Source: a bacterium
Lineage (GTDB): Bacteria > Patescibacteriota > Patescibacteriia > Patescibacteriales > GWC2-42-12
Direction: 5' to 3'
DNA: 64,000 nt
NCBI GenBank assembly: GCA_030650415.1
Contig: JAUSEG010000005.1
Location: 23,333 to 87,332, forward strand
The position numbers and the translations under genes were made by a program. How positions within the stretch are numbered: position 1 is the first letter of the stretch; each line of letters begins with the position of its first letter. Shown one piece after another: positions 1-64,000 of this stretch. Under the pieces are notes generated by a model, which worked only from the letters and a program-made list of their open reading frames with translations, did not search any database and had not been told where the DNA came from.

Positions 1-96
1 ATCTATTATCACCACCTGATGTTTTTGCTTGATTAATTCATCTGCTAAATTTGAACCGATGAAACCGGCGCCGCCGGTGACTAAACATTTTGACAT
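1..96 (-). CDS. NAD-dependent sugar epimerase/dehydratase, first 32 codons only (gene continues beyond left edge)
   Basis: Hand translation from ATG (complement of 94-96): [40 protein letters not shown] is the Rossmann motif of extended SDRs. Absent from the ORF track because it is truncated. Confidence 0.6.
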
Positions 97-107
97 AAAA
101 TTTATTG

Positions 108-962
108 TTAATGATTTTTTAAAATATCGTCTCCATAAACACTCTTAAACAAATCCAGGTCTTTGTTGCTTTGCGCCAATAAATCAATGTTTTTATCTCT
201 AAGTCCGGTTAAAACTTTCAGGCCAAGCTCATCGCCTACCAGCTCCTTATACATCTCGGAAAAAACCGCAAAATCCTTAATAAAGCAATGGCCGCCGGCG
301 CCACGGCCGGTTTTATGAATAGGGTCAAGATGAGTTGAACCGATTCTGGGATCGGCCGACATGGCCTCTTTAACCACCTGATAATCAATCTCCATCTTAC
401 CGGCCAGATCATAAAGCAAATTGATAAAAACAACTTTAAAATAAAACCAGCAATTGCCGCCGTATTTAATCAATTCCGCCTCTTTGGCGTGGCAAATTAG
501 TTGATAAGCAGCGAAAGGTAAAACTTCCATGACTTCTTTGGCTTTCTGCCTGTATTCGTCGTTGTCCAGCGGAATGCCGACAATGTTTCTTTGCGGATTG
601 GCCGCGTCATGAGCCGATGTAGCTTCGGTTAAAAACTCCGGTGAATGCACCACGTAAATATTGGGATTTTCTTTCTGAATTGACTCGGTCGTACCCGGCG
701 TAATGGTCGATTTAATTACGGCGATCTTCTTTCCGCCGACTAATTTCATAACCTGTCTTAAAATACTGCCATCAAAACCGTTAGGCGTAGTCGGCGTTGG
801 TACGGCGATAAAAACAATATCACATTCGCCTATCTTAACTTGATTGGCCGAATAGGGCTTTTCTTTGGCATATCTGACTACTTGATAGCCCCTAGCTTCA
901 AAATCATCGGCGTAATTTTTTCCGATCCACCCTTGGCCAATAAAACCGATAAGCTTACCCAT
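108..962 (-). CDS. UDP-glucose/GDP-mannose dehydrogenase family protein, short form
   Basis: FIGQGWIG dinucleotide fold, IVFIAVPTP, and GGHCFIKD (catalytic Cys motif of nucleotide-sugar dehydrogenases). At 284 aa the usual C-terminal domain seems to be missing. Confidence 0.65.
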
Positions 963-1070
963 AAAAGATATAAAATTAATAATTAAAAGACTAAGTTTTT
1001 TACTTAGTTGATTTATCTTGTTCTATAAGTTATTATTAAATAAACTGGCGTAAAAGTCAACCATAATTTT

Positions 1071-2321
1071 ATGAAAAAAATCCTCTTTTTTATCACTCAA
1101 TCCGAATTCGGCGGCGCCCAGCGCTATGTCTTTGATTTGGCTAATAATTTAAAAGGTGATTTTGAAGTGGCCGTGGCTTTAGGCGAGCAAGCAAATAATG
1201 GAAAATTAGCTAAAATTTTAAGTGAAAATAATATAAAATATTATATAATCCCCCACCTAAAGCGGAGTATTTCGCCCATCAATGACATTTTGGCTTTTTT
1301 TGAAATCATAAAACTAATCAAAAGTTACCGACCAGACATCGTCCATCTAAACAGTTCTAAAATTTCCATCCTGGGATCAATCGCGGCTTTCGTAATTAAG
1401 TTACGAGTTGCGAGCTACGAGTTACGCGTCATTTACACGGTTCACGGCTGGGTCTTTAACGAGCCGCTGCCGATATGCCAAAAATGGTTTTATAAATTCG
1501 CGGAAAAATTTACCGCCAGATTTAAAGATAAAATTATCTGCGTCTCCGAATTTGACAAACAAATTGCTCTAAAATTTAAAATCGCGCCGGAAAATAAATT
1601 GATTACTATTCATAATGGCCTCGCGCCAATTAACTTCTGTCCTGAAAAAGAAGCCAAAAAGATAATTTATTCCAAAATTCAACCTGTCATTCTGGAGCCG
1701 AAGGCGATAGAATCCCGTGTTTTATCGGCTACCCAGCAAGATTCTATCGGTCGCTCCGCTCCCTCCAGAATGACAAATGACATCATTATCGGTTCAATCG
1801 GCAATCTCTACAAAACCAAGGGCTATGAATATTTTATCCAAGCGGCCGACATCTTAATTAACCAGCATCATCTATCGGCGGCTTTTATTATCATCGGCGA
1901 GGGCGAAGAAAGAAAAACTCTGGAAAATTTAATCGCCAAATTAAATTTAAAAAATAATTTTATTTTAACCGGTCGGCTTGACGATGCCGCCAAACTTTTA
2001 CCGGCCCTTAATCTTTACGTTTGCTCTTCGGTAAAAGAAGGCCTCCCTTATTCGGTCTTAGAAGCTATGAGCGCCGGTTTGCCGATTGCCACGACTGATG
2101 TCGGCGGCATTCCGGAAATGATTGAGGACAAAAAAACCGGCCTATTAGTCGGACCGGCTGATCCGAATGATTTAGCGGAGAATATTAAAACTCTTCTAAA
2201 TAATAAAACCCTGGCCACAGAACTTGGTCGGCGCGCTCAAGAAATAGCCTCAGCAGAATTCGGCCTAGAAAAAATGATCGAGGCAACGAAAAACGTTTTT
2301 ACTTCTTTTCTAAATTCCTAA
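1071..2321 (+). CDS. Glycosyltransferase family 4 (GT-B) with repeat-derived insertion
   Basis: C-terminal EGLPYSVLEAMSAGLPIATTDVGGIPEMIED motif is typical of GT4. An N-terminal GGAQRY-type loop is present. The ORF reads through the palindromic element at 1685-1775. Confidence 0.8.
   Translation: MKKILFFITQSEFGGAQRYVFDLANNLKGDFEVAVALGEQANNGKLAKILSENNIKYYIIPHLKRSISPINDILAFFEIIKLIKSYRPDIVHLNSSKISILGSIAAFVIKLRVASYELRVIYTVHGWVFNEPLPICQKWFYKFAEKFTARFKDKIICVSEFDKQIALKFKIAPENKLITIHNGLAPINFCPEKEAKKIIYSKIQPVILEPKAIESRVLSATQQDSIGRSAPSRMTNDIIIGSIGNLYKTKGYEYFIQAADILINQHHLSAAFIIIGEGEERKTLENLIAKLNLKNNFILTGRLDDAAKLLPALNLYVCSSVKEGLPYSVLEAMSAGLPIATTDVGGIPEMIEDKKTGLLVGPADPNDLAENIKTLLNNKTLATELGRRAQEIASAEFGLEKMIEATKNVFTSFLNS
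1685..1775. repeat. Type-1 mosaic palindromic element (TGTCATTCTGGAG...CTCCAGAATGACA) inside the GT4 ORF
   Basis: Perfect 13-nt inverted termini. Same terminal family as the intergenic copies, e.g. 13709-13792 and 39757-39826. Confidence 0.8.
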
Positions 2322-4524
2322 TAAACTCCTCAACCGCTGACTTCAGGGACGGATCTAAGGCACCGGCCTTTTTGGCCATTTCTATGGCTTTGTCTTTATT
2401 GCCCGTTTGCTCGTAAAGCAACGACAGATTAACCCAGGGTTGAACATTATTCGGTTCCATAATCGACCATCTTTCGCATAGAATCAGCATGCGAGCTAGA
2501 TCTTTCTTCTCGTTGTAATAACCCAAAGCAATCTTTATTAAATCAACCGGGTTTAAATAAGTGCTACCGTTTAAATCAAGACACTTATCCATAGCCGCGT
2601 AACCGGTAGTTTCATCCTTTAAATAAATCGCCACTCTAGCTAAATAACAAGCGGCCTCGGCGTACTTTTCATTCAAGCCGGCGGCATATTTTAAAGTTTC
2701 AATCGCCTTATCCTTATCATTTCTCGCGATTAATATTTGCGCTTTGCTGAAATAAATCGTTACCCGGCCCGGACTGGCTTTAATGGATTCATTAATCGCT
2801 TGCAACGCGCGATCGGAATAAAAAGAAAACTTGCTCGGATCATCGGTGTTAACCGAAGCGGCCGTGTTTAAAGCCTGCGCCAATTGCATCTGCATCATGC
2901 TGTCTAAAGGATTTAATCTGACGTTGGCTTCGGCTAAACTTACGGTATAATCGGCGATTTGCTTGGCCTCTTGCTTATCAATTGACGATAAATTATATTG
3001 CCTGGCGTTAACGGCGTTGACTAAGCTGGCGCGGCTATCCCGATCTAGTCCGGTCTCATAACTTAAGGTCTTTTTATATTCTTCCACTCCAGCCGCGATA
3101 TCGCCTTGAGAGAATTTTATTTGACCTTTAATCGTGCCGTCCAGCATCATCAAGGGTTTAATATTATACTGATAAACGATAGTTAAAGAAATCAAACCGA
3201 CGATAGCTAAAACCGCCAAATCTTTATTGGTCAAACCGCCGCCAGAAGTAAGTTCTTCTGCTTCACTGCCGTTAACCAGCCAATAAATATAACCGAGGGT
3301 CAGCATTAACGAAATATAAGTTACCAATGAATCAAAAACCGCCAAATTCTGAATAAAATAAGCGACCAGCAAACAGATTAACAAAATAAATTCATTAACG
3401 GAAATTTTATTTTGCTTTTTGCCTTTAACTAAATAATAGCCCGCAGCCGATAAGATAAGAAAATAAGTTATCAGTCCTAAGAGGCCGGCGGTTGAAGCTA
3501 AATCCACCAAATTATTATGCGCCCGGTCAAAATAAGTTTCAGTCGGGGTGTAGCTATAAAATTTAGGATCAAAATATTTATCGAACGAAATTGCGAAATT
3601 GCCGTAGCCGCTGCCAAGAGTAGGGTGGCTAGGAAAGTCTTGAGCCGCGGCTTTCCAAGAGATTAACCTGGTTTGAAAAGTAACCGCTTTAGCTGAAATT
3701 TGCGTTACCGTGCCTAAAACTGAACTGTTTTTAACTAGATTGCTCTCTGGGAATAAAAGCACCAATCCCACTACCGCCACTACCGCCACCGAACTCAAAA
3801 AGCTATAAATTTTTATTTTTTTATTCTGGCTATACAAAACATGCAGAATAAAAAATAAAAGAAAACTTACGGCCAGCCCGACATAAGCGCCCCTGGTATG
3901 GGTAACCCTCATGACTAATAGCATTATAAAAGCGGCGGCTAAGTAAAGCGCGCTTATAAACCAGTCTGCGCCTTTGCCATTTTCTTCGCCGCGACTCCTA
4001 AAAAATAAAATTAAGGCAAAATAAATATTAAAAATAACATAGCCGGAAACATAAGCCGTATTACCGATAGTGCTATAAGGAATTTTAAATAAACTTATGA
4101 GGGAAACTATAAAAGCGGCGATAATCGAAACTATAAATAAATTACGCCAGTCCTGCCATCGTCTAAAGACCGTGATAATAATCAAATAATATAAAAAGAA
4201 GTGAAATACATGAAACCAACCCAGCATTCTTTCGATGTCGCCCCAAAAACTTAAATTAAAATCAACGCCAAAAATCGAGGAGGCTAAGAGAGCGGCGAAA
4301 AAAGCCAGGAGGCCATAAGTAATCCAAGATTTTTTCGGCCTGACTTCCGGATATTTTATAACTAAAGCCAGCCAGCCAATCATTAAAACTTCCACTAAAA
4401 TATTAAAAGCTATTTGCTTGGAAGTTATGTAGGGAAACAACAAATTTTTAAACACTAAAAAAACCGAGATAAAAGATAAATAGACTCCGGTTTTTAAAAT
4501 AATTAAATATGTTTTTAGAGGCAT
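2299..4524 (-). CDS. O-antigen ligase/polymerase-like membrane protein fused to C-terminal TPR repeats
   Basis: About 12 hydrophobic segments, a Wzy_C-like HTRGAYVGLAVSF loop, and a C-terminal third made of TPR-like A/Y/L-rich 34-mers. Confidence 0.65.
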   Translation of the reverse strand: MPLKTYLIILKTGVYLSFISVFLVFKNLLFPYITSKQIAFNILVEVLMIGWLALVIKYPEVRPKKSWITYGLLAFFAALLASSIFGVDFNLSFWGDIERMLGWFHVFHFFLYYLIIITVFRRWQDWRNLFIVSIIAAFIVSLISLFKIPYSTIGNTAYVSGYVIFNIYFALILFFRSRGEENGKGADWFISALYLAAAFIMLLVMRVTHTRGAYVGLAVSFLLFFILHVLYSQNKKIKIYSFLSSVAVVAVVGLVLLFPESNLVKNSSVLGTVTQISAKAVTFQTRLISWKAAAQDFPSHPTLGSGYGNFAISFDKYFDPKFYSYTPTETYFDRAHNNLVDLASTAGLLGLITYFLILSAAGYYLVKGKKQNKISVNEFILLICLLVAYFIQNLAVFDSLVTYISLMLTLGYIYWLVNGSEAEELTSGGGLTNKDLAVLAIVGLISLTIVYQYNIKPLMMLDGTIKGQIKFSQGDIAAGVEEYKKTLSYETGLDRDSRASLVNAVNARQYNLSSIDKQEAKQIADYTVSLAEANVRLNPLDSMMQMQLAQALNTAASVNTDDPSKFSFYSDRALQAINESIKASPGRVTIYFSKAQILIARNDKDKAIETLKYAAGLNEKYAEAACYLARVAIYLKDETTGYAAMDKCLDLNGSTYLNPVDLIKIALGYYNEKKDLARMLILCERWSIMEPNNVQPWVNLSLLYEQTGNKDKAIEMAKKAGALDPSLKSAVEEFIRNLEKK

Positions 4525-4550
4525 AGATAAATTAAATTAAAACTAACATT

Positions 4551-4685
4551 TGTCATTGCGAGGAGCCTGTAATCAGGCGACGAAGCAATCTCTGGTCAGT
4601 TTATTTAAACAACTTTATTACTGCTCAATTTTTTAGCACTTTCTAACCAGAGATTGCTTCGTCGCTACTGCTCCTCGCAATGACA
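4551..4685. repeat. Type-1 mosaic palindromic element
   Basis: TGTCATTGCGAGGAGC...GCTCCTCGCAATGACA outer arms. Inner arms are GCGACGAAGCAATCTCTGGT / ACCAGAGATTGCTTCGTCGC. Confidence 0.85.
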
Positions 4686-4713
4686 GGAAGTTTACTTATA
4701 ACAAACAAAATTA

Positions 4714-5697
4714 TTAATTAATCTTTTCCCACGATATCTTTACCTTGGCGTTTCTGGTGGACTCGTAATATTCAACCTTCACTTCATGGCTACCCGCGGT
4801 TATATTTCTTTCTCGGTTAAATATCATTTCTCTATCATTGTCAGCCCAGGATTGCAAAAAATTTTCATTATCAAGATAGACTCTAATAGCGTCATCAAAA
4901 ACCGTTCTAAACTCATAATTACCGTCTAGAAAATTACAACTGGCAGTATAGCGAATTGAAAATCTATCAAAAAAAGAAAGTTGTTCCGGTCCGCCGGTTC
5001 CCCAATCAAAGTTTATCGCCTTAACACTGCTAGTGGCGATAGGCGATCCAAAAAGATTCTTATTATCAAAATATTCGGCCAACCAGACGCAAGTTGTTGT
5101 AGCGATATTCTCGGTTGTATCGACTATAATTATCGGACTAGTCGTGGCCGTTTCTCCTGTTGCGCTGTCGGGCGTGCTGGTCGCCACCGGCGTGTCAGTT
5201 TCCGGCGTCACGACTTCAACGGGCGCTTGAACCTCTGAATTATCTACGGTAATCACCGGACTGGATTTCGCGTCCACGGTAATCAACGCTAAGTTGCTAT
5301 CGGTTATGCCGAGCCCCAGGTTTCTCATCACGCTAAAGGCGTCGACTGGACGACCCAAGTAATGCATAGTTAAATTAAGCGGATTAACATAATAAGCTTC
5401 ACCTAAATCCTCAACTTTAAGTAAAATCTTGCCCGCCAATCTAACCGGAGCCAAACCTTTAAATAAATTAAAATCTTTATTAGACACGCCTAAACCCTGC
5501 TCTCTCATAATCTTAAAAGCGTCGGCCGGCCGGCCAAGATAAAATCTCTTTTGACTGTCCGGATTAACATACCAGGCCTCGCCATTAGCTTCAACTTGCA
5601 ATAAAATTCTGCCTGCTAATTTTTGGGCTAAGCTTTCCGCCTGCGCTAAATTTAATGGCAAGAGTAAAAATAATAACAAAATTAATAATTTTTTCAT
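4714..5697 (-). CDS. Secreted protein: two tandem ~50-aa N-terminal repeats, Thr/Pro linker, C-terminal PA14-like domain
   Basis: Signal peptide MKKLLILLLFLLLPLNLAQA (start moved to the ATG at 5697). Internal duplication LAGRILLQVEANGEAWYVNP... / LAGKILLKVEDLGEAYYVNP.... The C-terminus (YFDN...FDWG...FSIRYT...YEF...DDAIRVYLD) resembles PA14. Confidence 0.6.
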   Translation of the reverse strand: MKKLLILLLFLLLPLNLAQAESLAQKLAGRILLQVEANGEAWYVNPDSQKRFYLGRPADAFKIMREQGLGVSNKDFNLFKGLAPVRLAGKILLKVEDLGEAYYVNPLNLTMHYLGRPVDAFSVMRNLGLGITDSNLALITVDAKSSPVITVDNSEVQAPVEVVTPETDTPVATSTPDSATGETATTSPIIIVDTTENIATTTCVWLAEYFDNKNLFGSPIATSSVKAINFDWGTGGPEQLSFFDRFSIRYTASCNFLDGNYEFRTVFDDAIRVYLDNENFLQSWADNDREMIFNRERNITAGSHEVKVEYYESTRNAKVKISWEKIN

Positions 5698-5788
5698 ATT
5701 TTTTAAATTGATTATAAAATAATTTATACCCATATCATACCATAACTACCCCCTTTATCAAGGGGACTTAAATTTTTCCTAAACAAAA

Positions 5789-5814
5789 GCCCCTCCGGAA
5801 AAACCGGCAGGGGC
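5789..5814 (-). terminator. Rho-independent terminator after the 5856-6372 gene pair
   Basis: Minus strand reads GCCCCTGCCGG-TTTTT-CCGGAGGGGC followed by TTTTGTTT. Confidence 0.6.
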
Positions 5815-5855
5815 GCTTTAAAAACTATTTTAAAAAAATTTAGACCAGGAGCTAA

Positions 5856-6170
5856 TTATCGAGAAAATTGGATATTCAATTTTTTTTCTAAAACCTCGAC
5901 TCTTTTCTGCAGCTCTACCACCTCAAAACGATAGGCGACATTATCCAGCCGCAATCTTATATCCTCATGGCCTTTTTCTAGAGTACCCAACTTCTCGTCC
6001 GTCTGGTCAAAGCGCTTATCAACCTGATCAAAACTAACCTTAACCATAACGGCCAATTCGTCAATTTTTTCATCCAACTTTTTATCTATCTTTTTTAGCA
6101 GAACTTCATTGTTGTCTTTAAATTTTTGATCCAACAGATTGGATACTTGTTGTAGATCCTCTTGTTGCAT
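5856..6170 (-). CDS. Hypothetical coiled-coil protein
   Basis: 104 aa, heptad-rich and K/E/D/L-rich. No recognisable catalytic motif. Its start lies 1 nt after the upstream gene's stop. Confidence 0.5.
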   Translation of the reverse strand: MQQEDLQQVSNLLDQKFKDNNEVLLKKIDKKLDEKIDELAVMVKVSFDQVDKRFDQTDEKLGTLEKGHEDIRLRLDNVAYRFEVVELQKRVEVLEKKLNIQFSR

Positions 6171-6171
6171 A

Positions 6172-6372
6172 TTATTTTTTTATTTTATTATTAGCCAGAT
6201 ATTTTTTAACATAAATCACCACGGGTTTAGCGCATTTTTCGCAAAATTCAAACCTGTTCACCCATTTATCAAAAAATCTCTTGCCCATATCATCAAAAGA
6301 AAAAATTATTTCTTCTCCCTTTATATTTTTACCGCATTTATCGCATTTATCGCATTTATGAAAAGTCGCCAT
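6172..6372 (-). CDS. Small zinc-ribbon protein
   Basis: 66 aa with CDKCDKC...CEKC, a Cys4-type ribbon pattern. Forms an apparent two-gene operon with 5856-6170. Confidence 0.5.
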   Translation of the reverse strand: MATFHKCDKCDKCGKNIKGEEIIFSFDDMGKRFFDKWVNRFEFCEKCAKPVVIYVKKYLANNKIKK

Positions 6373-6383
6373 ATTATTGATAT

Positions 6384-6434
6384 TTACCCCGTTAAATCCG
6401 GCGAAGCCGGAGCAAAGCTATTTAACGGGGTGAA
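6384..6434. repeat. Type-2 hairpin element (TTCACCCCGTTAAAT...ATTTAACGGGGTAAA) in the 5' leader
   Basis: On the minus strand the 3' arm ends 11 nt before the ATG at 6372. Same termini as 10244-10290, 12717-12916 and 55111-55159. Confidence 0.75.
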
Positions 6435-6483
6435 TTTTTATTTCTATATTATATCATAAATAAAAACCGTGTCAAAAACTCAA

Positions 6484-6512
6484 AGCCCCCCGCCACATTG
6501 TGGCGGGGGGCT
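6484..6512 (-). terminator. GC-rich hairpin terminator after the large surface-protein gene
   Basis: AGCCCCCCGCCA-CATTG-TGGCGGGGGGCT, a perfect stem with T/A runs on both sides. Confidence 0.7.
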
Positions 6513-6550
6513 TCTTAATCTATCCTAATTAAACCTTTCTAAAGTTTAAA

Positions 6551-9500
6551 TTAGTAAGATAACTTCGCGCCTATTACTTCAGAAACATTCAATAAGACAT
6601 TTGATACATCCGTACCGGTGCCATTATTGCCATTATAAACGAAACGGTAAGTCAGATCAGCAATCTTCGTCTGGACGAAGTCGCCGGACGCGTCTACGCC
6701 GCTAATATCGCCTTCAATGACGATAGTAACTTCGCCGTCCACATCCTCTGTGGTTCCAGATAATTGCGAGAAGGTAGAAGAGGCTGTTCCTGTACTACCA
6801 TCTTCTTGAACCGCGGTAGTCTTATTGCTGGAATCACCATCAATATAGACCTGGATATTATTCACGAAGACGCCGCTTGAGGTGGCAATGCTTAAGCCCA
6901 AGGTTACTAATCGCGCTTTTAGTTCAGTATTATCGCTGTTTCTGTTACTGCCGTTATTGAAGATGAATTTATACTTACCGATAATCTGATCATTGCCGTT
7001 AGATAGCGTTGTATTGGACATCGGATTAGTAATGGAGGTTAGGACTGAACCGTGAATAGTCGCGGTGGTAGAGGTGGCAACGCCCCACTCGGCGTATTCA
7101 CCGGCAGCCACACTGGCATCAGTATCTTCAACCAAAGTAATGTCATCGCCCAAATCTACGCCCACAGCGGTAACCGCGTCATCGGCCGATAGGCCGAGTT
7201 GAGTCAATTGAGTGCTGGAAGCTAAAGTATAGATTATGGTTTCCGCGTCATCGGCCGTAGCGGAAGGATCGCCTTCCACATTAATACCTCTAGCGGTTAC
7301 GCCAATGAAATATTCATGGACGTTATCCGCCGATAGCACTAAGTTCAAGTCGCTGAAATTGGCATCGCCGAGAGTGCTGACGCCTTTTGAAGCCACTAAG
7401 ACTTCATTCTTGTCATACAACTCAACGGATGCAATATCATCGGCTCTGGCTGTGCCCTGTTGGCCTAAGACTAAAGTCTTAACCTTAATCGGTTCATTAG
7501 CGGTGGTGAAAGTTAACTTGCCGAGATATTTATCTCCGGAAGTAATCTTACTGCCTGCTAAGAGGATCGTATTAGTATTAGACTTTAGATCCGTAACCGT
7601 CAGCTCAACTTTCAATGTACCGGCCGAAGCCAAAGTAAGGGTCCTGGAAAGAGTCGCGGCATTCTTTACGCTTTCCGCCACCGCGTTCGAGTCTTTATCC
7701 TGGGCGACTATGCTAGCCGCTACGCCATCCGCTGTAAGTCCGATAACTCCTGTAGGACTAAAGGTGGACGAGAAATCAGCTTTAACTTCTAAGGTCACGG
7801 TCTTACCGGCGGGAATTACTCTGTTAGTTGTGTCTAAAGAAGTAAAGTTGATATAACCAGCGGTTCCTGAAGCAGGTTCAACGATGCCACCGGCAACTGT
7901 CTTAACCAGCTTGTTGTCAACATAGAGCCGTAACTGGGAAATATTAGTATCGCTAAACGCGCTAGCGACAGTAGAAGTAGAGTGAATCTTAACCGAGGTT
8001 AAAGTAACCGCGGAAGACGCGCCCGCTTCTAAGCTGGCCGCGTAAACGACCACATCCTTAGCGCTCGGCACAATCGTCTTAGCTGTTAAGGCGGTTGTCT
8101 GCCAAGTTAAAGAGGCTGTTTTAACCGTAGCGATAGCGCTTGAAACTGATGTCGGGGTAATGCTGGATTGCAAGCTGGCGTCTGAATCATCGCCGCTAAT
8201 AGTAAAGCCGGTGCTCTTTAGAACAACCTGCAAAGTATCGCTATCAACGGCTGGATTGGTATCGTTCGTACCGGCTACATCTACTTTTATCTGATAAGTC
8301 TTGGTCACGCCCTTAACCAAACTGATTTCATCGGAATTGGTTAATTTGCAATAAGAGGCCGTTGTTGAACTGGCGATAGTTAAATCATAAGATGCGCCAG
8401 TGACCGTGTCTCTTAAGACCGCGTTATCAAGTTTAGTGCAAGATGGGTTTGTACCAGTGATATAAAAGCTATCTGCGCCAGCGCCTAACGCGGTAATGGT
8501 GGCATTTTCACCGGCTGAAAGAACTTTAACGGTAGCTAAAATCACGGCGTTATCGCCCGGCCTAACATCTTTAGACGGAGTAACGGTTTTATCCATATCA
8601 ATTGTAACATCACCGGCCGTTAAAGTAACGACAATGCCCTCGCTAACACCGTCTATATTCGCAAAATAGCTAGAACCAATTTCTATGCCATAACCATAAT
8701 CCTGGCCAGTGAAATATAAATCACCGGCTTCGTAAAAATACAAGTCAATGGTATTAGTGGTATTGCCAATGCCGATATCGCCATAAACTTCAACCGTGAT
8801 GGTGTCATTTTTAGCGATAACTTTATTGAAGCTGAAAGTAACGATCTTATCAACCAATTCGCCGCCCTTGACGACTTCATCGCCATCAATCACCACTCTC
8901 ATGTTGCCAACAATGCCGGCGGTATTGGTGCCGCCATTCTTCATGGCAAAGCCGGAGAAAATAACCGCTTCATTAGCCGCGGTTAAATCAAATTTGGCTA
9001 ATAAGACATTGTCTTCGCCGAAATCATTGGAGGTATCAGAAGTGCCAAGATTTGACATGGTAACCGTACCAATAGTTGAACTGGTAACTGCCTGAACATT
9101 ACCTCTAACCGGGAAAGAGCCGCTTACGGCCGCTCCATTAGTAGTAATGTCGCTAGCCGCGGCAATGCCTAAAGCAAAATTTCCCGATGTTTGGCCCGCA
9201 ACAATCGTGGCTTTGACCACTAAAGATTTAGTGGTTCCGGCCGCGACGACGATCGGTGTAGAAAAATTAAAGGTTGCTTCTTTATCGGAATTTATATTCT
9301 TGGCTGTTCCCACTTTGACGCCGTTATCATAGAAAGTAACGCTGTCAACATAAGTGGCCGTACCCAATTCAAAGGTTTTTAGCTTAATCGCACTAACGCT
9401 TACCGCGCCGTCGTTGGAAGCGGTTAAGTTAATCTTTAAGAACGAAGTCGGTGAACCGGCCGGGATAGTGGAGGCAGCCGCGGTGTCTGAAGCTAAGCTG

Positions 9501-10228
9501 ACGGTTAAGCCAGAGCCCGCGCCGATTGATCCGCCCGCGCCTGACGAAGTATCAGTTAGGGTGGCAACCGCGCCCGAGATGCTAGCGCCAACAACCGGTT
9601 TAGCGATCGTGGCGGTGATAACATCAGCCCATTTAAATCTGTTGGCTAAGAAAGCCGCTTCGGTAGCGATCTTTGAAGCTGTGGTATCAGCATTGATAAG
9701 ATAAACATCAGCTTCAGTGCCAAACTTCACTAAACTGCCCTGAGGATAAGAGGTCGCGCTGACTACGCTGGTAAGGGTAATGTAGTTGGTAAAGAAAGCG
9801 TCAGACACATCAATAATCCTCTTATTCCATTGTGATCCGAATAAAGTCGCGGCCGTCGCTTCATCAGGAACGCCCACTAAAGAGCCTCCGGCGACAACGG
9901 CGTAAACTTTCGGATTAGTAGTAATTTTAACTAATTTAGTACCCGGTCTAACGGTGACATTCTTACCCAGAGGATATGACTCTAACTCGCTTTGAGAAAT
10001 AGTCACAACGCTGGAGAAATCACTGTACCAGGAAAAATAAGTTGACTCATTAGGGAAAACATATCTCTTTCCGTCAGCGGCCAAGTAATAAACGGACGAA
10101 AGTCCGCTCATCTTGATTAAGTCACCGGCTGAAGCGTTGGCACTCACATTAGGAGCTACCACTACGCTCATTGATAAGACGGTAACGAAAATTACGCCTG
10201 CGGCAAAGATTTTCTTGAATCTTTCCAT
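6551..10228 (-). CDS. Very large secreted surface (S-layer-like/adhesin-like) protein
   Basis: Start moved to MERFKKIFAAGVIFVTVLSMSVVVAPNVSANA (signal peptide). About 1225 aa, rich in A/T/S/V/G and free of Cys. At least 5 divergent ~110-130-aa modules recur with the pattern ...V.LYD.....V......F.F.....I.AG.T....V.ADI. Confidence 0.7.
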   Translation of the reverse strand: MERFKKIFAAGVIFVTVLSMSVVVAPNVSANASAGDLIKMSGLSSVYYLAADGKRYVFPNESTYFSWYSDFSSVVTISQSELESYPLGKNVTVRPGTKLVKITTNPKVYAVVAGGSLVGVPDEATAATLFGSQWNKRIIDVSDAFFTNYITLTSVVSATSYPQGSLVKFGTEADVYLINADTTASKIATEAAFLANRFKWADVITATIAKPVVGASISGAVATLTDTSSGAGGSIGAGSGLTVSLASDTAAASTIPAGSPTSFLKINLTASNDGAVSVSAIKLKTFELGTATYVDSVTFYDNGVKVGTAKNINSDKEATFNFSTPIVVAAGTTKSLVVKATIVAGQTSGNFALGIAAASDITTNGAAVSGSFPVRGNVQAVTSSTIGTVTMSNLGTSDTSNDFGEDNVLLAKFDLTAANEAVIFSGFAMKNGGTNTAGIVGNMRVVIDGDEVVKGGELVDKIVTFSFNKVIAKNDTITVEVYGDIGIGNTTNTIDLYFYEAGDLYFTGQDYGYGIEIGSSYFANIDGVSEGIVVTLTAGDVTIDMDKTVTPSKDVRPGDNAVILATVKVLSAGENATITALGAGADSFYITGTNPSCTKLDNAVLRDTVTGASYDLTIASSTTASYCKLTNSDEISLVKGVTKTYQIKVDVAGTNDTNPAVDSDTLQVVLKSTGFTISGDDSDASLQSSITPTSVSSAIATVKTASLTWQTTALTAKTIVPSAKDVVVYAASLEAGASSAVTLTSVKIHSTSTVASAFSDTNISQLRLYVDNKLVKTVAGGIVEPASGTAGYINFTSLDTTNRVIPAGKTVTLEVKADFSSTFSPTGVIGLTADGVAASIVAQDKDSNAVAESVKNAATLSRTLTLASAGTLKVELTVTDLKSNTNTILLAGSKITSGDKYLGKLTFTTANEPIKVKTLVLGQQGTARADDIASVELYDKNEVLVASKGVSTLGDANFSDLNLVLSADNVHEYFIGVTARGINVEGDPSATADDAETIIYTLASSTQLTQLGLSADDAVTAVGVDLGDDITLVEDTDASVAAGEYAEWGVATSTTATIHGSVLTSITNPMSNTTLSNGNDQIIGKYKFIFNNGSNRNSDNTELKARLVTLGLSIATSSGVFVNNIQVYIDGDSSNKTTAVQEDGSTGTASSTFSQLSGTTEDVDGEVTIVIEGDISGVDASGDFVQTKIADLTYRFVYNGNNGTGTDVSNVLLNVSEVIGAKLSY

Positions 10229-10243
10229 AGATAAATTTTGTTT

Positions 10244-10290
10244 ACCCTGTGAAATCCCTACGGGATGCGTAGCATATTTCACAGGGTGAA
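10244..10290. repeat. Type-2 hairpin element in the leader of the surface-protein gene
   Basis: ACCCTGTGAAAT-CCCTACGGGATGCGTAGCAT-ATTTCACAGGGTGAA. It ends 15 nt upstream of the ATG at 10228. Confidence 0.75.
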
Positions 10291-10728
10291 TCCGGTTAAA
10301 TAATAAAATTATTTAACCTGGATGCTTGACTCGTTTTTTAAATTAAGATCTTGGCAAATCAACCGGAATCCCGCTCCCCCGCGAAAAAAATACGATTTTT
10401 CTGGCTTCGCCAGATCTGGCATAGCCAGACAATTTACGATTTTCGAATTTAGAATTTTAATTCGTAATTCGAAATTCATAATTCGTAATTCCTTCTGGGG
10501 GTTAGCTTGCTGATTTACCTCGTGGCTCGCGACGATCAATCGCGGAGCCGTATCCCGGGACTAGCCCGGGACTAGAAATTTAAAAAACAAGTTGATTAAT
10601 TAGATTGGCAAAGTCTCCATCGAAATGGATCGACCATTTATAACTTTACCGTAACCCGCTTAATGCGGATTAGAGAATTTCTCTCAATTAAGAGATAAAC
10701 TATCTAATCAACACTAATTGTTTAGTAT

Positions 10729-10874
10729 TGTCATTGCGGGCTTGACCCGCAATCCAGATTTAATTTTCAAAAACACATACTAAGAGACAAAACGTTTATA
10801 CTTTTAACTCCTGGATTCCGGCTTCGTCTGCCGGTAGGCAGACTCTCCGCCAGCTGGCGGAGGCCGGAATGACA
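10729..10874. repeat. Type-1 mosaic palindromic element
   Basis: TGTCATTGCGGG...GGCCGGAATGACA. Contains the modules ATCCAG/CTGGAT, CTGCCGGTAGGCAG and CCGCCAGCTGGCGG. Confidence 0.85.
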
Positions 10875-10876
10875 GT

Positions 10877-11860
10877 TTACTGTGTACTGCTCGCCGTCTC
10901 GCTCGCGCCTTCAACCTGACCGACTTCAGTCTGATTAATAACTTTGTTTATTTCTCCAAGCTTATCTATGGCACCGTTAAGATTTTTTTCATCCACTAGC
11001 TTTTCCGCTTCGTCAAGCATCTGACCGGCCTGCTGTGAGCCTGCCGAACCAGCCGAATTAGCGTTTTCCGCCGTAGAAGTGGCGGTGGCCTGCTGTGAGC
11101 CTGCCGAATCAGCCGCAATTTGGTTTTCTAAAATTGGCTTAGAGGTGCTAGCCACCGGCTCAACTATTGGCGTTGGTTTAATTTGCCCGTCTGCCTGTCC
11201 GGCCTGCCTGCCGGTAGGCAAGGTAGACCCGCCGACTGGCGTGGCCGATTCGGATATTTCCAGCCTTTGATTATTCTTACCTAAATTAGCGCCAAAAACT
11301 TCTGATTCGGCTTCTTTTGACTTGGCCTGATCGGCGGCAGCCTTAATGACGGACAATCGATTTTTTACTTGGCTGATTTCTTTTTTAAAATTCTGCGATA
11401 GTTTTTCCAGCTTGTCATTATTAACTGTAGCGGTTTGACCCTTATCTTCTAAAACCTGAATCATTTCCTTAGCGCGATTAGTGGCAAACTCAACGCCTAG
11501 TTTGGCCTTATCTTTTTCATCAAAGGTCATAGCGAACTGCGCCCGCTCGCTGATAATTTTCGCGATATATAATGAATCGCCGGGTTTAGTATTTTTTGAG
11601 GCGTAAACGCCGCCGATGCCAACCACTAAAATTAAAACACTGGCTATAGAGGCTAGCCAAACCGGTTTAGCGAAGCTCATTAAAATTTGGCGCGGCATAA
11701 TACTCTCCCAAACTATTCTAATATCCGACTTCGGTTCGAGCTCCGGCTGACCGGCGGAAATTTGGCTAAACAAAATATCCCGATATTCTTTCTGCCAATC
11801 ATTATCGGGTTTAATGCTTTTTAAATTATTTAATTTTTTGAGAAGTTCTTGATCAGTCAT
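10877..11860 (-). CDS. Putative anti-sigma/membrane-anchored partner of the ECF sigma factor (DUF5667-like)
   Basis: Lies directly downstream of the sigma gene. Has a single TM segment (VWLASIASVLILVVGIGGVYA) followed by a helical PGDSLYIAKIISERAQF... region. The C-terminal low-complexity part includes repeat-derived LPTGRQAGQ and a 31-bp internal duplication. Confidence 0.45.
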   Translation of the reverse strand: MTDQELLKKLNNLKSIKPDNDWQKEYRDILFSQISAGQPELEPKSDIRIVWESIMPRQILMSFAKPVWLASIASVLILVVGIGGVYASKNTKPGDSLYIAKIISERAQFAMTFDEKDKAKLGVEFATNRAKEMIQVLEDKGQTATVNNDKLEKLSQNFKKEISQVKNRLSVIKAAADQAKSKEAESEVFGANLGKNNQRLEISESATPVGGSTLPTGRQAGQADGQIKPTPIVEPVASTSKPILENQIAADSAGSQQATATSTAENANSAGSAGSQQAGQMLDEAEKLVDEKNLNGAIDKLGEINKVINQTEVGQVEGASETASSTQ

Positions 11861-11867
11861 ATAGTAT

Positions 11868-12091
11868 TGTCATTGCGAGCCGCCCCTGTAATCTGGGCGG
11901 CGCGGTCATCGCTACGCGAGATCTGGCGTAGCCATGACAATCTCTGGTTCAATAGCACAAAACTTAACTATTTTTTTAATGCTCAACACCAATCTAAATT
12001 TATTTTAAAGTAGCATTTCTTAATTTCTTGTTCTTGCCAACTTACCAGAGATTGCTTCGTCTCCGCCAGCTGGCGGATCCTCGCAATGACA
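11868..12091. repeat. Type-1 mosaic palindromic element (long form)
   Basis: TGTCATTGCGAGCCGCCCCTGTAATC...CTCGCAATGACA. Contains GCTACGCGAGATCTGGCGTAGC, AATCTCTGGT/ACCAGAGATT and CCGCCAGCTGGCGG. Confidence 0.85.
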
Positions 12092-12096
12092 GGAAT

Positions 12097-12678
12097 TCAA
12101 GTATTTAAATTTATTTTTTCATCTTGGCTTAAAAGTCCTTTTAGGGCGTTCAAAGACCGATAAATTAAAATTCTAACATTGCCTCTTGATTTGTCTAAAA
12201 CCTCGGCGATTTCTTTAATGGAAAGTTCGTTGATAAAACGCAAAATTATTATTTCGCGATATTCGTCTTTCAACTCCGGTAATTTAGATTCTAAAACCAA
12301 GAGATCGGCTTTAAATTCCATGTCATAATGCGGACTCTGCTTTTCGTCGGCGACTTTAATTCCGTTTTCATCATCCAGACTAACGGTTTCTCGGCCCTTG
12401 GTTTTTCGGTAATGATCAATAATCAAATTTCTGGAAATTTTATAGAGCAGGGCCTTCAGCGTTTTATAATCCTTCAAATTATCTTTCAAAATATAATGCC
12501 AGGTCTTTAGAAACACGGCTGAACATAAATCCTCCGCCTCCTCGCGATTGCCTACCTTGAAATAAATAAATCGATACAGTTGATCAACATATAAATCATA
12601 AGCTCTAACAAAGGCATTTTTATCATTTTGCTTTATCTTATGCAGCAATAGTTTTTCTTCAATCTTGCCTATCTTCAT
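12097..12678 (-). CDS. RNA polymerase sigma factor, ECF/sigma-70 family
   Basis: Region 2 (YDLYVDQLYRFIYFKV..EAEDL..VFLK.W) and a region 4 HTH (EYREIIILRFINELSIKEIAEVLDKSRGNVRILIYRSLNALK). Confidence 0.85.
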   Translation of the reverse strand: MKIGKIEEKLLLHKIKQNDKNAFVRAYDLYVDQLYRFIYFKVGNREEAEDLCSAVFLKTWHYILKDNLKDYKTLKALLYKISRNLIIDHYRKTKGRETVSLDDENGIKVADEKQSPHYDMEFKADLLVLESKLPELKDEYREIIILRFINELSIKEIAEVLDKSRGNVRILIYRSLNALKGLLSQDEKINLNT

Positions 12679-12716
12679 TTAATTATACGTAAAAATTAGA
12701 GTATTGTTACAGTTTA

Positions 12717-12916
12717 CCCCGTGAAATAGCTTCGCACCCCGTTAAAACGGGGATTTCATGGGGTGAACCCCGTGAAATTGCTTCGCACCCCGTTAAAACG
12801 GGGATTTCATGGGGTGAACCCCGTGAAATTACTTCGCACCCCGTTAAAACGGGGATTTCATGGGGTGAACCCCGTGAAATTACTTCGCACCCCGTTAAAA
12901 CGGGGATTTCACGGGG
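12717..12916. repeat. Tandem array of four 51-bp type-2 hairpin units
   Basis: Units start at 12717, 12768, 12819 and 12870. Each unit is CCCCGTGAAATnnCTTCGCACCCCGTTAAAACGGGGATTTCA(T/C)GGGG(TGAA). There are no spacers. The array lies about 38 nt upstream of the sigma-factor ATG. Confidence 0.9.
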
Positions 12917-13062
12917 CAAATAAAAAAATAATCGTAGTAAACGAAAATAATTTGCTAAAATAAGCTATTTTTTTCTCATGCGGGATTCCGTCCAGCTGGA
13001 GAATAAATATATTGATTATAATAACATATAGATAAGCGAAAAGCAATAAAAACTCTCACAAT

Positions 13063-13186
13063 TGTCATTCTGGCCTACGAGCCGGAATCCAGAGTTCAAT
13101 AGCAAAGACGTTAATCATTCAACGTTCTTTAATAATTCACATTCCTACGGCTCACTCCTGGATTGCGGGTCAAGCCCGCAATGACA
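13063..13186. repeat. Type-1 mosaic palindromic element
   Basis: TGTCATTCTGGCC...CCCGCAATGACA with GGAATCCAG / CTGGATTGC inner arms. Confidence 0.8.
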
Positions 13187-13237
13187 TGTGGGTGTCTTGC
13201 ATTATTAAAAATAATGTGCAAAAATGTAGGTAACTTA

Positions 13238-13389
13238 CTTTAGTCTAGGTTGGCGTGGACTTAAATCATTATTTAAATAATAATACTTTAGTCTACAGTA
13301 GCGTGGACTTAAAGTTAACTACTCATAAACCCTAGCACCTTTTAAAAGGTGTCTGGGTAAACTTAAGTCTACAGTAGCGTAGACTTAAC
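13238..13389 (+). promoter_or_regulatory. Three ~27-bp direct repeats, each an internal palindrome (candidate operators or iterons)
   Basis: 13238-13265 CTTTAGTCTAGGTTGGCGTGGACTTAAA; 13287-13313 (TAGTCTACAGTAGCGTGGACTTA); 13362-13389 CTTAAGTCTACAGTAGCGTAGACTTAAC (perfect 8-bp arms AAGTCTAC/GTAGACTT). The last repeat ends 8 nt before the ATG at 13397. Confidence 0.55.
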
Positions 13390-13396
13390 TCCTAAA

Positions 13397-13705
13397 ATGA
13401 CACAAGATCAACTTAACCTAATAAACGACAATAAAATAAAAGCAGATGATACTGCTGATCAGGTTTTAAATAATGAAATTATTAAACCAATTTGGATTTC
13501 CGTTTCCGAGGGCGCCAAACTTGGCGGAGTGCAAACTAAAACTATTCGCCGCGCTATTCAATATAATTATGTTAAATACAAAATAGTTAGCAATCGTTAT
13601 TTAATTGACTTCCCTACTTTGATCACCTATTTGCACACTAAAACCAAGCTCAAAAATAAATTAAACCAATTCGGCCTAGGCCAATATGTGGATAAGTGGA
13701 AATAA
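13397..13705 (+). CDS. Small helix-turn-helix DNA-binding protein (excisionase/MerR-like HTH)
   Basis: 102 aa. WISVSEGAKLGGVQTKTIRRAIQ has the pattern of excisionase-type HTH domains. Confidence 0.5.
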   Translation: MTQDQLNLINDNKIKADDTADQVLNNEIIKPIWISVSEGAKLGGVQTKTIRRAIQYNYVKYKIVSNRYLIDFPTLITYLHTKTKLKNKLNQFGLGQYVDKWK

Positions 13706-13708
13706 TTA

Positions 13709-13792
13709 TGTCATTCTGGAGGGAGCGTCAGCGACCGATAGAATCTCATGGGATCCTATTGCTTCTCCGCCAGCTGGCGGATCGCAATGACA
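13709..13792. repeat. Type-1 mosaic palindromic element
   Basis: TGTCATTCTGGAGGG...CCGCCAGCTGGCGGATCGCAATGACA, 3 nt after the HTH gene's stop. Confidence 0.8.
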
Positions 13793-14227
13793 TAAATATT
13801 TATCACCCCTTAACCGGGGTTTTTTATTTGACAGCTACTAATAAATATTGCCCTGTGGATAAAAATTTGCTATAATAAAAACATAAACAAAACTTATCCC
13901 CACCTTTCGGAGGATAAACCCCAGGCTTATGTTTTGTTACTGCAGTCATTTTTTTCAACTAAATTTGAATGGGATTTTTATATAAAAATCGGCTGACTTT
14001 TGTTGTCGATTTTTTGTTTTCAAAAATAACTATTTATCAACCAATGCTGTAAAAAGTCGAACGCCCTTAAACCGGCGTACAGCATAAAACATTTGATAAA
14101 TTAAATTAATAATAAAATCTCCATGCCTAGGCATAGGCGCGTAGATAAATAAAAAAAGTAAAAATTAATATTCTGTTAGGCCTAAATATTAATTTTTATT
14201 AATTAAATTTAAGAAATTAAAAAGACT

Positions 14228-15016
14228 ATGAAAAAATTAATTAAATCAAAACTGTTTCTGCAGGTAATTGTCGCCTCCATGGTTGCCACGTTGGCCACGG
14301 CTGGAATTGTCGGCGCCGTTTCTACAATCGGAGCCAACATTAGTACTGCCGGAACTTTAAATGTAGATTCAGGCACTCTCTATGTCGGCACAACTGATCG
14401 GGTCGGCATCGGCACAACCACGCCATTCGCGAGCTTATCCATTAATAACATCAGCGGCGACAATGCCTTGGTTATCGGTTCGTCCACCGCCACCTGGCTA
14501 AAGGTTGACGCTTCCGGCTTATTGACGGTTGCCAAAGGCGCGACTTTCTCAGATACTCTGGCCGTCACCGGAGCCGCGACTCTTTCCAGCACTTTAGCAT
14601 CCGGCGCGCTTACAGTTACCGGAGCTGCTACTATTTCGACCACTTTAGGCGTAACCGGTGATCTTTCTTTTGTCAACGCTTCATCTACCGGCACAACCAA
14701 ACTTTCAGTAATTACCTCCGACACCGGATCAATTAGCTTTAGCAATGAAAACCTAACCACTACCGGCAATCTGGCTTTCGCCACGGCTTCTTCCACCGGC
14801 CAGGTAAAAGTAGATACTCTGGGCGTAGCTTCCACTACTCCTGCTAATGGATATCAATTAAGCGTTGGCAATGGGGCGTCAGCCAGCTCAACTGTCAGTA
14901 TGGGTAAATTCTGTATGTTTGCCGGACAGGAAGATGGAACAATGGTCTATATCAGATTAAGTTCTACGGCAGCTAATAATTCGCCGTTCGCCACCTCAAC
15001 CATTCCGTGTAATTAG
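14228..15016 (+). CDS. Secreted fibre-like protein (tail-fibre-like G/T/A/S repeats)
   Basis: Signal/TM segment at the N-terminus. VGIGTTTPFASLSI resembles the GIGT..P...L motif of bacterial tail-fibre-like proteins. Periodic LxVTGAATxSSTL repeats. C-terminal Cys pair. Confidence 0.55.
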   Translation: MKKLIKSKLFLQVIVASMVATLATAGIVGAVSTIGANISTAGTLNVDSGTLYVGTTDRVGIGTTTPFASLSINNISGDNALVIGSSTATWLKVDASGLLTVAKGATFSDTLAVTGAATLSSTLASGALTVTGAATISTTLGVTGDLSFVNASSTGTTKLSVITSDTGSISFSNENLTTTGNLAFATASSTGQVKVDTLGVASTTPANGYQLSVGNGASASSTVSMGKFCMFAGQEDGTMVYIRLSSTAANNSPFATSTIPCN

Positions 15017-15050
15017 TAATTTATAAAGCCAAATTAATTAATTAAACTCT

Positions 15051-16523
15051 ATGAAAAAAATTCTAGTGATAACTGTCTTGGCTTTATTCTTGGCTACTCT
15101 GTCGGTTCTGGCGGTGACAGACTCGGATTTCACGGCTGACGATAATGTTGCCGTCACCTTGAATCTTAACGGCGTTGCCGGTGCCACCGAAGCTACTTTA
15201 ATGATTAAAAGCGGCTCTGAAGCGCGCAGTTTGGTAATTAACAGCATCGGCACTCTTGATATAGTTAACGCCAGTAGTACCTCTTTTAAGCTCTATTCAA
15301 CCGATACTAACGCCGGAGCCATTAAAGTCGCGAGTTCCACTACGCTGGTTAGCTGTACCGACTTCGCGGATGCTACTTTAAGCAGTCCGGTTACCATCGC
15401 CTCAAGCACCATGTACATTTCCACTTCCACTATTACTCTGATTGACCTGGATAATGCCCTGACCTATAATGATTCTTGCGGCGCGGCTTCATGCGATGTT
15501 GGTTATAGTCCATCAGGATCAAACGCAGACGCGACTTGCGTTCGCAATACTGGCGGTTCTAACCCGCCCAGCGGAGGAAGTCCTAGTCCAGTTACTTGCA
15601 CATCCGTAGTTTATGATATCTGGCAGACCGCCTGCACCAGCGGCTGGCAATACCGCAACGTTACATCGCAAAGCCCATCCGGCTGTACTTTAACCACCGC
15701 CCAAGAGAATGACAAAAAGAAGTCATGTACTGCTGCTGCTTGCACCTCCGTAGTTTATACTGACTGGCAAACCGCCTGCACCAGCGGCTGGAGATACCGC
15801 ACCGTTACATCGCAAAGTCCGTCCGGCTGTGCCTTAACTACCGCCCAAGAGAATGACAAGAAAAAAGCCTGCGTCTCCCCCGCCACTCCGGCGACTCCGG
15901 CAACGCCTGCTACGCCAGCTCAAGCCGCCGACCAGATAAAGAATATCGTCGCTGAAGCCGCGACGATCGCCGGACGCAGTGTTGAATCGGTCTTAGCTGC
16001 TGTCGGCGCGATGCAAGACGCCAAAGCCGAAGCCGCGGCCGAAAAAAAATATACTAATAGTTTAGTCAGCGGTTTAAAAAACATCACAGCCGAAATTAAA
16101 TCAGCCATCACCAACTTCATAAATTACGGCACCCCGACCACCCTAAAATTAGGCGCGGGCGAAAGAGCCGGCGTAATTAGTTCTTATAGAGCCGCTTTCG
16201 GCAAAGTGCCGGCTACCGAAACTGAATGGTCTGATGCGATTAAAATCGCTAATGGCCGCTGGCCAACCGCCAGAAGCGCCGCCGCCGAAGCTCAAGCTAA
16301 AGTTGAATTTAAGAAAGTTTACAAGCGAACACCGAATATGAATCAAACTAATGACAACGCCGCGGTTACCGTAATTTCTTATGGCTTAAGGCCGGGCAAC
16401 AGAAATCTGAATAGCGAAAAAGCCGCCATTAAAAGCTTTAAAGCGATTTATGGCCACGCGCCAGTGTCAGCAATAGCCTGGGATATCGTACGCGCTATCG
16501 CCTACTCAGGAGCAACCAGATAA
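15051..16523 (+). CDS. Secreted protein with two tandem Cys-rich 44-aa repeats, a PATP linker and a conserved C-terminal domain of unknown function
   Basis: Signal peptide MKKILVITVLALFLATLSVLA. Repeats CTSVVY..WQTACTSGW.YR.VTSQSPSGC.LTTAQENDKKK.C occur twice (about 15598-15870). (PAT)4 linker. Confidence 0.6.
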   Translation: MKKILVITVLALFLATLSVLAVTDSDFTADDNVAVTLNLNGVAGATEATLMIKSGSEARSLVINSIGTLDIVNASSTSFKLYSTDTNAGAIKVASSTTLVSCTDFADATLSSPVTIASSTMYISTSTITLIDLDNALTYNDSCGAASCDVGYSPSGSNADATCVRNTGGSNPPSGGSPSPVTCTSVVYDIWQTACTSGWQYRNVTSQSPSGCTLTTAQENDKKKSCTAAACTSVVYTDWQTACTSGWRYRTVTSQSPSGCALTTAQENDKKKACVSPATPATPATPATPAQAADQIKNIVAEAATIAGRSVESVLAAVGAMQDAKAEAAAEKKYTNSLVSGLKNITAEIKSAITNFINYGTPTTLKLGAGERAGVISSYRAAFGKVPATETEWSDAIKIANGRWPTARSAAAEAQAKVEFKKVYKRTPNMNQTNDNAAVTVISYGLRPGNRNLNSEKAAIKSFKAIYGHAPVSAIAWDIVRAIAYSGATR

Positions 16524-16538
16524 TAGGCCAATACAGAT

Positions 16539-16571
16539 AAACCCCCCACCAAATTTTGGTGGGGGGGTTTT
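16539..16571 (+). terminator. Rho-independent terminator
   Basis: AAACCCCCCACC-AAATTTT-GGTGGGGGGGTTTT, 16 nt after the stop at 16523. Confidence 0.8.
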
Positions 16572-16624
16572 AGTTTACAAGGATCCTTGAAGCGCCTAGC
16601 CAAACTTATCAAATTCCAAAAACT

Positions 16625-16657
16625 AAAAATACCTCGGCTAATGCCGAGGTATTTTTT
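16625..16657 (-). terminator. Rho-independent terminator after the HU gene
   Basis: AAAAATACCTCGGC-nnnn-GCCGAGGTATTTTT palindrome, with U-runs on either strand. Confidence 0.75.
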
Positions 16658-16674
16658 ATGGTTAAAACAGAAAT

Positions 16675-16956
16675 TTATAAAACCGCTTCTTTGGCCGCTT
16701 TAGCCACTCTGAATTTAACTACTGTCTTGGCCTTAATCTGAATGGATTCACCGGTCGCCGGGTTTCTGCCCATTCTGGCCGCGCGGTTGATTTTAACCAA
16801 TTTACCCAATCCCGGGATAACGAATTCGCCATTCTTTTTAACCTCTTTCAAGGCTAAAATGGCTAACTTCTCCATAAAACTTCCGACATCCTTCTTAGTC
16901 ATGCCGGTCTCGCCCGCCATAGCGTCTAACAATTGAGACTTTGTCAATTTTGACAT
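16675..16956 (-). CDS. hup: HU/IHF-family nucleoid DNA-binding protein
   Basis: 93 aa. MSKLTKSQLLDAMA...GFGKL-like GLGKLVKINRAARMGRNPATGESIQI arm motif. Confidence 0.9.
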   Translation of the reverse strand: MSKLTKSQLLDAMAGETGMTKKDVGSFMEKLAILALKEVKKNGEFVIPGLGKLVKINRAARMGRNPATGESIQIKAKTVVKFRVAKAAKEAVL

Positions 16957-17269
16957 AATTTTTATGGGGTTGTTGCCAAATGCTCTTTCGGATATAAATT
17001 TTCACAATTTCGAGGAAATTTTTTATAAAATTTTTGAGGCGATATATTATATCGGCGAGGAAATTTTAGATAAAAATTTACCGAAATTTGGAAATTTAGG
17101 CCGAATACGGCATTCGGCGACGACCCCCGGTTACCCCTGCTTAAGCAGAGGAGTTATTATAAATTGTTAATAAAGACTTATATCTATTAGACATTATACA
17201 CCATCTAATAAAAAAAGCCAATAAATCCGCACATCTATGTATAGGTGTGGGGATAAATACAATGCTTTG

Positions 17270-17340
17270 CACGGGATGTAGGAATCGAACCTACGCTAGA
17301 GGATTTGGAGGCCTCTGTACTACCATTATACTAATCCCGC
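17270..17340 (-). tRNA. tRNA-Trp (CCA)
   Basis: Hand-folded 71-nt cloverleaf: GCGGGAT/ATCCCGT acceptor, anticodon loop CTCCAAA, T arm GTAGG-TTCGATT-CCTAC, discriminator G. There is one C-U mismatch at 31:39. CCA is not encoded. Confidence 0.85.
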
Positions 17341-17350
17341 ATGCGCAACT

Positions 17351-17456
17351 GGCCGTCGGAGGAATGTTGGTTTTGAGCGCATACGAAATTGTAGTATTTT
17401 TTAAAGAAAATGCCCAAATTTCGTCTAAGCGAAAAACCAACATTCCTCCGACGGCC
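17351..17456. repeat. Long hairpin element with conserved core (family also at 24681-24828)
   Basis: Perfect 24-bp arms GGCCGTCGGAGGAATGTTGGTTTT / AAAACCAACATTCCTCCGACGGCC. The inner core, GAGCGCATACGAAATTGT...AATGCCCAAATTTCGTCTAAGCG, is shared with the second copy. Confidence 0.8.
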
Positions 17457-17495
17457 AAACTACCCTAATCAATATTTTTAAGCGCGTAAACACTT

Positions 17496-17651
17496 TTATT
17501 TAGTTTCTTTGTGGCTGGTATGCTCTTTGCAATGTAAGCAAAACTTTTTAAGTTCCAATCTATTTTTCAAAGTTTTCTTGTTCTTTTTCGAAAAATAATT
17601 GACACGCTTGCAAACGGTGCATTCCAACTTGATCAAATTATCCTGTGACAT
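17496..17651 (-). CDS. rpmG: 50S ribosomal protein L33 (zinc-ribbon form)
   Basis: Below the ORF-track cutoff. Hand translation: [51 protein letters not shown] (51 aa, CxxC...CxxC). Confidence 0.85.
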
Positions 17652-17683
17652 AAGGTTATTTTATGATTATAATTAATTTATTA

Positions 17684-18064
17684 TTAGATTTTCCATAATC
17701 CATGCAAATTGCAATAGGCGCGAACCTCTATTACTTCGCCCTCAACCGTAAAATCCGCTCTGGCCTGGCGATCCAATTCCGGCTTTAAATATTTTTTATA
17801 AACACGGCTAGTCGTTAAAATTTCAATCCATTCAATATAGTGAGCGGCTTCCATCGGATGCTCGGCCGAACCGACCTTAACCGTTACTTTATCGCCAACC
17901 GCTTCCATAACCGGCACATGTTTTTCCAGCGAAGCGTCAACGGTATTTTCAACTTGCAAAACCATGGGCTGGCCGCAGCAAACTAAAGTACCCTTGCCTT
18001 CATGAACTACCTCAATTATATTGCCGCAATCAGCGCATTTATAAACTTGGTTTAAAATAGTCAT
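17684..18064 (-). CDS. dfx: Desulfoferrodoxin (2Fe superoxide reductase)
   Basis: Start moved to MTILNQVYKC. N-terminal desulforedoxin CxxC...CC, then C-terminal EKHVP, EHPM..HYIEWIE and CNLHGLW motifs. Confidence 0.85.
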   Translation of the reverse strand: MTILNQVYKCADCGNIIEVVHEGKGTLVCCGQPMVLQVENTVDASLEKHVPVMEAVGDKVTVKVGSAEHPMEAAHYIEWIEILTTSRVYKKYLKPELDRQARADFTVEGEVIEVRAYCNLHGLWKI

Positions 18065-18142
18065 ATTTTTTAAATTTAATTTTAAACGTGAAAACCGCCA
18101 TGGCGACTGAAACAAAATTTTACCAGGTCGTAAACAAACCAG

Positions 18143-18225
18143 TGGATGGGGAAGGATTTGAACCTTCGAAGGCGTGAGCCAACAGATTTACAGTCTGTCC
18201 CATTTGACCGCTTTGGTACCCATCC
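18143..18225 (-). tRNA. tRNA-Tyr (GTA) with long variable arm
   Basis: GGATGGG/CCCATCC acceptor, anticodon loop CTGTAAA, 15-nt variable arm, T arm GAAGG-TTCAAAT-CCTTC, discriminator A. Confidence 0.85.
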
Positions 18226-18277
18226 AATATATAGGTACTGTCGCCGAATAATTTTTCGGATATAGTACCGTCTAATG

Positions 18278-18549
18278 AGCCGTTGCGCGGAATTGAACCG
18301 CGGACCTACTCCTTCATTTACACCTCTTTTTGTTAAACACATATAAGAGGATTAGACTGTATCTTAGGCATGTTCTATTACTAGAATTTAGCCTCCCTTG
18401 TCAGTCGTTCGAGCGCTTTTACGCGCTACGGTCTTAGCCTTGTGTCGGCCTTTAACCGTGATTCGAGATTCAATAGAAAATTTATTCTCTAAGGGGCAGG
18501 AGTCAAATGACCCACCATGGAGTTGCTCTACCAGCTGAGCTACAACGGC
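18278..18549 (-). tRNA. tRNA-Thr (GGT) interrupted between nt 36 and 37 by a 199-nt intron
   Basis: Exon 1 (18549-18514): GCCGTTGTAGCTCAGCTGGTAGAGCAACTCCATGGT. Exon 2 (18314-18278): AAGGAGTAGGTCCGCGGTTCAATTCCGCGCAACGGCT. Joined, they give a perfect 73-nt cloverleaf with 7/7 acceptor, 4/4 D, 5/5 anticodon and 5/5 T stems, G1-C72 and C2-G71. Confidence 0.8.
18315..18513 (-). ncRNA. Putative group I self-splicing intron in the tRNA-Thr anticodon loop
   Basis: The 5' exon ends in U and the intron ends in G (..GUAAAUG). The intron's 5' ACUCCU-GCC can pair with the 3' exon AGGAGU (P10) and the 5' exon GGU (P1 with a G-U wobble). A P9-like hairpin CCUCUU..AAGAGG and CCUAAG / CUAAAUUCUAG strings resemble tRNA group I introns. 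Confidence 0.65.
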
Positions 18550-19136
18550 AATAAACTTATTAATTTATTTTTTAATTTGATATTCCCATAATAAACTGTT
18601 AATACCCCATACTTACTTTTTTTCTTATAGGTTCCTAAACTTCCACTTTTCGTAACAAACGGTTTGTAAAACTGCTTCTTTTCGACTTTCAATTTTTTAG
18701 TCCAATACATTAAAGCTTCATCTATATTAATATCGGAAAAGGTATGTAAATGGAATTTTAAATCTTTTTTATTTATATTAAAAAATTTTATTAAAAATTC
18801 TATAAACTTATTCAATAACGCGGCATCGGAGTTGCCAAGTCTTACCGTATTTTTATTAGCCCTATTGCCTTCACCCCAGTATAATCCAATACCCAAACCA
18901 AACAATTTTGCCTCTTCTAAATTTTTTGGCGAAATAAATTCAAAAGGATCGCCATCCGGATTATGTTTTATATAAACCGCCTCACTTATTGTTCTTTTTG
19001 ATATCTTATATTTTTTCAACCAGTAATTTATTCTATTTGGCGAACAACTAATCAACTTGGAGATTTCTGAGGCAGACTTATGCTGGTCAATATATAAATT
19101 ATTAAGATATTCAAAAGTAATCTCATTGTTCTCCAT
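18540..19136 (-). CDS. Free-standing LAGLIDADG-like homing endonuclease with N-terminal HTH
   Basis: 198 aa. LFGLGIGLYWGEGN fits the LAGLIDADG-type motif (helix followed by GEG). The N-terminal SASEISKLISCSPNRINYWLKK is HTH-like. Its stop codon TAG is formed by tRNA-Thr nt 8-10. Confidence 0.5.
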   Translation of the reverse strand: MENNEITFEYLNNLYIDQHKSASEISKLISCSPNRINYWLKKYKISKRTISEAVYIKHNPDGDPFEFISPKNLEEAKLFGLGIGLYWGEGNRANKNTVRLGNSDAALLNKFIEFLIKFFNINKKDLKFHLHTFSDINIDEALMYWTKKLKVEKKQFYKPFVTKSGSLGTYKKKSKYGVLTVYYGNIKLKNKLISLLPL

Positions 19137-19223
19137 AATAAAATTAATTTTTATATTAACCTTACACAGCTAATTATAAAACTAATTTTGACATTGGTCA
19201 ACCAGCTTCTTAAGAAAGAACCA

Positions 19224-19266
19224 CTCTACCGGCTATATGTCTGCTGGCAGACGGCGGTACAACGGC
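19224..19266 (-). pseudogene. Decayed duplicate of the tRNA-Thr 5' end (nt 1-24)
   Basis: The minus strand reads GCCGTTGTA (identical to tRNA nt 1-9), then a 24-nt insert containing CTGCCAGCAG, then GCCGGTAGAG (9/10 match to tRNA nt 15-24). No 3' half or anticodon arm is present. Confidence 0.45.
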
Positions 19267-19371
19267 ATTATGAATATAAAACCTTATAATACATTAAATC
19301 CCGAATGCTCGGGATTGAAAATTATCTCGCTACACTAGACCTGTCTAGCCGAAAAAAATCAAAAATTTTCT

Positions 19372-20244
19372 CTATAATTCGTCAATCTGCCTCTTAAATT
19401 CAGCGATTTTATTATTCTCCGGATTGGTTTTAAGCAGTTTTTTGTAGGCATCTAAGGCCAGCGCTTTATCTTTTATTATTATACTGATTTCCAGCATCGT
19501 GTCAAGATATTTAGGATTAGCCGGCTCGATTTTTAGAGCCTTTTTTAAGCTGCTTATCGCTTCCGGCCATTTTCCCATAGCCTGATAAACGCTCGCCAAA
19601 TTGAAATGTGTTTGGGCATTTTGTTTATTAACATTAATTAATTTTAAATATTCATCTCGCGCTCCGTCTAAATCCCCTTTTTCTCTGGCAATTTGCGCTA
19701 AATTTTCATAAATATCCTCGTCATCTTCTTTTAATTTTAAAACATGCTCAAAAGTCTGTTTAGCTTCCTCGTATTGTTTCTTTTCGAAATACAGCCGGCC
19801 CAAGGCTTTAAATGCTTCAATATTTTTACTGTCCAAACCGATTATTTCAATGCATTTATTCTCCGCCAAACCTAAATCGCCGCGCTTCTTGCATTCTTCT
19901 ATCTGCCTGAATAACTGCTCGGTTTTTTTATCAAAGTTTAAATTTTCGCCTGCTTCTTTGGTTTGATAATCATTTTTTAATTGATAGAGCTTATGCAGGC
20001 TGAATTTAAAAAATTGGCCAACTCCTCGGGCGGCCGGCGCGGATAATCTGCCTAATTTAGCCGACCATTTTATAATATTTCTCTTTAAACGGTTAGAAAT
20101 AATTCTTTCTTTAAATCTCGCTTCTTTTTCCGCCGGTATGCTGGCGACGTCCAAATTGGCTAAAACAGAAAATTTTCTTACCACAATCACAATAATTATG
20201 CTAAAACTAATTAAAATTAATAACAACGGAACTATATTATACAT
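19372..20244 (-). CDS. Membrane-anchored TPR-repeat protein
   Basis: N-terminal TM segment (IVPLLLILISFSIIIVIVV) followed by at least 4 TPR-like 34-mers (A..AF..LG..Y....Y.EA...F...L.). Confidence 0.65.
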   Translation of the reverse strand: MYNIVPLLLILISFSIIIVIVVRKFSVLANLDVASIPAEKEARFKERIISNRLKRNIIKWSAKLGRLSAPAARGVGQFFKFSLHKLYQLKNDYQTKEAGENLNFDKKTEQLFRQIEECKKRGDLGLAENKCIEIIGLDSKNIEAFKALGRLYFEKKQYEEAKQTFEHVLKLKEDDEDIYENLAQIAREKGDLDGARDEYLKLINVNKQNAQTHFNLASVYQAMGKWPEAISSLKKALKIEPANPKYLDTMLEISIIIKDKALALDAYKKLLKTNPENNKIAEFKRQIDEL

Positions 20245-20291
20245 AGGTAAAAATCAAAATTATTTTATAAAAATTGGCTTTAATTTACAGT

Positions 20292-21167
20292 TTAAGTCTT
20301 GGTCTCGCCGACCATAAAACGTCCGGCGCTGCCAAATAATTTCATTTTACCAAAAACTACTTTTTCTATCGCTTTAATAGTCGGTTTCAATAAATTTCTG
20401 GGATCGGTTTCATTTTTATTTTCCGAGCAGACCTTTATCAAGGTCTCGCAAAAAGCCACTTTTAAATCAGTGCCAATATTAATTATATTGACCCCCTCTT
20501 TAATCGCTTTTTTTATTTTGACATTACCGACTCCGGAACCGCCATGCAAAACGAAAGGAATGCGCACGGCTTTTTTTATGTCTTTTAACAAACTGAAAAT
20601 AATATCCTCATTACTGTAAATACCGTGAGCCGTGCCAATCGCCGCGGATATCGTATCGACTTTAGTTTCACGGACAAATTTTATTATGTCTTCCAGACTG
20701 GCTAAAGGGATATTCTTTAATTTGCCTCTTATATTCCCGTGTCCGCCGACCATAGCGCCGACTTCGCCTTGAACCCAGACATGCTTGGCGTGCGCCATTT
20801 TCACTATTTGCTTGGTTAATTTTATATTTTCATCTAAAGGCAGGCTGGAGGCGTCGATATGAACCGAGGTAAAGCCGGAGCTAATACATTCAAAAACTGA
20901 ATTGAAGCTCGTGCCATGGTCAAGATGCAAAGCAATCGGCACGTTGGCGGCCACATTTTTAGCTACCGTCGAAACTATATGGGTTATCGGTTTAAGACCC
21001 ATGTACCTTATAGTGCTTTCCGAAACCTGAATAATCGCCGGGGAATTAGCTTTAACCGCGGCTTGAGCTACGCCTAAAACCGATTCTAAAGTTATAACAT
21101 TAAAAGCGCCGATAGCGTATTGGCCAGCTTTGGCTTTTTTTACAAGATCTTTAATGTGAACCAGCAT
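20292..21167 (-). CDS. fba: Class II fructose-bisphosphate aldolase
   Basis: YAIGAFNV, IALHLDHG and VLHGGSG motifs. Confidence 0.85.
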   Translation of the reverse strand: MLVHIKDLVKKAKAGQYAIGAFNVITLESVLGVAQAAVKANSPAIIQVSESTIRYMGLKPITHIVSTVAKNVAANVPIALHLDHGTSFNSVFECISSGFTSVHIDASSLPLDENIKLTKQIVKMAHAKHVWVQGEVGAMVGGHGNIRGKLKNIPLASLEDIIKFVRETKVDTISAAIGTAHGIYSNEDIIFSLLKDIKKAVRIPFVLHGGSGVGNVKIKKAIKEGVNIINIGTDLKVAFCETLIKVCSENKNETDPRNLLKPTIKAIEKVVFGKMKLFGSAGRFMVGETKT

Positions 21168-21185
21168 AAGAGTATAATGAATTAT

Positions 21186-21953
21186 CTATTTAGTTATTTC
21201 TTTAACAACTTTAAAAAAATCATCCGCTTTAAGGCCGACTCCGCCGACCAATAAGCCGTTCATATCTTCTAAATCAGCAAATTTCTTAACGTTTTTGGAA
21301 TTAATGCTGCCACCGTAAATAATTCTAAAATTTTTGCTGACAACCTGCATGCCAAACATGTCGTTTAAAGCCAGCTTGATTATTTTATGGGCATACTCGG
21401 CCTCGCTGGGCTCGATAGCCGTTCCCGTGCCGATGGCCCAAACCGGCTCGTAAGCGATGATTATTTGCTGATTGCCAAAAACGTCAATGCCTGACAAAGC
21501 TTGCTGTAATTGCTCCACTAAAACAAAATCCCGCTTATCCGATTCCTTTTCTTCGATGGTTTCGCCGATGCAAACTATCGGCGCAAGTTTTTCCGTCTCT
21601 AAGACGGCTCTGACCTTTTTATGAATCATCTCATAATTTTCAAATAAATATCTTCGCCTTTCGCTGTGCCCGATAATTACATATTCACAGCCGGCCTCAA
21701 CCAGCATATCAGCCGAAATTTCTCCCGTGTAGGCGCCTTTGTCTTCCCAGAAGACATTTTGCGCCCCAAGCTTAAGCTTGCCGGTTTTTATAATCTTAGC
21801 TACGTGGTCTAAAGTTAAGGTTGATGGGCAAATCACTACTTCGCCTTCTTTAAAACCGGCAAACTTTTCTTTAAATTTTTTCGCCAAAGCTAAAGTCTCG
21901 GACAAATTTAAATTCATTTTCCAATTGGCAATAATAATTTTTTTTGCAAGCAT
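21186..21953 (-). CDS. tpiA: Triosephosphate isomerase
   Basis: IIANWKMN, IIGHSERR and AYEPVWAIGTG motifs. Confidence 0.92.
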   Translation of the reverse strand: MLAKKIIIANWKMNLNLSETLALAKKFKEKFAGFKEGEVVICPSTLTLDHVAKIIKTGKLKLGAQNVFWEDKGAYTGEISADMLVEAGCEYVIIGHSERRRYLFENYEMIHKKVRAVLETEKLAPIVCIGETIEEKESDKRDFVLVEQLQQALSGIDVFGNQQIIIAYEPVWAIGTGTAIEPSEAEYAHKIIKLALNDMFGMQVVSKNFRIIYGGSINSKNVKKFADLEDMNGLLVGGVGLKADDFFKVVKEITK

Positions 21954-22036
21954 ATTTCTGTAATTAATAATTATTCCGATTAAGCTATTTTAATCTACAA
22001 ATATTATACCACAGTCAAACGCATTAACCAATTAAT

Positions 22037-23098
22037 TTACGGCCGGCCGTTATAATATAAACCGACTAGTTTTTTAGTTAAATCAAAGCGATCGCTGTCT
22101 TTATCCGCGCCTAAAACCACGGTAATAATCGGCCGGCCTTCATAGTTTTTAAATTGACTGACCAGGCAATAGCCGGAGGAATTAATATGTCCGGTCTTAC
22201 CGCCTAAAATACTAATGCCTTCGTTCGGAAAATTATTTAATAGTTCGTTGGTATTGACGATAGATTTCTCTCGGCCTTGCTCGGTATTGAATTTATAAGC
22301 CTTGGTTAGAGAGGCGCGGCTGATCTCCTGATTGGCCAAGGCGATTTTAGAAAAAATAGCGATTTCTCGGGCGGTCGAAATATTTCCATCATTAAGTCCT
22401 GCCGGATCAACCAGCCTGGTATTCTTTAACCCCAATTCTTTTATTTTATCATTCATTTTTTTAACGAATTCCGTTTCGCTTAAACCGGTAGCCATAACTA
22501 AGGCCTGGGTAGCGGTATTATCCGAACCAACCAGGCTAAAATAAAATAAATCTTTCACTTTAACTTTGTCGCCGGTAAATAAATAAATTTTTCCGCCCTC
22601 GCGCTTATCTTCCGCTTTGATTGTATAAACCGTCTCCCAGCCGGGGTTATAGTCTAAAAACACATAGGCCGTAAATAATTTAGTAATACTGGCTATCGGC
22701 CAGGCCCGATCAGGGCGTTTGGCAAAAAATAAACTATCATCATAATCTAAAATCGCGCCGTTTTGAGCCGAAAAATCATAATCAGTAATAACGGGTTTTG
22801 GTTTTTCTTCCTGTTCTTTCGTAATTTGACGCATTGGCTGATCTAATTGGGGCAGTTGAAAAATTTTCGGCACTGGAAATGACTTTGCGTCTTCGATCGC
22901 TTTAGCAATAGCTTTTTTTAAATTTTCCCTTTGCTCGGCTGAAATTCTTTCCTCACTACTATTTTCGCTAACTCCTAAAACTTTACCGACCTTAGCCGGC
23001 TCGCCATGGTTCGGCATTAAAAAATCCCCCTTAACCAAGAGGCTAAAGTTTAAAAAAACAGCAGAAATTAATAAGCCAATGGCGGCAGGTACCAGCAT
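22037..23098 (-). CDS. D-alanyl-D-alanine carboxypeptidase (serine peptidase S11)
   Basis: SITK (SxxK), GSDN (SxN) and KTGH (KTG) motifs in the canonical order, with an N-terminal TM anchor. Confidence 0.75.
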   Translation of the reverse strand: MLVPAAIGLLISAVFLNFSLLVKGDFLMPNHGEPAKVGKVLGVSENSSEERISAEQRENLKKAIAKAIEDAKSFPVPKIFQLPQLDQPMRQITKEQEEKPKPVITDYDFSAQNGAILDYDDSLFFAKRPDRAWPIASITKLFTAYVFLDYNPGWETVYTIKAEDKREGGKIYLFTGDKVKVKDLFYFSLVGSDNTATQALVMATGLSETEFVKKMNDKIKELGLKNTRLVDPAGLNDGNISTAREIAIFSKIALANQEISRASLTKAYKFNTEQGREKSIVNTNELLNNFPNEGISILGGKTGHINSSGYCLVSQFKNYEGRPIITVVLGADKDSDRFDLTKKLVGLYYNGRP

Positions 23099-23121
23099 AA
23101 ACTTAAAATCTTAAACAAACT

Positions 23122-23673
23122 TTAATTATTTACTTCTGCTTCCTTAAGCATTCTGTCTAAAGTCTCGTCCTGATGAAGCCGGGCGTAATCAGGCAAATCG
23201 TCAATTTTATTCAGGCCTAAGAAACGGATAAAATCAAAACTCGCCGTATAGTATGTTTCATTTCTTTTCTTATCAAGCCTGCCTTCAACCAAGCCTCTTA
23301 GAAGCAAATTTCTTAAAATCAAAGCGCAATTTACTCCCCTAATCCTATCCAAATCTATTTTTGAAACCGGTCCGCGATAAGCGATAATCGTTAAAGCCTC
23401 AAGGCTCGGTTTTGATAACTCGCCGGTAGTTTCGTCCTTGATGAATTCTTGAATAATTTTAGCATTATCCGGCGAACTGACCATCTGGTATTTCGCGCCA
23501 TCATTAATAATTTGAATACCGGACTGGCTATTTTTATAGTCCTCCAAGAGCTCGCCGGCCGATTTTATAATTTCTTTTTTATCAGCCTTTAGCAACTCAG
23601 CCAGTTGGTTTACGGTCATCGGCTTAGCCGAAATAAATAATAAAGACTCGATTTTCGATTTTATGAAACTCAT
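23122..23673 (-). CDS. scpB: Segregation and condensation protein B
   Basis: Start moved to MSFIKSKIESLLFISAKPMTV (ATG at 23673). The longer track ORF begins at an ATG contributed by the repeat terminus. Confidence 0.8.
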   Translation of the reverse strand: MSFIKSKIESLLFISAKPMTVNQLAELLKADKKEIIKSAGELLEDYKNSQSGIQIINDGAKYQMVSSPDNAKIIQEFIKDETTGELSKPSLEALTIIAYRGPVSKIDLDRIRGVNCALILRNLLLRGLVEGRLDKKRNETYYTASFDFIRFLGLNKIDDLPDYARLHQDETLDRMLKEAEVNN

Positions 23674-23693
23674 AATTTTAAATTTAGAAAGTC

Positions 23694-23914
23694 TGTCATT
23701 GCGAGGAGCGAACACAGATCCCTCTCCGCCAACTGGCGGATCGGGACAAGCTTCGCAACCTCTTTGCGTTGTCATTGCGAGGAGCTTCGGCGACGAAGCA
23801 ATCTCACGAATGTCTATGCTCCATTAAATCTCGCCATTATTATATTATTATTTTTCTTCGCCGTTCGTGAGATTGCCGCGCTCTCCGCCAGCTGGCGGAT
23901 CGCTCGCAATGACA
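23694..23914. repeat. Two abutting type-1 mosaic palindromic elements
   Basis: Copies start at 23694 and 23770 (TGTCATTGCGAGGAGC twice). They contain CCGCCA(A/G)CTGGCGG twice and AGCAATCTCACG / CGTGAGATTGC, and end in CGCTCGCAATGACA. Confidence 0.85.
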
Positions 23915-23946
23915 ATAAAAAATTTCTAACTTTATTTCATATTTAA

Positions 23947-24651
23947 TTATATCCTGTTTATCTCTATTTCTCCGAATAAATCGCCTTGCACGACTACGAC
24001 ATTTCTCTGCTTAATCAATTCCAGCAAGGCCAAAAAACTCACAATAATATTAATTTTATTTTTCTCGCCGGCCAGAAGATGATTAAAAGTAAATTTTATC
24101 CGATCGAGCAAAATCTGCTGAATCGCTAAAATTTTATCTTCAATATTAACTGTTTTTTGCAGATTCTTTTCTTCCAATAACTCAACCGGCCGAACATTTT
24201 TAATGATTTCATTAATCAAGTTTAACAAATCTTTCGCCTTAAGGTCTTTCGGCGGTGAAAAAAACTTAGCATTGGCTAAAAACGCGCGGCGATTGAACTC
24301 CCGAGCAAAGCTGAATCTTTTCTTGCCGATAATGGCTTCTAACTTCTTCGCGGCGTCTAAAAATTCCTTATACATCCTTAACTGATCTTCGAACTCTTTA
24401 ATTTCCTCTTCGGCTTCGCTTTTTAAAAACGGCAGAAGCGCTCGAGATTTAATTAAAAGCAGTTTAGCGGCCACGACTAAAAAATCCGCCAGGTTTTCCG
24501 GCTCCAGCTCCTTTAAGCTGCGAATATAATCGATGTATTGATTGGCAATCTTGGCTAAGCTGATTTCCGTAATATCCATTTCCTCCTTTTCAATCAATTG
24601 CAGAAGCAATCCGAGAGGACCCTCAAATTTGTCTATTTTAAAATTTAGCAT
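23947..24651 (-). CDS. scpA: Segregation and condensation protein A
   Basis: FEGPLGLLLQLIEKEEMDITEISLAKIANQY is the typical ScpA N-terminus. Adjacent to scpB. Confidence 0.85.
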   Translation of the reverse strand: MLNFKIDKFEGPLGLLLQLIEKEEMDITEISLAKIANQYIDYIRSLKELEPENLADFLVVAAKLLLIKSRALLPFLKSEAEEEIKEFEDQLRMYKEFLDAAKKLEAIIGKKRFSFAREFNRRAFLANAKFFSPPKDLKAKDLLNLINEIIKNVRPVELLEEKNLQKTVNIEDKILAIQQILLDRIKFTFNHLLAGEKNKINIIVSFLALLELIKQRNVVVVQGDLFGEIEINRI

Positions 24652-24680
24652 AATGCGCCTTAAAAAACTTTATAAATATC

Positions 24681-24828
24681 AGCCTGATGAGGCCTTTTGC
24701 TTTTGAGCGCATACAAAATTGTTGCTATTTTTTAGAAAAATATTACAATTATGTAATAAATAAAAATATTTTTCTAAAAAATGCCCAAATTTTGTCTTAA
24801 GTGAAAAAGTAAAAGGCCTCATCAGGCT
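24681..24828. repeat. Long hairpin element with conserved core (second copy)
   Basis: Arms AGCCTGATGAGGCCTTTTGCTTTT / AAAAGTAAAAGGCCTCATCAGGCT. The core GAGCGCATACAAAATTGT...AATGCCCAAATTTTGTCTTAAGTG is near-identical to that of 17351-17456. Confidence 0.8.
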
Positions 24829-25327
24829 ATTTCTTTTTAACCCCAAAACTGCCTAAAACGGCTTTTTCCAGTTTAACGAAATCCTTAACCGCCATTTCCA
24901 CTGAATGATTAAAACTGCCGGAAGAAAAAATCGCTTTTTTAGTTTCGGATAGTTTTTTCTCCATAATCACGGGCAATTTATGAAAACTGCCAAAAGCGCT
25001 CATGGCGCCGGCCTTAATTTTCAATAATTTTTCCATTACCTCCTCGCCGGGAATTTTTACAACCTTAATCTTTTTTCCAGCGACTTTTCCCATCAGCTGA
25101 GATAATTTTTTAAAATCCAAATTGTGATCGGCCGGCAGTATGGCCAAATAATAATCCTTATCGGCTGCCACCAAAAGTGTTTTGGCAATTTCGTTTAACT
25201 TTTTACCCATGGTGGCCGCCACGTCATAGGCCGTATAAACGGTTTTATGAATTAAGATCTTGTGTTTAGTTTTTGAGTTCTCTAAATATTTGGCTAATTT
25301 TAAGGGAAATTTTTTGATTTTTGACAT
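24827..25327 (-). CDS. YbaK/aminoacyl-tRNA editing (deacylase) domain protein
   Basis: 166 aa. The pattern HKTVYTAYDVA...AKTLLV...YYLAILPADHNLDFKKL matches the YbaK/EbsC family. Confidence 0.55.
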   Translation of the reverse strand: MSKIKKFPLKLAKYLENSKTKHKILIHKTVYTAYDVAATMGKKLNEIAKTLLVAADKDYYLAILPADHNLDFKKLSQLMGKVAGKKIKVVKIPGEEVMEKLLKIKAGAMSAFGSFHKLPVIMEKKLSETKKAIFSSGSFNHSVEMAVKDFVKLEKAVLGSFGVKKK

Positions 25328-25358
25328 ATAATTTTAAGTTAGTAATTAGCCCTAAAAC

Positions 25359-26297
25359 TTATCTGACCGGCACGGACACGGGGAAGGGCTTGCCCGATTC
25401 TAATTGCGCGATCCGCTGAGCTAAGCATTGGTAGCCTGAATCATGCAGCCAGCGCGCGTCAATATAAACAGATTTATCGTCAGACTGCTTTTTATTTTCC
25501 GTTCTGAAAGTCGCGCATAGTTCGTAGGAATCATTGCTCTTAATATTATAATCAAAAATCTTATTAGTTGCCGGGTCGGTTAATTCGCTTTCCATAATAG
25601 TATAAATTGAACCGCCGCTAATTAAAGTATTTAAATTCTCCGGCAATCTTTTATTTTCGCCGTAGTAAGCATCAATGGCATAAGCAATCTGGCTGAATTT
25701 ATTTACTATGGTCTGATCGAATTTCTGCTCCCTGACTACGAACGGCGAATCAATAAAGAAAAAACTAGCGATTAGCGCGATCGCCGCTAACCCCATAGAG
25801 CCGTAAAAGTAAACTCTGATGATATTGTTTATCTTATCAACCTCCGCTCTTCTGATGTCGTATAAATAATAGCTGAAAATTATGGCGGAAATTATGATAG
25901 CGGTTAATGATTTTAGAATAAATTTAACCGTCAATTCTCCGCCTAAGAAACTATTGATCGTGCCGATCAGCCAGCCGATCATCACCACGGCGCTAACCAA
26001 TAAGATAAAATAGGTTAACCATTTTCTAATGCCCGAGTCCTTACTGATTTTTCCGGTTGTCAAATTTTTGTTTATAAGCCACATCATAAAAAAATAAATC
26101 GGCGCGGCAATGATGATGGCGGAAATGGCGAACTTTAAGGCGTCTTGGCTAAAACCGCCCGGCGCGATGGCCAATAAATCCAAAATATTTTTATTAATAA
26201 TCTGAAAAACTATCATGCCGGTTGAAAGAGAAATAAAAACCAGAGTTACGAGAGACAGCATATAAAAAAAAGCAAACTTGGCATTTTGTTTTTCCAT
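25359..26297 (-). CDS. DUF5671-like integral membrane protein
   Basis: Start moved to MEKQNAKFAFFYMLSL. About 6 TM helices and a C-terminal soluble domain with a Cys pair. This architecture is common in CPR genomes. Confidence 0.5.
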   Translation of the reverse strand: MEKQNAKFAFFYMLSLVTLVFISLSTGMIVFQIINKNILDLLAIAPGGFSQDALKFAISAIIIAAPIYFFMMWLINKNLTTGKISKDSGIRKWLTYFILLVSAVVMIGWLIGTINSFLGGELTVKFILKSLTAIIISAIIFSYYLYDIRRAEVDKINNIIRVYFYGSMGLAAIALIASFFFIDSPFVVREQKFDQTIVNKFSQIAYAIDAYYGENKRLPENLNTLISGGSIYTIMESELTDPATNKIFDYNIKSNDSYELCATFRTENKKQSDDKSVYIDARWLHDSGYQCLAQRIAQLESGKPFPVSVPVR

Positions 26298-26411
26298 AAA
26301 CTTGTCCCGAGCGCAAGCGAGGGATCTCTCGTCCGCGCTCAATTAGTGAATTATTTTATTGGCAACTTTCGCTGCCGGTTATTAAATATTTTAATAACTA
26401 ATTTTTTTCTC

Positions 26412-26711
26412 CTACACTTCATACTCCTTACATAAATTTTCCATAATTGTTACGACCGAGTCTTCTCCCTGAAAATCAAAATCCGGGCAAATTTTTCTTT
26501 CAATGCCGCTGCTAGCTGTCATGGTATGAAGTAAATAAACTCTATTTGAATTTTTATGTTTCGCTTCTAACTTTCTGGCTTTTTCAACAATTCTGCTATG
26601 AGCTTCAAACCTTTTTTTATTTCCCACGCCGGTCAAACGCTTTCTCATATCTAAAACCCTTCTCTCTAAAGATTCCTCGGTTGGCCGAATTTCCAGCGTT
26701 CTTTCGCTCAT
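26412..26711 (-). CDS. Hypothetical protein
   Basis: 99-aa ORF with coding-like composition, co-oriented downstream of aspS. No motif recognised. Confidence 0.4.
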   Translation of the reverse strand: MSERTLEIRPTEESLERRVLDMRKRLTGVGNKKRFEAHSRIVEKARKLEAKHKNSNRVYLLHTMTASSGIERKICPDFDFQGEDSVVTIMENLCKEYEV

Positions 26712-26734
26712 ATAATAAATAAAAAGTCTATATA

Positions 26735-28525
26735 TTAATCTTTCTTGATTTTTATATTTAGCTCTTTCAATTGTTTTTCATAAACTTCGGACGGACTATC
26801 AGTCATTAAATCCTTGCCCTTGCCATCCTTCGGAAAAGCGTAAATATCGCGGATTGAATCCATGTCTCTTAAGACCATTAAAATTCGGTCTACGCCCGGG
26901 GCATTGCCGCCATGGGGAGGAGCGCCGAATTCAAAAGCCCTGATCATAGCGCCAAATCTTTTATCAACTTCTTCGTGAGAATAACCGGCGATTTTAAAAG
27001 CTTCATACATAATTTCCGGCTCATGATTTCTGATAGCGCCGGAAGAGGCCTCAAAACCGTTTATAACTAAATCATATTGATAGGCTAAAATTTCCAAAGG
27101 CTTCATGGTTTTTAAAGCTTTTAAGCCGCCCTGAGGCATGGAAAAGGGATTATGGCCAAAGTCTATTCGGCCTTCCTCAATTTCCGAATAATCATACATG
27201 GGAAAATCCACTACCCAGCACCAAGCCGCTTTGGCATTATCCTTTAAACCTAATCTTAGAGCGCATTCGTTTCTAACCGCTCCCAGGCTCAAGCAAACCG
27301 TTTTCCAGGCGTCAGCGCCGAAAAATACTATATCCCCGGCCTTAGCGTCCAGTTGTTTAACAATCTCCTGCGCCAATTTATCGCCCAAAAATTTAACAAT
27401 CGGAGACTGCAATTCGCCTTTTTCTTTAACAATTATATAGGCTAATCCCTTAGCACCCTTAGCTTTAGCGATTTCGGTTATTTCATCGATCTCTTTGCGT
27501 GAAAATTTCGCCCCGCCTTCAACTTTTAAAGCCTGAACCACGCCGGATTTTTCTATAGACTGGGCAAAGACGGAAAATCCGCAGCCTTTCACTAAATCGG
27601 TAACCGGTTCTATAGCCATTTCAAAACGCAAATCCGGCTTATCCGAGCCGTATTTAGCCATGGCTTCGCGCCAAGGAATCTGCTTAAATCGGCCGTCTTT
27701 CTTTAGTCCGACTAATTTTTTAGCGCTAAAATTTTCCGTTAATTCAATCATCAACGGTTCCATAATTTTAAAAATGTCTTCCTGCTCCACAAAGCTCATT
27801 TCCATATCTACTTGATAGAATTCGCCGTAATGCCGATCCATCCTCGGATCTTCGTCGCGGAAGCAGGGAGCAATTTGAAAATATTTATCCAAGCCGCCGA
27901 CCATTAAAAGCTGCTTAAATTGCTGGGGCGCCTGGGGCAGGGCGTAAAATTTACCGGGATAGAGCCGTGACGGCACTAAGAAGTCGCGCGCGCCTTCGGG
28001 CGAAGAGTTGGCTAAAATCGGCGTTTGAACTTCTATAAAATCATGTTCATGAAAATATTTTCTAATATGCTGAAAAAACTTATCCTTAACTTTAAGCATT
28101 TCCTGGAGTTTCGGCCTTCTTAAATCCACAAAGCGATATTTTAATCTTAAGGCTTCGTTAGCTTCTCCAGCCTTAATTTCGCTTAATTCAAACGGCGGGG
28201 TTTTTGATTTTGATAAAATTTCAATTGAATCGCACTCGATTTCAATCTCGCCGGTGGACAATTTTTTATTAATCATTTCATCCGGTCGAGCCGCGACCTG
28301 GCCTTTGATTTTAATCACCCACTCATGGCGCAACTCATCGGCCGCGGACAGAGCTTCTTGGCTGATTTTCGGATCAAAAGTCAGCTGGGTTAAGCCATAG
28401 CGGTCGCGTAAATCAATAAAAATCAAACCGCCATGATCGCGCCGGCTCTGCACCCAGCCGCAAAGCTCAACGGTTTTTTTTATATCTTTTTTATTCAGTT
28501 CTCCGCAGGTATGTGTTCTAAGCAT
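26735..28525 (-). CDS. aspS: Aspartyl-tRNA synthetase
   Basis: N-terminal OB fold (GWVQSRRDHGGLIFIDLRD) and class II motifs (FRDED, GGNAPGVDR). Confidence 0.92.
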   Translation of the reverse strand: MLRTHTCGELNKKDIKKTVELCGWVQSRRDHGGLIFIDLRDRYGLTQLTFDPKISQEALSAADELRHEWVIKIKGQVAARPDEMINKKLSTGEIEIECDSIEILSKSKTPPFELSEIKAGEANEALRLKYRFVDLRRPKLQEMLKVKDKFFQHIRKYFHEHDFIEVQTPILANSSPEGARDFLVPSRLYPGKFYALPQAPQQFKQLLMVGGLDKYFQIAPCFRDEDPRMDRHYGEFYQVDMEMSFVEQEDIFKIMEPLMIELTENFSAKKLVGLKKDGRFKQIPWREAMAKYGSDKPDLRFEMAIEPVTDLVKGCGFSVFAQSIEKSGVVQALKVEGGAKFSRKEIDEITEIAKAKGAKGLAYIIVKEKGELQSPIVKFLGDKLAQEIVKQLDAKAGDIVFFGADAWKTVCLSLGAVRNECALRLGLKDNAKAAWCWVVDFPMYDYSEIEEGRIDFGHNPFSMPQGGLKALKTMKPLEILAYQYDLVINGFEASSGAIRNHEPEIMYEAFKIAGYSHEEVDKRFGAMIRAFEFGAPPHGGNAPGVDRILMVLRDMDSIRDIYAFPKDGKGKDLMTDSPSEVYEKQLKELNIKIKKD

Positions 28526-28671
28526 AAATGTTGGCTAATATAAGCTAATATCCCTCATATAGCAGATAAATTAAAAATCTAAATATTGGCTAAATCAGCT
28601 TACAATTAGCTCAATATTCGTGTTTATATTTTAACCTATTTTACCGACTTAAGCAATGTTTTTTGCAAGCG

Positions 28672-28971
28672 TTATTTATCACATTCAAATTTACAGGCGA
28701 AACACCCCGCAACACTCATCCCATCCGCACATTCAGTTTTATCCGCCGAACTCTTTGATAACAACAGGTTGCAATTATTCATATTATTATCGGTTTGTAC
28801 TATTTTACAGACAGATTCAGGATCTCTGTTATCAGCTACATAATCTCCCTTAGCCTGTGATTTCCAAATTATTTTAAGTTTAGGCTGATTATCGTTTGTC
28901 GTGGGCTGTTGGCATCCAGCCAGGAAGACTAACCCGAATAACAGTGAGCTTAATGCTAATGCTTTTTTCAT
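28672..28971 (-). CDS. Small Cys-rich lipoprotein
   Basis: Lipobox LFGLVFLAGC, with 7 further Cys in the 80-aa mature part. Confidence 0.55.
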   Translation of the reverse strand: MKKALALSSLLFGLVFLAGCQQPTTNDNQPKLKIIWKSQAKGDYVADNRDPESVCKIVQTDNNMNNCNLLLSKSSADKTECADGMSVAGCFACKFECDK

Positions 28972-29024
28972 AATATTATTTTTTTAAATTTAGTGATTTT
29001 ACAACCACAAGAATTTAACCCATC

Positions 29025-29795
29025 TTAATTAAAACTATACTTAAAAAACTTATCAATAATTTCCCCCGCCTCCTGGCCTAATTTTTTACTTATTTTAATT
29101 TTTTGTAACTGTTGAAAATTACATTTAACGGCTAGTCTCAGTAATTTGATGCTATCATCGGTTATAACTAATTGATTAGCATCTTTAGGATTAAAGCACT
29201 TCGAGCAGACCAGGCCGCCTCTCGCCAAATCAAACCGATTTCTTCCCGGCAAAATTTTATTAACGCAACTAACGCAAACTGACAACTCCGGCTGATGACC
29301 TAATAGGGCTAAAAGCTTAAAGATAAATAATTGAGTCAGCATCGTCAAGCGGTAATCGCTATATAATTCTTTCTGGATTCCCCCCGCATTTTGCGGGGCG
29401 GGAATGACAGACTCCGGCCGCTCCAGCGTTTCTAAATAATTTTTCAATAATTCAAATATTTTTTCATCGGCCAGTCCGGGTTTAATAAGCTGATCTATGA
29501 TTTTTACCGCTCGTCCGGCTGGCGCTAATTTAGTCAAATCATTTTTTATATTGCTAAAACAATTTTCGTTTAAAGCCGCGCCCACATAATCATGCCGCCG
29601 GCCGCGCACCGCCATAATATTAGTTAAGCTCAAAGGCTCTAAATGGCCGGCCAGCTTTGATTTTATCTTCTTCGCTCCCCTGGCGGTTAATTCGAGTTTA
29701 CCAAACTCGCGCGAATAAACTACGACCCGGCTATCACATTCGGAAAAACTTTTACGGTTTAAAATTATGGTTTTAATATTATAAGTATCTTCCAT
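29025..29795 (-). CDS. recO: DNA repair protein RecO (with repeat-derived insertion)
   Basis: N-terminal OB-fold pattern and zinc motif CVSC...CSKC. A half palindromic element at 29373-29409 is translated as SVIPAPQNAGGIQ. Confidence 0.75.
   Translation of the reverse strand: MEDTYNIKTIILNRKSFSECDSRVVVYSREFGKLELTARGAKKIKSKLAGHLEPLSLTNIMAVRGRRHDYVGAALNENCFSNIKNDLTKLAPAGRAVKIIDQLIKPGLADEKIFELLKNYLETLERPESVIPAPQNAGGIQKELYSDYRLTMLTQLFIFKLLALLGHQPELSVCVSCVNKILPGRNRFDLARGGLVCSKCFNPKDANQLVITDDSIKLLRLAVKCNFQQLQKIKISKKLGQEAGEIIDKFFKYSFN
29373..29409. repeat. Half type-1 element inside recO
   Basis: CTGGATTCCCCCCGCATTTTGCGGGGCGGGAATGACA, which is the right-hand terminus module of the family. Confidence 0.7.
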
Positions 29796-29805
29796 AAAAT
29801 CCTTT

Positions 29806-29893
29806 TGTCATTCCCGAAGCCGTAGGCTGTCGGGAATCCAGGGGCGCGCGGCATAAACATATTTTCTGGATTCCCGCCTGCGCGGGAATGACA
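29806..29893. repeat. Type-1 mosaic palindromic element
   Basis: TGTCATTCCCGAAGCC...GGGAATCCAGG...CTGGATTCCCGCCTGCGCGGGAATGACA. Confidence 0.85.
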
Positions 29894-29951
29894 AGAAAAA
29901 ATATTGCATCGCTCCCGAAAACTCTCAAAATTACCCGTAATGACAATGCAG

Positions 29952-30329
29952 TTAAATTTTATCTAAATAACTCTGCAAAATTATCATCGCCGCTATTTCA
30001 TCGCGGCTAGCTTTAGTTTTCTTTGTTCCTGCCAAAGCATCGGCCGCCTTGCTGGATAAACGCTCATCAATCAGTTCAAGGGGAATTTTTATTTTACTTT
30101 TCAGCTCATCAATAAATTTATTATATTTTTCATTTAAAGTCAGCGGCTCATAATTCATCATAGAAACCGGCTTTCCTAAAACTACCGTATCTATTGCTTC
30201 GCTTTCCACAATTTGCGCCACCTCCAGAACATCCTTCACAGTTTTAAACGGCGTGGCCATTTTAGTTTCGCCGTCAGCCAACGCCAAACCGATGCGAACC
30301 TCGCCCCAGTCTATGCCTAAATAATTCAT
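29952..30329 (-). CDS. ruvX: Holliday-junction resolvase-like nuclease RuvX/YqgF
   Basis: Start moved to MNYLGIDWGEVRIGLALAD (YqgF signature). 125 aa. Confidence 0.8.
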   Translation of the reverse strand: MNYLGIDWGEVRIGLALADGETKMATPFKTVKDVLEVAQIVESEAIDTVVLGKPVSMMNYEPLTLNEKYNKFIDELKSKIKIPLELIDERLSSKAADALAGTKKTKASRDEIAAMIILQSYLDKI

Positions 30330-30335
30330 AAAATT

Positions 30336-30447
30336 AATGTCAAATTTCCAATGACTAATGACAAACAAATTTCCAATGACAAATTTCAAATAAAATTATT
30401 TGGACATTTAGATTTTGGCATTGATTTGTCATTAGACATTTGTCATT
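30336..30447. repeat. AT-rich imperfect long hairpin built from AATGACA/TGTCATT words
   Basis: Left arm ..CTAATGACAAA..AATGACAAAT, right arm ATTTGTCATTAG..ATTTGTCATT. It fills the ruvX-map spacer. Confidence 0.6.
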
Positions 30448-30483
30448 TATTATTAACTTTGAGATTCGCATTTTACATTAAAT

Positions 30484-31278
30484 TTACTCATACTTCGTTA
30501 ATATCTCATACCCTTCCTCCGTCACCACCACCGTATGTTCAAATTGAGCGCTTAATGAGCCGTCGGCGGTTAATATCGTTAAGCCATCGGCGCCGGTTTT
30601 TATATTATAATCGCCGACATTAACCATGGGTTCAATCGCTAGTACCATGCCTGGCTTTAAAATTATTTTTTTATTATACGGCAATTCATAATTAGGAATC
30701 TGCGGATCTTCATGCAATTCGTAACCGACGCCATGGCCGACTAAATCCCGCACTACGGAAAAACCGCTAGCCTTTTTAACATATTGTTCCACCGCCTTGC
30801 CTAGGCTATTTAGGCTATTACCCGGCCGAACCTGCTCTATGCCATGAGCTAGAGCTAGTTTAGTCACTTTAATCAATTTTTGCGCCTCGCGGCTAACTTT
30901 ACCGACAGCTATGGTAGCCGCCATATCGGTGTAATAGCCTTTTCGGCCGGAAGAAAACGGATACTCCATGCCCACGTCAATAGTGATTATATCGCCTGAT
31001 TTTAATTCGCGAGACGGCAAAGCCGGAGCGTGTACGACTTCATTATTTATGGAGGCGCACAAGGCCGTAGGAAAAGGCCGATCGCCGGCGCTCTGTTTAA
31101 AACCTTTAAAAGACGGCCGGCCGCCGGCTTCGATAATTAAAAAATCAGCCAGCTTTTCCAAATGTCCGGTAGTAACGCCGGGCTTAACCTCGCTAATCAA
31201 TTTTTTCATTATCTGCCCTAAAATTTTTCCGCCCTGGCGAATTAATTCTATTTCATCGACTTTTTTTATGGTTATCAT
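30484..31278 (-). CDS. map: Methionine aminopeptidase type I
   Basis: HGVGYELHEDP, metal ligands D..D..H..E..E and FEHTVVVT. Confidence 0.9.
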   Translation of the reverse strand: MITIKKVDEIELIRQGGKILGQIMKKLISEVKPGVTTGHLEKLADFLIIEAGGRPSFKGFKQSAGDRPFPTALCASINNEVVHAPALPSRELKSGDIITIDVGMEYPFSSGRKGYYTDMAATIAVGKVSREAQKLIKVTKLALAHGIEQVRPGNSLNSLGKAVEQYVKKASGFSVVRDLVGHGVGYELHEDPQIPNYELPYNKKIILKPGMVLAIEPMVNVGDYNIKTGADGLTILTADGSLSAQFEHTVVVTEEGYEILTKYE

Positions 31279-31282
31279 AAAT

Positions 31283-31371
31283 ATAATGAATCATGAATCA
31301 GGAATAATGAATTATGGACTATAAATTTAAATTAGGCATTTTTCCATTATTCATAATTCATGATTCATTAT
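31283..31371. repeat. AT-rich long hairpin built from AATGAAT/ATTCAT words
   Basis: ATAATGAATCATGAATCAGGAATAATGAATTATGGA vs TCCATTATTCATAATTCATGATTCATTAT. It lies in the adk-map spacer. Confidence 0.6.
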
Positions 31372-31402
31372 TCAATTTCTAAATTTTGTGATGAAAGTAA
31401 AA

Positions 31403-32065
31403 CTAAATTACTTTTAATTCTCTCAATTTTTCCATTATATCGTTATGAATTTTAGCAATTGGCTGTTCGCCGTTTATTTTTATTAGCTTGCCCAGCACTC
31501 GCCAATAATCAAGCACGGCCTGGCCGTCATGATGATAGACTTTCAGGCGATGAGAAATAACCTTTGGCTTATCGTCGTTTCTCGTAAACAGCTTGCCGCC
31601 GCAAATATCGCAAATTCCTTCATTAATCGGTGAATTATAAAGCAAGTGATAAACTTTTCCGCAAGCGCACATTCGCCTCTGCCCTAAGCGCTGCTTTACT
31701 TCTTTATCGCTAACCGCTATTTCAATCGCATAAATCGGAGCGCTTTTTTTAATTCTTTTTTTAAACATCAAAAGCAAATCCTTCAGTTGTTTTAAATTTC
31801 TCGGATAGCCGTCAAAAATAAAACCCGAGGATTTTTTCTTTAAGCTATTATCCACCATTTCAACAATAAATCTATCCGGCACTAATTTCCCGGTCTTTAA
31901 ATATTTATCCGCCAATTTACCCAGCTTAGTTTTAGCCGCGACTTCCGAACGCAATAAATCGCCGGTAGAAATTTTCTGCCAGTCGGTTTTTTTAGCCAGC
32001 AGCTCGGCTTGCGTCCCCTTGCCTGATCCCGGGGGGCCGAAAAAAATAATAATGGTTTTTTGCAT
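31403..32065 (-). CDS. adk: Adenylate kinase (zinc-lid form)
   Basis: Start moved to MQKTIIIFFGPPGSGKGTQ (P-loop). The lid carries CACG...CDICGG. Confidence 0.9.
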   Translation of the reverse strand: MQKTIIIFFGPPGSGKGTQAELLAKKTDWQKISTGDLLRSEVAAKTKLGKLADKYLKTGKLVPDRFIVEMVDNSLKKKSSGFIFDGYPRNLKQLKDLLLMFKKRIKKSAPIYAIEIAVSDKEVKQRLGQRRMCACGKVYHLLYNSPINEGICDICGGKLFTRNDDKPKVISHRLKVYHHDGQAVLDYWRVLGKLIKINGEQPIAKIHNDIMEKLRELKVI

Positions 32066-32108
32066 AATTATATTAATTTTTATTTGATACAAAAAGTTTT
32101 TAAGCGCT

Positions 32109-32807
32109 TTATAGGCCAATCGGCCTGACACCGCCCAGCGGCGCTCTAGGCGCTGGGTTATTTGGCAATTTGCTGTTTTTATTATAATCTCCGGCAAAGC
32201 CTGTCTTATTTTTATTTATTATACCTATATCTTCCTTGGTGCCGTGGCGAAGACCATAAGATTTTACTTTAACGCCGCCCGCGTACGTTTCAGTATAAAC
32301 ACTGTTACCATCAGTAGCCTCGTGCTCACCAAGCCTATCCCATCTGGTGCGATTTAAATTTCTCTTAATCTGTCCTTCAGTTAAAAAACTTTTTCCATCG
32401 CTCGACTTAATGAGCTTTACGTCCTTTTCAACTACCTGATTTTTCCCATCACTTGTTTTTACTTCCTTAAACCCTTCGGGTACTTTTTCTTCTTTACTCG
32501 CCGCGCCTCGGCCAAGATGATTGAGTATTTGTTTTATTTCTCTTTTATCATTCTTTGTCACTTCCGTGTCACCGGCTTTAATTTTTAACCAAGCATCCCT
32601 TTTCTGCAACCTATTAAGACCACCCTTAATTTTAATAACTCTTTCATATTGTTTTGCGACATCAACAATCTCTTCTCGATTATCCCTTAAATTTCTTAAA
32701 TCGCCACGTTTAGTCAAACGATTAAATACTCTCTGAAAATTTCTTACCCCTGTTTTGGCCCTAAATTTAATGCCATCGCCAGGCCCTGGCAAATCATTAA
32801 TACCCAT
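32109..32807 (-). CDS. Hypothetical basic protein
   Basis: 232-aa K/R-rich ORF with no recognised motif, inserted between secY and adk. Confidence 0.4.
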   Translation of the reverse strand: MGINDLPGPGDGIKFRAKTGVRNFQRVFNRLTKRGDLRNLRDNREEIVDVAKQYERVIKIKGGLNRLQKRDAWLKIKAGDTEVTKNDKREIKQILNHLGRGAASKEEKVPEGFKEVKTSDGKNQVVEKDVKLIKSSDGKSFLTEGQIKRNLNRTRWDRLGEHEATDGNSVYTETYAGGVKVKSYGLRHGTKEDIGIINKNKTGFAGDYNKNSKLPNNPAPRAPLGGVRPIGL

Positions 32808-32811
32808 ATGA

Positions 32812-33729
32812 TTATATTTTATTTGCGTTAACCATTTTAGACTTATAGAAAAAATAGCCGACTACGCCGAAAGTTGCAATCGGCGACAGCCAGCTGGGAA
32901 TATGCACGCCGAAACTGTCTAATAACATAATAGAACCGAGGAAAAATATCGAATACATAGCGCCATTCTTTAAATACATATATTTCTTAATATTATCAAT
33001 ATTGCCGATAGTAAGCTGGCGTACTACATAAGCGCCTACGCCGTTACCGATTAAAATTAAAGGTACGGATAAAGTAAAGGCGAAAGCCCCTAAAACTCCA
33101 TCTACGGAAAAAGTCGCGTCAAGTATTTCAAGATAAAATATTTTACTCATGTCGGATAAGCCTTTCTTAGTTAAATCCTTTTCCCTCTGCTCGGCGTTCT
33201 GCTTAAAGCCATGGGTGATGAAAAAGGCTGTGGAGCCGACGACCGCGCCGAAAGCTAAGAGCGAATTTTCGCCTAAGGCCAGCCAAACAATTACAGTTAA
33301 AAGCACGGATGCTATAGAAAAAAACCAAACGCCATTTTTATAGCAAAATTTTTCCCCGATCAGGCAAAAATTCTTTGATTCCAAAAACAGCCAATGCAAA
33401 AATAAAAAAATTAAAAATACGCCGCCGCCGATTAAGAGCATGGGCGCGGATTTTTCCACGGCGTCAAGCACTTTAGGGTCGCTAGAAAAAGTGGCGGTTA
33501 GAGCCTGTATTGGGCCTAATCCTGGGGTAGCAATCCAAACGATGAGCCAGGGCAATAGGCCTCTGACTAAAAAAACCGCGATTAAGAGCCCCCACAGCAA
33601 AAACCAGCGCCTGGCTTTAGCTTGCATGGTGGAGAGAACTTCGGCGTTAATAATCGCGTTATCGATGCCCGAAACAATTTCAAACAAGCATAAGCCGGCG
33701 ATAATAATGATAATAGAAAATAAGTCCAT
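32812..33729 (-). CDS. TerC/DUF475-family integral membrane protein
   Basis: N-terminal FEIVSGIDNAIINA motif (DNA-I signature of TerC-like proteins) and about 8 TM helices. Confidence 0.6.
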   Translation of the reverse strand: MDLFSIIIIIAGLCLFEIVSGIDNAIINAEVLSTMQAKARRWFLLWGLLIAVFLVRGLLPWLIVWIATPGLGPIQALTATFSSDPKVLDAVEKSAPMLLIGGGVFLIFLFLHWLFLESKNFCLIGEKFCYKNGVWFFSIASVLLTVIVWLALGENSLLAFGAVVGSTAFFITHGFKQNAEQREKDLTKKGLSDMSKIFYLEILDATFSVDGVLGAFAFTLSVPLILIGNGVGAYVVRQLTIGNIDNIKKYMYLKNGAMYSIFFLGSIMLLDSFGVHIPSWLSPIATFGVVGYFFYKSKMVNANKI

Positions 33730-33803
33730 AATAAATTGATTATAGCCCTATTATATCATAAATCAAGCAAATAAAAAACCCCATTCAACATGGGTTTGCT
33801 TTT

Positions 33804-33988
33804 GTTTGGGCTAAACTTTATGAAATTTTCGTGCGAGGACTGTTTGAGCCCTACACCACTTTTTGCACCATGTCACACTTTTATAAATTATCCTCTTTCG
33901 GTTTTATCGTGAAAAGCTCTAAAGACTAGAATAAAAGTGGTGAGGGGCGAGTTCCGCAGTAGAAAATTTTATAAAGTTTAGCCCAAAC
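33804..33988. repeat. 185-bp imperfect long hairpin downstream of secY
   Basis: Outer 27-bp arms GTTTGGGCTAAACTTTATGAAATTTTC / GAAAATTTTATAAAGTTTAGCCCAAAC. Inner arms CCCTACACCACTTTT / AAAAGTGGTGAGGGG. Confidence 0.7.
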
Positions 33989-34016
33989 CACAAGCCACTT
34001 CAATAACAATATTTTC

Positions 34017-35288
34017 CTACATGCCCTCATACTCCCGCATGGTCAGCTGGGATTCAACTTGCTTAACGGTTTCTATCACCACTGAAACTACGATGAGCAA
34101 TGAGGTGCCGCCGATTGTCAGTGATTGGATGTCGGTAAAATACCTTAAAATTAAAGGCAGAATGGCGATTGTGCCTAAAAATAAAGCGCCGACAAAGATT
34201 ATTTTATGAGTGGTGTTGGCTAAATACTCGCTAGTGTGCCGGCCCGGCCTGATGCCGGGAATAAAGCCACCCTGTTTCTGTAAATTTTCCGCGATTTGCG
34301 TAGGATGAAAAATAACCTCGGTATAAAAATAAGTAAAGGCAAAAACCAGCAAAAAATATAAAATCGCGTAAACCAATTGATTTTGAAAAAAACTGATCGT
34401 CCAAGCCGCGGCGCGAGCTAAAAATTCAGTGCGCGCGTTAATAAAAAATTGAGCGATCATGGGCGGAAAAATCACCACCGAAATAGCAAAAATAATCGGA
34501 ATAACTCCGGCCATATTTACGCGCAAAGGCAAATGAGTCGAAGTGCCGCCGAACATTCGATTGCCTCTGATTTGCCTGGCATACTGAACCGGCACATTGC
34601 GCTGTCCTTCGTTAATAATTACTACGCCGACGATGGTTATTATGGCAATCGCCAAAAACCCGAGAATCACATAGAGTTTTGACGGGTCAAAAGTTACGAT
34701 AACCTGCTGCGCGGTCTGGAGCAGGCCGGAAACGATACCGGCAAAAATCAATAAAGATATGCCGTTGCCGACCTTTTTTTCCGTCATCAGCTCGCCGAGC
34801 CACATTAAAAATACCGTACCGGCCGTTATGGTGGTAATCATGGTAATTAAACTCATGGCATCAATATCTCCTAAAATTAAATGAGACGACCGGCGCAGTA
34901 AAGTAATCATGCCGTAAGATTCCAGAGCGGCTAAAGGAACGGTTAACCAGCGAGTCCACATACTGACTTTATGGCGGCCGGCTTCTTCTTTATTCATTTC
35001 TTCCAGTTTAGGAATAATCATAGCTAGGAGCTGGAAGATAATTGAAGAAGTGATATAGGGTCCGACGCCCATCATGACTATGGAAAAATTCTGCATGCCG
35101 CCGCCGGCGAAAATGTTCATTAAGCCTAAAATTTGGTTTGAAGAAAAAAAATCTTTTAGCGCCTGCGCGTCTACTCCGGGAACCGGAATATGGGCGGCTA
35201 CGCGAAAAATCGCGAGCATAGCTAAAACAAAGAGGATGCTATTTCTTAAATCGCGCGCTTTCCAAATTTGGATTAATTTATCAAACAT
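34017..35288 (-). CDS. secY: Preprotein translocase subunit SecY
   Basis: 10-TM pattern, with IPVPGVD, GIRPG and GGTSLLI motifs. Canonical position after rplO. Confidence 0.93.
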   Translation of the reverse strand: MFDKLIQIWKARDLRNSILFVLAMLAIFRVAAHIPVPGVDAQALKDFFSSNQILGLMNIFAGGGMQNFSIVMMGVGPYITSSIIFQLLAMIIPKLEEMNKEEAGRHKVSMWTRWLTVPLAALESYGMITLLRRSSHLILGDIDAMSLITMITTITAGTVFLMWLGELMTEKKVGNGISLLIFAGIVSGLLQTAQQVIVTFDPSKLYVILGFLAIAIITIVGVVIINEGQRNVPVQYARQIRGNRMFGGTSTHLPLRVNMAGVIPIIFAISVVIFPPMIAQFFINARTEFLARAAAWTISFFQNQLVYAILYFLLVFAFTYFYTEVIFHPTQIAENLQKQGGFIPGIRPGRHTSEYLANTTHKIIFVGALFLGTIAILPLILRYFTDIQSLTIGGTSLLIVVSVVIETVKQVESQLTMREYEGM

Positions 35289-35304
35289 ATATATGCTTTA
35301 TGTC

Positions 35305-35447
35305 TGTCATTGCGAGGAATGGAGCGAAGCGTAATGACGAAGCAATCTCACGCATATCTATTTATTACCAGCTGTGCAAATTACATTAATTTTCTTGCTT
35401 AGATGTTCGTGAGATTGCTTCGCTCCTTTCAGTCGCTCGCAATGACA
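35305..35447. repeat. Type-1 mosaic palindromic element
   Basis: TGTCATTGCGAGG...GACGAAGCAATCTCACG...CGTGAGATTGCTTCG...CGCTCGCAATGACA, between rplO and secY. Confidence 0.85.
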
Positions 35448-35465
35448 TTGTTTATGACAAATTAC

Positions 35466-35921
35466 TTATTCTTTATTCCAGCTAGTTTTTCCGCCCAGCT
35501 TCTCAACTTGCGCCTTGGCGCTATCGCTTAACTTGATATTTTCAAATTCTAAATTTTTAAACTTTAGTTCTCCTTGACCCAAAACTTTTATCGCTCCTTC
35601 AATTGAGCTAATCAAACCGGCCTTAAAGAGGCTCTGGGCGTTAATCTTAGCGCCATCGGAAAAAGCTTCATTTAGATCTTTTATGTTAACCACCTGATTC
35701 TTCGGTTTATCCGACTTAAAGCCTCTCATTTTCGGCGTTTGCGCCAAAATCTTTTTAAAACCCAATCTCTTTAATTTATTTCTACCGCCGGTTCTTGATC
35801 TTTGACCCTTAATGCCGCGCGTACTATAAGAACCATGGCCGGAAGCGTTGCCCCTGCCGACTCGCTTCTTACTTCTAGAAGCGCCATGGGCTGGCTTAAT
35901 TGTATGCAATGATAAAGACAT
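35466..35921 (-). CDS. rplO: 50S ribosomal protein L15
   Basis: KRVGRGNASGHGSYSTRGIKGQ motif and synteny. Confidence 0.92.
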   Translation of the reverse strand: MSLSLHTIKPAHGASRSKKRVGRGNASGHGSYSTRGIKGQRSRTGGRNKLKRLGFKKILAQTPKMRGFKSDKPKNQVVNIKDLNEAFSDGAKINAQSLFKAGLISSIEGAIKVLGQGELKFKNLEFENIKLSDSAKAQVEKLGGKTSWNKE

Positions 35922-35948
35922 AATCTTAATAAAATTATTACTCTTATA

Positions 35949-36716
35949 TTATAATATATTATTTACTTCTTGTCTTGGGGCGGTAAGATCGCTTATAGTT
36001 GAGAGCACCGGTTTTTCTTTTTCCGCTTTAACGCGCTTCGGCTCCGGTCTTTTTAAATTCTTTAAAGCTTCAATTACGCATTTAGCGTTATTAACTTTAT
36101 TGCCGGTGCCTAAAATTTTACTGGTGACATTTTTCACGCCAGCCAGTTCTAAAATAATTCTGACCACGCCGCCGGCGATAATACCGCGGCCCTTTTTAGC
36201 CGGTTTAAATAAAATTTTAGCCGCGCCGAATTTCTGGTAAATTTCATGAGGAATCGTTTCGTTAACTATCGGTATATCAATAAATTCTTTTTTAGCTTTA
36301 TTTACGGCTTTAGTTACCGCGCCGGTTACATCAGCACCCTTAGCTAAACCAATCGCCACTCTGCCCTTTTTATTGCCAATCGCGACGCAAGCTCTAAAAC
36401 GCATTCTTTTGCCTCCGGCCATAACTCTGGTAACTCTGGCAATATCGATCATTTTCTGCTCAAATTCTTCAGGCATACCATCGCTTTTGCCTCTAGAAGC
36501 GCCTCTTCTGCCTTTAAAATTCTTATTTCTGTCTCCACCGGCGCCGCCTCTAAAATTATTTCTATTTTCAGTCGCAGGAGCATTTACGGCCCGCCCACCA
36601 TCGCTTCGCCTCTCAGCCGTTGCGGGCGTGGCGCCATTAACCTTAGACTCCGTTACCGGCGCTATTTCAGCTTGCTTATTTTCTTGTGGTTTCTTTTCTT
36701 CTGCCATATTGTTCAC
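35949..36716 (-). CDS. rpsE: 30S ribosomal protein S5 with ~85-aa N-terminal extension
   Basis: VTRVMAGGKRMRFRACVAIGNKKGRVAIGLAKG core. The 27-nt gap to rplO leaves no room for rpmD (L30). Confidence 0.9.
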   Translation of the reverse strand: MNNMAEEKKPQENKQAEIAPVTESKVNGATPATAERRSDGGRAVNAPATENRNNFRGGAGGDRNKNFKGRRGASRGKSDGMPEEFEQKMIDIARVTRVMAGGKRMRFRACVAIGNKKGRVAIGLAKGADVTGAVTKAVNKAKKEFIDIPIVNETIPHEIYQKFGAAKILFKPAKKGRGIIAGGVVRIILELAGVKNVTSKILGTGNKVNNAKCVIEALKNLKRPEPKRVKAEKEKPVLSTISDLTAPRQEVNNIL

Positions 36717-36756
36717 TCCGCCAACTGGCGGACATTCGCTTAAATTAATTTAAAAT

Positions 36757-37188
36757 TTAAAACTTCAAACCGCCAAGCCTGGCGCCTTCAGCCAAAGCCT
36801 TAACTCGGCCATGATATTTATAACCGTTGCGGTCAAACACCACTCGGCTAATACCCTTAGCTACGGCTTTCTCGGCAATCAATTTACCTAATTCCAAGCT
36901 AATAGCGGTTTTCTTACCTATCTGTCCGGTAGGCAGGCCTTTAGCTTTTACCCCGTTAAATTCCCGATTACTATCGGGACCGGCGGAGCCGGATTTAACG
37001 GGGTGAGCTTCGCCGGCGCCCACGCTAACTAAGGTCCTGCCAATTTCATCATTTATAATTTGGGCATAAATGCCGCGATTGGATCTGAAAACGGTTAGTC
37101 TTGGGCAAACGGCTGTGCCGCTGACCTTGGCTCTGACTCTGCCCTTGCGCCTAAATCTTTTAGCTTGTTTAATTTTATTTATATCCAT
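36757..37188 (-). CDS. rplR: 50S ribosomal protein L18 with repeat-derived internal insertion
   Basis: [17 protein letters not shown] and [26 protein letters not shown]. About 22 extra residues (..[28 protein letters not shown]..) are encoded by the repeat modules. Confidence 0.9.
36922..37006. repeat. CTGTCCGGTAGGCAGG module plus a type-2 hairpin element inside rplR
   Basis: TACCCCGTTAAAT-TCCCGATTACTATCGGGACCGGCGGAGCCGG-ATTTAACGGGGTGA, with the same termini as the leader elements at 6384 and 12717. Confidence 0.8.
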
Positions 37189-37216
37189 ATACCAATAATT
37201 TAAAATCTCAAATTAT

Positions 37217-37765
37217 TTATTTCTCAGTTTTACCGGCAGTTTTACCGGCTTTTCTTCTTAACGTTTCATCAGCATATTTAATGCCCTTGCCTTTATAAGG
37301 TTCGGGTTTTCTAATCCTTCTAATTTGCGCCGCGGCTTCGCCAACCATATATTTATCAATGCCGCTGATAGTAACGATATTGGCTTGAACTTCAACTTTT
37401 AAACCGGCGGGTAATTCATAAACTACCGGATGAGAATAACCAACGTTCAGGGTCAGCTTATTGCCGCTCGTGGCCGCCTTATAACCGACGCCGTTAATCT
37501 CTAATTTTTTAACATAAAGCTCATTAACTCCAACCACCATGTTTTTTATTAAGCTTCTGAATAATCCCCAAAGAGATTTGTCTTTGACGTTAGTCGGATC
37601 GGCCACGGTGACCGTTATTTCTTTATCGGTTATTGCTACTTTAACTGATTCATGAATCTTGGTTTTAAGTTCGCCCTTAGGGCCTTTAACGATTATAAAA
37701 CCATCCTCCAGTTTAGCCTGGGTACCGGCGGGTATTTCAATTGGTAGTTTTCCTAATCTAGACAT
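37217..37765 (-). CDS. rplF: 50S ribosomal protein L6
   Basis: MSRLGKLPIEIPAGT N-terminus and synteny. Confidence 0.92.
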   Translation of the reverse strand: MSRLGKLPIEIPAGTQAKLEDGFIIVKGPKGELKTKIHESVKVAITDKEITVTVADPTNVKDKSLWGLFRSLIKNMVVGVNELYVKKLEINGVGYKAATSGNKLTLNVGYSHPVVYELPAGLKVEVQANIVTISGIDKYMVGEAAAQIRRIRKPEPYKGKGIKYADETLRRKAGKTAGKTEK

Positions 37766-37802
37766 AATATTGTATTATCAAGTAAAAATTTAATAAAAGT
37801 CT

Positions 37803-38213
37803 TTAATATATTTCACAAATTAGTTCTCCGCCCACGCCCTTTTTCTTAGCTTCTTTATTAGTCATTAAACCGCTGGAGGTGGAAATTATCGCGATACCCA
37901 AATTATTTAAAACTCTTGGCAATTCATTTCTATTTACATAAACCCTTCTGCCCGGGGTGCTGATTTTCTTTAAAGAAGTAATCGCCGGTTCGCCATTTCG
38001 GTATTTTAAATCAATTTTTATTTCATTAAAAACCGAATCAGAGTTCTTTTTGGCTGCAACTTTTATTATCTCCGCTTTTTCAATCCAACCACCCTGCACT
38101 AAAATTTTAGCGATGCTGTATTTTATCTTGCTCATAGGCAAGACAACCGTTTTTTTATTTACGGCTTGAGCGTTTCTTATTCTTGTAAGCATGTCTGCGA
38201 TTGGGTCTGTCAT
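37803..38213 (-). CDS. rpsH: 30S ribosomal protein S8
   Basis: MTDPIADMLTRIRNA N-terminus and synteny. Confidence 0.92.
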   Translation of the reverse strand: MTDPIADMLTRIRNAQAVNKKTVVLPMSKIKYSIAKILVQGGWIEKAEIIKVAAKKNSDSVFNEIKIDLKYRNGEPAITSLKKISTPGRRVYVNRNELPRVLNNLGIAIISTSSGLMTNKEAKKKGVGGELICEIY

Positions 38214-38526
38214 ATATAATTTAAAGTTTAAAAATCAAAATGTAAAATTAAGGATTCTTGCGCACTTTTTTGGGAAGGCAACTCTGGCTTCCCGGCTTTA
38301 ACGGACTTGCGAGAATGACCCCCGCATCTTAGTTCCAGCACCTATCGTGCTTATTGATGGGGGGGGTACTCTTGCCAGAGTTGCCAAAAAATTGAAAGAG
38401 CCTTTCCAAAAAAAATGTGTAAGAATTATTTACTGACTTACCTATATGTACTCTCTATAATATAAATTTAATTTTAAATTTTACACTGCCATTTTCCATT
38501 TTGAGATTTACATTTTACATTTTCTA
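38214..38526 (-). other. 313-nt structured spacer between rpsN and rpsH (candidate leader or ncRNA)
   Basis: Nested complementarity: GGCAACTCTGGC/GCCAGAGTTGCC (12/12), TTTTTTGGGAAGG/CCTTTCCAAAAAA, ACCCCC.../GGGGGGGT and AGCAC-CTATC-GTGCT. No ORF. Confidence 0.5.
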
Positions 38527-38712
38527 TTACCAACTCGATTTCGTTACTCCCGGTATATCGGTATTAGACGCTAATTCCCTAAAACAAATACGGCAGATGC
38601 CAAAATCTCTCATAAAGCCGTGATTGCGGCCGCAACGCCAGCAACGCCTGACAATCCTCGTGGAAAATTTCGGTTTTCTTTTTGATTTTGCGATTAAAGC
38701 TGTTCTTGCCAT
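38527..38712 (-). CDS. rpsN: 30S ribosomal protein S14 type Z (zinc form)
   Basis: 61 aa, with CWRCGR...CRIC. Confidence 0.92.
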   Translation of the reverse strand: MARTALIAKSKRKPKFSTRIVRRCWRCGRNHGFMRDFGICRICFRELASNTDIPGVTKSSW

Positions 38713-38721
38713 AGATGCAAA

Positions 38722-39360
38722 TTAATTAATTTTTTTCTTATTCTTTTTAATTTTTTTAAATTCGCTTTCATCCGCGTTAAACGGGAAACCGATCAATCTG
38801 AATAGCTCCAAACCTTCTTCATGGGTTTTAGCGGTTGTGCTAAGGCAAATCCCCAAACCGTGAACATTCTCGGTTTCATCAGCTTTAATCTCCGGGAAAG
38901 CCACGTGTTCTTTAAAACCGACTGATAGATTACCGGTATTATCAACCTGCTTAGAGCTAATGCCTCTAAAATCCCTAATTCTCGGAAAGGTTATATTTAC
39001 CAGCTTTTCCACAAAATCAAACATTCTTTTATTGCGCATGGTTACGGCTACGCCGATCACCATGCCTTTTCTGGTCTTAAAAGCCGAAACTGATTGCTTG
39101 GCTTTAGTTAAAATTGTTTTCTGTCCACTGATTCTTTCTAAACTCGAAACTACGCCATCAATAAAAGCTTTGTCTTTAGCGTTTTTCCCCACGCCTGAAT
39201 TAAGCACCACTTTGGTTAAGCGCGGCACAGCCAGCTGGTTTTTATAACCAAATTTTTCTGCCATTTTCGGGATTATTTCTTTTTTATATCTTTCTTTTAA
39301 ATTTACCCCGTTAAATAAATTATTATCTTTATTTGATTTTTTTTCTATTTGATCTGGCAT
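38722..39360 (-). CDS. rplE: 50S ribosomal protein L5 (with terminal extensions)
   Basis: VPRLTKVVLNSGVG, FDFVEKLVNITFPRIRDFRG and synteny. Confidence 0.9.
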   Translation of the reverse strand: MPDQIEKKSNKDNNLFNGVNLKERYKKEIIPKMAEKFGYKNQLAVPRLTKVVLNSGVGKNAKDKAFIDGVVSSLERISGQKTILTKAKQSVSAFKTRKGMVIGVAVTMRNKRMFDFVEKLVNITFPRIRDFRGISSKQVDNTGNLSVGFKEHVAFPEIKADETENVHGLGICLSTTAKTHEEGLELFRLIGFPFNADESEFKKIKKNKKKIN

Positions 39361-39415
39361 ATTTACTCATAAAACCCGGCTAAATATTAAAAATCTAACG
39401 GGGTGAATATAATAA

Positions 39416-39748
39416 TTAATCAATTACCTGCTGGCATTTTTTACAAACTCTAACCTTTTTCTTAGATTTAACTTCGTTTTTTACAACTTCTATATATTTA
39501 TAACCTACTCTGGTCGGTTTATCGCAGCCTCCACAAACTAAAATAACATTTGATAAATTCATTGGCGCCGGGAATTCAATTCTCTGGCCTTTCTCGCCTT
39601 TCTTTCTGGGGCGCATATGCTTAATTAAAAGATTCAAACCTTCAATACTGGCTCGATTGCTCGACTCGAAAATCTGTAAAACTTTACCGATTTTACCTTT
39701 ATCTTTTCCCGCTAAAATTTTAACTTTATCGCCTTTTTTTATCTTCAT
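39416..39748 (-). CDS. rplX: 50S ribosomal protein L24, variant with CxxC...CxxC
   Basis: KOW motif MKIKKGDKVKILAGKDKGKIGKV. The C-terminal part carries VCGGC...VCKKC. Confidence 0.9.
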   Translation of the reverse strand: MKIKKGDKVKILAGKDKGKIGKVLQIFESSNRASIEGLNLLIKHMRPRKKGEKGQRIEFPAPMNLSNVILVCGGCDKPTRVGYKYIEVVKNEVKSKKKVRVCKKCQQVID

Positions 39749-39756
39749 ATTTTTTC

Positions 39757-39826
39757 TGTCATCCTGGAGCGAAGCGATAGGATCTAGATTCTATCGATCG
39801 GCCTCTGGCCTCCCTCCAGAATGACA
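39757..39826. repeat. Type-1 mosaic palindromic element (short form)
   Basis: TGTCATCCTGGAGCG...CCCTCCAGAATGACA, between rplN and rplX. Confidence 0.8.
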
Positions 39827-39831
39827 ATTTA

Positions 39832-40203
39832 TTAAAGCACTTCCGGCGCGAGCGACGCAATCTTCGTAAAGCCCAGCTGTTTTAATTCTCTGGCAACCGG
39901 ACCAAAAATTCTTGTGCCCTTAGGCTCTTTCTTTTCTTTATCAATAATTACGCAAGCATTTTCATCAAAACGCGCGTAAACGCCGTCCGATCTTCTGATT
40001 TCTTTTCTGGTTCTAACGATTACGGCATGCGCGATATCGCCATTTTTAATGGCGGCATGAGGTTCGGCATCTTTAACCACCACGGTAATAATCTCGCCAA
40101 CGGTGGCATAACGTTTTTTATAGCCGCCAAGCACCCTGATGCACATGACGATTTTTGCGCCTGTATTATCCGCAACCTTTAACATTGTTTGGACTTGTAT
40201 CAT
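39832..40203 (-). CDS. rplN: 50S ribosomal protein L14
   Basis: [17 protein letters not shown]. Confidence 0.93.
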
Positions 40204-40220
40204 AAGCGTAATTTAATATA

Positions 40221-40493
40221 TTAATATACCATGCGCCATCTCTTATCCTTGCTTAACGGACGGCATTCAACGAATTGCACCTTATCGCCGACTTTATACT
40301 GATTTTTTTCATCATGCACTTTATACTTTCTGTTGGTCTTATAGCGCTTCTCGTATTTCGGATATATCTTAACCGACTCAACGGTAACTACTCTGGTTTT
40401 ATTCATTTTATCGCCGACCACCACGCCGCTAAACTTACGTTTAATAACTTCTCGCTTAACCGCTTGATTTTTTGGCTGTTTTTGATTTTCCAT
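40221..40493 (-). CDS. rpsQ: 30S ribosomal protein S17
   Basis: GVVVGDKMNKTRVVTVE...KYKVHDE pattern and synteny. Confidence 0.9.
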   Translation of the reverse strand: MENQKQPKNQAVKREVIKRKFSGVVVGDKMNKTRVVTVESVKIYPKYEKRYKTNRKYKVHDEKNQYKVGDKVQFVECRPLSKDKRWRMVY

Positions 40494-40495
40494 AT

Positions 40496-40687
40496 TTATT
40501 TAGCTTTTTTGCTGCTTAATAAAGTTAATACTTTTGCAATGGTCTTTTTTATCTCTCTGATTTCTCTAATATCCTTTAGCTGTTTGTTGGCATCCTTAAA
40601 ACGCAAATCTCTTAATTTATCGCGAAATTCGTTTAAAAATTGCTTCAATTCTTTTTCGGTTTTAAGTTTTAATTCCTTAAATTCCAT
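40496..40687 (-). CDS. rpmC: 50S ribosomal protein L29
   Basis: 63 aa, with LKTEKELKQFLNEFRDKLRDLRF. Confidence 0.88.
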   Translation of the reverse strand: MEFKELKLKTEKELKQFLNEFRDKLRDLRFKDANKQLKDIREIREIKKTIAKVLTLLSSKKAK

Positions 40688-40706
40688 ATTTATAATATTT
40701 AAACTT

Positions 40707-41111
40707 TTATTTCTTAATATACTTGCATTTAACCGGTAATTTATATTCAGCCATCTTCATAGCTTCCTTGGCTTCGGTTTCGGTTATACCGGCGATTTCA
40801 AACATAATCATTCCCGGTTTAACTATGGCTACATAATGATCAACCGTACCTTTACCCTTGCCCATGGGAATTTCTCCGCCTTTTACCGTAACCGATTTAT
40901 CCGGGAAAATTCTAATCCAAACTTTTCCGCCCTTGCTGATATATCTGGTTAAAACTTTTCTGACCGATTCAATCTGTCTTGAAGAAACCCAGCAGGCTTC
41001 CAAACTCTTTAAACCGTAATCGCCAAAACTCAATTCAAGCATTTGGGAAGCTTTTCCGCCCCTTTTGCGTTTATGCATTTTTCTCCATTTGGTTTTTTTT
41101 GGCATCAACAT
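40707..41111 (-). CDS. rplP: 50S ribosomal protein L16
   Basis: MLMPKKTKWRKMHKRKRGG. Confidence 0.93.
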   Translation of the reverse strand: MLMPKKTKWRKMHKRKRGGKASQMLELSFGDYGLKSLEACWVSSRQIESVRKVLTRYISKGGKVWIRIFPDKSVTVKGGEIPMGKGKGTVDHYVAIVKPGMIMFEIAGITETEAKEAMKMAEYKLPVKCKYIKK

Positions 41112-41143
41112 AGCTGCTTGCTTTAAAGTTTAAACTTATTAAA

Positions 41144-41833
41144 CTACTTTCTTTCTCCAATAACTTCCCCTTGGGCGGCCTCATTTTTTTTCTTAAAGAC
41201 ATCGCCTTTATATATCCAAAATTTTATGCCAATCGCGCCATAAGCGGTTCTAGCCGTAGCTTTAGCAAAATCTATATCAGCTCTTAAGGTGTGCAAAGGA
41301 ACTTTGCCGGAAGTTAGCATCTCCGTTCTGGCGATTTCTGATCCGTTAAGACGGCCGCTAACCACCACTTTTACTCCCAAAGCGCCGGCTCTTTCAACTC
41401 GGCTGATTGCCTGCTTCATTACTCTTCTAAAAGGCATTCTCTTCTCAATATCAATCGCCATTGATCCGGCGACAATCATACTGCTTAAATTCGGCCGATC
41501 GAATTCAGTAATATTCAAATTTATATCATTTAACTTAAAATTCTTTAAAAATTTATCATGCAGCTTCTTTTTTAAATCGCCGGCTCCGCTGCCGCCGCGG
41601 CCGATTATAATACCCGGTTTGGCCGTAAAAATACCGATCGTAAACTTATGGCCGCTTCTCTCTATTTCGAAACGATCTACTCCGGCCTCGCGCAATTCAG
41701 CGAATAAATATTTTTTTATTCTAACATCCTGTTCTAAATTCTTAATTAAAACTTTTCCAGTAGCAAACCACCTGGACGGCCAGGTCCTGGTAATATTCAA
41801 TCTAAAAACTTTTGGATTTACCTTATGTCCCAT
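41144..41833 (-). CDS. rpsC: 30S ribosomal protein S3
   Basis: MGHKVNPKVFRL and the KH domain IIGRGGSG. Confidence 0.93.
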   Translation of the reverse strand: MGHKVNPKVFRLNITRTWPSRWFATGKVLIKNLEQDVRIKKYLFAELREAGVDRFEIERSGHKFTIGIFTAKPGIIIGRGGSGAGDLKKKLHDKFLKNFKLNDINLNITEFDRPNLSSMIVAGSMAIDIEKRMPFRRVMKQAISRVERAGALGVKVVVSGRLNGSEIARTEMLTSGKVPLHTLRADIDFAKATARTAYGAIGIKFWIYKGDVFKKKNEAAQGEVIGERK

Positions 41834-41874
41834 ATGATATTTCTTGTCCTCCGCGGGGAGGAAAAATTAATTGC

Positions 41875-42456
41875 TTAGCCGCTCTTTCTTCTAAACATTT
41901 TTCCGACAAAGCCCTTGCTGCCGCCTTCGATTTTAGCATGTCCGCCCCGGCCTTCCATTCTCGGGTCAACTATAACCTTGCCTTCTTCCTGCATGGCCAG
42001 ATTTTTTTCTTTTTCCGGCTTTTCAGAATCCTTTATCTTAACGGCCGCGTCTTTTTTCGGCTGGGTTTCAAGTTTAATCGGCGCTTCCAGATTCTGTTTC
42101 TTCGAGGTTTTAACTCCCGAAGCCTTGATTTCTCCCAAGACTAAATTTATATGGCTGGTTCGTTTCTTAATCGGCGTGGCCCGGCCATGGGCTCTCGGCA
42201 TCCAGCGTTTTAAAGTTGGGCCTTCGCCGACGGTTATCTCTTTTATGAATAAATTGTCTTTGGCTAATTCAAAATTATGCTCGGCATTAGCTATAGCGGA
42301 CAAAACCAGCTTAGCTACCGGCCTGGCGGCTAATTTATTTATAAAATGCAATTGATCCAAAGCCTTGTCTACCGGCAACTTCTTAATAAGATTAGTTACT
42401 AAGCGCATTTTAATCGGTGACATTCTGATAAATTTTGCTTTAGCTTTAACTTCCAT
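41875..42456 (-). CDS. rplV: 50S ribosomal protein L22 with ~80-aa C-terminal extension
   Basis: AKFIRMSPIKMRLVTNLI and RWMPRAHGRATPIKKRTSHI. Confidence 0.9.
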   Translation of the reverse strand: MEVKAKAKFIRMSPIKMRLVTNLIKKLPVDKALDQLHFINKLAARPVAKLVLSAIANAEHNFELAKDNLFIKEITVGEGPTLKRWMPRAHGRATPIKKRTSHINLVLGEIKASGVKTSKKQNLEAPIKLETQPKKDAAVKIKDSEKPEKEKNLAMQEEGKVIVDPRMEGRGGHAKIEGGSKGFVGKMFRRKSG

Positions 42457-42603
42457 ACTTACTTTATTCTATCAAGTTAAAATTTAATGGCCGTAGAGTT
42501 CTACTCGCTATTAAATTTTAACTTGATACATTATATTTTTTGTTTATCCCCTTGAGGGGGAAAATATTAAAAACTTTTTCTAAAAAAGTTTTTAAAGTTT
42601 TAT
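42457..42603. repeat. Structured spacer element, copy 1 (rpsS-rplV); copy 2 at 54478-54638
   Basis: The two copies share an identical 41-nt core AAAATTTAATGGCCGTAGAGTTCTACTCGCTATTAAATTTT, plus ATCCCC..GGGGGAA and the palindrome AAAACTTTTTCTAAAAAAGTTTT. Confidence 0.85.
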
Positions 42604-42930
42604 TTATTTTCCAACTTTAGAAACCGAAGCTGGAGCGGCCGGAGCCACAGCTCCTTTAGCTTGGTCTTTAGCCATTTTGCCGCCGTGGCTGACAAACTTT
42701 CTGGTCGGTGAGAACTCGCCTAATTTATGGCCAACCATATTTTCAACAATAAATACCGGTGTATGTTGCTTGCCATTATGCACGCCGATGGTAAAACCTA
42801 CCATTTCCGGAGCAATTGTACAAGCTCTATCCCAAACTTTAATGATAGTCTTATCGCCGGGGCGCAAAGCTCTAAGCTTTTTCATCAATCTTTCGTTAAG
42901 GTATGGGCCTTTTTTTAAACTTCTTGTCAT
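42604..42930 (-). CDS. rpsS: 30S ribosomal protein S19
   Basis: [18 protein letters not shown] and [11 protein letters not shown]. Confidence 0.93.
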
Positions 42931-42952
42931 ATATTAATAATTATTACGTGGA

Positions 42953-43786
42953 TTATTTTTTCCTTCTGGAAACAATCAATCTGTTTGATCGCTTCTTATG
43001 TTTTCTGGTCTTAACGCCTAAGGCCGGCTTGCCCCATTTCGTCTTCGGATGCTTCAAGCCGATTGGCTGCTTGCCTTCGCCGCCGCCATGCGGATGATCA
43101 ACCGGATTCATGGCCGTACCTCTGACCGTCGGCCTGACGCCTAAGAGTCTTTGCCGACCGGCTCTACCGATTACGATATGGCTTCTGTCTAAATTGCTAA
43201 CCTGGCCAACTGTGCAAAGACATTCTTTATTGACTAATCTGATTTCGCTTGAAGGCATTTTAATTTGCGCGTTATCGCCTAAAATACCCATAACAAAAAC
43301 TAGATTTCCCGCTGATCTGGCAATTTTAGCGCCTCGACCCGGTTCCAACTCTATATTATAAACCTCAACTCCCGGCGGAATAAATTTAATCGGCATGGCA
43401 TTACCGGCCTTTATTTCAATCTGCTTTTTAGAACTCATTATCTCGTCACCGACTTTTAAGCCGACGGGCATGATAATATATCTCTTAGCTCCATCTCTAT
43501 AGTATACCAAGCTGATTCTCGCTCCGCGATTCGGATCATATTCAATCGACATGATTTTTCCCGGTATATCGAATTTATCTCTAAAAAAATCAATCTGGCG
43601 GATATATCTTTTAACGCCGCCGCCCTGATGTCTAACGGTAATTTTACCGGTATTATTTCTGCCGGCTTGGCCCTTTTTTATATAAATCAAACTCTTCTCC
43701 GGTTCAGTTTTAGTGATATCGGAAAAATCGTCGAATGTCGCCGACCTTCTGCCCGGTGATGTAGGTTTTACTATTTTAATCCCCAT
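42953..43786 (-). CDS. rplB: 50S ribosomal protein L2
   Basis: Start moved to MGIKIVKPTSPGRR. MNPVDHPHGGGEGK motif. Confidence 0.93.
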   Translation of the reverse strand: MGIKIVKPTSPGRRSATFDDFSDITKTEPEKSLIYIKKGQAGRNNTGKITVRHQGGGVKRYIRQIDFFRDKFDIPGKIMSIEYDPNRGARISLVYYRDGAKRYIIMPVGLKVGDEIMSSKKQIEIKAGNAMPIKFIPPGVEVYNIELEPGRGAKIARSAGNLVFVMGILGDNAQIKMPSSEIRLVNKECLCTVGQVSNLDRSHIVIGRAGRQRLLGVRPTVRGTAMNPVDHPHGGGEGKQPIGLKHPKTKWGKPALGVKTRKHKKRSNRLIVSRRKK

Positions 43787-43800
43787 AGATTCAATTAGCA

Positions 43801-43858
43801 ATTACGAATTACGAATTAATTATTTCAGATTTTTAATTCGTAATTTTTAATTTTTAAT
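43801..43858. repeat. AT-rich hairpin built from AATTACG/CGTAATT words
   Basis: ATTACGAATTACGAATTAA vs TTAATTCGTAAT, in the rplW-rplB spacer. Related words occur at 10440-10490. Confidence 0.55.
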
Positions 43859-43862
43859 TGGT

Positions 43863-44396
43863 TTACACGCCTTCGTAAATTTTAATAGCTTGATCTTTTG
43901 GTAAAGTTACTATGGCCTTTTTCCAGTCTTTTCTTTTGCCGCTGATTTTTCCGTAACGAGCGTTCTTGCCCATCATTTTAATAACATTCACACTAGTTGG
44001 CTTAATGCCATAAACCTCTTTAATGGCTTTAGCGATTTCTATTTTATTGGCATCGCCGGCCACGGCAAAAACATATTTATTTAAAGCGCCTAGATTGCTG
44101 ACTTTTTCCGTAACTAACGGTTTAACCAAGACTTTATAGGCATTGCCATAAGTCGTTCGCGCCTGACCCTTCTTAACCTCCTTGCCCTTACCTGCTCCGA
44201 GCCTGGTCGAGGAGGCGGTCGAAGCAGTACCATATAAATCCTTCATGCTCTTAGTTTCCGGCTCTGCCTTAACAGGAGTTTTTCCAGCGCTAACCGGCGT
44301 CGGCTTGGCCACGGCTTTTTTCTGATCACCTGCCCCGAGCTTAATCGAGGGGTCAGTTTTTTTTCCAAATATTGACATACAATAATTAATTTTCAA
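43863..44396 (-). CDS. rplW: 50S ribosomal protein L23 with ~80-aa N-terminal extension
   Basis: C-terminal YKVLVKPLVTEKVSNL...KIEIAKAIKEVYGIKP. Start uncertain (the ATG at 44378 is also possible). Confidence 0.85.
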   Translation of the reverse strand: MKINYCMSIFGKKTDPSIKLGAGDQKKAVAKPTPVSAGKTPVKAEPETKSMKDLYGTASTASSTRLGAGKGKEVKKGQARTTYGNAYKVLVKPLVTEKVSNLGALNKYVFAVAGDANKIEIAKAIKEVYGIKPTSVNVIKMMGKNARYGKISGKRKDWKKAIVTLPKDQAIKIYEGV

Positions 44397-44525
44397 TTTT
44401 CAATTTACAAATTTTCAATCAATTACCAATGAATTAATGAATTAATTTTCAAATAAAAATATAATTAATTGAAAATTCAATCATTGAAAATTCATTGAAA
44501 ATTGATAATTGTAAATTAAAAATTA
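44384..44525. repeat. AT-rich long hairpin built from TTTCAAT/ATTGAAA words
   Basis: AATTTTCAATTTTCAATTTACAA... vs ...TTGAAAATTGATAATTGTAAATTAAAAATT, in the rplD-rplW spacer. Confidence 0.55.
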
Positions 44526-45275
44526 TTATTTATACCTTTCTTCTAGCTTCTCAACAACGGTTCTTGCAATAATTAAATTCTTATATTTCAACAGGTCTAC
44601 TATATTTATATTATTCATGTTAATCAGCAAAACGCCAGGTAAGTTTTTTGCCGAATTGGTTAATTTCTCATCAGTCTTTTCGACGATAATCAAGATACTG
44701 CGTTTTTTCGCTGATTTACCGGTTTTAGTTTTCTTTGGCTTGGCTTCAACTTGTCCGGTTAAATTCATGGCCTGCTTAACTTCAGCTGAACCGGAATTCA
44801 ATGGAGTAAAAATTTTATTTTCTAAATTAGCTAAAATCTGATTAAAAAATTTGGTTTTAAATTCCGTTATGGAAAATTTATCTAAAACGACTAAATGATC
44901 GCTGGCCAGTTTATCGGATAAAACCATAAGCATGGCGCCCTGCTTCATCTTTTTATTTATCCGCATTTTAAAATTCCGGTCGTTTCTCGGACCGAAGGTT
45001 ACGCCGCCACCCTTCCAAATCGGTGATCGGCTTGAACCGTGGCGCGCTCGGCCCGTGCCTTTTTGCGCCCAAGGTTTTTTACCGCCGCCCCTGACTTCGC
45101 TTCTGGTCTTAGTATGAGCGATAACTTTTCTCTCGTTGGCCATTTGCGTAACAACCGCCTGGTGCACTAGAGCTTCATTAACTTTCACGCCAAAAACCTT
45201 TGAAGAAAGTTCCATCTCTCCGGCAGCTTCCGCGTCTTGGTTGTAGATTTTTATTTTAAGGCTCATATTTTGCAT
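44526..45275 (-). CDS. rplD: 50S ribosomal protein L4
   Basis: GGGKKPWAQKGTGRARHGSSRSPIWKGGGVTFGP. The first track ATG (45281) lies in the repeat terminus, so the start is set to the next ATG. The exact start is uncertain. Confidence 0.88.
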   Translation of the reverse strand: MQNMSLKIKIYNQDAEAAGEMELSSKVFGVKVNEALVHQAVVTQMANERKVIAHTKTRSEVRGGGKKPWAQKGTGRARHGSSRSPIWKGGGVTFGPRNDRNFKMRINKKMKQGAMLMVLSDKLASDHLVVLDKFSITEFKTKFFNQILANLENKIFTPLNSGSAEVKQAMNLTGQVEAKPKKTKTGKSAKKRSILIIVEKTDEKLTNSAKNLPGVLLINMNNINIVDLLKYKNLIIARTVVEKLEERYK

Positions 45276-45392
45276 TGTCATTCCCGCGAAAGCGGGAATC
45301 CAGGAGGAAGCAGTATAAACATTGTTAATAATTTACCGTGTTTGTGCCTCTGCCTCCTGGATTCCCGACAGCCTGCGGCTTCGGGAATGACA
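45276..45392. repeat. Type-1 mosaic palindromic element (downstream flank of the inserted ORF)
   Basis: TGTCATTCCCGCGAAAGCGGGAATCCAGGAGGAAGCAGTATAAAC...TTTGTGCCTCTGCCTCCTGGATTCCCG...CGGGAATGACA. Confidence 0.85.
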
Positions 45393-45435
45393 AGATAAAA
45401 AATTGTTCGTTTTAATATTACTAATCACTAATCTT

Positions 45436-45471
45436 TAAAAAATGGGGGTATTAGTAAATTGCGCTACCCCC
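45436..45471 (-). terminator. Candidate intrinsic terminator after the inserted 104-aa ORF
   Basis: Minus strand reads GGGGGTA-14 nt-TACCCCC followed by ATTTTTT, 9 nt after the stop. Confidence 0.5.
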
Positions 45472-45479
45472 GATCGGCC

Positions 45480-45794
45480 TTAGCCGATGGTCACGCAAGG
45501 AACGCCGCTACTTTCTGACTTAACCTTACCCTCCTTCTTCGACAATCTCTTGATGAAATTGGCAACCGCCTTGGCTATGCGTATTTGTTCCGCCTTGGCG
45601 CGGTATTCATCAGACTTACGCGCCCTTATTCTCGGATCACCGTAGGTCACCATCTCTGAATCTTCTTCATAGGCCACGGCCGCGGCTTCCAATTCTCTCA
45701 ACTCTTGCTTCAGCCTCCTGCAACGACCGGATAACCTAATGGCCGTTTGCTGCAACCACGCCTTGTCAATAACTACCATCGTTTGTGTTTTCAT
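45480..45794 (-). CDS. Hypothetical 104-aa protein inserted between rplC and rplD
   Basis: An ATG at 45794 is preceded by ACGGAGATCAAAC (GGAG Shine-Dalgarno). Visibly more G+C-rich than its neighbours. Predicted helical and charged (RELEAAAVAYEED..RAKAEQIRIAKAVANFIKRL). No motif recognised. Confidence 0.55.
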   Translation of the reverse strand: MKTQTMVVIDKAWLQQTAIRLSGRCRRLKQELRELEAAAVAYEEDSEMVTYGDPRIRARKSDEYRAKAEQIRIAKAVANFIKRLSKKEGKVKSESSGVPCVTIG

Positions 45795-45838
45795 GTTTGA
45801 TCTCCGTGTTTTTGTTTCTGTTGTTTTATTGTTTGATT

Positions 45839-46026
45839 TGTCATTCCCGCGAAAGCACTCTGTTTTCTTTCTCTGCGCCGAGGTCGGCACCGAGGAGCAA
45901 TCCAGGAGGAAGCAGTACAAACGATCCTTATCGTTTACTATATTTGTGCCTCTGCCTCCTGGATTCTCATGGCTACGCCAGATCTCGCGTAGCGATGACC
46001 GACAGGCTTCGCCTTCGGGAATGACA
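45839..46026. repeat. Type-1 mosaic palindromic element (upstream flank of the inserted ORF)
   Basis: Same orientation and same inner core (ATCCAGGAGGAAGCAGTACAAAC...TTTGTGCCTCTGCCTCCTGGATT) as 45276-45392, plus a GCTACGCCAGATCTCGCGTAGC module. Confidence 0.85.
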
Positions 46027-46034
46027 AAATAATA

Positions 46035-46850
46035 TTATTTCACTTTTTCTTCTTTCTTTTCCACTTTAACCGCTTCAACTTTTTTCTCCTCTTTAACTGA
46101 CTCGGTAACTTTAACTGCTTCAATCGGTTTTTCGGTCTTTACTTCTGCCACCGTCTCCGCTTTCGGCTGGGCTTGTCCTGAGCTTGCCGAAGGGGCAATT
46201 TTTAAATTTCCGTCTCCGTAAACTAAAACCACGCTATTTCTCGCGCCCGGAACCGCGCCGCTAATATATAAAATATTATTTTCTTTATCAACTTGCGCGA
46301 TTTTTAAATTGGCTGTCGTCACGCGCTCATCACCCATTCGGCCGGGCATCCTTTTATTCTTAAAAACGTGCTGAGGGCCGCCGGCGCCAATCGCTCCCGA
46401 AGTTCTAACCTGATCTTTTGTGCCGTGAGTGGTATTATGGCCATGAAAGCCATGTCTTTTCACGCTGCCTTGAAAACCCTTGCCTTTTGAAGTGCCGGTA
46501 ACTTTTATAACATCGCCGACTTCAAAGGTGCCGGCATCAACTATATCGCCTATTTTTAAATCTTTAACTTCTTCTCTAAACTCGCGATAATATCTTAAAT
46601 TTTTTCCAAAGCCCGGTTTTCCGCCCCTAGCCGAAATCTTAGCTTTCTTTAAATGGCCGAGCTGGGGTTTATTGATATTTTTTTCTTTTCTTTCCGAAAA
46701 CCCAAGCTGAACCGCCGCGTAGCCGTCCGAATTGATGCTTTTTAACTGGACAACCGGACATGGTCCGGCCTGAACTTTCGTTACGGCTACCAGTTTTTCG
46801 CCTTGCCAAATCTGGGTCATTTCAATTTTTTTTCCTATAATAAATTTCAT
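46035..46850 (-). CDS. rplC: 50S ribosomal protein L3 with C-terminal extension
   Basis: GKGFQGSVKRHGFHGHNTTHGT, GRMGDERVT and synteny. Confidence 0.92.
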   Translation of the reverse strand: MKFIIGKKIEMTQIWQGEKLVAVTKVQAGPCPVVQLKSINSDGYAAVQLGFSERKEKNINKPQLGHLKKAKISARGGKPGFGKNLRYYREFREEVKDLKIGDIVDAGTFEVGDVIKVTGTSKGKGFQGSVKRHGFHGHNTTHGTKDQVRTSGAIGAGGPQHVFKNKRMPGRMGDERVTTANLKIAQVDKENNILYISGAVPGARNSVVLVYGDGNLKIAPSASSGQAQPKAETVAEVKTEKPIEAVKVTESVKEEKKVEAVKVEKKEEKVK

Positions 46851-46875
46851 ATCTAATAAATTATTCTCTTTTTAC

Positions 46876-46955
46876 TGTCATTCCCGCGCAGGCGGGAATC
46901 CAAAAACGGATTTTTTACTTCTCACTCCTGGATTCCCGCCTTCGCGGGAATGACA
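46876..46955. repeat. Type-1 mosaic palindromic element
   Basis: TGTCATTCCCGCGCAGGCGGGAATCCA...CTGGATTCCCGCCTTCGCGGGAATGACA, in the 356-nt rpsJ-rplC spacer. Confidence 0.85.
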
Positions 46956-47206
46956 AGAGAAAAATATTTAATGGTTATTCAAAGCTCTAAATATAAAAAA
47001 ACCGGTCTTCAACAAACCAGTCCAAAACCGCTTTAACACGGTGGCTATTACAAATTATTTTCCAAAAAAGGAATTTAATTTTGACTCTTGGTTTGATTGA
47101 ATTTTACCTCGCTCTAAATATTAACTTTTATTCAAACACTTTCCCTAAAGGAGTTGTCTAAACAATCATTAATATAATATATAAAAATACTAACTAATAT
47201 ATTCTA

Positions 47207-47578
47207 TTACATTTTTATCTCGATGTCAACCCCGGCCGGTAGGCCAAGATTAGTCAAAGATTCTATAGTCTTAGCTGTCGGTTCAATGATATCCACCAAT
47301 CTTTTATGAATTCTGATCTCGTATTGATCCCTTGAATCCTTATGCACAAAGGTTGAACTGTTTACCGTATACTTTTTCTTTTCAATCGGCAACGGTATCG
47401 GTCCGTAAATCTGGGCGCCGGTCCTTTCGGCCGTGTCGATAATCGTCTTAGTGGATTGATCAATAATTTTATGATCAAAAGCTTTAATTTTAATGCGGAT
47501 TCTCTGTTTAGAATCTTCATTGACTCTTACTTCTGATTTGTCGTCTTTAACGGATTTTTTGTCTTTAACTTCAGTCAT
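47207..47578 (-). CDS. rpsJ: 30S ribosomal protein S10 with ~22-aa N-terminal extension
   Basis: [18 protein letters not shown]...HKRLVDII. Confidence 0.92.
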
Positions 47579-47670
47579 GTTGCTTAAATTTTAAAATTAA
47601 AATTGTAAATATCTAAATATATTCTACCCTTTTATTAAATAAAAACTGTATTAAAAACTGTTACCCTTGG

Positions 47671-47946
47671 TTAAGCGTGGTCCAGCTCCGAAAAAGCTTC
47701 CGCTCCGTTATGTAGTGGAAGAGAATAAAGCTCCGCTACTTTTTTTGCAAGCGAAATTGTCTCACCCGTCTGATTGGAGTAATCTTCTCTTTCGTTGCTA
47801 AATTGAGACTTTTTACTTAGCTGGTTACGGTCAAGCGCATAAGTTTTCAAAGCCCGGATAATAATATCCGCTTCCTCCATAGTGAGTTTTAATTCTCCTT
47901 TTTCTCTCTCAATCGGTGCTTTTTCTCCAAATTTTTGTTCTGGCAT
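47671..47946 (-). CDS. Hypothetical protein between tuf and rpsJ
   Basis: The track ORF starts at a TTG. The first ATG (47946) gives MPEQKFGEK.... No motif recognised. Confidence 0.35.
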   Translation of the reverse strand: MPEQKFGEKAPIEREKGELKLTMEEADIIIRALKTYALDRNQLSKKSQFSNEREDYSNQTGETISLAKKVAELYSLPLHNGAEAFSELDHA

Positions 47947-48038
47947 AAATTTATTTAACCGCAAATCTGCAAATTCACTACGAATAAAACAAACAGTATT
48001 CGTAATATTCGTAGCTGATTTGTAGATTTGTGGAATGT

Positions 48039-49226
48039 TTACTTAATAATTTTTGTTACCACGCCCGCGCCGACGGTCTTACCGCCTTCGCGAATGGCGA
48101 ATCTCTGTTTTTCTTCCAGAGCAACCGGAGAAATCAATTTAATTTTCAAGTTGACAGTATCACCGGGCATAACCATTTCCGAACCTTCCGGCAATTCTAC
48201 TTCACCGGTAACGTCAGTTGTGCGGATATAGAATTGAGGCTTATAGCCCTTGAAAAACGGTTTATGACGGCCGCCTTCTTCTTTCGTTAAAATAAAGACT
48301 TCGGCGTCAAATTCCGAATGAGGAGTAACTGTTCCCGGCTTGGCTAAAACCTGGCCTCTCTCCACTTCGTCTTTCTTAGTACCGCGGAGCAAGAGTCCGG
48401 CGTTATCTCCAGCCATACCACTGTCTAGAGATTTATTAAACATTTCAATGCCGGTAATAACGGTTTTTTGCGTATCGCGCAAACCGATAATTTCCACTTC
48501 TTCGTTTACCTTAATCTGGCCTCTTTCAATTCTGCCGGTCACGACAGTACCGCGGCCTTCAATTGAGAAAATATCTTCAACCGGCATTAAGAATGGCTTG
48601 TCGATTTCGCGTTTCGGTTCAGGAATATATTCGTCCAAAGCTTTAGTTAAATCTAAAATCGCTTGGCCGTATTCACCGGTTGGATTTTCCAGAGCTTTAA
48701 GAGCTGAGCCTCTGATAATCGGCGTGGTATCGCCGGGGAATTCATATTTCTTTAATAAATCGCGAATTTCTTCTTCAACTAAATCAATTAGTTCTTTATC
48801 TTCAACCATGTCGCATTTATTTAAGAAAACTACTATGTAAGGTACGCCGACTTGTCTGGCGAGTAAGATATGCTCTCTGGTTTGAGGCATCGGTCCATCG
48901 GTCGCTGCTACTACGAGTATGGCTCCGTCCATTTGCGCGGCGCCGGTAATCATGTTCTTTACATAATCGGCGTGTCCCGGACAATCGACGTGAGCATAGT
49001 GTCTTTTTTCGGTCTCATATTCAACGTGGCAAGTGGCAATAGTAATGCCGCGAGCCTTTTCTTCTGGAGCCGAGTCAATTTGATCAACGCCTTTATCAGA
49101 GGCCTTAAATCCCTTGCTAAGCGCTACTTTAAGCAACGCCGCGGTTAGAGTAGTCTTGCCATGATCAACGTGTCCGATAGTTCCGACATTAAGATGAGGT
49201 TTTGAGCGATTAAATTTTTCTGCCAT
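48039..49226 (-). CDS. tuf: Elongation factor Tu
   Basis: [15 protein letters not shown] and NKCD motifs. 395 aa. Confidence 0.97.
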
Positions 49227-49244
49227 ATTTATTTTTCTACGGCT

Positions 49245-49268
49245 CCCCCACCAACTTGTAGGTGGGGG
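49245..49268. other. GC-rich hairpin immediately upstream of the tuf start
   Basis: CCCCCACC-AACTTGTA-GGTGGGGG. Same stem family as the terminators at 6484 and 16539, but on the minus strand no U-run follows it. Confidence 0.5.
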
Positions 49269-49367
49269 ATTTTTGCCTGATATTTATTAAAATAGGCTAC
49301 CAGCCGTCTTTATTATTTATTTAAATTAATTATTTTTTTGACAAATTTAGTTTGTGGATTACACTTG

Positions 49368-49949
49368 TTATACCCCCGCAGTAAGACGTTCCTTCATAAT
49401 TATCAAACTAGTCACTAATAGCTCTTCACTATTTACTAAATCAGTATTAAATATAATTTCCACATAATGTGGGGAGAGTTCCTTCCTTGTACAAAACAAT
49501 TCTCCTTCTCTGTAGGTCTGACTTGTTAATAATAAATTGTTGACTTGGGTAGTGTACCTAGAACTATTTATTTGAAAAATTCTACTATTTTTATCAATAT
49601 TAATTTCATAAACTTTCTCACTCAAAATTAACTTATCTTTTAAAAAAACTTCACCATTATTTTTAACAAAACTTCTTTGATACTCACCATTTTCTGCTCC
49701 ATCCAATTGCTTGAAACCAATGTCCTTAATCTTGCCCCAAGCTTCAAAAATACGACTGTCGCTTAATTTAATTTTTGTGCGACCCGCTGAGATTTGACTT
49801 CCATAAAAATACAAAATTTTTGCCCAATGGCGACTTTCTGGCTGATGCTTATTAAATAGAGACTTATCCTTGACGCGCCCAGAAATCTGTACGGTTAAAG
49901 AAATGCCAGCAATAATAACAATAATAATAAATGCAATTAATCCTGCCAT
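49368..49949 (-). CDS. Hypothetical membrane-anchored protein (very AT-rich)
   Basis: N-terminal TM segment MAGLIAFIIIVIIAGISLTV. The rest is N/K/I-rich with no recognised motif. Confidence 0.45.
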   Translation of the reverse strand: MAGLIAFIIIVIIAGISLTVQISGRVKDKSLFNKHQPESRHWAKILYFYGSQISAGRTKIKLSDSRIFEAWGKIKDIGFKQLDGAENGEYQRSFVKNNGEVFLKDKLILSEKVYEINIDKNSRIFQINSSRYTTQVNNLLLTSQTYREGELFCTRKELSPHYVEIIFNTDLVNSEELLVTSLIIMKERLTAGV

Positions 49950-49986
49950 AAAATATACGAATAGAAAACACTCACAATTTGTGTCT

Positions 49987-50403
49987 TTAAAACGCCAAGT
50001 CTTCCAGGTATTGCCGGTCTTCTTCTATTATTTCCTCGGCGTTGATTTTTCTCTTTGAAGGAATCGACCAGCTCTTATTGAATTTCCTGATCATTTTCTC
50101 CCGCGCCTCTTCATGCTCTTCGCGGCCTTCCTTCTTCGGCAGTTCGGCCAAATGATCCAGGTCCGTGTCCAGGTCGTTATCTAAATTCTGCTCGCTTTTC
50201 CAAATTGCAATATCACGATTTATTTTATCAAGTAATTCATCTTCTGTCAATCCGCGGACTTCGCTCTTGCCTAAAACCAGATTTTCATAATCTTTTAGCG
50301 CCAAAACCACAAAAGTATTGTCTGGTTTAGAGCTATCAAAAATAATCAGCCGATCGCCGGTTTTCTTGACTAAATTAATGGCTTTTTGCAATTGATCATG
50401 CAT
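49987..50403 (-). CDS. Hypothetical acidic protein; N-terminus weakly Phd/YefM-antitoxin-like
   Basis: VKKTGDRLIIFDSSKPDNTFVVLALKDYENLV resembles the beta-beta-alpha core of YefM-type antitoxins. The C-terminus is acidic and charged. The resemblance is by eye only. Confidence 0.4.
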   Translation of the reverse strand: MHDQLQKAINLVKKTGDRLIIFDSSKPDNTFVVLALKDYENLVLGKSEVRGLTEDELLDKINRDIAIWKSEQNLDNDLDTDLDHLAELPKKEGREEHEEAREKMIRKFNKSWSIPSKRKINAEEIIEEDRQYLEDLAF

Positions 50404-50477
50404 AGGACTTTATCTTAAATTTAATTAAGAACACCTATATTATATATTTTATCTTAACAAATTGTCAAACAAAGCAT

Positions 50478-50664
50478 TGTCATTGCGAGGAATCCTATTT
50501 CATTTTGTCATCCCCGCGCAGGCGGGGATCCAGGTTAAAAACGAAAAAATTTCGGTTTACTGAAATAATGGCAAAACAAAATGTCCGTGTCGCTGAACTC
50601 TGGATTCCGGCTCGCCTTCGGCTTAAAGGCCGGAATGACAAAAAGACGGTCGCTCGCAATGACA
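50478..50664. repeat. Nested type-1 elements (one copy inside another)
   Basis: Outer TGTCATTGCGAGG...GTCGCTCGCAATGACA. Inner TGTCATCCCCGCGCAGGCGGGGATCCAGG...CTGGATTCCGGC...GGCCGGAATGACA. Confidence 0.85.
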
Positions 50665-50699
50665 GAAGCTTTGTATTTTCAATTGAAAATTAAAAATTT

Positions 50700-52787
50700 T
50701 TACTTCTTCCCCTCGTTTTTTTCCCCAATAATCTCTTCGGCGACATTTCTCGGTACTTCGGAATAATAAGCGAATTCCATGCTATAGCTGGCTCGGCCCT
50801 GGGTCATTGATCTTAGCTGAGTGGCGTAACCGAACATTTCTGATAGCGGAACTTTAGCTTTTATAAATTTAACCATGGCCCGGTCGCCCATTTCTTCAAT
50901 CTGCGCCCGCTTAGAATTCAAATCTCCGATAACCTCGCCCATAAAATCCTCCGGGGTTACGGCTTCAACTTTCATAATCGGCTCGAGAATTATCGGCGCG
51001 GCATGACGGCAAGCTTCCTGGAAAGCTATGGAACCGGCAATTTTAAAGGCCGCTTCGGACGAATCGACATCATGATAAGATCCGTCTAAAACCGCCACTT
51101 TAATATCGACAATCGGATAACCGGCTAAAACGCCTCTGTCCAGAGCTTCTTTAACGCCCTTTTCCACAGCCGGAATAAATTCGCGGGGGATTGATCCGCC
51201 CTTAACTTCATCAAGGAATTCAAAACCCTTGCCCTGCTCATTCGGTTCAACTCTAAGCCAGCAATGGCCGTATTGTCCATGGCCGCCCGATTGCTTAATA
51301 TATTTTCCTTCGGCTTCGGCGGATTTTTTAATGGTTTCGCGATAAGCGACTTGCGGTTTACCGACGTTAGCTTCAACTTTAAATTCCCGTTTCATGCGGT
51401 CAACGATAATGTCCAAATGAAGCTCGCCCATGCCCTTAATAATCGTCTGCATGGTTTCTTCATCACTGACCACTCTAAAAGTTGGATCTTCTTCTGATAA
51501 TTTTGATAAGGCCATGCCCATTCTTTCTTGATCGCCCTTGGTTTTCGGTTCAATGGCGATAGAAATAACCGGCTCAGGGAAAGTAATTGATTCTAGAACT
51601 AACGGCCGGCTTTCATCGCATAAAGTATTACCCGTAGTAGTGGCTTTTAAGCCGATTACGGCCGCAATTTCACCGGCATAAACTTCCTGAACTTCTTCTC
51701 TGTGATTCGCATGTAATCTAACAATGCGGCCGATTCTTTCCCGGTTGCCGGTAGAAGTATTTAAAAGATAAGAGCCGGATTTTAAAACTCCGCTATAGAC
51801 TCTGATAAAACAAAGCTTGCCGACGTAGGGATCGGTCGCAATCTTAAAAGCCAGAGCCGCGAACGGCTCGGTATCGGACGGCTTAACCACAATGAGCCTT
51901 TCTTTATCGTCCGGATCAAAACCGGTAATGGCCGGCACTTCGAGGGGCGAAGGCAAGTATTCAATAACCGCGTCTAAGAGCAGCTGCACGCCTTTATTTT
52001 TTAAAGCGCTGCCGCAAAGCACCGGCACAATTTTATTATTTACCACCGCTTGACGCAGGACTCTTTTTAAATCGGCGACGGCGATTTCTTCGCCGGCCAA
52101 ATATTTATTCATTAAAACTTCGTCATTTTCGGCAATCGCCTCAACTAGCTTAGAGCGATACTCTTCAACTTTAGCTTTCATGTCCGCCGGCACTTCCCTA
52201 TCCTCCCACTTAGTACCCAGCTCGTCTAAAAAAAAGCGCGCTTTTCTTTCAAATAAATCTATCATGCCTTGGAACTTATCTTCGGCGCCGATCGGCAGCT
52301 GAACCGGGTGGGCATGCTTAGTCAATCTTTTATGGATTGAGGCTAAATCTTTATAAAAATCCGCGCCGGTGCGATCCATTTTATTAATGAAAGCAATGCG
52401 CGGCACTTTATATTTATCAGCCTGATGCCAAACGGTTTCCGATTGCGGCTCGACTCCGGCCACGCCGTCGAATAACACTACGCCGCCGTCTAAAACACGC
52501 AAAGATCTTTCCACTTCAGCGGTAAAATCCACGTGCCCGGGGGTATCGATTAAATTGATGCGGCAATCTTTCCAAAAACAAGTGGTAGCCGCGCTCGTTA
52601 TAGTTATACCGCGTTCCTGCTCCTGCTCCATCCAATCCATTTCCGCCGTGCCTTCATGCACTTCGCCGATCTTATGCTTTTTTCCGGTATAAAAAAGAAT
52701 CCGCTCGCTGACCGTGGTTTTACCCGCGTCAATATGAGCGATAATGCCGATGTTGCGTGTTTTTTCTAAACTATATTCTCTAGGCAT
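50700..52787 (-). CDS. fusA: Elongation factor G
   Basis: [17 protein letters not shown] and NKMDR motifs. 695 aa. Confidence 0.97.
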
Positions 52788-52798
52788 AATTTAATATT

Positions 52799-52862
52799 TG
52801 TCATTCCCGCGCAGGCGGGAATCCATTTCCTCTGTCATTGCGGCCTCCGAGCCGCAATCCAG
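52799..52862. repeat. Two left-hand type-1 termini in tandem
   Basis: TGTCATTCCCGCGCAGGCGGGAATCCA followed by TGTCATTGCGGCCTCCGAGCCGCAATCCAG. Confidence 0.75.
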
Positions 52863-52908
52863 AATTTTTAATTTTGTAATTTTAAATTTTTAAACAATTC
52901 TCAATGAT

Positions 52909-53958
52909 TCAATTTGTAAATTTGAATGTTGCTAAGATTTGCTTTTGTAAATCATTATCTTCATCAATATAATATAAATCAGCTGGGCATGAACCAAAAC
53001 TAATTACAAGGGTTTTATCGCTAACTGCAGTCTTAACTATTGTCGCCAAGCAACCAGCATCGCCCATCTTATACTTATAGCCAGCATTATTACCGACTTT
53101 TATTGTTTCAAATTTTTCAATTTTTCCATACATATCTTCAATATTATTTGGATCTAATTTTTTATCTGTTAAAGTTAAAGATAATGTGCCACGTTTACTA
53201 TTAAAATAAACATAATTTTCTTCTTTTCCAGCAATACTAAAAACTGTACCGGGGTATTTAAATGAAACCCCGCTCAATTTACTATACTGCAACCATTGGC
53301 TATCTACGACTTTTGGTTTTACCCAATCTTCGTTGATTTTAAAAGTTTTCAGTATCTCCTGTGATATTTTATCATCCTTGAGAAAATTAATTAAAAATAC
53401 TGTTCCTAGTTTATTGGCAGTAAAAATAAAAGTTCTTTCTTTTTCTATTTGCCATCCCCCAGTCTGCCATTGGAAACTTCCTATTATATTAAAAGTAAAA
53501 GCATCTCTACCATCAACTTTTGTAGTAAGGAGGTTTGAAATAAATTTATTTTTAATATTTGGATTATTGTCATCTTTGTTAATCTGCCAAATTTCCTGTG
53601 CATATTCATCTATAGGTTGCTTTACTGCTTCCACGGTTAATACTTCAAAAGAGGAACGATTAACAGGAGTTTTATATTGATAGCCATATTTTTCATTATA
53701 ATAAATTTGCCAATCGTTTGTATCAACGACTTCGGGCTCTTCGGTCAGGTTTTTAGTAATAGCTTGATTATTTTTCTCAAAATTATCGTTAATTTTCTGC
53801 AAATTTTTTACTGCCTGATTTTCAATCTGCTTGCTTTGCTGAATTTGCCCTTGCCATTTTATTGTGCCAAAAGCAATCACGCCAATTACTAAAACAGCTA
53901 CTAGAATAGCTATTAATGCAAAACCTCTTTGTTTAAAAATTTCTTTGTTCGTTTTCAT
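52909..53958 (-). CDS. Hypothetical exported protein with pilin-like N-terminus
   Basis: KQRGFALIAILVAVLVIGVIAF resembles a prepilin leader (G/F cleavage site plus hydrophobic helix) but lacks Glu at +5. The remainder is N/K-rich with 2 Cys near the C-terminus. Confidence 0.45.
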   Translation of the reverse strand: MKTNKEIFKQRGFALIAILVAVLVIGVIAFGTIKWQGQIQQSKQIENQAVKNLQKINDNFEKNNQAITKNLTEEPEVVDTNDWQIYYNEKYGYQYKTPVNRSSFEVLTVEAVKQPIDEYAQEIWQINKDDNNPNIKNKFISNLLTTKVDGRDAFTFNIIGSFQWQTGGWQIEKERTFIFTANKLGTVFLINFLKDDKISQEILKTFKINEDWVKPKVVDSQWLQYSKLSGVSFKYPGTVFSIAGKEENYVYFNSKRGTLSLTLTDKKLDPNNIEDMYGKIEKFETIKVGNNAGYKYKMGDAGCLATIVKTAVSDKTLVISFGSCPADLYYIDEDNDLQKQILATFKFTN

Positions 53959-53972
53959 ACCTACTTCTCCCC

Positions 53973-54000
53973 CTGGATTCCCGCCTGCGCGGGAATGACA
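53973..54000. repeat. Right-hand half of a type-1 element
   Basis: CTGGATTCCCGCCTGCGCGGGAATGACA. Confidence 0.75.
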
Positions 54001-54009
54001 AAAGGTGTA

Positions 54010-54477
54010 TTATCTCGCGAAATGCGCGAAGGCTTTATTGGCTTCGGCCATGCGGTGAACTTCGGCGCGTTTTTTAACGGCCGCGCCCTCGCCTTTCGAA
54101 GCATCAATTATTTCATCAGCCAATTTCTCCGCCATGGGTTTTCCCCGCTTTGCTCTGACCGCGGTAATCAGCCAGCGACAGCCTAAAGTAAAACGGCGTT
54201 CACCTCTGACCTGAAAAGGAATCTGATAGTTAGCGCCGCCGACGCGTCGGCCGCGAATTTCCAATAAGGGACTCACCTGCTTTAAAGCTTTGTTAAAAAC
54301 ATGCCTCGGATCCTGCTTAGTTCTTTCTTTAATAATTTCAAAGCAAGTGTAGACGATTTTCTGCGCTACGGTTTTTTTGCCTCGCTCCATGATGTAATTA
54401 ATAAACTTAGCGATATCCGGATCGTTAAATTTTACATCAAACTGAATTTTTCTCTTGGTGACTGGTTTGCCTCTCAT
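54010..54477 (-). CDS. rpsG: 30S ribosomal protein S7
   Basis: RRVGGANYQIPFQVRGERR, AHFAR C-terminus and synteny. Confidence 0.93.
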   Translation of the reverse strand: MRGKPVTKRKIQFDVKFNDPDIAKFINYIMERGKKTVAQKIVYTCFEIIKERTKQDPRHVFNKALKQVSPLLEIRGRRVGGANYQIPFQVRGERRFTLGCRWLITAVRAKRGKPMAEKLADEIIDASKGEGAAVKKRAEVHRMAEANKAFAHFAR

Positions 54478-54638
54478 ACTTTATTATTATATTAAGTAAA
54501 AATTTAATGGCCGTAGAGTTCTACTCGCTATTAAATTTTTACTTGATTCATTATATTTTTTGAATATCCCGCTTGGCGGGAAAAATATTATTTATCCCCG
54601 GAGGGGGAAAACTTTTTCTAAAAAAGTTTTTAAGGTTG
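54478..54638. repeat. Structured spacer element, copy 2 (rpsL-rpsG)
   Basis: Carries the same 41-nt core and the AAAACTTTTTCTAAAAAAGTTTT palindrome as 42457-42603, plus an extra ATCCCGCTTGGCGGGAAAA hairpin. Confidence 0.85.
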
Positions 54639-55058
54639 TTATTTCTTAGGTCTTTTAGCGCCATAGCGGCTGCGGCTCTGCTTTCTGCCTTCTACGCCCT
54701 GGGTATCGTAAACGCCTCTGATGATTTTATATCTGACGCCCGGCAAATCCTTAGTCCTGCCGCCCTTTAATAAAACGATGGAGTGCTCTTGCAGGTTATG
54801 GCCTTCACCCGGAATATAGGCGGTAACTTCCATGCCGTTTGATAATCTGACGCGGGCGATTTTTCGTAAAGCCGAGTTCGGTTTTTTCGGCGTAGTAGTA
54901 GTAACTTTAACGCAAACTCCGCGTTTAAAAGGCGAACCCTTAGGCAATTCGGTTCTCTTCCGATGCAGAGTGTCCAGCGTTGATTGCAGCGCCGGTGATT
55001 TGGTTTTTGTCTTATTGGAATGTCTGCCCTTGCGGACCAGTTGATTAATAGTAGGCAT
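54639..55058 (-). CDS. rpsL: 30S ribosomal protein S12
   Basis: Start moved to [22 protein letters not shown] motif. Confidence 0.95.
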
Positions 55059-55110
55059 AGTAAATAAAAAGTAAAAAAACAAACCCGTATAGGCGGGATA
55101 TTGTAGAATT

Positions 55111-55159
55111 TACCCTGTGAAATCCGGCTCTGCCGGTGCATAGCAATTTCACGGGGTGA
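55111..55159. repeat. Type-2 hairpin element in the rpsL leader
   Basis: ACCCTGTGAAAT-CCGGCTCTGCCGGTGCATAGCA-ATTTCACGGGGTGAA. It ends 52 nt upstream of the rpsL ATG. Confidence 0.75.
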
Positions 55160-55251
55160 ATAACTTATTTTAATTTAACACAAGAAATAAAAACGGTCAA
55201 GGGGTATTTTCTTCCCCCTTGATAAAGGGGGTTAGGGGGATTATATTCTTA

Positions 55252-55848
55252 TTACATCCCAACAATTAATCTGAATAAAAAATTAATTATCGGGATGATT
55301 ATCGGAAAGCCGAAAAAAACAAAGAGCAAGACTAAAACAAAACCATAATGCTCGAGTTGCAATAATTTCATCTGCAAATTATAGGGTAAAAACGGCATGA
55401 GCACTTTTGAACCGTCCAGCGGCGGTATGGGCAGAAGGTTAAAAATCATCAGCACAATATTCGTCTGGACGATGACGGCCAAAAAAGAAACTAGCACAAT
55501 ATTCAATCCAGGCACAAATCTTAAAAATAAACCGAAGAACAAAGCGGTAATTAAATTAGCTAACGGTCCGGCGATCGCCACTTTAGCCGAACCATATTTC
55601 TGATCGCGCAAGTTATAAGGATTAAACGGCACCGGCTTAGCATAACCAAAAGCCAGACCCGTACCGAGGAAAATCAAAGCCGGCATGATAATCGAGCCCC
55701 AAATATCAATATGAGCGACCGGATTAAGGGTTAGCCGGCCGGCATCTCGCGCCGTCGAGTCGCCCAGCCTATCCGCCATCCAGCCATGCATGTATTCATG
55801 GATAACCACGGAAAACAAAATGATAATTAAAGAAAAAATTATGTCCAT
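55252..55848 (-). CDS. Site-2 protease family (M50-like) zinc metalloprotease
   Basis: HEYMHG (HExxH) in TM1 and NLLPIPPLDG (NxxPxxxLDG) motifs. Confidence 0.8.
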   Translation of the reverse strand: MDIIFSLIIILFSVVIHEYMHGWMADRLGDSTARDAGRLTLNPVAHIDIWGSIIMPALIFLGTGLAFGYAKPVPFNPYNLRDQKYGSAKVAIAGPLANLITALFFGLFLRFVPGLNIVLVSFLAVIVQTNIVLMIFNLLPIPPLDGSKVLMPFLPYNLQMKLLQLEHYGFVLVLLFVFFGFPIIIPIINFLFRLIVGM

Positions 55849-55856
55849 ATTTTATT

Positions 55857-55997
55857 TGTCATTGCGAGCGACTGTCTTTTTTTGTCATTCCGGCATCCGC
55901 CAGCTGGCGGAGAGCCTGCCTGCTGGCAGGCGAAGCCGGAATCCATGATTGTGTACTCTGGCCAAATTTCTGGATCCCCGCCTTCGCGGGGATGACA
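55857..55997. repeat. Nested type-1 elements
   Basis: TGTCATTGCGAGCG, then TGTCATTCCGGCATCCGCCAGCTGGCGG...CTGCCTGCTGGCAGG...GCCGGAATCCA...CTGGATCCCCGCCTTCGCGGGGATGACA. Confidence 0.85.
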
Positions 55998-56077
55998 ATC
56001 AAATAAATTCTACCACGCCTTGCCTTTTATTTCAAAAGCTGATAATATAAATCGCATAATAATAAAATAAAATATAT

Positions 56078-56254
56078 ATGGCCAAGAAATGCGAAGTTTG
56101 CGGACGGGGTTCAACTAAGGACGCCTCCAGGTCCCATTCCAATATAAAAACCTTGAAAAGGCAATATTTAAATCTTCAGGTAAAAAAAGTTAACGGTCAG
56201 CGGCAATCGGTTTGCGCCAAGTGTATTAAGACTATGGCCAAGAAAAAAAAATAA
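56078..56254 (+). CDS. rpmB: 50S ribosomal protein L28 (zinc-ribbon form)
   Basis: Below the track cutoff. Hand translation: MAKKCEVCGRGSTKDASRSHSNIKTLKRQYLNLQVKKVNGQRQSVCAKCIKTMAKKKK. Confidence 0.85.
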   Translation: MAKKCEVCGRGSTKDASRSHSNIKTLKRQYLNLQVKKVNGQRQSVCAKCIKTMAKKKK

Positions 56255-56264
56255 CCATTTTTTG

Positions 56265-56307
56265 AAACATCCCGCGTCTAAAGCGAGATGTTTTTTTATG
56301 GCAATTT
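56265..56307 (+). terminator. Rho-independent terminator after rpmB
   Basis: AAACATCCCGC-GTCTAAA-GCGAGATGTTT followed by TTTTTT. Confidence 0.7.
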
Positions 56308-56400
56308 TTACCTATGGCGCAAGCTGCCGATTTTCCTGCCCTGTTTTTTACGGCGTTTTTTAAACGCGACTTTTTTCTTTTTGTTCATAAAATTTTTATA

Positions 56401-57234
56401 TTAAATCGCTAATAATATTATGCCGCCAACCAATAAAATTAAACAAAGTATTTTAATTGAAAAATGCTTTTCATGAAAATAAAATTTTCCGGAAACTACC
56501 GACCAAAAAACGGCCGAAGACCGATAAGCCGACAGAATTACTGAAGCCGGCGCGAAAATATAGGCATAACTGTTTAAAAAAGACGGGATAACATTAACCA
56601 GGGACTGGAAACAAAAAATTTTCTGCTTAAAAAAACTAAAGGGATTCTCTTTGGCTTTAAAAACCGCCATGGGCAAGAGAAAGGCCAACAAAGCCAAATG
56701 TATTATGGTTTGCTCGGCCGCGACCGAATTATAATAAGTAATATCATATTTATATAAGGTGATTGTCGCCACGGCCAGTACGGCCGTGGCTAAAGACAGC
56801 CAGGCGCCCTGTTTTTTTATGCCCTGATAAGAAAAAAGCAGAAACAAAGAAAAAATAATTATGCCCATGCCGGCTAGCTGGTAGCCGTTTATTTGATAAC
56901 CGAACATAAAATCAACCAATAACAAAAGGGGTATGGTCAAAATTCTAATAAACCCATGCGTGCTGCGATCGGCTTTGGCGATAGCGGTCAAAGCGATGTA
57001 AGTCAAAACGATTTCTAAAATAATCCTAATACTTATAATCGGTAACGACGCCGGGGAAAAATTAAATTCACCCTGAAAAATGTTGACGGCGATAAAAATC
57101 AAAGTTACCACAAAACTGTTGACGACCGCCAAACTGTAGAGGCCGATTTGTTTTTTCTTCAACTCAAACTTAGCGATCGAGTCGGAAACTTCGACGAAGA
57201 ACGAGCTTAAAAAAACTATTATAACTCCGAACAT
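56401..57234 (-). CDS. Multi-pass membrane protein, DMT/EamA-like transporter
   Basis: About 10 TM helices in two 5-TM halves. No diagnostic motif, so the family call is tentative. Confidence 0.4.
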   Translation of the reverse strand: MFGVIIVFLSSFFVEVSDSIAKFELKKKQIGLYSLAVVNSFVVTLIFIAVNIFQGEFNFSPASLPIISIRIILEIVLTYIALTAIAKADRSTHGFIRILTIPLLLLVDFMFGYQINGYQLAGMGIIIFSLFLLFSYQGIKKQGAWLSLATAVLAVATITLYKYDITYYNSVAAEQTIIHLALLAFLLPMAVFKAKENPFSFFKQKIFCFQSLVNVIPSFLNSYAYIFAPASVILSAYRSSAVFWSVVSGKFYFHEKHFSIKILCLILLVGGIILLAI

Positions 57235-57250
57235 AAATTAAAGTTTCATC

Positions 57251-57477
57251 TGTCATTGCGAGCCGCCCCTGTAATCAGGGCGAACGCGGGTCTCTCGCTA
57301 TCGCTCGGGATAAACTTCGCAATCTCTGGTTAGCAAGAAAAACGGGGGGAAAAAAATGCTTAATTAACAAAATAAATTTTGTTTTAAAAAAATTTACACT
57401 AGGCTGGTAAAGCGCTTTTAACCAGAGATTGCCACGCTCCCCAGCCCCAAGCTGGGGCTGGGTCGCTCGCAATGACA
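57251..57477. repeat. Type-1 mosaic palindromic element (long form)
   Basis: TGTCATTGCGAGCCGCCCCTGTAATC (same left end as 11868)...AATCTCTGGTT...AACCAGAGATT...CCCCAGCCCCAAGCTGGGGCTGGG...CGCTCGCAATGACA. Confidence 0.85.
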
Positions 57478-57487
57478 TTTAAATTTA

Positions 57488-59014
57488 TTAATTCAATACC
57501 CTGGCAGTCAAATATTCAACCGGCGAATAGTTATCGGTTAGCTTTGTATATAAATTAAAATCAATCTTGCTTAAATCAACTAATTTGCTCTCTGCCCCGC
57601 TAATGATTTTATCCTCATTTTCCGTAACAAATTTATCGCTAAAATCTATATTACGGTCATTATTCAAGCCGACAAAAATAATATTTTGTGTCCGTTTCGG
57701 GTCGGGAGAATTAACCGCGAAAAAATAACTCCTGGGAAAAACCGCCCTTAAGGTTTTCATTTCGGAGAAAATCAATGACGGCGGCCGGCTGTCTAAATTA
57801 CCGATTAAATTAGCCATAAATACGCCGTTGCCGCTCAATCGGCTTTTAGCCAATTTAAAAAATTCTTCGGTGGTAAAATGAACCGGCAAAGAATAAAGAG
57901 AATAATAAACATCGCTAAAAATCAAATCATACTCTTTCTCGGTTTGCTTAAGCCAGCGCCGGCCATCAATAATCTGATTTTTAAGCCGGCCGTCTAGAGG
58001 TACGCGAAAATATTTTTTCCCCAGTTCATAAAGCGACGGTTCAATTTCGGCTACGTCCACAATCTCTAGCGACGGTTCACTAAGCAGCGCCTTAGGAATT
58101 GAATAAGCGCCGCCGCCGATCACCAGAGCCTGCTTCATCTCGGGATTGAATATTTTATAAAGACTATAATATTTTGTATAATCAAAAACCAAGTCTTCGG
58201 AGTCTAAATACATGGCGCCGGAATTGCTTCTATCTTGCTGAAAAAATCTAGTCGGCCGGCCTTTATACTGCCGATCAAAAACAAATAATTTTTCATAAAC
58301 GCCGTCGCGAGAATAAATAAAATTATTTGAATCAATCCGCCGGCTGGCGGACAAAACGAAAAACTCGCCCACGACAAAAATTGCTATTAAAAAAACCGAA
58401 AAAAAATACTTAATTTTAATGCCATTTTTCAAAAACGATAATAAACCGGCTAATGTAAGCAGAACACCGGTGCCAATAATAATCTTATCCACACCAAAGC
58501 TTGGAATAAAAATAAAGCCGGTTAAGAGACTGCCGGCGATACTGCCAAAAGTCGACCAAAAAAATATGGTTCCGCTTATCGCGCCAATACCCTCTTCGGG
58601 GAAGGCTTGACTTTGCAACTTAATGGCATAAGGCGAGAGCATGCCGAGCAGAAGCGCTGGCAAAAAAAATAAAATTGAAGTTGCAATTAGCGGTCCGTAA
58701 ATTAACGACAGCAAATCGCCTAAAATCGGCAATAAAAAAATGATAATCGCTTCCAAGCCGATTACGGTTAAGCCGCTAATTAAAATAATGGCGTAAAACC
58801 AAGCCTCTTTCGGACGCTTATCCGCCAGCCGGCCGCCAAAATAATAACCCAGGCTTAGAGCCGCCAATATTACTCCAAGTATACTGGAAACGGTATAAAT
58901 AGTGTTGCCAAAATAAGGGGATAAAACCCGGGTGGCTATAACTTCCAGAACCAAGACGCAGCCGCCGGTAATAAATACCACGCCTGGCAAAATTATTTTT
59001 TTTAATTTTATCAT
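57488..59014 (-). CDS. Membrane-fused spermidine/spermine synthase-like aminopropyltransferase
   Basis: N-terminal ~7 TM helices, then ALVIGGGAYSIPKAL, VDVAEIEP, DGRRWL and YDLIFSDVY (class I MTase-like spermidine synthase fold). Confidence 0.65.
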   Translation of the reverse strand: MIKLKKIILPGVVFITGGCVLVLEVIATRVLSPYFGNTIYTVSSILGVILAALSLGYYFGGRLADKRPKEAWFYAIILISGLTVIGLEAIIIFLLPILGDLLSLIYGPLIATSILFFLPALLLGMLSPYAIKLQSQAFPEEGIGAISGTIFFWSTFGSIAGSLLTGFIFIPSFGVDKIIIGTGVLLTLAGLLSFLKNGIKIKYFFSVFLIAIFVVGEFFVLSASRRIDSNNFIYSRDGVYEKLFVFDRQYKGRPTRFFQQDRSNSGAMYLDSEDLVFDYTKYYSLYKIFNPEMKQALVIGGGAYSIPKALLSEPSLEIVDVAEIEPSLYELGKKYFRVPLDGRLKNQIIDGRRWLKQTEKEYDLIFSDVYYSLYSLPVHFTTEEFFKLAKSRLSGNGVFMANLIGNLDSRPPSLIFSEMKTLRAVFPRSYFFAVNSPDPKRTQNIIFVGLNNDRNIDFSDKFVTENEDKIISGAESKLVDLSKIDFNLYTKLTDNYSPVEYLTARVLN

Positions 59015-59044
59015 AAAAATTAAAGCAATTAGCCTTAAAACTAA

Positions 59045-60103
59045 TTAGCTCGCGTTTTCTTTTTTCGTAAAATAATAATAAATATCCAGTAGAGCGAAAA
59101 GCAGGCTTAAAATAATCGGACCGAGCAACACGCCGATCACGCCGAAAAAGGAAATACCGCCTAAGAGCGAAAGCAGCACGAGCAAAGGATGCAGTTCGGT
59201 GCTCCGGCCGATAAGTTTTGGCGCCAGCAGATTATCAATCAAGCCGACGGCCAGAACATCCCAAATTAATAAACCGGCGGCGGAAAAAGGTTGACCGCCG
59301 ATAAAGAGCAAAATAATCGCCGGCACGAAGATTAGCGACGTGCCAAGGGTGGGAATTAAGGAAGTTATCGCCGCGGCCGTGCCCCAGAGAATATAATTTG
59401 GTACGCCAAAAATCGCAAAGCCGATCGAGGTTAACGTTCCTTGAATTAAAGCGATCACAAAATAACCTTTAACCACCGAACTCATCGCTAGGCCAAGCTT
59501 ATTAATTATCATCTCGTCGTCAGCGTCGTTAAGCGGACTTAAGCAAATAATTTTTTTTCTTAAACTGCCTCCGTCAATCAATAAATAAAAAAGAGAAATT
59601 AAAAACAAAAATGCCGTTAAAACCATGCTGGCGAAGTTGGAAAAAATCGCGCCGAGATGATTAAGCATCCAGCTTAAGCCCTGTTTTAAATACAATTCAA
59701 AATCCAAAGAAAATTCCGGCGAGTTGGGAAAACGCTGATGAATATCGCCGGCCAGCTGGTTTAAGGATCTTAGGATGGTATCTTTAGCGCCGTCGGCCGC
59801 CAAGCTGATATACAAATTTTTGGCTTCTTTTAGTATCTGAACTCCCAAAAACATTAAAGGCGTAAAAATTAAAATAACGATTATAATTATGGTAATAAAA
59901 GAAGCTACCGCTTCAAACTTAAAAGTATATTTTAATATTTTACGGTAGAGGGGCTGAAATAAAACGGCGAAAACCATAGCTAAAGTGAAAGCAAAAAGAA
60001 ACGGCCGAAGAATAAAAAAAGATAAGACAAAAGTTATGGCCAGCAGAATCAACAAAAAATAAAACTGCGGTTTTTGATTGCCGGCGCCATTGGAAATTTT
60101 CAT
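59045..60103 (-). CDS. AI-2E family transporter (PerM/UPF0118)
   Basis: 8-TM pattern, with C-terminal GLIDNLLAPKLIG...HPLLVLLSLLGG..FFGVIGVLLGPI. Confidence 0.7.
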   Translation of the reverse strand: MKISNGAGNQKPQFYFLLILLAITFVLSFFILRPFLFAFTLAMVFAVLFQPLYRKILKYTFKFEAVASFITIIIIVILIFTPLMFLGVQILKEAKNLYISLAADGAKDTILRSLNQLAGDIHQRFPNSPEFSLDFELYLKQGLSWMLNHLGAIFSNFASMVLTAFLFLISLFYLLIDGGSLRKKIICLSPLNDADDEMIINKLGLAMSSVVKGYFVIALIQGTLTSIGFAIFGVPNYILWGTAAAITSLIPTLGTSLIFVPAIILLFIGGQPFSAAGLLIWDVLAVGLIDNLLAPKLIGRSTELHPLLVLLSLLGGISFFGVIGVLLGPIILSLLFALLDIYYYFTKKENAS

Positions 60104-60117
60104 AATTTTATAATTAA

Positions 60118-62796
60118 TTATTTATTATTTAATTTTCTTCTAAATAAAAATTTTCTGATTTCTTCCACAAAAATAATGCTGGAGGCCACTGAAATGATAA
60201 CCAGCCAATCAGTTAAGTTAAGCGGCACGGTATGAAGAAACCTTTGCATAAACGGATTGTAGACGGCTAAGAATTGCAAAGCGATAACGATAAAAGTGGC
60301 GCCGACTAAAAATTTATTAGAAAAAGGGTTCATTTGCAAGAGTGATTTTTTTTCCGAACGGCAGTTCCAGGCGTTAAGCCATTGAAAAACCGCTAAAGTC
60401 GTAAGCGAAATCGTCCAAGCCTTATTTATGTCATCGCCGAGATATTTTTCAAAAAGATACATTGTGCCGATAGCCATGGGCAAGGCCATTAAAATCATTC
60501 TCTTGCCCATCAGCTTATCAACTACAAACTTTTTCGGCGGTTCAAAATTACCGGCTAATAATTTTTTTTCTTTTGGCTCCATGGCTAAAGCCACATCGAG
60601 AAAGCCATCGGTCACAAAATTAAGCCAAATAATCTGCGCCGGCAGAATCGGCAGAGGCAGACCGATAACCAAGGCGCCGGTAATCGTTAAGGCCTCGCCC
60701 ACGCTGGTTGAAAAAAGATAGAGAATCACTCTTTTTATGGTTCTATAAATATGTCTGCCCTCTTCCACGGCGGCCGGCAGTTGGCCAAAATTATCATCAA
60801 GCAAGACTATATCGGCCGCCTCTTTGGCAACTTCGGTGCCGATCTTTCCCATGGCGATGCCAAGATCGGCGGCCACTAAGGATGGCGCGTCATTAACCCC
60901 GTCGCCGGTCATAGCCACAATCTCTCCGCGCGCTTTATAGGCTTTAATAATTCTTAATTTATGTTCCGGCGTAACTCGAGCGAAAACCGACGTCCAATCA
61001 ACTTTATCAGCCAGCATCTCGTCAGACATCAAATCAATTTCCGGGCCGGTAAGCGTCTGATCGCCAGGGCTGTAAATTCCCGCTTGCTCCGCTATAGCCT
61101 CGGCCGTATTCTTATGGTCGCCGGTTATCATTACTACCCTGATATTCGCTTGCCTAATTTTAGCAATCGCCTTAGCGACTTCCGGACGAAGCGAATCTCT
61201 CATGCCGATAAAACCGACAAAAGTTAAATCGCTGACATCTTCGGCTTTTGCAATTTTTTCCGCTTGGCGATTTTCCGCCAGCGCCACGACTCGCAAACCG
61301 TTTCTCGACATTTCCAAAAAAATCAATTCCAATTTTTTCTTTTCTTCAGCCGTTAACGGCTGGCTGCGCCCATTGCGCCAAATTTTCCGGCACAGCCCCA
61401 AAATTACTTCGGGCGCGCCGGCGACCGCCAGAAATTCTCGACCGGCGACTCGATGAATAGTAGCATGATATTTAAGCTTATAATCAAAAGGAATGTCAAT
61501 TAACAGCGGTTCAATCTTCTCTAAGCGATCTTTTTCCAGACCAAATTTTTGCGCCATAACCTGCATGGCCGCTTCAGTCGGATCGCCGGCTACCCGCCAG
61601 CGCTGAGTTTCTTCTAAAAACACTATCCGCGCGTTAGCGCTAAAGGCCGCGATTTTTCCAACCAATAAAAGCTCGGGGTGATTATTTAAATTAACCGGCT
61701 GATCGTTAAGTCGAACCGCGCCCCGGTAATCATAGCCATTGCCCTCAACTTCAAAAAATTTCTCTTCAGCATAAATTTTTTGAATTACCATTTCATTCTT
61801 GGTAATAGTGCCGGTTTTATCCACGGCGATTACGCGCGCCTGTCCCAGAGCTTCTACGGCCTGCAGTTTTTTTACCAAAACATTCTGCCGGCTCATCCGC
61901 CAGACTCCGCCGGCCAAGACCAAGGTTATAACGATCGGCAAACCTTCGGGAATTATGGAAACGGCCAGCGATACTACGGTGGCAAACATCACCGAAACCG
62001 GGTTGCCCAAGGCTATGCCGAGCAAAAATAATAAACCGCTTACGCAACCGACAGCTATAATAATTAAACGAGAAAGATAACGAATATTAGCCTTAAAAGG
62101 CATTTCCGTATCAATCGCTTCAATTTCTTTAGCAATCTGGCCGATCGCCGTTTTAAGGCCGGTCGCTACCGCTACGGCCCGGCCATTACCGGATAGAACA
62201 TAGGCGCCCTTAAATACCAGATTTTTTCTCCCGGACATGGGCAGATTTTCTTCCTTTAAAACTTCGGCAATCTTATGCGCCGGCTCTGATTCGCCGGTCA
62301 GCATAGCTTCGTCAATCTTTAAGCTGTATGATAAAATGATGCGCGCGTCGGCAGGAATTTTTTCCCCTTCTTGCAAAATTATTATATCTCCAGGTACGAT
62401 TTCCGCGTCGGGAATAATCAGCTCCTGCCCCTCGCGCAAAACCGTGGCGCTGGTTTCAACAAATTTCTTAAGAGATAGCAGAGTATTCTGCGCCCGGCCT
62501 TCTTGAATAGTTCCGACTGCGGCGTTAAATAATAGAACCGCCAAAATAATTAAGCTGTCAACGGTTTCTCCGGTAAAAAAAACTATTAAACTGGCAGCGA
62601 TAAGAATATAGATTAAAGGGCTTTGAAATTGGCGTAAAAAAATAATCGCCAGATTGTCTGCTTTGGATTCAAGCAACCGGTTAGGACCGTATTTTTTAAG
62701 CCGCTCGGACGCCTCCTTAGCGCTCAAACCGGCTTCGCCGGCGCGCAAGAGCTTAAGCGTTTCCTCGGCTGATTTTAAATGCCAGTTATTTTCCAT
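60118..62796 (-). CDS. P-type cation-transporting ATPase (type II, Ca2+/Mg2+-like)
   Basis: TGES, DKTGTIT, MITGDHKNTA and GDGVNDAPSL motifs. 892 aa, 10 TM. Confidence 0.9.
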   Translation of the reverse strand: MENNWHLKSAEETLKLLRAGEAGLSAKEASERLKKYGPNRLLESKADNLAIIFLRQFQSPLIYILIAASLIVFFTGETVDSLIILAVLLFNAAVGTIQEGRAQNTLLSLKKFVETSATVLREGQELIIPDAEIVPGDIIILQEGEKIPADARIILSYSLKIDEAMLTGESEPAHKIAEVLKEENLPMSGRKNLVFKGAYVLSGNGRAVAVATGLKTAIGQIAKEIEAIDTEMPFKANIRYLSRLIIIAVGCVSGLLFLLGIALGNPVSVMFATVVSLAVSIIPEGLPIVITLVLAGGVWRMSRQNVLVKKLQAVEALGQARVIAVDKTGTITKNEMVIQKIYAEEKFFEVEGNGYDYRGAVRLNDQPVNLNNHPELLLVGKIAAFSANARIVFLEETQRWRVAGDPTEAAMQVMAQKFGLEKDRLEKIEPLLIDIPFDYKLKYHATIHRVAGREFLAVAGAPEVILGLCRKIWRNGRSQPLTAEEKKKLELIFLEMSRNGLRVVALAENRQAEKIAKAEDVSDLTFVGFIGMRDSLRPEVAKAIAKIRQANIRVVMITGDHKNTAEAIAEQAGIYSPGDQTLTGPEIDLMSDEMLADKVDWTSVFARVTPEHKLRIIKAYKARGEIVAMTGDGVNDAPSLVAADLGIAMGKIGTEVAKEAADIVLLDDNFGQLPAAVEEGRHIYRTIKRVILYLFSTSVGEALTITGALVIGLPLPILPAQIIWLNFVTDGFLDVALAMEPKEKKLLAGNFEPPKKFVVDKLMGKRMILMALPMAIGTMYLFEKYLGDDINKAWTISLTTLAVFQWLNAWNCRSEKKSLLQMNPFSNKFLVGATFIVIALQFLAVYNPFMQRFLHTVPLNLTDWLVIISVASSIIFVEEIRKFLFRRKLNNK

Positions 62797-62914
62797 CGGT
62801 TGATAGTTCTTTTAACATGTAATATAATAAAATAATATAATAACCTCTCCGCGAGCTTGTTTATAAGCTTCGGCCTAGCTGATTATATTTTACCAGAAAG
62901 CCATTAACTCGTAA

Positions 62915-64000
62915 ATGCCAAAAATCTCTAACTCTATGAAAAATCTGATTAATCGGGAACGAACCGCTCTGCTAAAATACGACATCCGCGCCTTAGTCGT
63001 CATCGCGGAAAAATTAAAAGCGCTGGGCATTAATATTTGGGCCTGGGAAAATATCGGCGACCCGATAAAACAGGGGCATATCGCGCCCGCCTGGATGAAG
63101 GAGATAATTAAAAAAACCGCGGAAAAAAATTCCAACTATGGCTACTCGCCGACCGAGGGTCTCTTAGAAGCGCGCGAGTTTATCGCTAGGGAAGAAAATA
63201 TAAAAAGCCTGCCCCTAAAAAAAGAGGACGTGGTTTTCGCGAGCGGCCTGGGCCATGCCATTAACATGCTCTACCAGAGCCTCCTGGGCGGCGGCCGGCG
63301 CGTTATCCATCCCGCGCCAACTTACCCGGCCCATTCCTCGAGCGAAGCTTTCTTCGCCGGCGCGGCGCCGCTTTTTTACTCGTGCCGAGCGGAAAATAAT
63401 TGGCAGCCGGATTTAAACGACTTGGAAGAAAAAATCATTAAGCATCCGGAAATAAGTTTTATTCTAACCATTTTTCCCAATAACCCAACCGGCGTCTGCT
63501 ATAGCGATGAAATTTTACGGGGCATCGCTCGCCTCGCCCGCCGCTACGATCTGGGCATAATTTCCGATGAAACCTACCTGCGCCTGCTCTATAAAAATCA
63601 AACTCAAACCGGCATGGCTAAAATCATGCTGGAAGAAAAACCCTTTCCTTTGATTGTCATGAGGAGCATGTCTAAAGATATTCCCTGGCCGGGCGGACGC
63701 TCCGGCTGGCTGGAATTTTACAATCTCGGCCAAGATAAAAATTTTTCGGAGCTTGAAGAAACAGTAAAGCAGGGCCTGCGAGTGCAAGTTTGTTCAACTA
63801 CTATGATTCAAGACGCTCTGCCTTTAATTTACGGCGACCCGCGCTACCGGGAACACTTACAGAATTTTATTGAAAAACTTGAAGAACAAAGCCAATATAT
63901 TTCCACTTTATTGAACACTATTAAAGGAATATCATGCGTGCCCGGCCAAGGCGCTTTTTATCTGGCCGCGGTTTTTAAAGACGGAGTTTTAAAACCGCGT
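62915..64000 (+). CDS. Class I/II pyridoxal-phosphate aminotransferase (3' end beyond window)
   Basis: Open frame from the ATG at 62915 (alternative 62936) to the window edge. Absent from the track because no stop is reached. Motifs NYGYSPTEG, NNPTG, SDETY and SMSKDIPWPGGRSGW (PLP lysine motif). Confidence 0.75.
   Translation, partial: MPKISNSMKNLINRERTALLKYDIRALVVIAEKLKALGINIWAWENIGDPIKQGHIAPAWMKEIIKKTAEKNSNYGYSPTEGLLEAREFIAREENIKSLPLKKEDVVFASGLGHAINMLYQSLLGGGRRVIHPAPTYPAHSSSEAFFAGAAPLFYSCRAENNWQPDLNDLEEKIIKHPEISFILTIFPNNPTGVCYSDEILRGIARLARRYDLGIISDETYLRLLYKNQTQTGMAKIMLEEKPFPLIVMRSMSKDIPWPGGRSGWLEFYNLGQDKNFSELEETVKQGLRVQVCSTTMIQDALPLIYGDPRYREHLQNFIEKLEEQSQYISTLLNTIKGISCVPGQGAFYLAAVFKDGVLKPR

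Follow-up and report, generated by a model that had tools for sequence, protein, structure and literature searches.

A small orphan ORF and two REPIN-type repeats in the rplC–rplD spacer of a Patescibacteria genome

In Escherichia coli operons, palindromic repeats of the REP/BIME kind are associated with mRNA 3'-end protection, partial termination, and translation effects near the stop codon. Phage morons (Hendrix and colleagues) are additional genes, equipped with expression signals of their own, that separate neighbours which abut in related genomes. In Neisseria the REPIN master sequence is mobilised by a Group 2 RAYT. The dRS3 repeat follows the 20-bp pattern ATTCCC(N8)GGGAAT, and identical dRS3 copies have been proposed as sites of integration or deletion in this genus, e.g., at pilC1 (PMC3898611).

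The locus described here, the spacer between the ribosomal protein genes rplC and rplD in a 64-kb window (the whole stretch of DNA analysed, part of a 91-kb contig, ~79% of the window being coding), echoes each of these systems. It contains a 104-codon ORF (ORF104) flanked by two repeat elements, A on the rplC side and B on the rplD side. As with the E. coli REP/BIME, these are palindromic repeats that lie between the cistrons of a highly expressed operon and are presumably transcribed, although they belong to a different sequence family. The arrangement is also reminiscent of integron cassettes (Vibrio VCRs), in which a promoterless small ORF with a Shine-Dalgarno (SD) site lies between ~120-bp imperfect palindromes of the same orientation; unlike these, repeats of the A/B type occur singly in many spacers lacking ORFs. 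As in the NIMEs, where dRS3 arrays flank variable genes, copies of a hairpin repeat stand on either side of a non-core gene missing at this site in relatives, but no RS-type arrays were seen here, Pfam scans of the window ORFs detected no recombinase of the Nf-phage/IS110 type, and one related locus (L054) has the insert gene with a single flanking repeat. It is fairly probable that the spacer holds two separate things, an orphan gene and two REPIN-type copies, and that the repeats did not deliver the ORF.

The rplC–rplD junction in the window and in related loci

A first-pass annotation of this DNA had pointed to ~750 bp intervening between two normally adjacent genes. The gap measures 768 bp in the window (insert ~750 bp), versus 4–11 nt in the closest relatives (L053, L057, L059, and L061, L numbers denoting related loci), and the genes are close in most of ~49 other loci. 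The empty site of the closest relative, L053, reads TAA-ttattatat-ATG, and comparison of the junctions thus upholds the annotation's view of the spacer as an insertion. Its parts (ORF, SD, hairpin, and both elements) were all located where the annotation had placed them, as follows.

44526–45266, minus strand: rplD (ribosomal protein L4), downstream neighbour (ORF list; tblastn; start by alignment with L054 and L053)
45276–45392, no strand assigned: element B, intact REPIN-type doublet (short REP module ATTCCCGCGAAAGCGGGAAT, 68-nt core, long REP module)
45393–45436, minus strand: AT-rich spacer, within a 50-nt tract (~45441–45392) running from the hairpin U-run to REPIN B; near-invariant between two lineages
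45437–45471, minus strand: stem-loop (7-bp stem, 14-nt loop) followed by AUUUUUU, identified by folding; candidate weak terminator, attenuator or 3'-end protector
45480–45794, minus strand: ORF104, orphan basic protein (pI 9.8), predicted two-helix hairpin (ORF list; GC3; codon log-odds; AF2 model)
45795–45838, minus strand: A-rich leader of ORF104, with SD GGAG at 45805–45802, 7 nt ahead of the ATG; the ACGGAGATCnAAAnATGAAA arrangement also precedes ORF71 of L054
45839–46026, no strand assigned: element A, rearranged REPIN-type palindromic element (outer REP ends TTGTCATTCCCG/CGGGAATGACAA; core as in B; extra DNA inside both arms)
45857–45898, no strand assigned: 42-nt insertion or rearrangement in the ORF-facing arm of A, replacing the 3' half of the REP hairpin (alignments)
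45967–45998, no strand assigned: 32-nt palindrome TCATCGCTACGCGAGATCTGGCGTAGCCATGA nested in the rplC-facing arm of A, with a 100% identical copy at 11906–11937
46035–46850, minus strand: rplC (ribosomal protein L3, K/E-rich C-terminal tail), upstream neighbour (ORF list; homologues PF00297; tblastn to 51 related loci)
46876–46955, no strand assigned: third REPIN of the A/B family, in the rpsJ–rplC spacer (context)
46999–47229, minus strand: promoter-like TTGACA-17-TAGAAT, leader hairpin, and terminator-like hairpin; probable source of the ORF104-carrying transcript

Element A begins 8 nt past the rplC stop and element B stops 9 nt short of the true rplD start, the ATG at 45266, the ATG at 45281 falling within the repeat. 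Elsewhere, longer rplC–rplD gaps in L010 and L025 proved to be mere long L3 tails, and the gap in L014 contains an unrelated membrane ORF on the opposite strand.

A homologous insert, contiguous with rplC, occupies the same junction in L054, an independent metagenome from another project, where the order is ORF71, ORF83, hairpin, 50-nt spacer, and downstream REPIN, with no upstream REPIN. This finding bears on the reading of the insert as an assembly artefact, an unrelated fragment joined wrongly to rplC and rplD in the MAG because of the repeats. Bounding repeats do break short-read assemblies (the independent Logan contig L052 ends inside both repeats flanking rplC), and the G+C content of the ORF is atypical. 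However, L054 assembles ORFs, hairpin, spacer, REPIN, and rplD contiguously with rplC, the rplC–A junction is reproduced in L052, and the junction of spacer, REPIN B, and rplD is 92% conserved, so that a misjoin is hardly credible. In an L3 tree the window pairs with L053, and L061 with L054, in a poorly resolved order of near-equidistant lineages (85–87% identity throughout), so that the window and L054 do not come out as sisters. A single ancestral gain is therefore no more than one possibility, beside horizontal exchange or two precise losses.

The REPIN-type elements

Both A and B are bounded by TTGTCATTCCCG...CGGGAATGACAA and form direct repeats whose 68-nt cores are 84% identical, with no further copy of the core in the window. 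The two same-orientation elements with a private, near-identical core reported by the first-pass annotation are thus real, and behave as sister copies. Predicted folds are highly stable (-85 kcal/mol, z -7.0 for A; -58 kcal/mol, z -7.4 for B), and the additional REPIN at 46876 reaches z -10.4, versus -7.4 for B. An orthologous copy of this third REPIN is found in L061 (by eye 5 differences over 82 nt), and is absent in L054. An integron attC reading was rejected, as the ends TTGTCATTCCCG/CGGGAATGACAA (TTGTCAT.../...ATGACAA) contain no RYYYAAC/GTTRRRY core sites and no integrase occurs in the ORFs scanned.

The pattern TGTCATTSCSR has 32 matches in the window versus 0.09 expected, 29 of them intergenic, and these are found in +/- pairs. 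The underlying REP unit is of the type TGTC-ATTCCCGC-loop-GCGGGAAT-CC, arranged as two inverted hairpins around a variable core, and its stem varies (CCCGC/GCGGG, CCGGC/GCCGG, GCGG/CCGC, and AGCC/GGCT versus AGGC/GCCT) within an invariant TGTCATT...AATCC frame, these compensatory changes being read from alignments rather than via a formal covariation test on the modules. An over-represented extragenic palindrome, inverted pairs with a spacer below ~130 bp that fold as one long hairpin, and compensatory stems beside an invariant flank are the hallmarks of REPs and REPINs, and on these sequence features A and B are unremarkable representatives of a REP/REPIN population that is spread genome-wide and occupies many intergenic spacers.

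The closest likeness is to Neisseria. The dRS3 pattern is present, e.g., as ATTCCCGCGAAAGCGGGAAT in B and ATTCCCGCGCAGGCGGGAAT at 46880, and the window 21-mer ATTCCCGCGCAGGCGGGAATC, which itself fits this pattern, is the N. meningitidis REPIN master sequence, letter for letter. The REP 28-mer has exact matches in 79 IMG/VR stretches, and replicons of Azospirillum, Cupriavidus, Neisseria, and Photobacterium contain REPIN-like matches, a spread of relevance to the view that inheritance of REPIN-RAYT systems is strictly vertical. As in REPIN/RAYT systems (Bertels & Rainey) and Neisseria dRS3, the repeats are short hairpins with a conserved flank, forming inverted doublets that are extragenic and over-represented, and orthologous copies persist between lineages. 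Unlike these systems, the host belongs to the Patescibacteria (CPR) at ~41% G+C, the stem subfamilies CCCGC, CCGGC, GCGG, and GCGAG coexist in the window, element A exceeds the usual REPIN spacing (188 bp, owing to nested insertions) and is internally disrupted, and the 64 kb examined revealed no RAYT gene. In REPIN/RAYT systems a genome has a cognate RAYT (Y1/HUH transposase) gene in single copy, usually with REPs on its flanks. Here, Pfam identified no Y1_Tnp (RAYT) domain in 30 of the ~45 long window ORFs, the rest being mostly recognisable housekeeping genes, and small ORFs inspected by eye gave none either; likewise, neither transposase nor integrase was found among the Pfam-scanned ORFs of the 64-kb window or, by eye, among its small ORFs. 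No paper in the library searched connects REPINs or RAYTs to Patescibacteria. The window documents REPIN-type elements in a CPR genome, with a REP unit identical to Neisseria REP/dRS3, packed in the spacers of the most conserved operon of the cell.

The two elements adjoining ORF104 differ in their integrity. The 32-nt palindrome of A is missing from B and from L054 B, and no second copy was found of the 42-nt segment in its other arm. Five derived arm positions are common to A and window B, against L054 B, and A therefore looks like a later local copy. Window B and L054 B, at the same place and ~90% identical, diverge by 12%, and the divergence between the A and B cores (16%) is not smaller, which speaks against this order. 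As L054 has no upstream REPIN, these alignments nevertheless suggest that A is most likely a later local copy of B, and that the pair did not bring in the ORF. A Campbell-type integration via a resident repeat was also considered, but the alteration of both arms of A leaves no sequence by which to diagnose it.

ORF104 and its conserved 3' block

The first-pass impression that the ORF is G+C-richer than the surrounding operon is confirmed by composition and codon profiles. ORF104 has a GC of 0.50 and a GC3 of 0.59, versus a GC3 mean of 0.42 (sd 0.057, max 0.497) for 45 long window genes, and a GC3 of at least 0.59 is reached by just 0.14% of in-frame 105-codon windows. Its composition order is GC3 > GC1 > GC2, and codon log-odds exceed zero in frame 0 only, which together with the GGAG site preceding the ATG supports the proposal of a plausible gene with its own SD. 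The NCBI annotation of this genome, which includes protein MDO8667621.1 (locus tag Q7K35_00800), carries a 73-aa version from an internal TTG start. When the 446-nt interior is shuffled, 2% of the permutations contain an ATG ORF as long as ORF104, and length alone is therefore weak evidence. A single-sequence AF2 model (pLDDT 68) predicts two helices, H11-47 and H54-88, in line with the helical, charged protein lacking a recognised motif that had been anticipated. Foldseek comparison of this model with the PDB retrieved generic helical hairpins only (best E = 0.17), and comparison with described families gave a best E of 0.058 in Pfam and 0.2 in PHROG, nothing in NCBIfam, and in PADLOC just a coiled-coil stretch of JetC (16 bits).

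Homology searches were similarly barren. Exhaustive phmmer over a library of 1.84 billion representatives (~15 billion proteins) recovered only the self match, a word-seeded search of 5.8 billion clusters together with a profile built from ORF104 and the two L054 ORFs yielded nothing beyond those three ORFs, and exact-sequence look-up of ORF104 and its 73-aa version found no contigs on record. Protein relatives were absent from IMG/VR, GenBank phages, and PLSDB plasmids, and from the 79 viral loci bearing the REP 28-mer. ORF71 and ORF83 of L054 are small, G+C-rich, and preceded by an SD, and stay open though their DNA fails to align with ORF104. BLASTP finds E = 0.32 or no alignment, and shuffling detects residual protein similarity (p = 0.0003–0.006), the three having a common [AG]VxxFIxx[LV] helix and the same N- and C-termini. 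GC3 values across ORF104 and the two L054 ORFs are 0.59, 0.63, and 0.53, versus 0.42–0.50 in host genes. By sequence comparison ORF104 is thus a strict orphan, with three distant members comprising itself and ORF71/ORF83; as a putative gene it would be an ordinary orphan. The first-pass annotation had set the idea of an acquired ORF against conservation of ORF and flanks elsewhere with native composition; the insert does recur in one related lineage, L054, which goes part of the way towards that refutation, but its G+C is non-native.

Such an orphan could also be no gene at all, the G+C-richer stretch being non-coding, either nested-repeat debris or a structured RNA. In A+T-rich genomes, intergenic stretches of high G+C commonly correspond to structured RNAs, and strict orphan status with no fold or family match, the shorter and different start picked by the NCBI pipeline, and the frequency of comparable ORFs in shuffles could all be cited in its favour. 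Yet the RNA fold of the ORF body is unexceptional (z = -1.6), the SD is good, the composition and codon signals favour this frame only, and in L054 two ORFs, each behind an SD, have stayed open and still show significant protein similarity to ORF104, so that a non-coding origin appears unlikely. Rfam searches at the gathering threshold and at E <= 5 returned miRNA-like hairpin noise on the repeats only.

Downstream of ORF104, a GGGGGTA/TACCCCC hairpin at 45471–45444 (five G-C pairs in its 7-bp stem) is followed by A and six T residues to 45437. The terminator proposed in the first-pass annotation stands in part: the hairpin and U-run exist, and stem and U-run are kept in L054, where the loop sequence differs, but the fold is modest (z = -2.0), the 14-nt loop exceeds the 3–8 nt of intrinsic terminators, and a consensus terminator scan did not flag it. 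As rplD and the genes downstream have no detectable promoter of their own, the hairpin most likely attenuates transcription rather than bringing it to a full stop, with read-through presumed. In the spacer no promoter was recognised by sigma-70 consensus or by eye, CPR promoters being poorly known. The 50-nt tract is identical at 49/50 positions between window and L054; the window and 62 loci contain no further copies, and a metagenome scan with this conserved spacer returned the L054 contig again and nothing else.

Between the stop codon of the ORF and the start codon of rplD, window and L054 are 92% identical, and the 230-nt 3' block comprising hairpin, spacer, and REPIN B is conserved at 92–98%. 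Four-fold site identity between the same loci is 0.46–0.54 in tuf, rplC, rplD, and rplW (0.79 in rpsJ, on 28 sites), and the 5' side of the insert is ~63% conserved. These values raise the question of recent horizontal exchange, in which the SD/start region and the 230-nt block travel among co-occurring Patescibacteria while the ORF cargo is swapped by recombination. A block this well conserved beside saturated neutral sites of the flanking genes, ORF bodies that do not align, and the patchy occurrence of the insert among four near-equidistant lineages are in keeping with such traffic, as is L063, which is 100% identical to L054 along a 950-nt stretch that takes in the insert and only ~75% identical beyond it. 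Against it stand the low conservation of the 5' side, residual ORF homology fitting divergence in place, and the absence of a copy in any mobile-element collection searched; the jump in L063 could reflect a chimeric assembly. Moreover, other operon spacers with functional RNA are also conserved far above four-fold sites, so constraint can account, if only loosely, for a non-coding block conserved at 92–98% beside an unalignable ORF. Exchange of this kind is accordingly considered quite unlikely.

Origin of the insert

The account favoured here, and held to be reasonably probable as a whole, is that ORF104 is a fast-evolving, lineage-restricted small-protein gene and not part of a mobile composite cassette. 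It would have entered as foreign, G+C-richer DNA, and would now sit, moron-like, between genes adjacent in relatives, presumably cotranscribed with rplC, under the promoter and leader that precede that gene, and translated from its own GGAG site, while the conserved 3' stem-loop with its U-run would most likely attenuate rather than fully terminate transcription. The REPIN population may be mobilised in trans by a RAYT (Y1/HUH) encoded elsewhere, by analogy with Neisseria and E. coli, none having been seen in the window. Element B, the hairpin, and the 50-nt spacer would be an old, conserved 5' untranslated region of rplD, and A a more recent duplicate of B, inserted in this lineage alone on the rplC side of the ORF leader and then struck by two nested insertions. 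Since A would be a later copy and the repeats separate from the ORF, the bracketed-cassette look is probably secondary.

The first-pass annotation had noted this look of a composite cassette. On that reading, A and B would form the two ends of a single transposable unit by which the ORF reached the spacer, one conceivable route being a RAYT/IS200-like single-strand 'peel and paste' between direct hairpins. The direct orientation and private core of A and B, the start and end of the insert at their outer ends relative to the L053 empty site, the foreign G+C of the ORF, and the patchiness of the insert within a shallow clade are all as expected of such a unit. It is weakened by L054, which has a homologous ORF insert with B and without A, and also by A itself, which carries states derived with window B and is internally disrupted. 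In addition, no transposase was found in the window, no second copy of ORF or flanks emerged from the window, ~15 billion proteins, or viral, phage, and plasmid sets, and the flanking sequences TATTATTT | ... | TGCAAAAT are not duplicated. IS200/IS605-type movement leaves no target duplication, so this last test is weak. Taken together, the evidence renders the composite cassette highly improbable.

In the favoured account, the likeliest analogy for ORF104 is a moron-like hitchhiker gene, putatively expressed from the rplC promoter. Like phage morons, it is a small gene of deviant G+C with its own ribosome-binding site and a U-run hairpin at its end, it lies between genes that abut in relatives, and the empty sites mark it as dispensable. 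Unlike them, it resides in a cellular ribosomal-protein operon, has no detected promoter of its own, and has no viral homologues.

Two further scenarios, unlikely even when considered jointly, would assign the repeats a more active part. In the first, a domesticated repeat block, hairpin, spacer, and REPIN would constitute the rplD regulatory 5' region, an attenuator plus a looped-out leader, and the ORFs ahead of it would mark a hypervariable small-protein locus that a few Patescibacteria lineages have kept within their S10 operon. In the second, a hitherto undescribed REP-associated mobile unit of ORF, hairpin, and REPIN would insert site-specifically between rplC and rplD, exchanging cargo among co-occurring lineages. 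Whatever its origin, the insert shows that rplC and rplD, translationally coupled and 4–11 nt apart in relatives, tolerate a 750-bp interruption with an orphan gene and a terminator-like hairpin, providing a concrete case in which to test how downstream ribosomal-protein stoichiometry is kept.

The region upstream of rplC comprises a promoter-like element at 47229–47201, a leader hairpin at 47175–47118, and a terminator-like hairpin at 47023–46999. The leader RNA in this region is structured, conserved, and supported by covariation.

Architecture and origin of the rplC-rplD insert

The window contains the str/S10/spc ribosomal gene cluster (minus strand) of a Falkowbacteria-like Patescibacteria MAG, in which rplC ends at 46035 and rplD, aligned with its relatives, starts at the ATG at 45266; a start at ATG 45281, inside the repeat, was rejected. 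Between these two genes the first-pass annotation had described an insert comprising an ORF, a hairpin and two repeats, an observation that is confirmed here together with all of its coordinates:

46026-45839: element A, first after rplC in the direction of transcription
Between element A and ORF104, minus strand: A-rich leader with GGAG 7 nt 5' of the ATG
45794-45480, minus strand: ORF104, 104 codons
45471-45437, minus strand: stem-loop with a 7-bp G+C-rich stem and a 14-nt loop, followed by AUUUUUU
Between the stem-loop and element B, minus strand: AT-rich spacer
45392-45276: element B, last before rplD

Comparison of this junction in relatives bears out the claim that rplC and rplD were separated by insertion. 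In L053, the nearest of the relatives whose DNA spans the junction (L3 87% identical to that of the window across the conserved 212 residues), it reads TAA-ttattatat-ATG, the gap is 4-7 nt in the related loci L057, L059 and L061, and the two genes are adjacent in most of about 49 further relatives once long L3 tails are allowed for. On these sequence grounds the spacer DNA of the window is an insertion. The junction from rplC to element A is reproduced by an independent Logan contig of the same organism (L052), which breaks within repeats at both sides of rplC. In another Parcubacteria lineage (L014, 4916-5365) rplC and rplD are separated by an unrelated ORF for a 149-aa membrane protein, on the opposite strand, so that the junction has been invaded more than once.

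A second lineage with an insert is found in the JGI metagenome contig L054 (protein identity to the window 93% for tuf, about 85% for L3), where rplC and rplD are 787 bp apart:

L054 insert, in order: leader with the same ACGGAGATCnAAAnATGAAA, ORF71, ORF83 (AAGGAG SD), hairpin, spacer, REPIN
L054 hairpin: GGGGGT...GCCCCC with U-run

The 50-nt spacer matches that of the window at 49 of 50 positions, the REPIN, ending 9 nt 5' of rplD, is approximately 90% identical to B, and the whole stretch from the last ORF codons to the rplD ATG is 92% identical, as against an identity between the two lineages of only 0.46-0.54 at the four-fold degenerate sites of tuf, rplC, rplD and rplW. No repeat occurs between rplC and ORF71 in L054. 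The reading of A, ORF and B as a composite cassette is therefore not supported, L054 having the ORF insert without A.

In a three-way alignment A and the window's B agree at five arm positions against the L054 B, and a few loop positions are common to A and the L054 B. The simplest history would have the ORF, hairpin, spacer and B present first, with A subsequently copied from B in the lineage of the window and then disrupted. Loss of A in L054 is a possible alternative; by either history, there is an ORF insert that lacks A. Element A contains two internal insertions, one of them a 32-nt palindrome, TCATCGCTACGCGAGATCTGGCGTAGCCATGA (45967-45998), with an identical copy at 11906-11937. Both copies are nested in larger REP-type elements, and the palindrome may represent a separate mini-repeat family.

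The distribution of the insert over four almost equidistant lineages is patchy, the window and L054 being occupied and L053 and L061 empty, and an L3 tree gives no clear branching among them (85-87% identity). In addition, a 230-nt non-coding block is 92-98% conserved beside an ORF that has diverged past DNA alignment. In contigs from related samples, L063 (1-2300) is 100% identical to L054 (3202-5593) for 950 nt that run from the 3' part of ORF71 through ORF83, hairpin, spacer and REPIN to 300 nt into rplD, where identity falls abruptly to about 75%; L063 is either a natural recombinant carrying the insert or an assembly chimera. The conserved block, the patchy distribution and the jump in L063 are compatible with horizontal exchange of the insert unit, or with a regulatory function of the block.

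The flanking elements and their REP family

Elements A and B are direct repeats sharing a 68-nt core (84% identical) of which the window holds no other copy, which upholds the earlier description of same-orientation flanks with a private inner core. Their ends are hairpin modules of the form TGTC-ATTCCCGC-loop-GCGGGAAT-CCAG, and the motif TGTCATTSCSR matches the window 32 times (0.09 expected), almost always as plus/minus pairs and in 29 of 32 cases in intergenic DNA. Stems of the CCCGC, CCGGC and GCGG types show compensatory changes between copies within an invariant frame, as do the long modules (AGCC/GGCT in B, AGGC/GCCT in A), and elements of the A/B type fold far better than shuffled sequences (z -7 to -10). 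The 21-mer ATTCCCGCGCAGGCGGGAATC, found at window positions 46880, 29885 and 52803, is identical to the REP/REPIN 21-mer most frequent in Neisseria meningitidis, where a Group 2 RAYT mobilises its 241 copies (bioRxiv 10.1101/2021.07.10.451892), and the REP unit matches the dRS3 pattern ATTCCC(N8)GGGAAT (PMC3898611). Doublet form, compensatory stems, strong folds and the Neisseria and dRS3 matches together identify A and B as doublets of REPIN type, non-autonomous elements of a kind already described; it is their host and place that are unusual. No RAYT, a defining feature of this kind of element, was found within the 64-kb window by Pfam scans of 30 of its approximately 45 long ORFs and inspection of its small ORFs by eye.

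An exact 28-mer, TGTCATTCCCGCG[AC]AGGCGGGAATCCAG, recurs in 79 IMG/VR viral-contig stretches (L064-L142; G+C 0.42-0.71), and REPIN-like matches occur in PLSDB replicons (H1-H14) of Azospirillum, Cupriavidus, Neisseria, Photobacterium, Sphingopyxis and Halioglobus. The same REP unit is thus common to distant phyla, which sits oddly with strictly vertical REPIN inheritance. Of the 63 related and auxiliary loci, none outside the lineages of L054 and L061 and the organism of the window itself (L052) carries the family, which in L054 and L061 occupies partly different spacers of the same operon.

Several further repeats were observed. A second REP subfamily with TGTCATTGCGAG ends also forms inverted doublets in intergenic spacers, at times nested with the CCCGC/CCGGC type (e.g., 50478-50664):

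4551-4685, 11868-12091, 23694-23914, 35305-35447, 50478-50664, 55857-55996, 57251-57477: REP subfamily with TGTCATTGCGAG ends

Between rpsG and fusA (52799-54000), a 349-aa ORF (52909-53958), whose G+C is very low (GC3 0.23) and whose N-terminus is weakly of the prepilin type, is flanked by two single REP modules in inverted orientation, identical in their 28-nt ends (52799-52826, 53973-54000), the upstream module providing GGGGGAG directly 5' of the ATG; it is a second non-ribosomal gene in the operon flanked by the same REP family. Within the reading frame of recO (29025-29795), a single module at 29369-29409 separates the Pfam matches to RecO_N and RecO_C and may, from its position, be an in-frame repeat insertion into a protein gene. 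The rplD-rplW spacer (44385-44530) holds an AT-rich imperfect palindrome of approximately 135 nt built of TTTTCAAT-like units (fold z -6.0), a hairpin element unlike the REPINs that L054 and L061 carry there.

ORF104 and its proposed expression

A composition profile sustains the impression that ORF104 is more G+C-rich than its surroundings (GC 0.50, GC3 0.59, against a GC3 of 0.42 +/- 0.057 and a maximum of 0.497 in 45 window genes), a richness matched by only 0.14% of in-frame windows of 105 codons. Counting for a gene are a well-spaced SD, a codon log-odds above zero in this frame only (+0.19 per codon; host genes 0.37 +/- 0.09, minimum 0.06), the order GC3 > GC1 > GC2, and two SD-preceded ORFs in L054 that stay open over DNA unalignable by blastn. 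Their products, ORF83 and ORF71, retain residual similarity to ORF104 in shuffling tests (p = 0.0003-0.003 and 0.001-0.006, respectively), the three sharing an N-terminus M[KN]xQ[ST]xV[VI], a C-terminal helix [AG]VxxFIxx[LV] and G as the last residue before the stop. Counting against it, BLASTP gave no significant match, an ORF of this length arises in 2% of shuffles, and the NCBI annotation has only a 73-aa version, which begins at a TTG within the ORF. On balance, ORF104 is taken to be a real, weakly constrained gene. Its product is basic (pI 9.8), with a two-helix hairpin predicted by a single-sequence model (pLDDT 68), and is a strict orphan with no match in protein libraries or to a known fold.

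A sigma-70-like promoter (TTGACA-17-TAGAAT, 47229-47201) and a conserved leader upstream of rplC suggest that ORF104 would most simply share the transcript of rplC and be translated from its own SD. The 3' hairpin conserves stem and tail, but not loop, relative to L054; as a terminator it would be atypical because of its 14-nt loop, and no sigma-70-like promoter is recognisable between it and rplD. These features point to a hairpin that partly terminates transcription or protects the 3' end, and that allows read-through into rplD. If folded, B would place the AT-rich spacer beside the rplD start, making a repeat tolerable, or even useful, in the rplD 5' UTR. This scheme of co-transcription, read-through and B folding we infer from sequence. 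The closest architecture is the phage 'moron', likewise a small gene of foreign G+C that has an RBS of its own and a hairpin at its end, and whose flanking genes abut in relatives, although here it stands in a cellular operon.

The rplC leader and other features of the operon

In the rpsJ-rplC spacer the promoter precedes a leader, approximately 190 nt long, whose conservation extends to 13 related lineages:

46999-47229, minus strand: promoter and leader, also in L053, L054, L059, L061, L001, L057 and others

It contains a three-part hairpin of 22 bp (47175-47118; 95% of cells paired) that covaries strongly, with both sides changed in 14 of 30 pairs, a level reached by none of 500 shuffles (slid controls, at most 5 such pairs), and then a terminator-like hairpin (47023-46999) just upstream of rplC. 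With no match to an Rfam family, the leader is a candidate for a new ribosomal-protein leader or attenuator RNA of Patescibacteria, and probably the more novel object of the region.

Elsewhere in the window (6551-10282, 14228-16523), several long ORFs with odd codon-position composition and no Pfam match, including a 1243-aa ORF with GC1 = GC2 = GC3 = 0.46 and two plus-strand ORFs with GC2 > GC1 and G+C about 0.50, may be unusual genes or spurious. Small and medium ORFs, likewise unmatched in Pfam, are located between tuf and rpsJ (47671-47964) and between fusA and tuf (49368-50403); L057 and L061 have ORFs of this kind as counterparts by position, and should the ORFs prove homologous, the str operon would contain genes specific to the clade.
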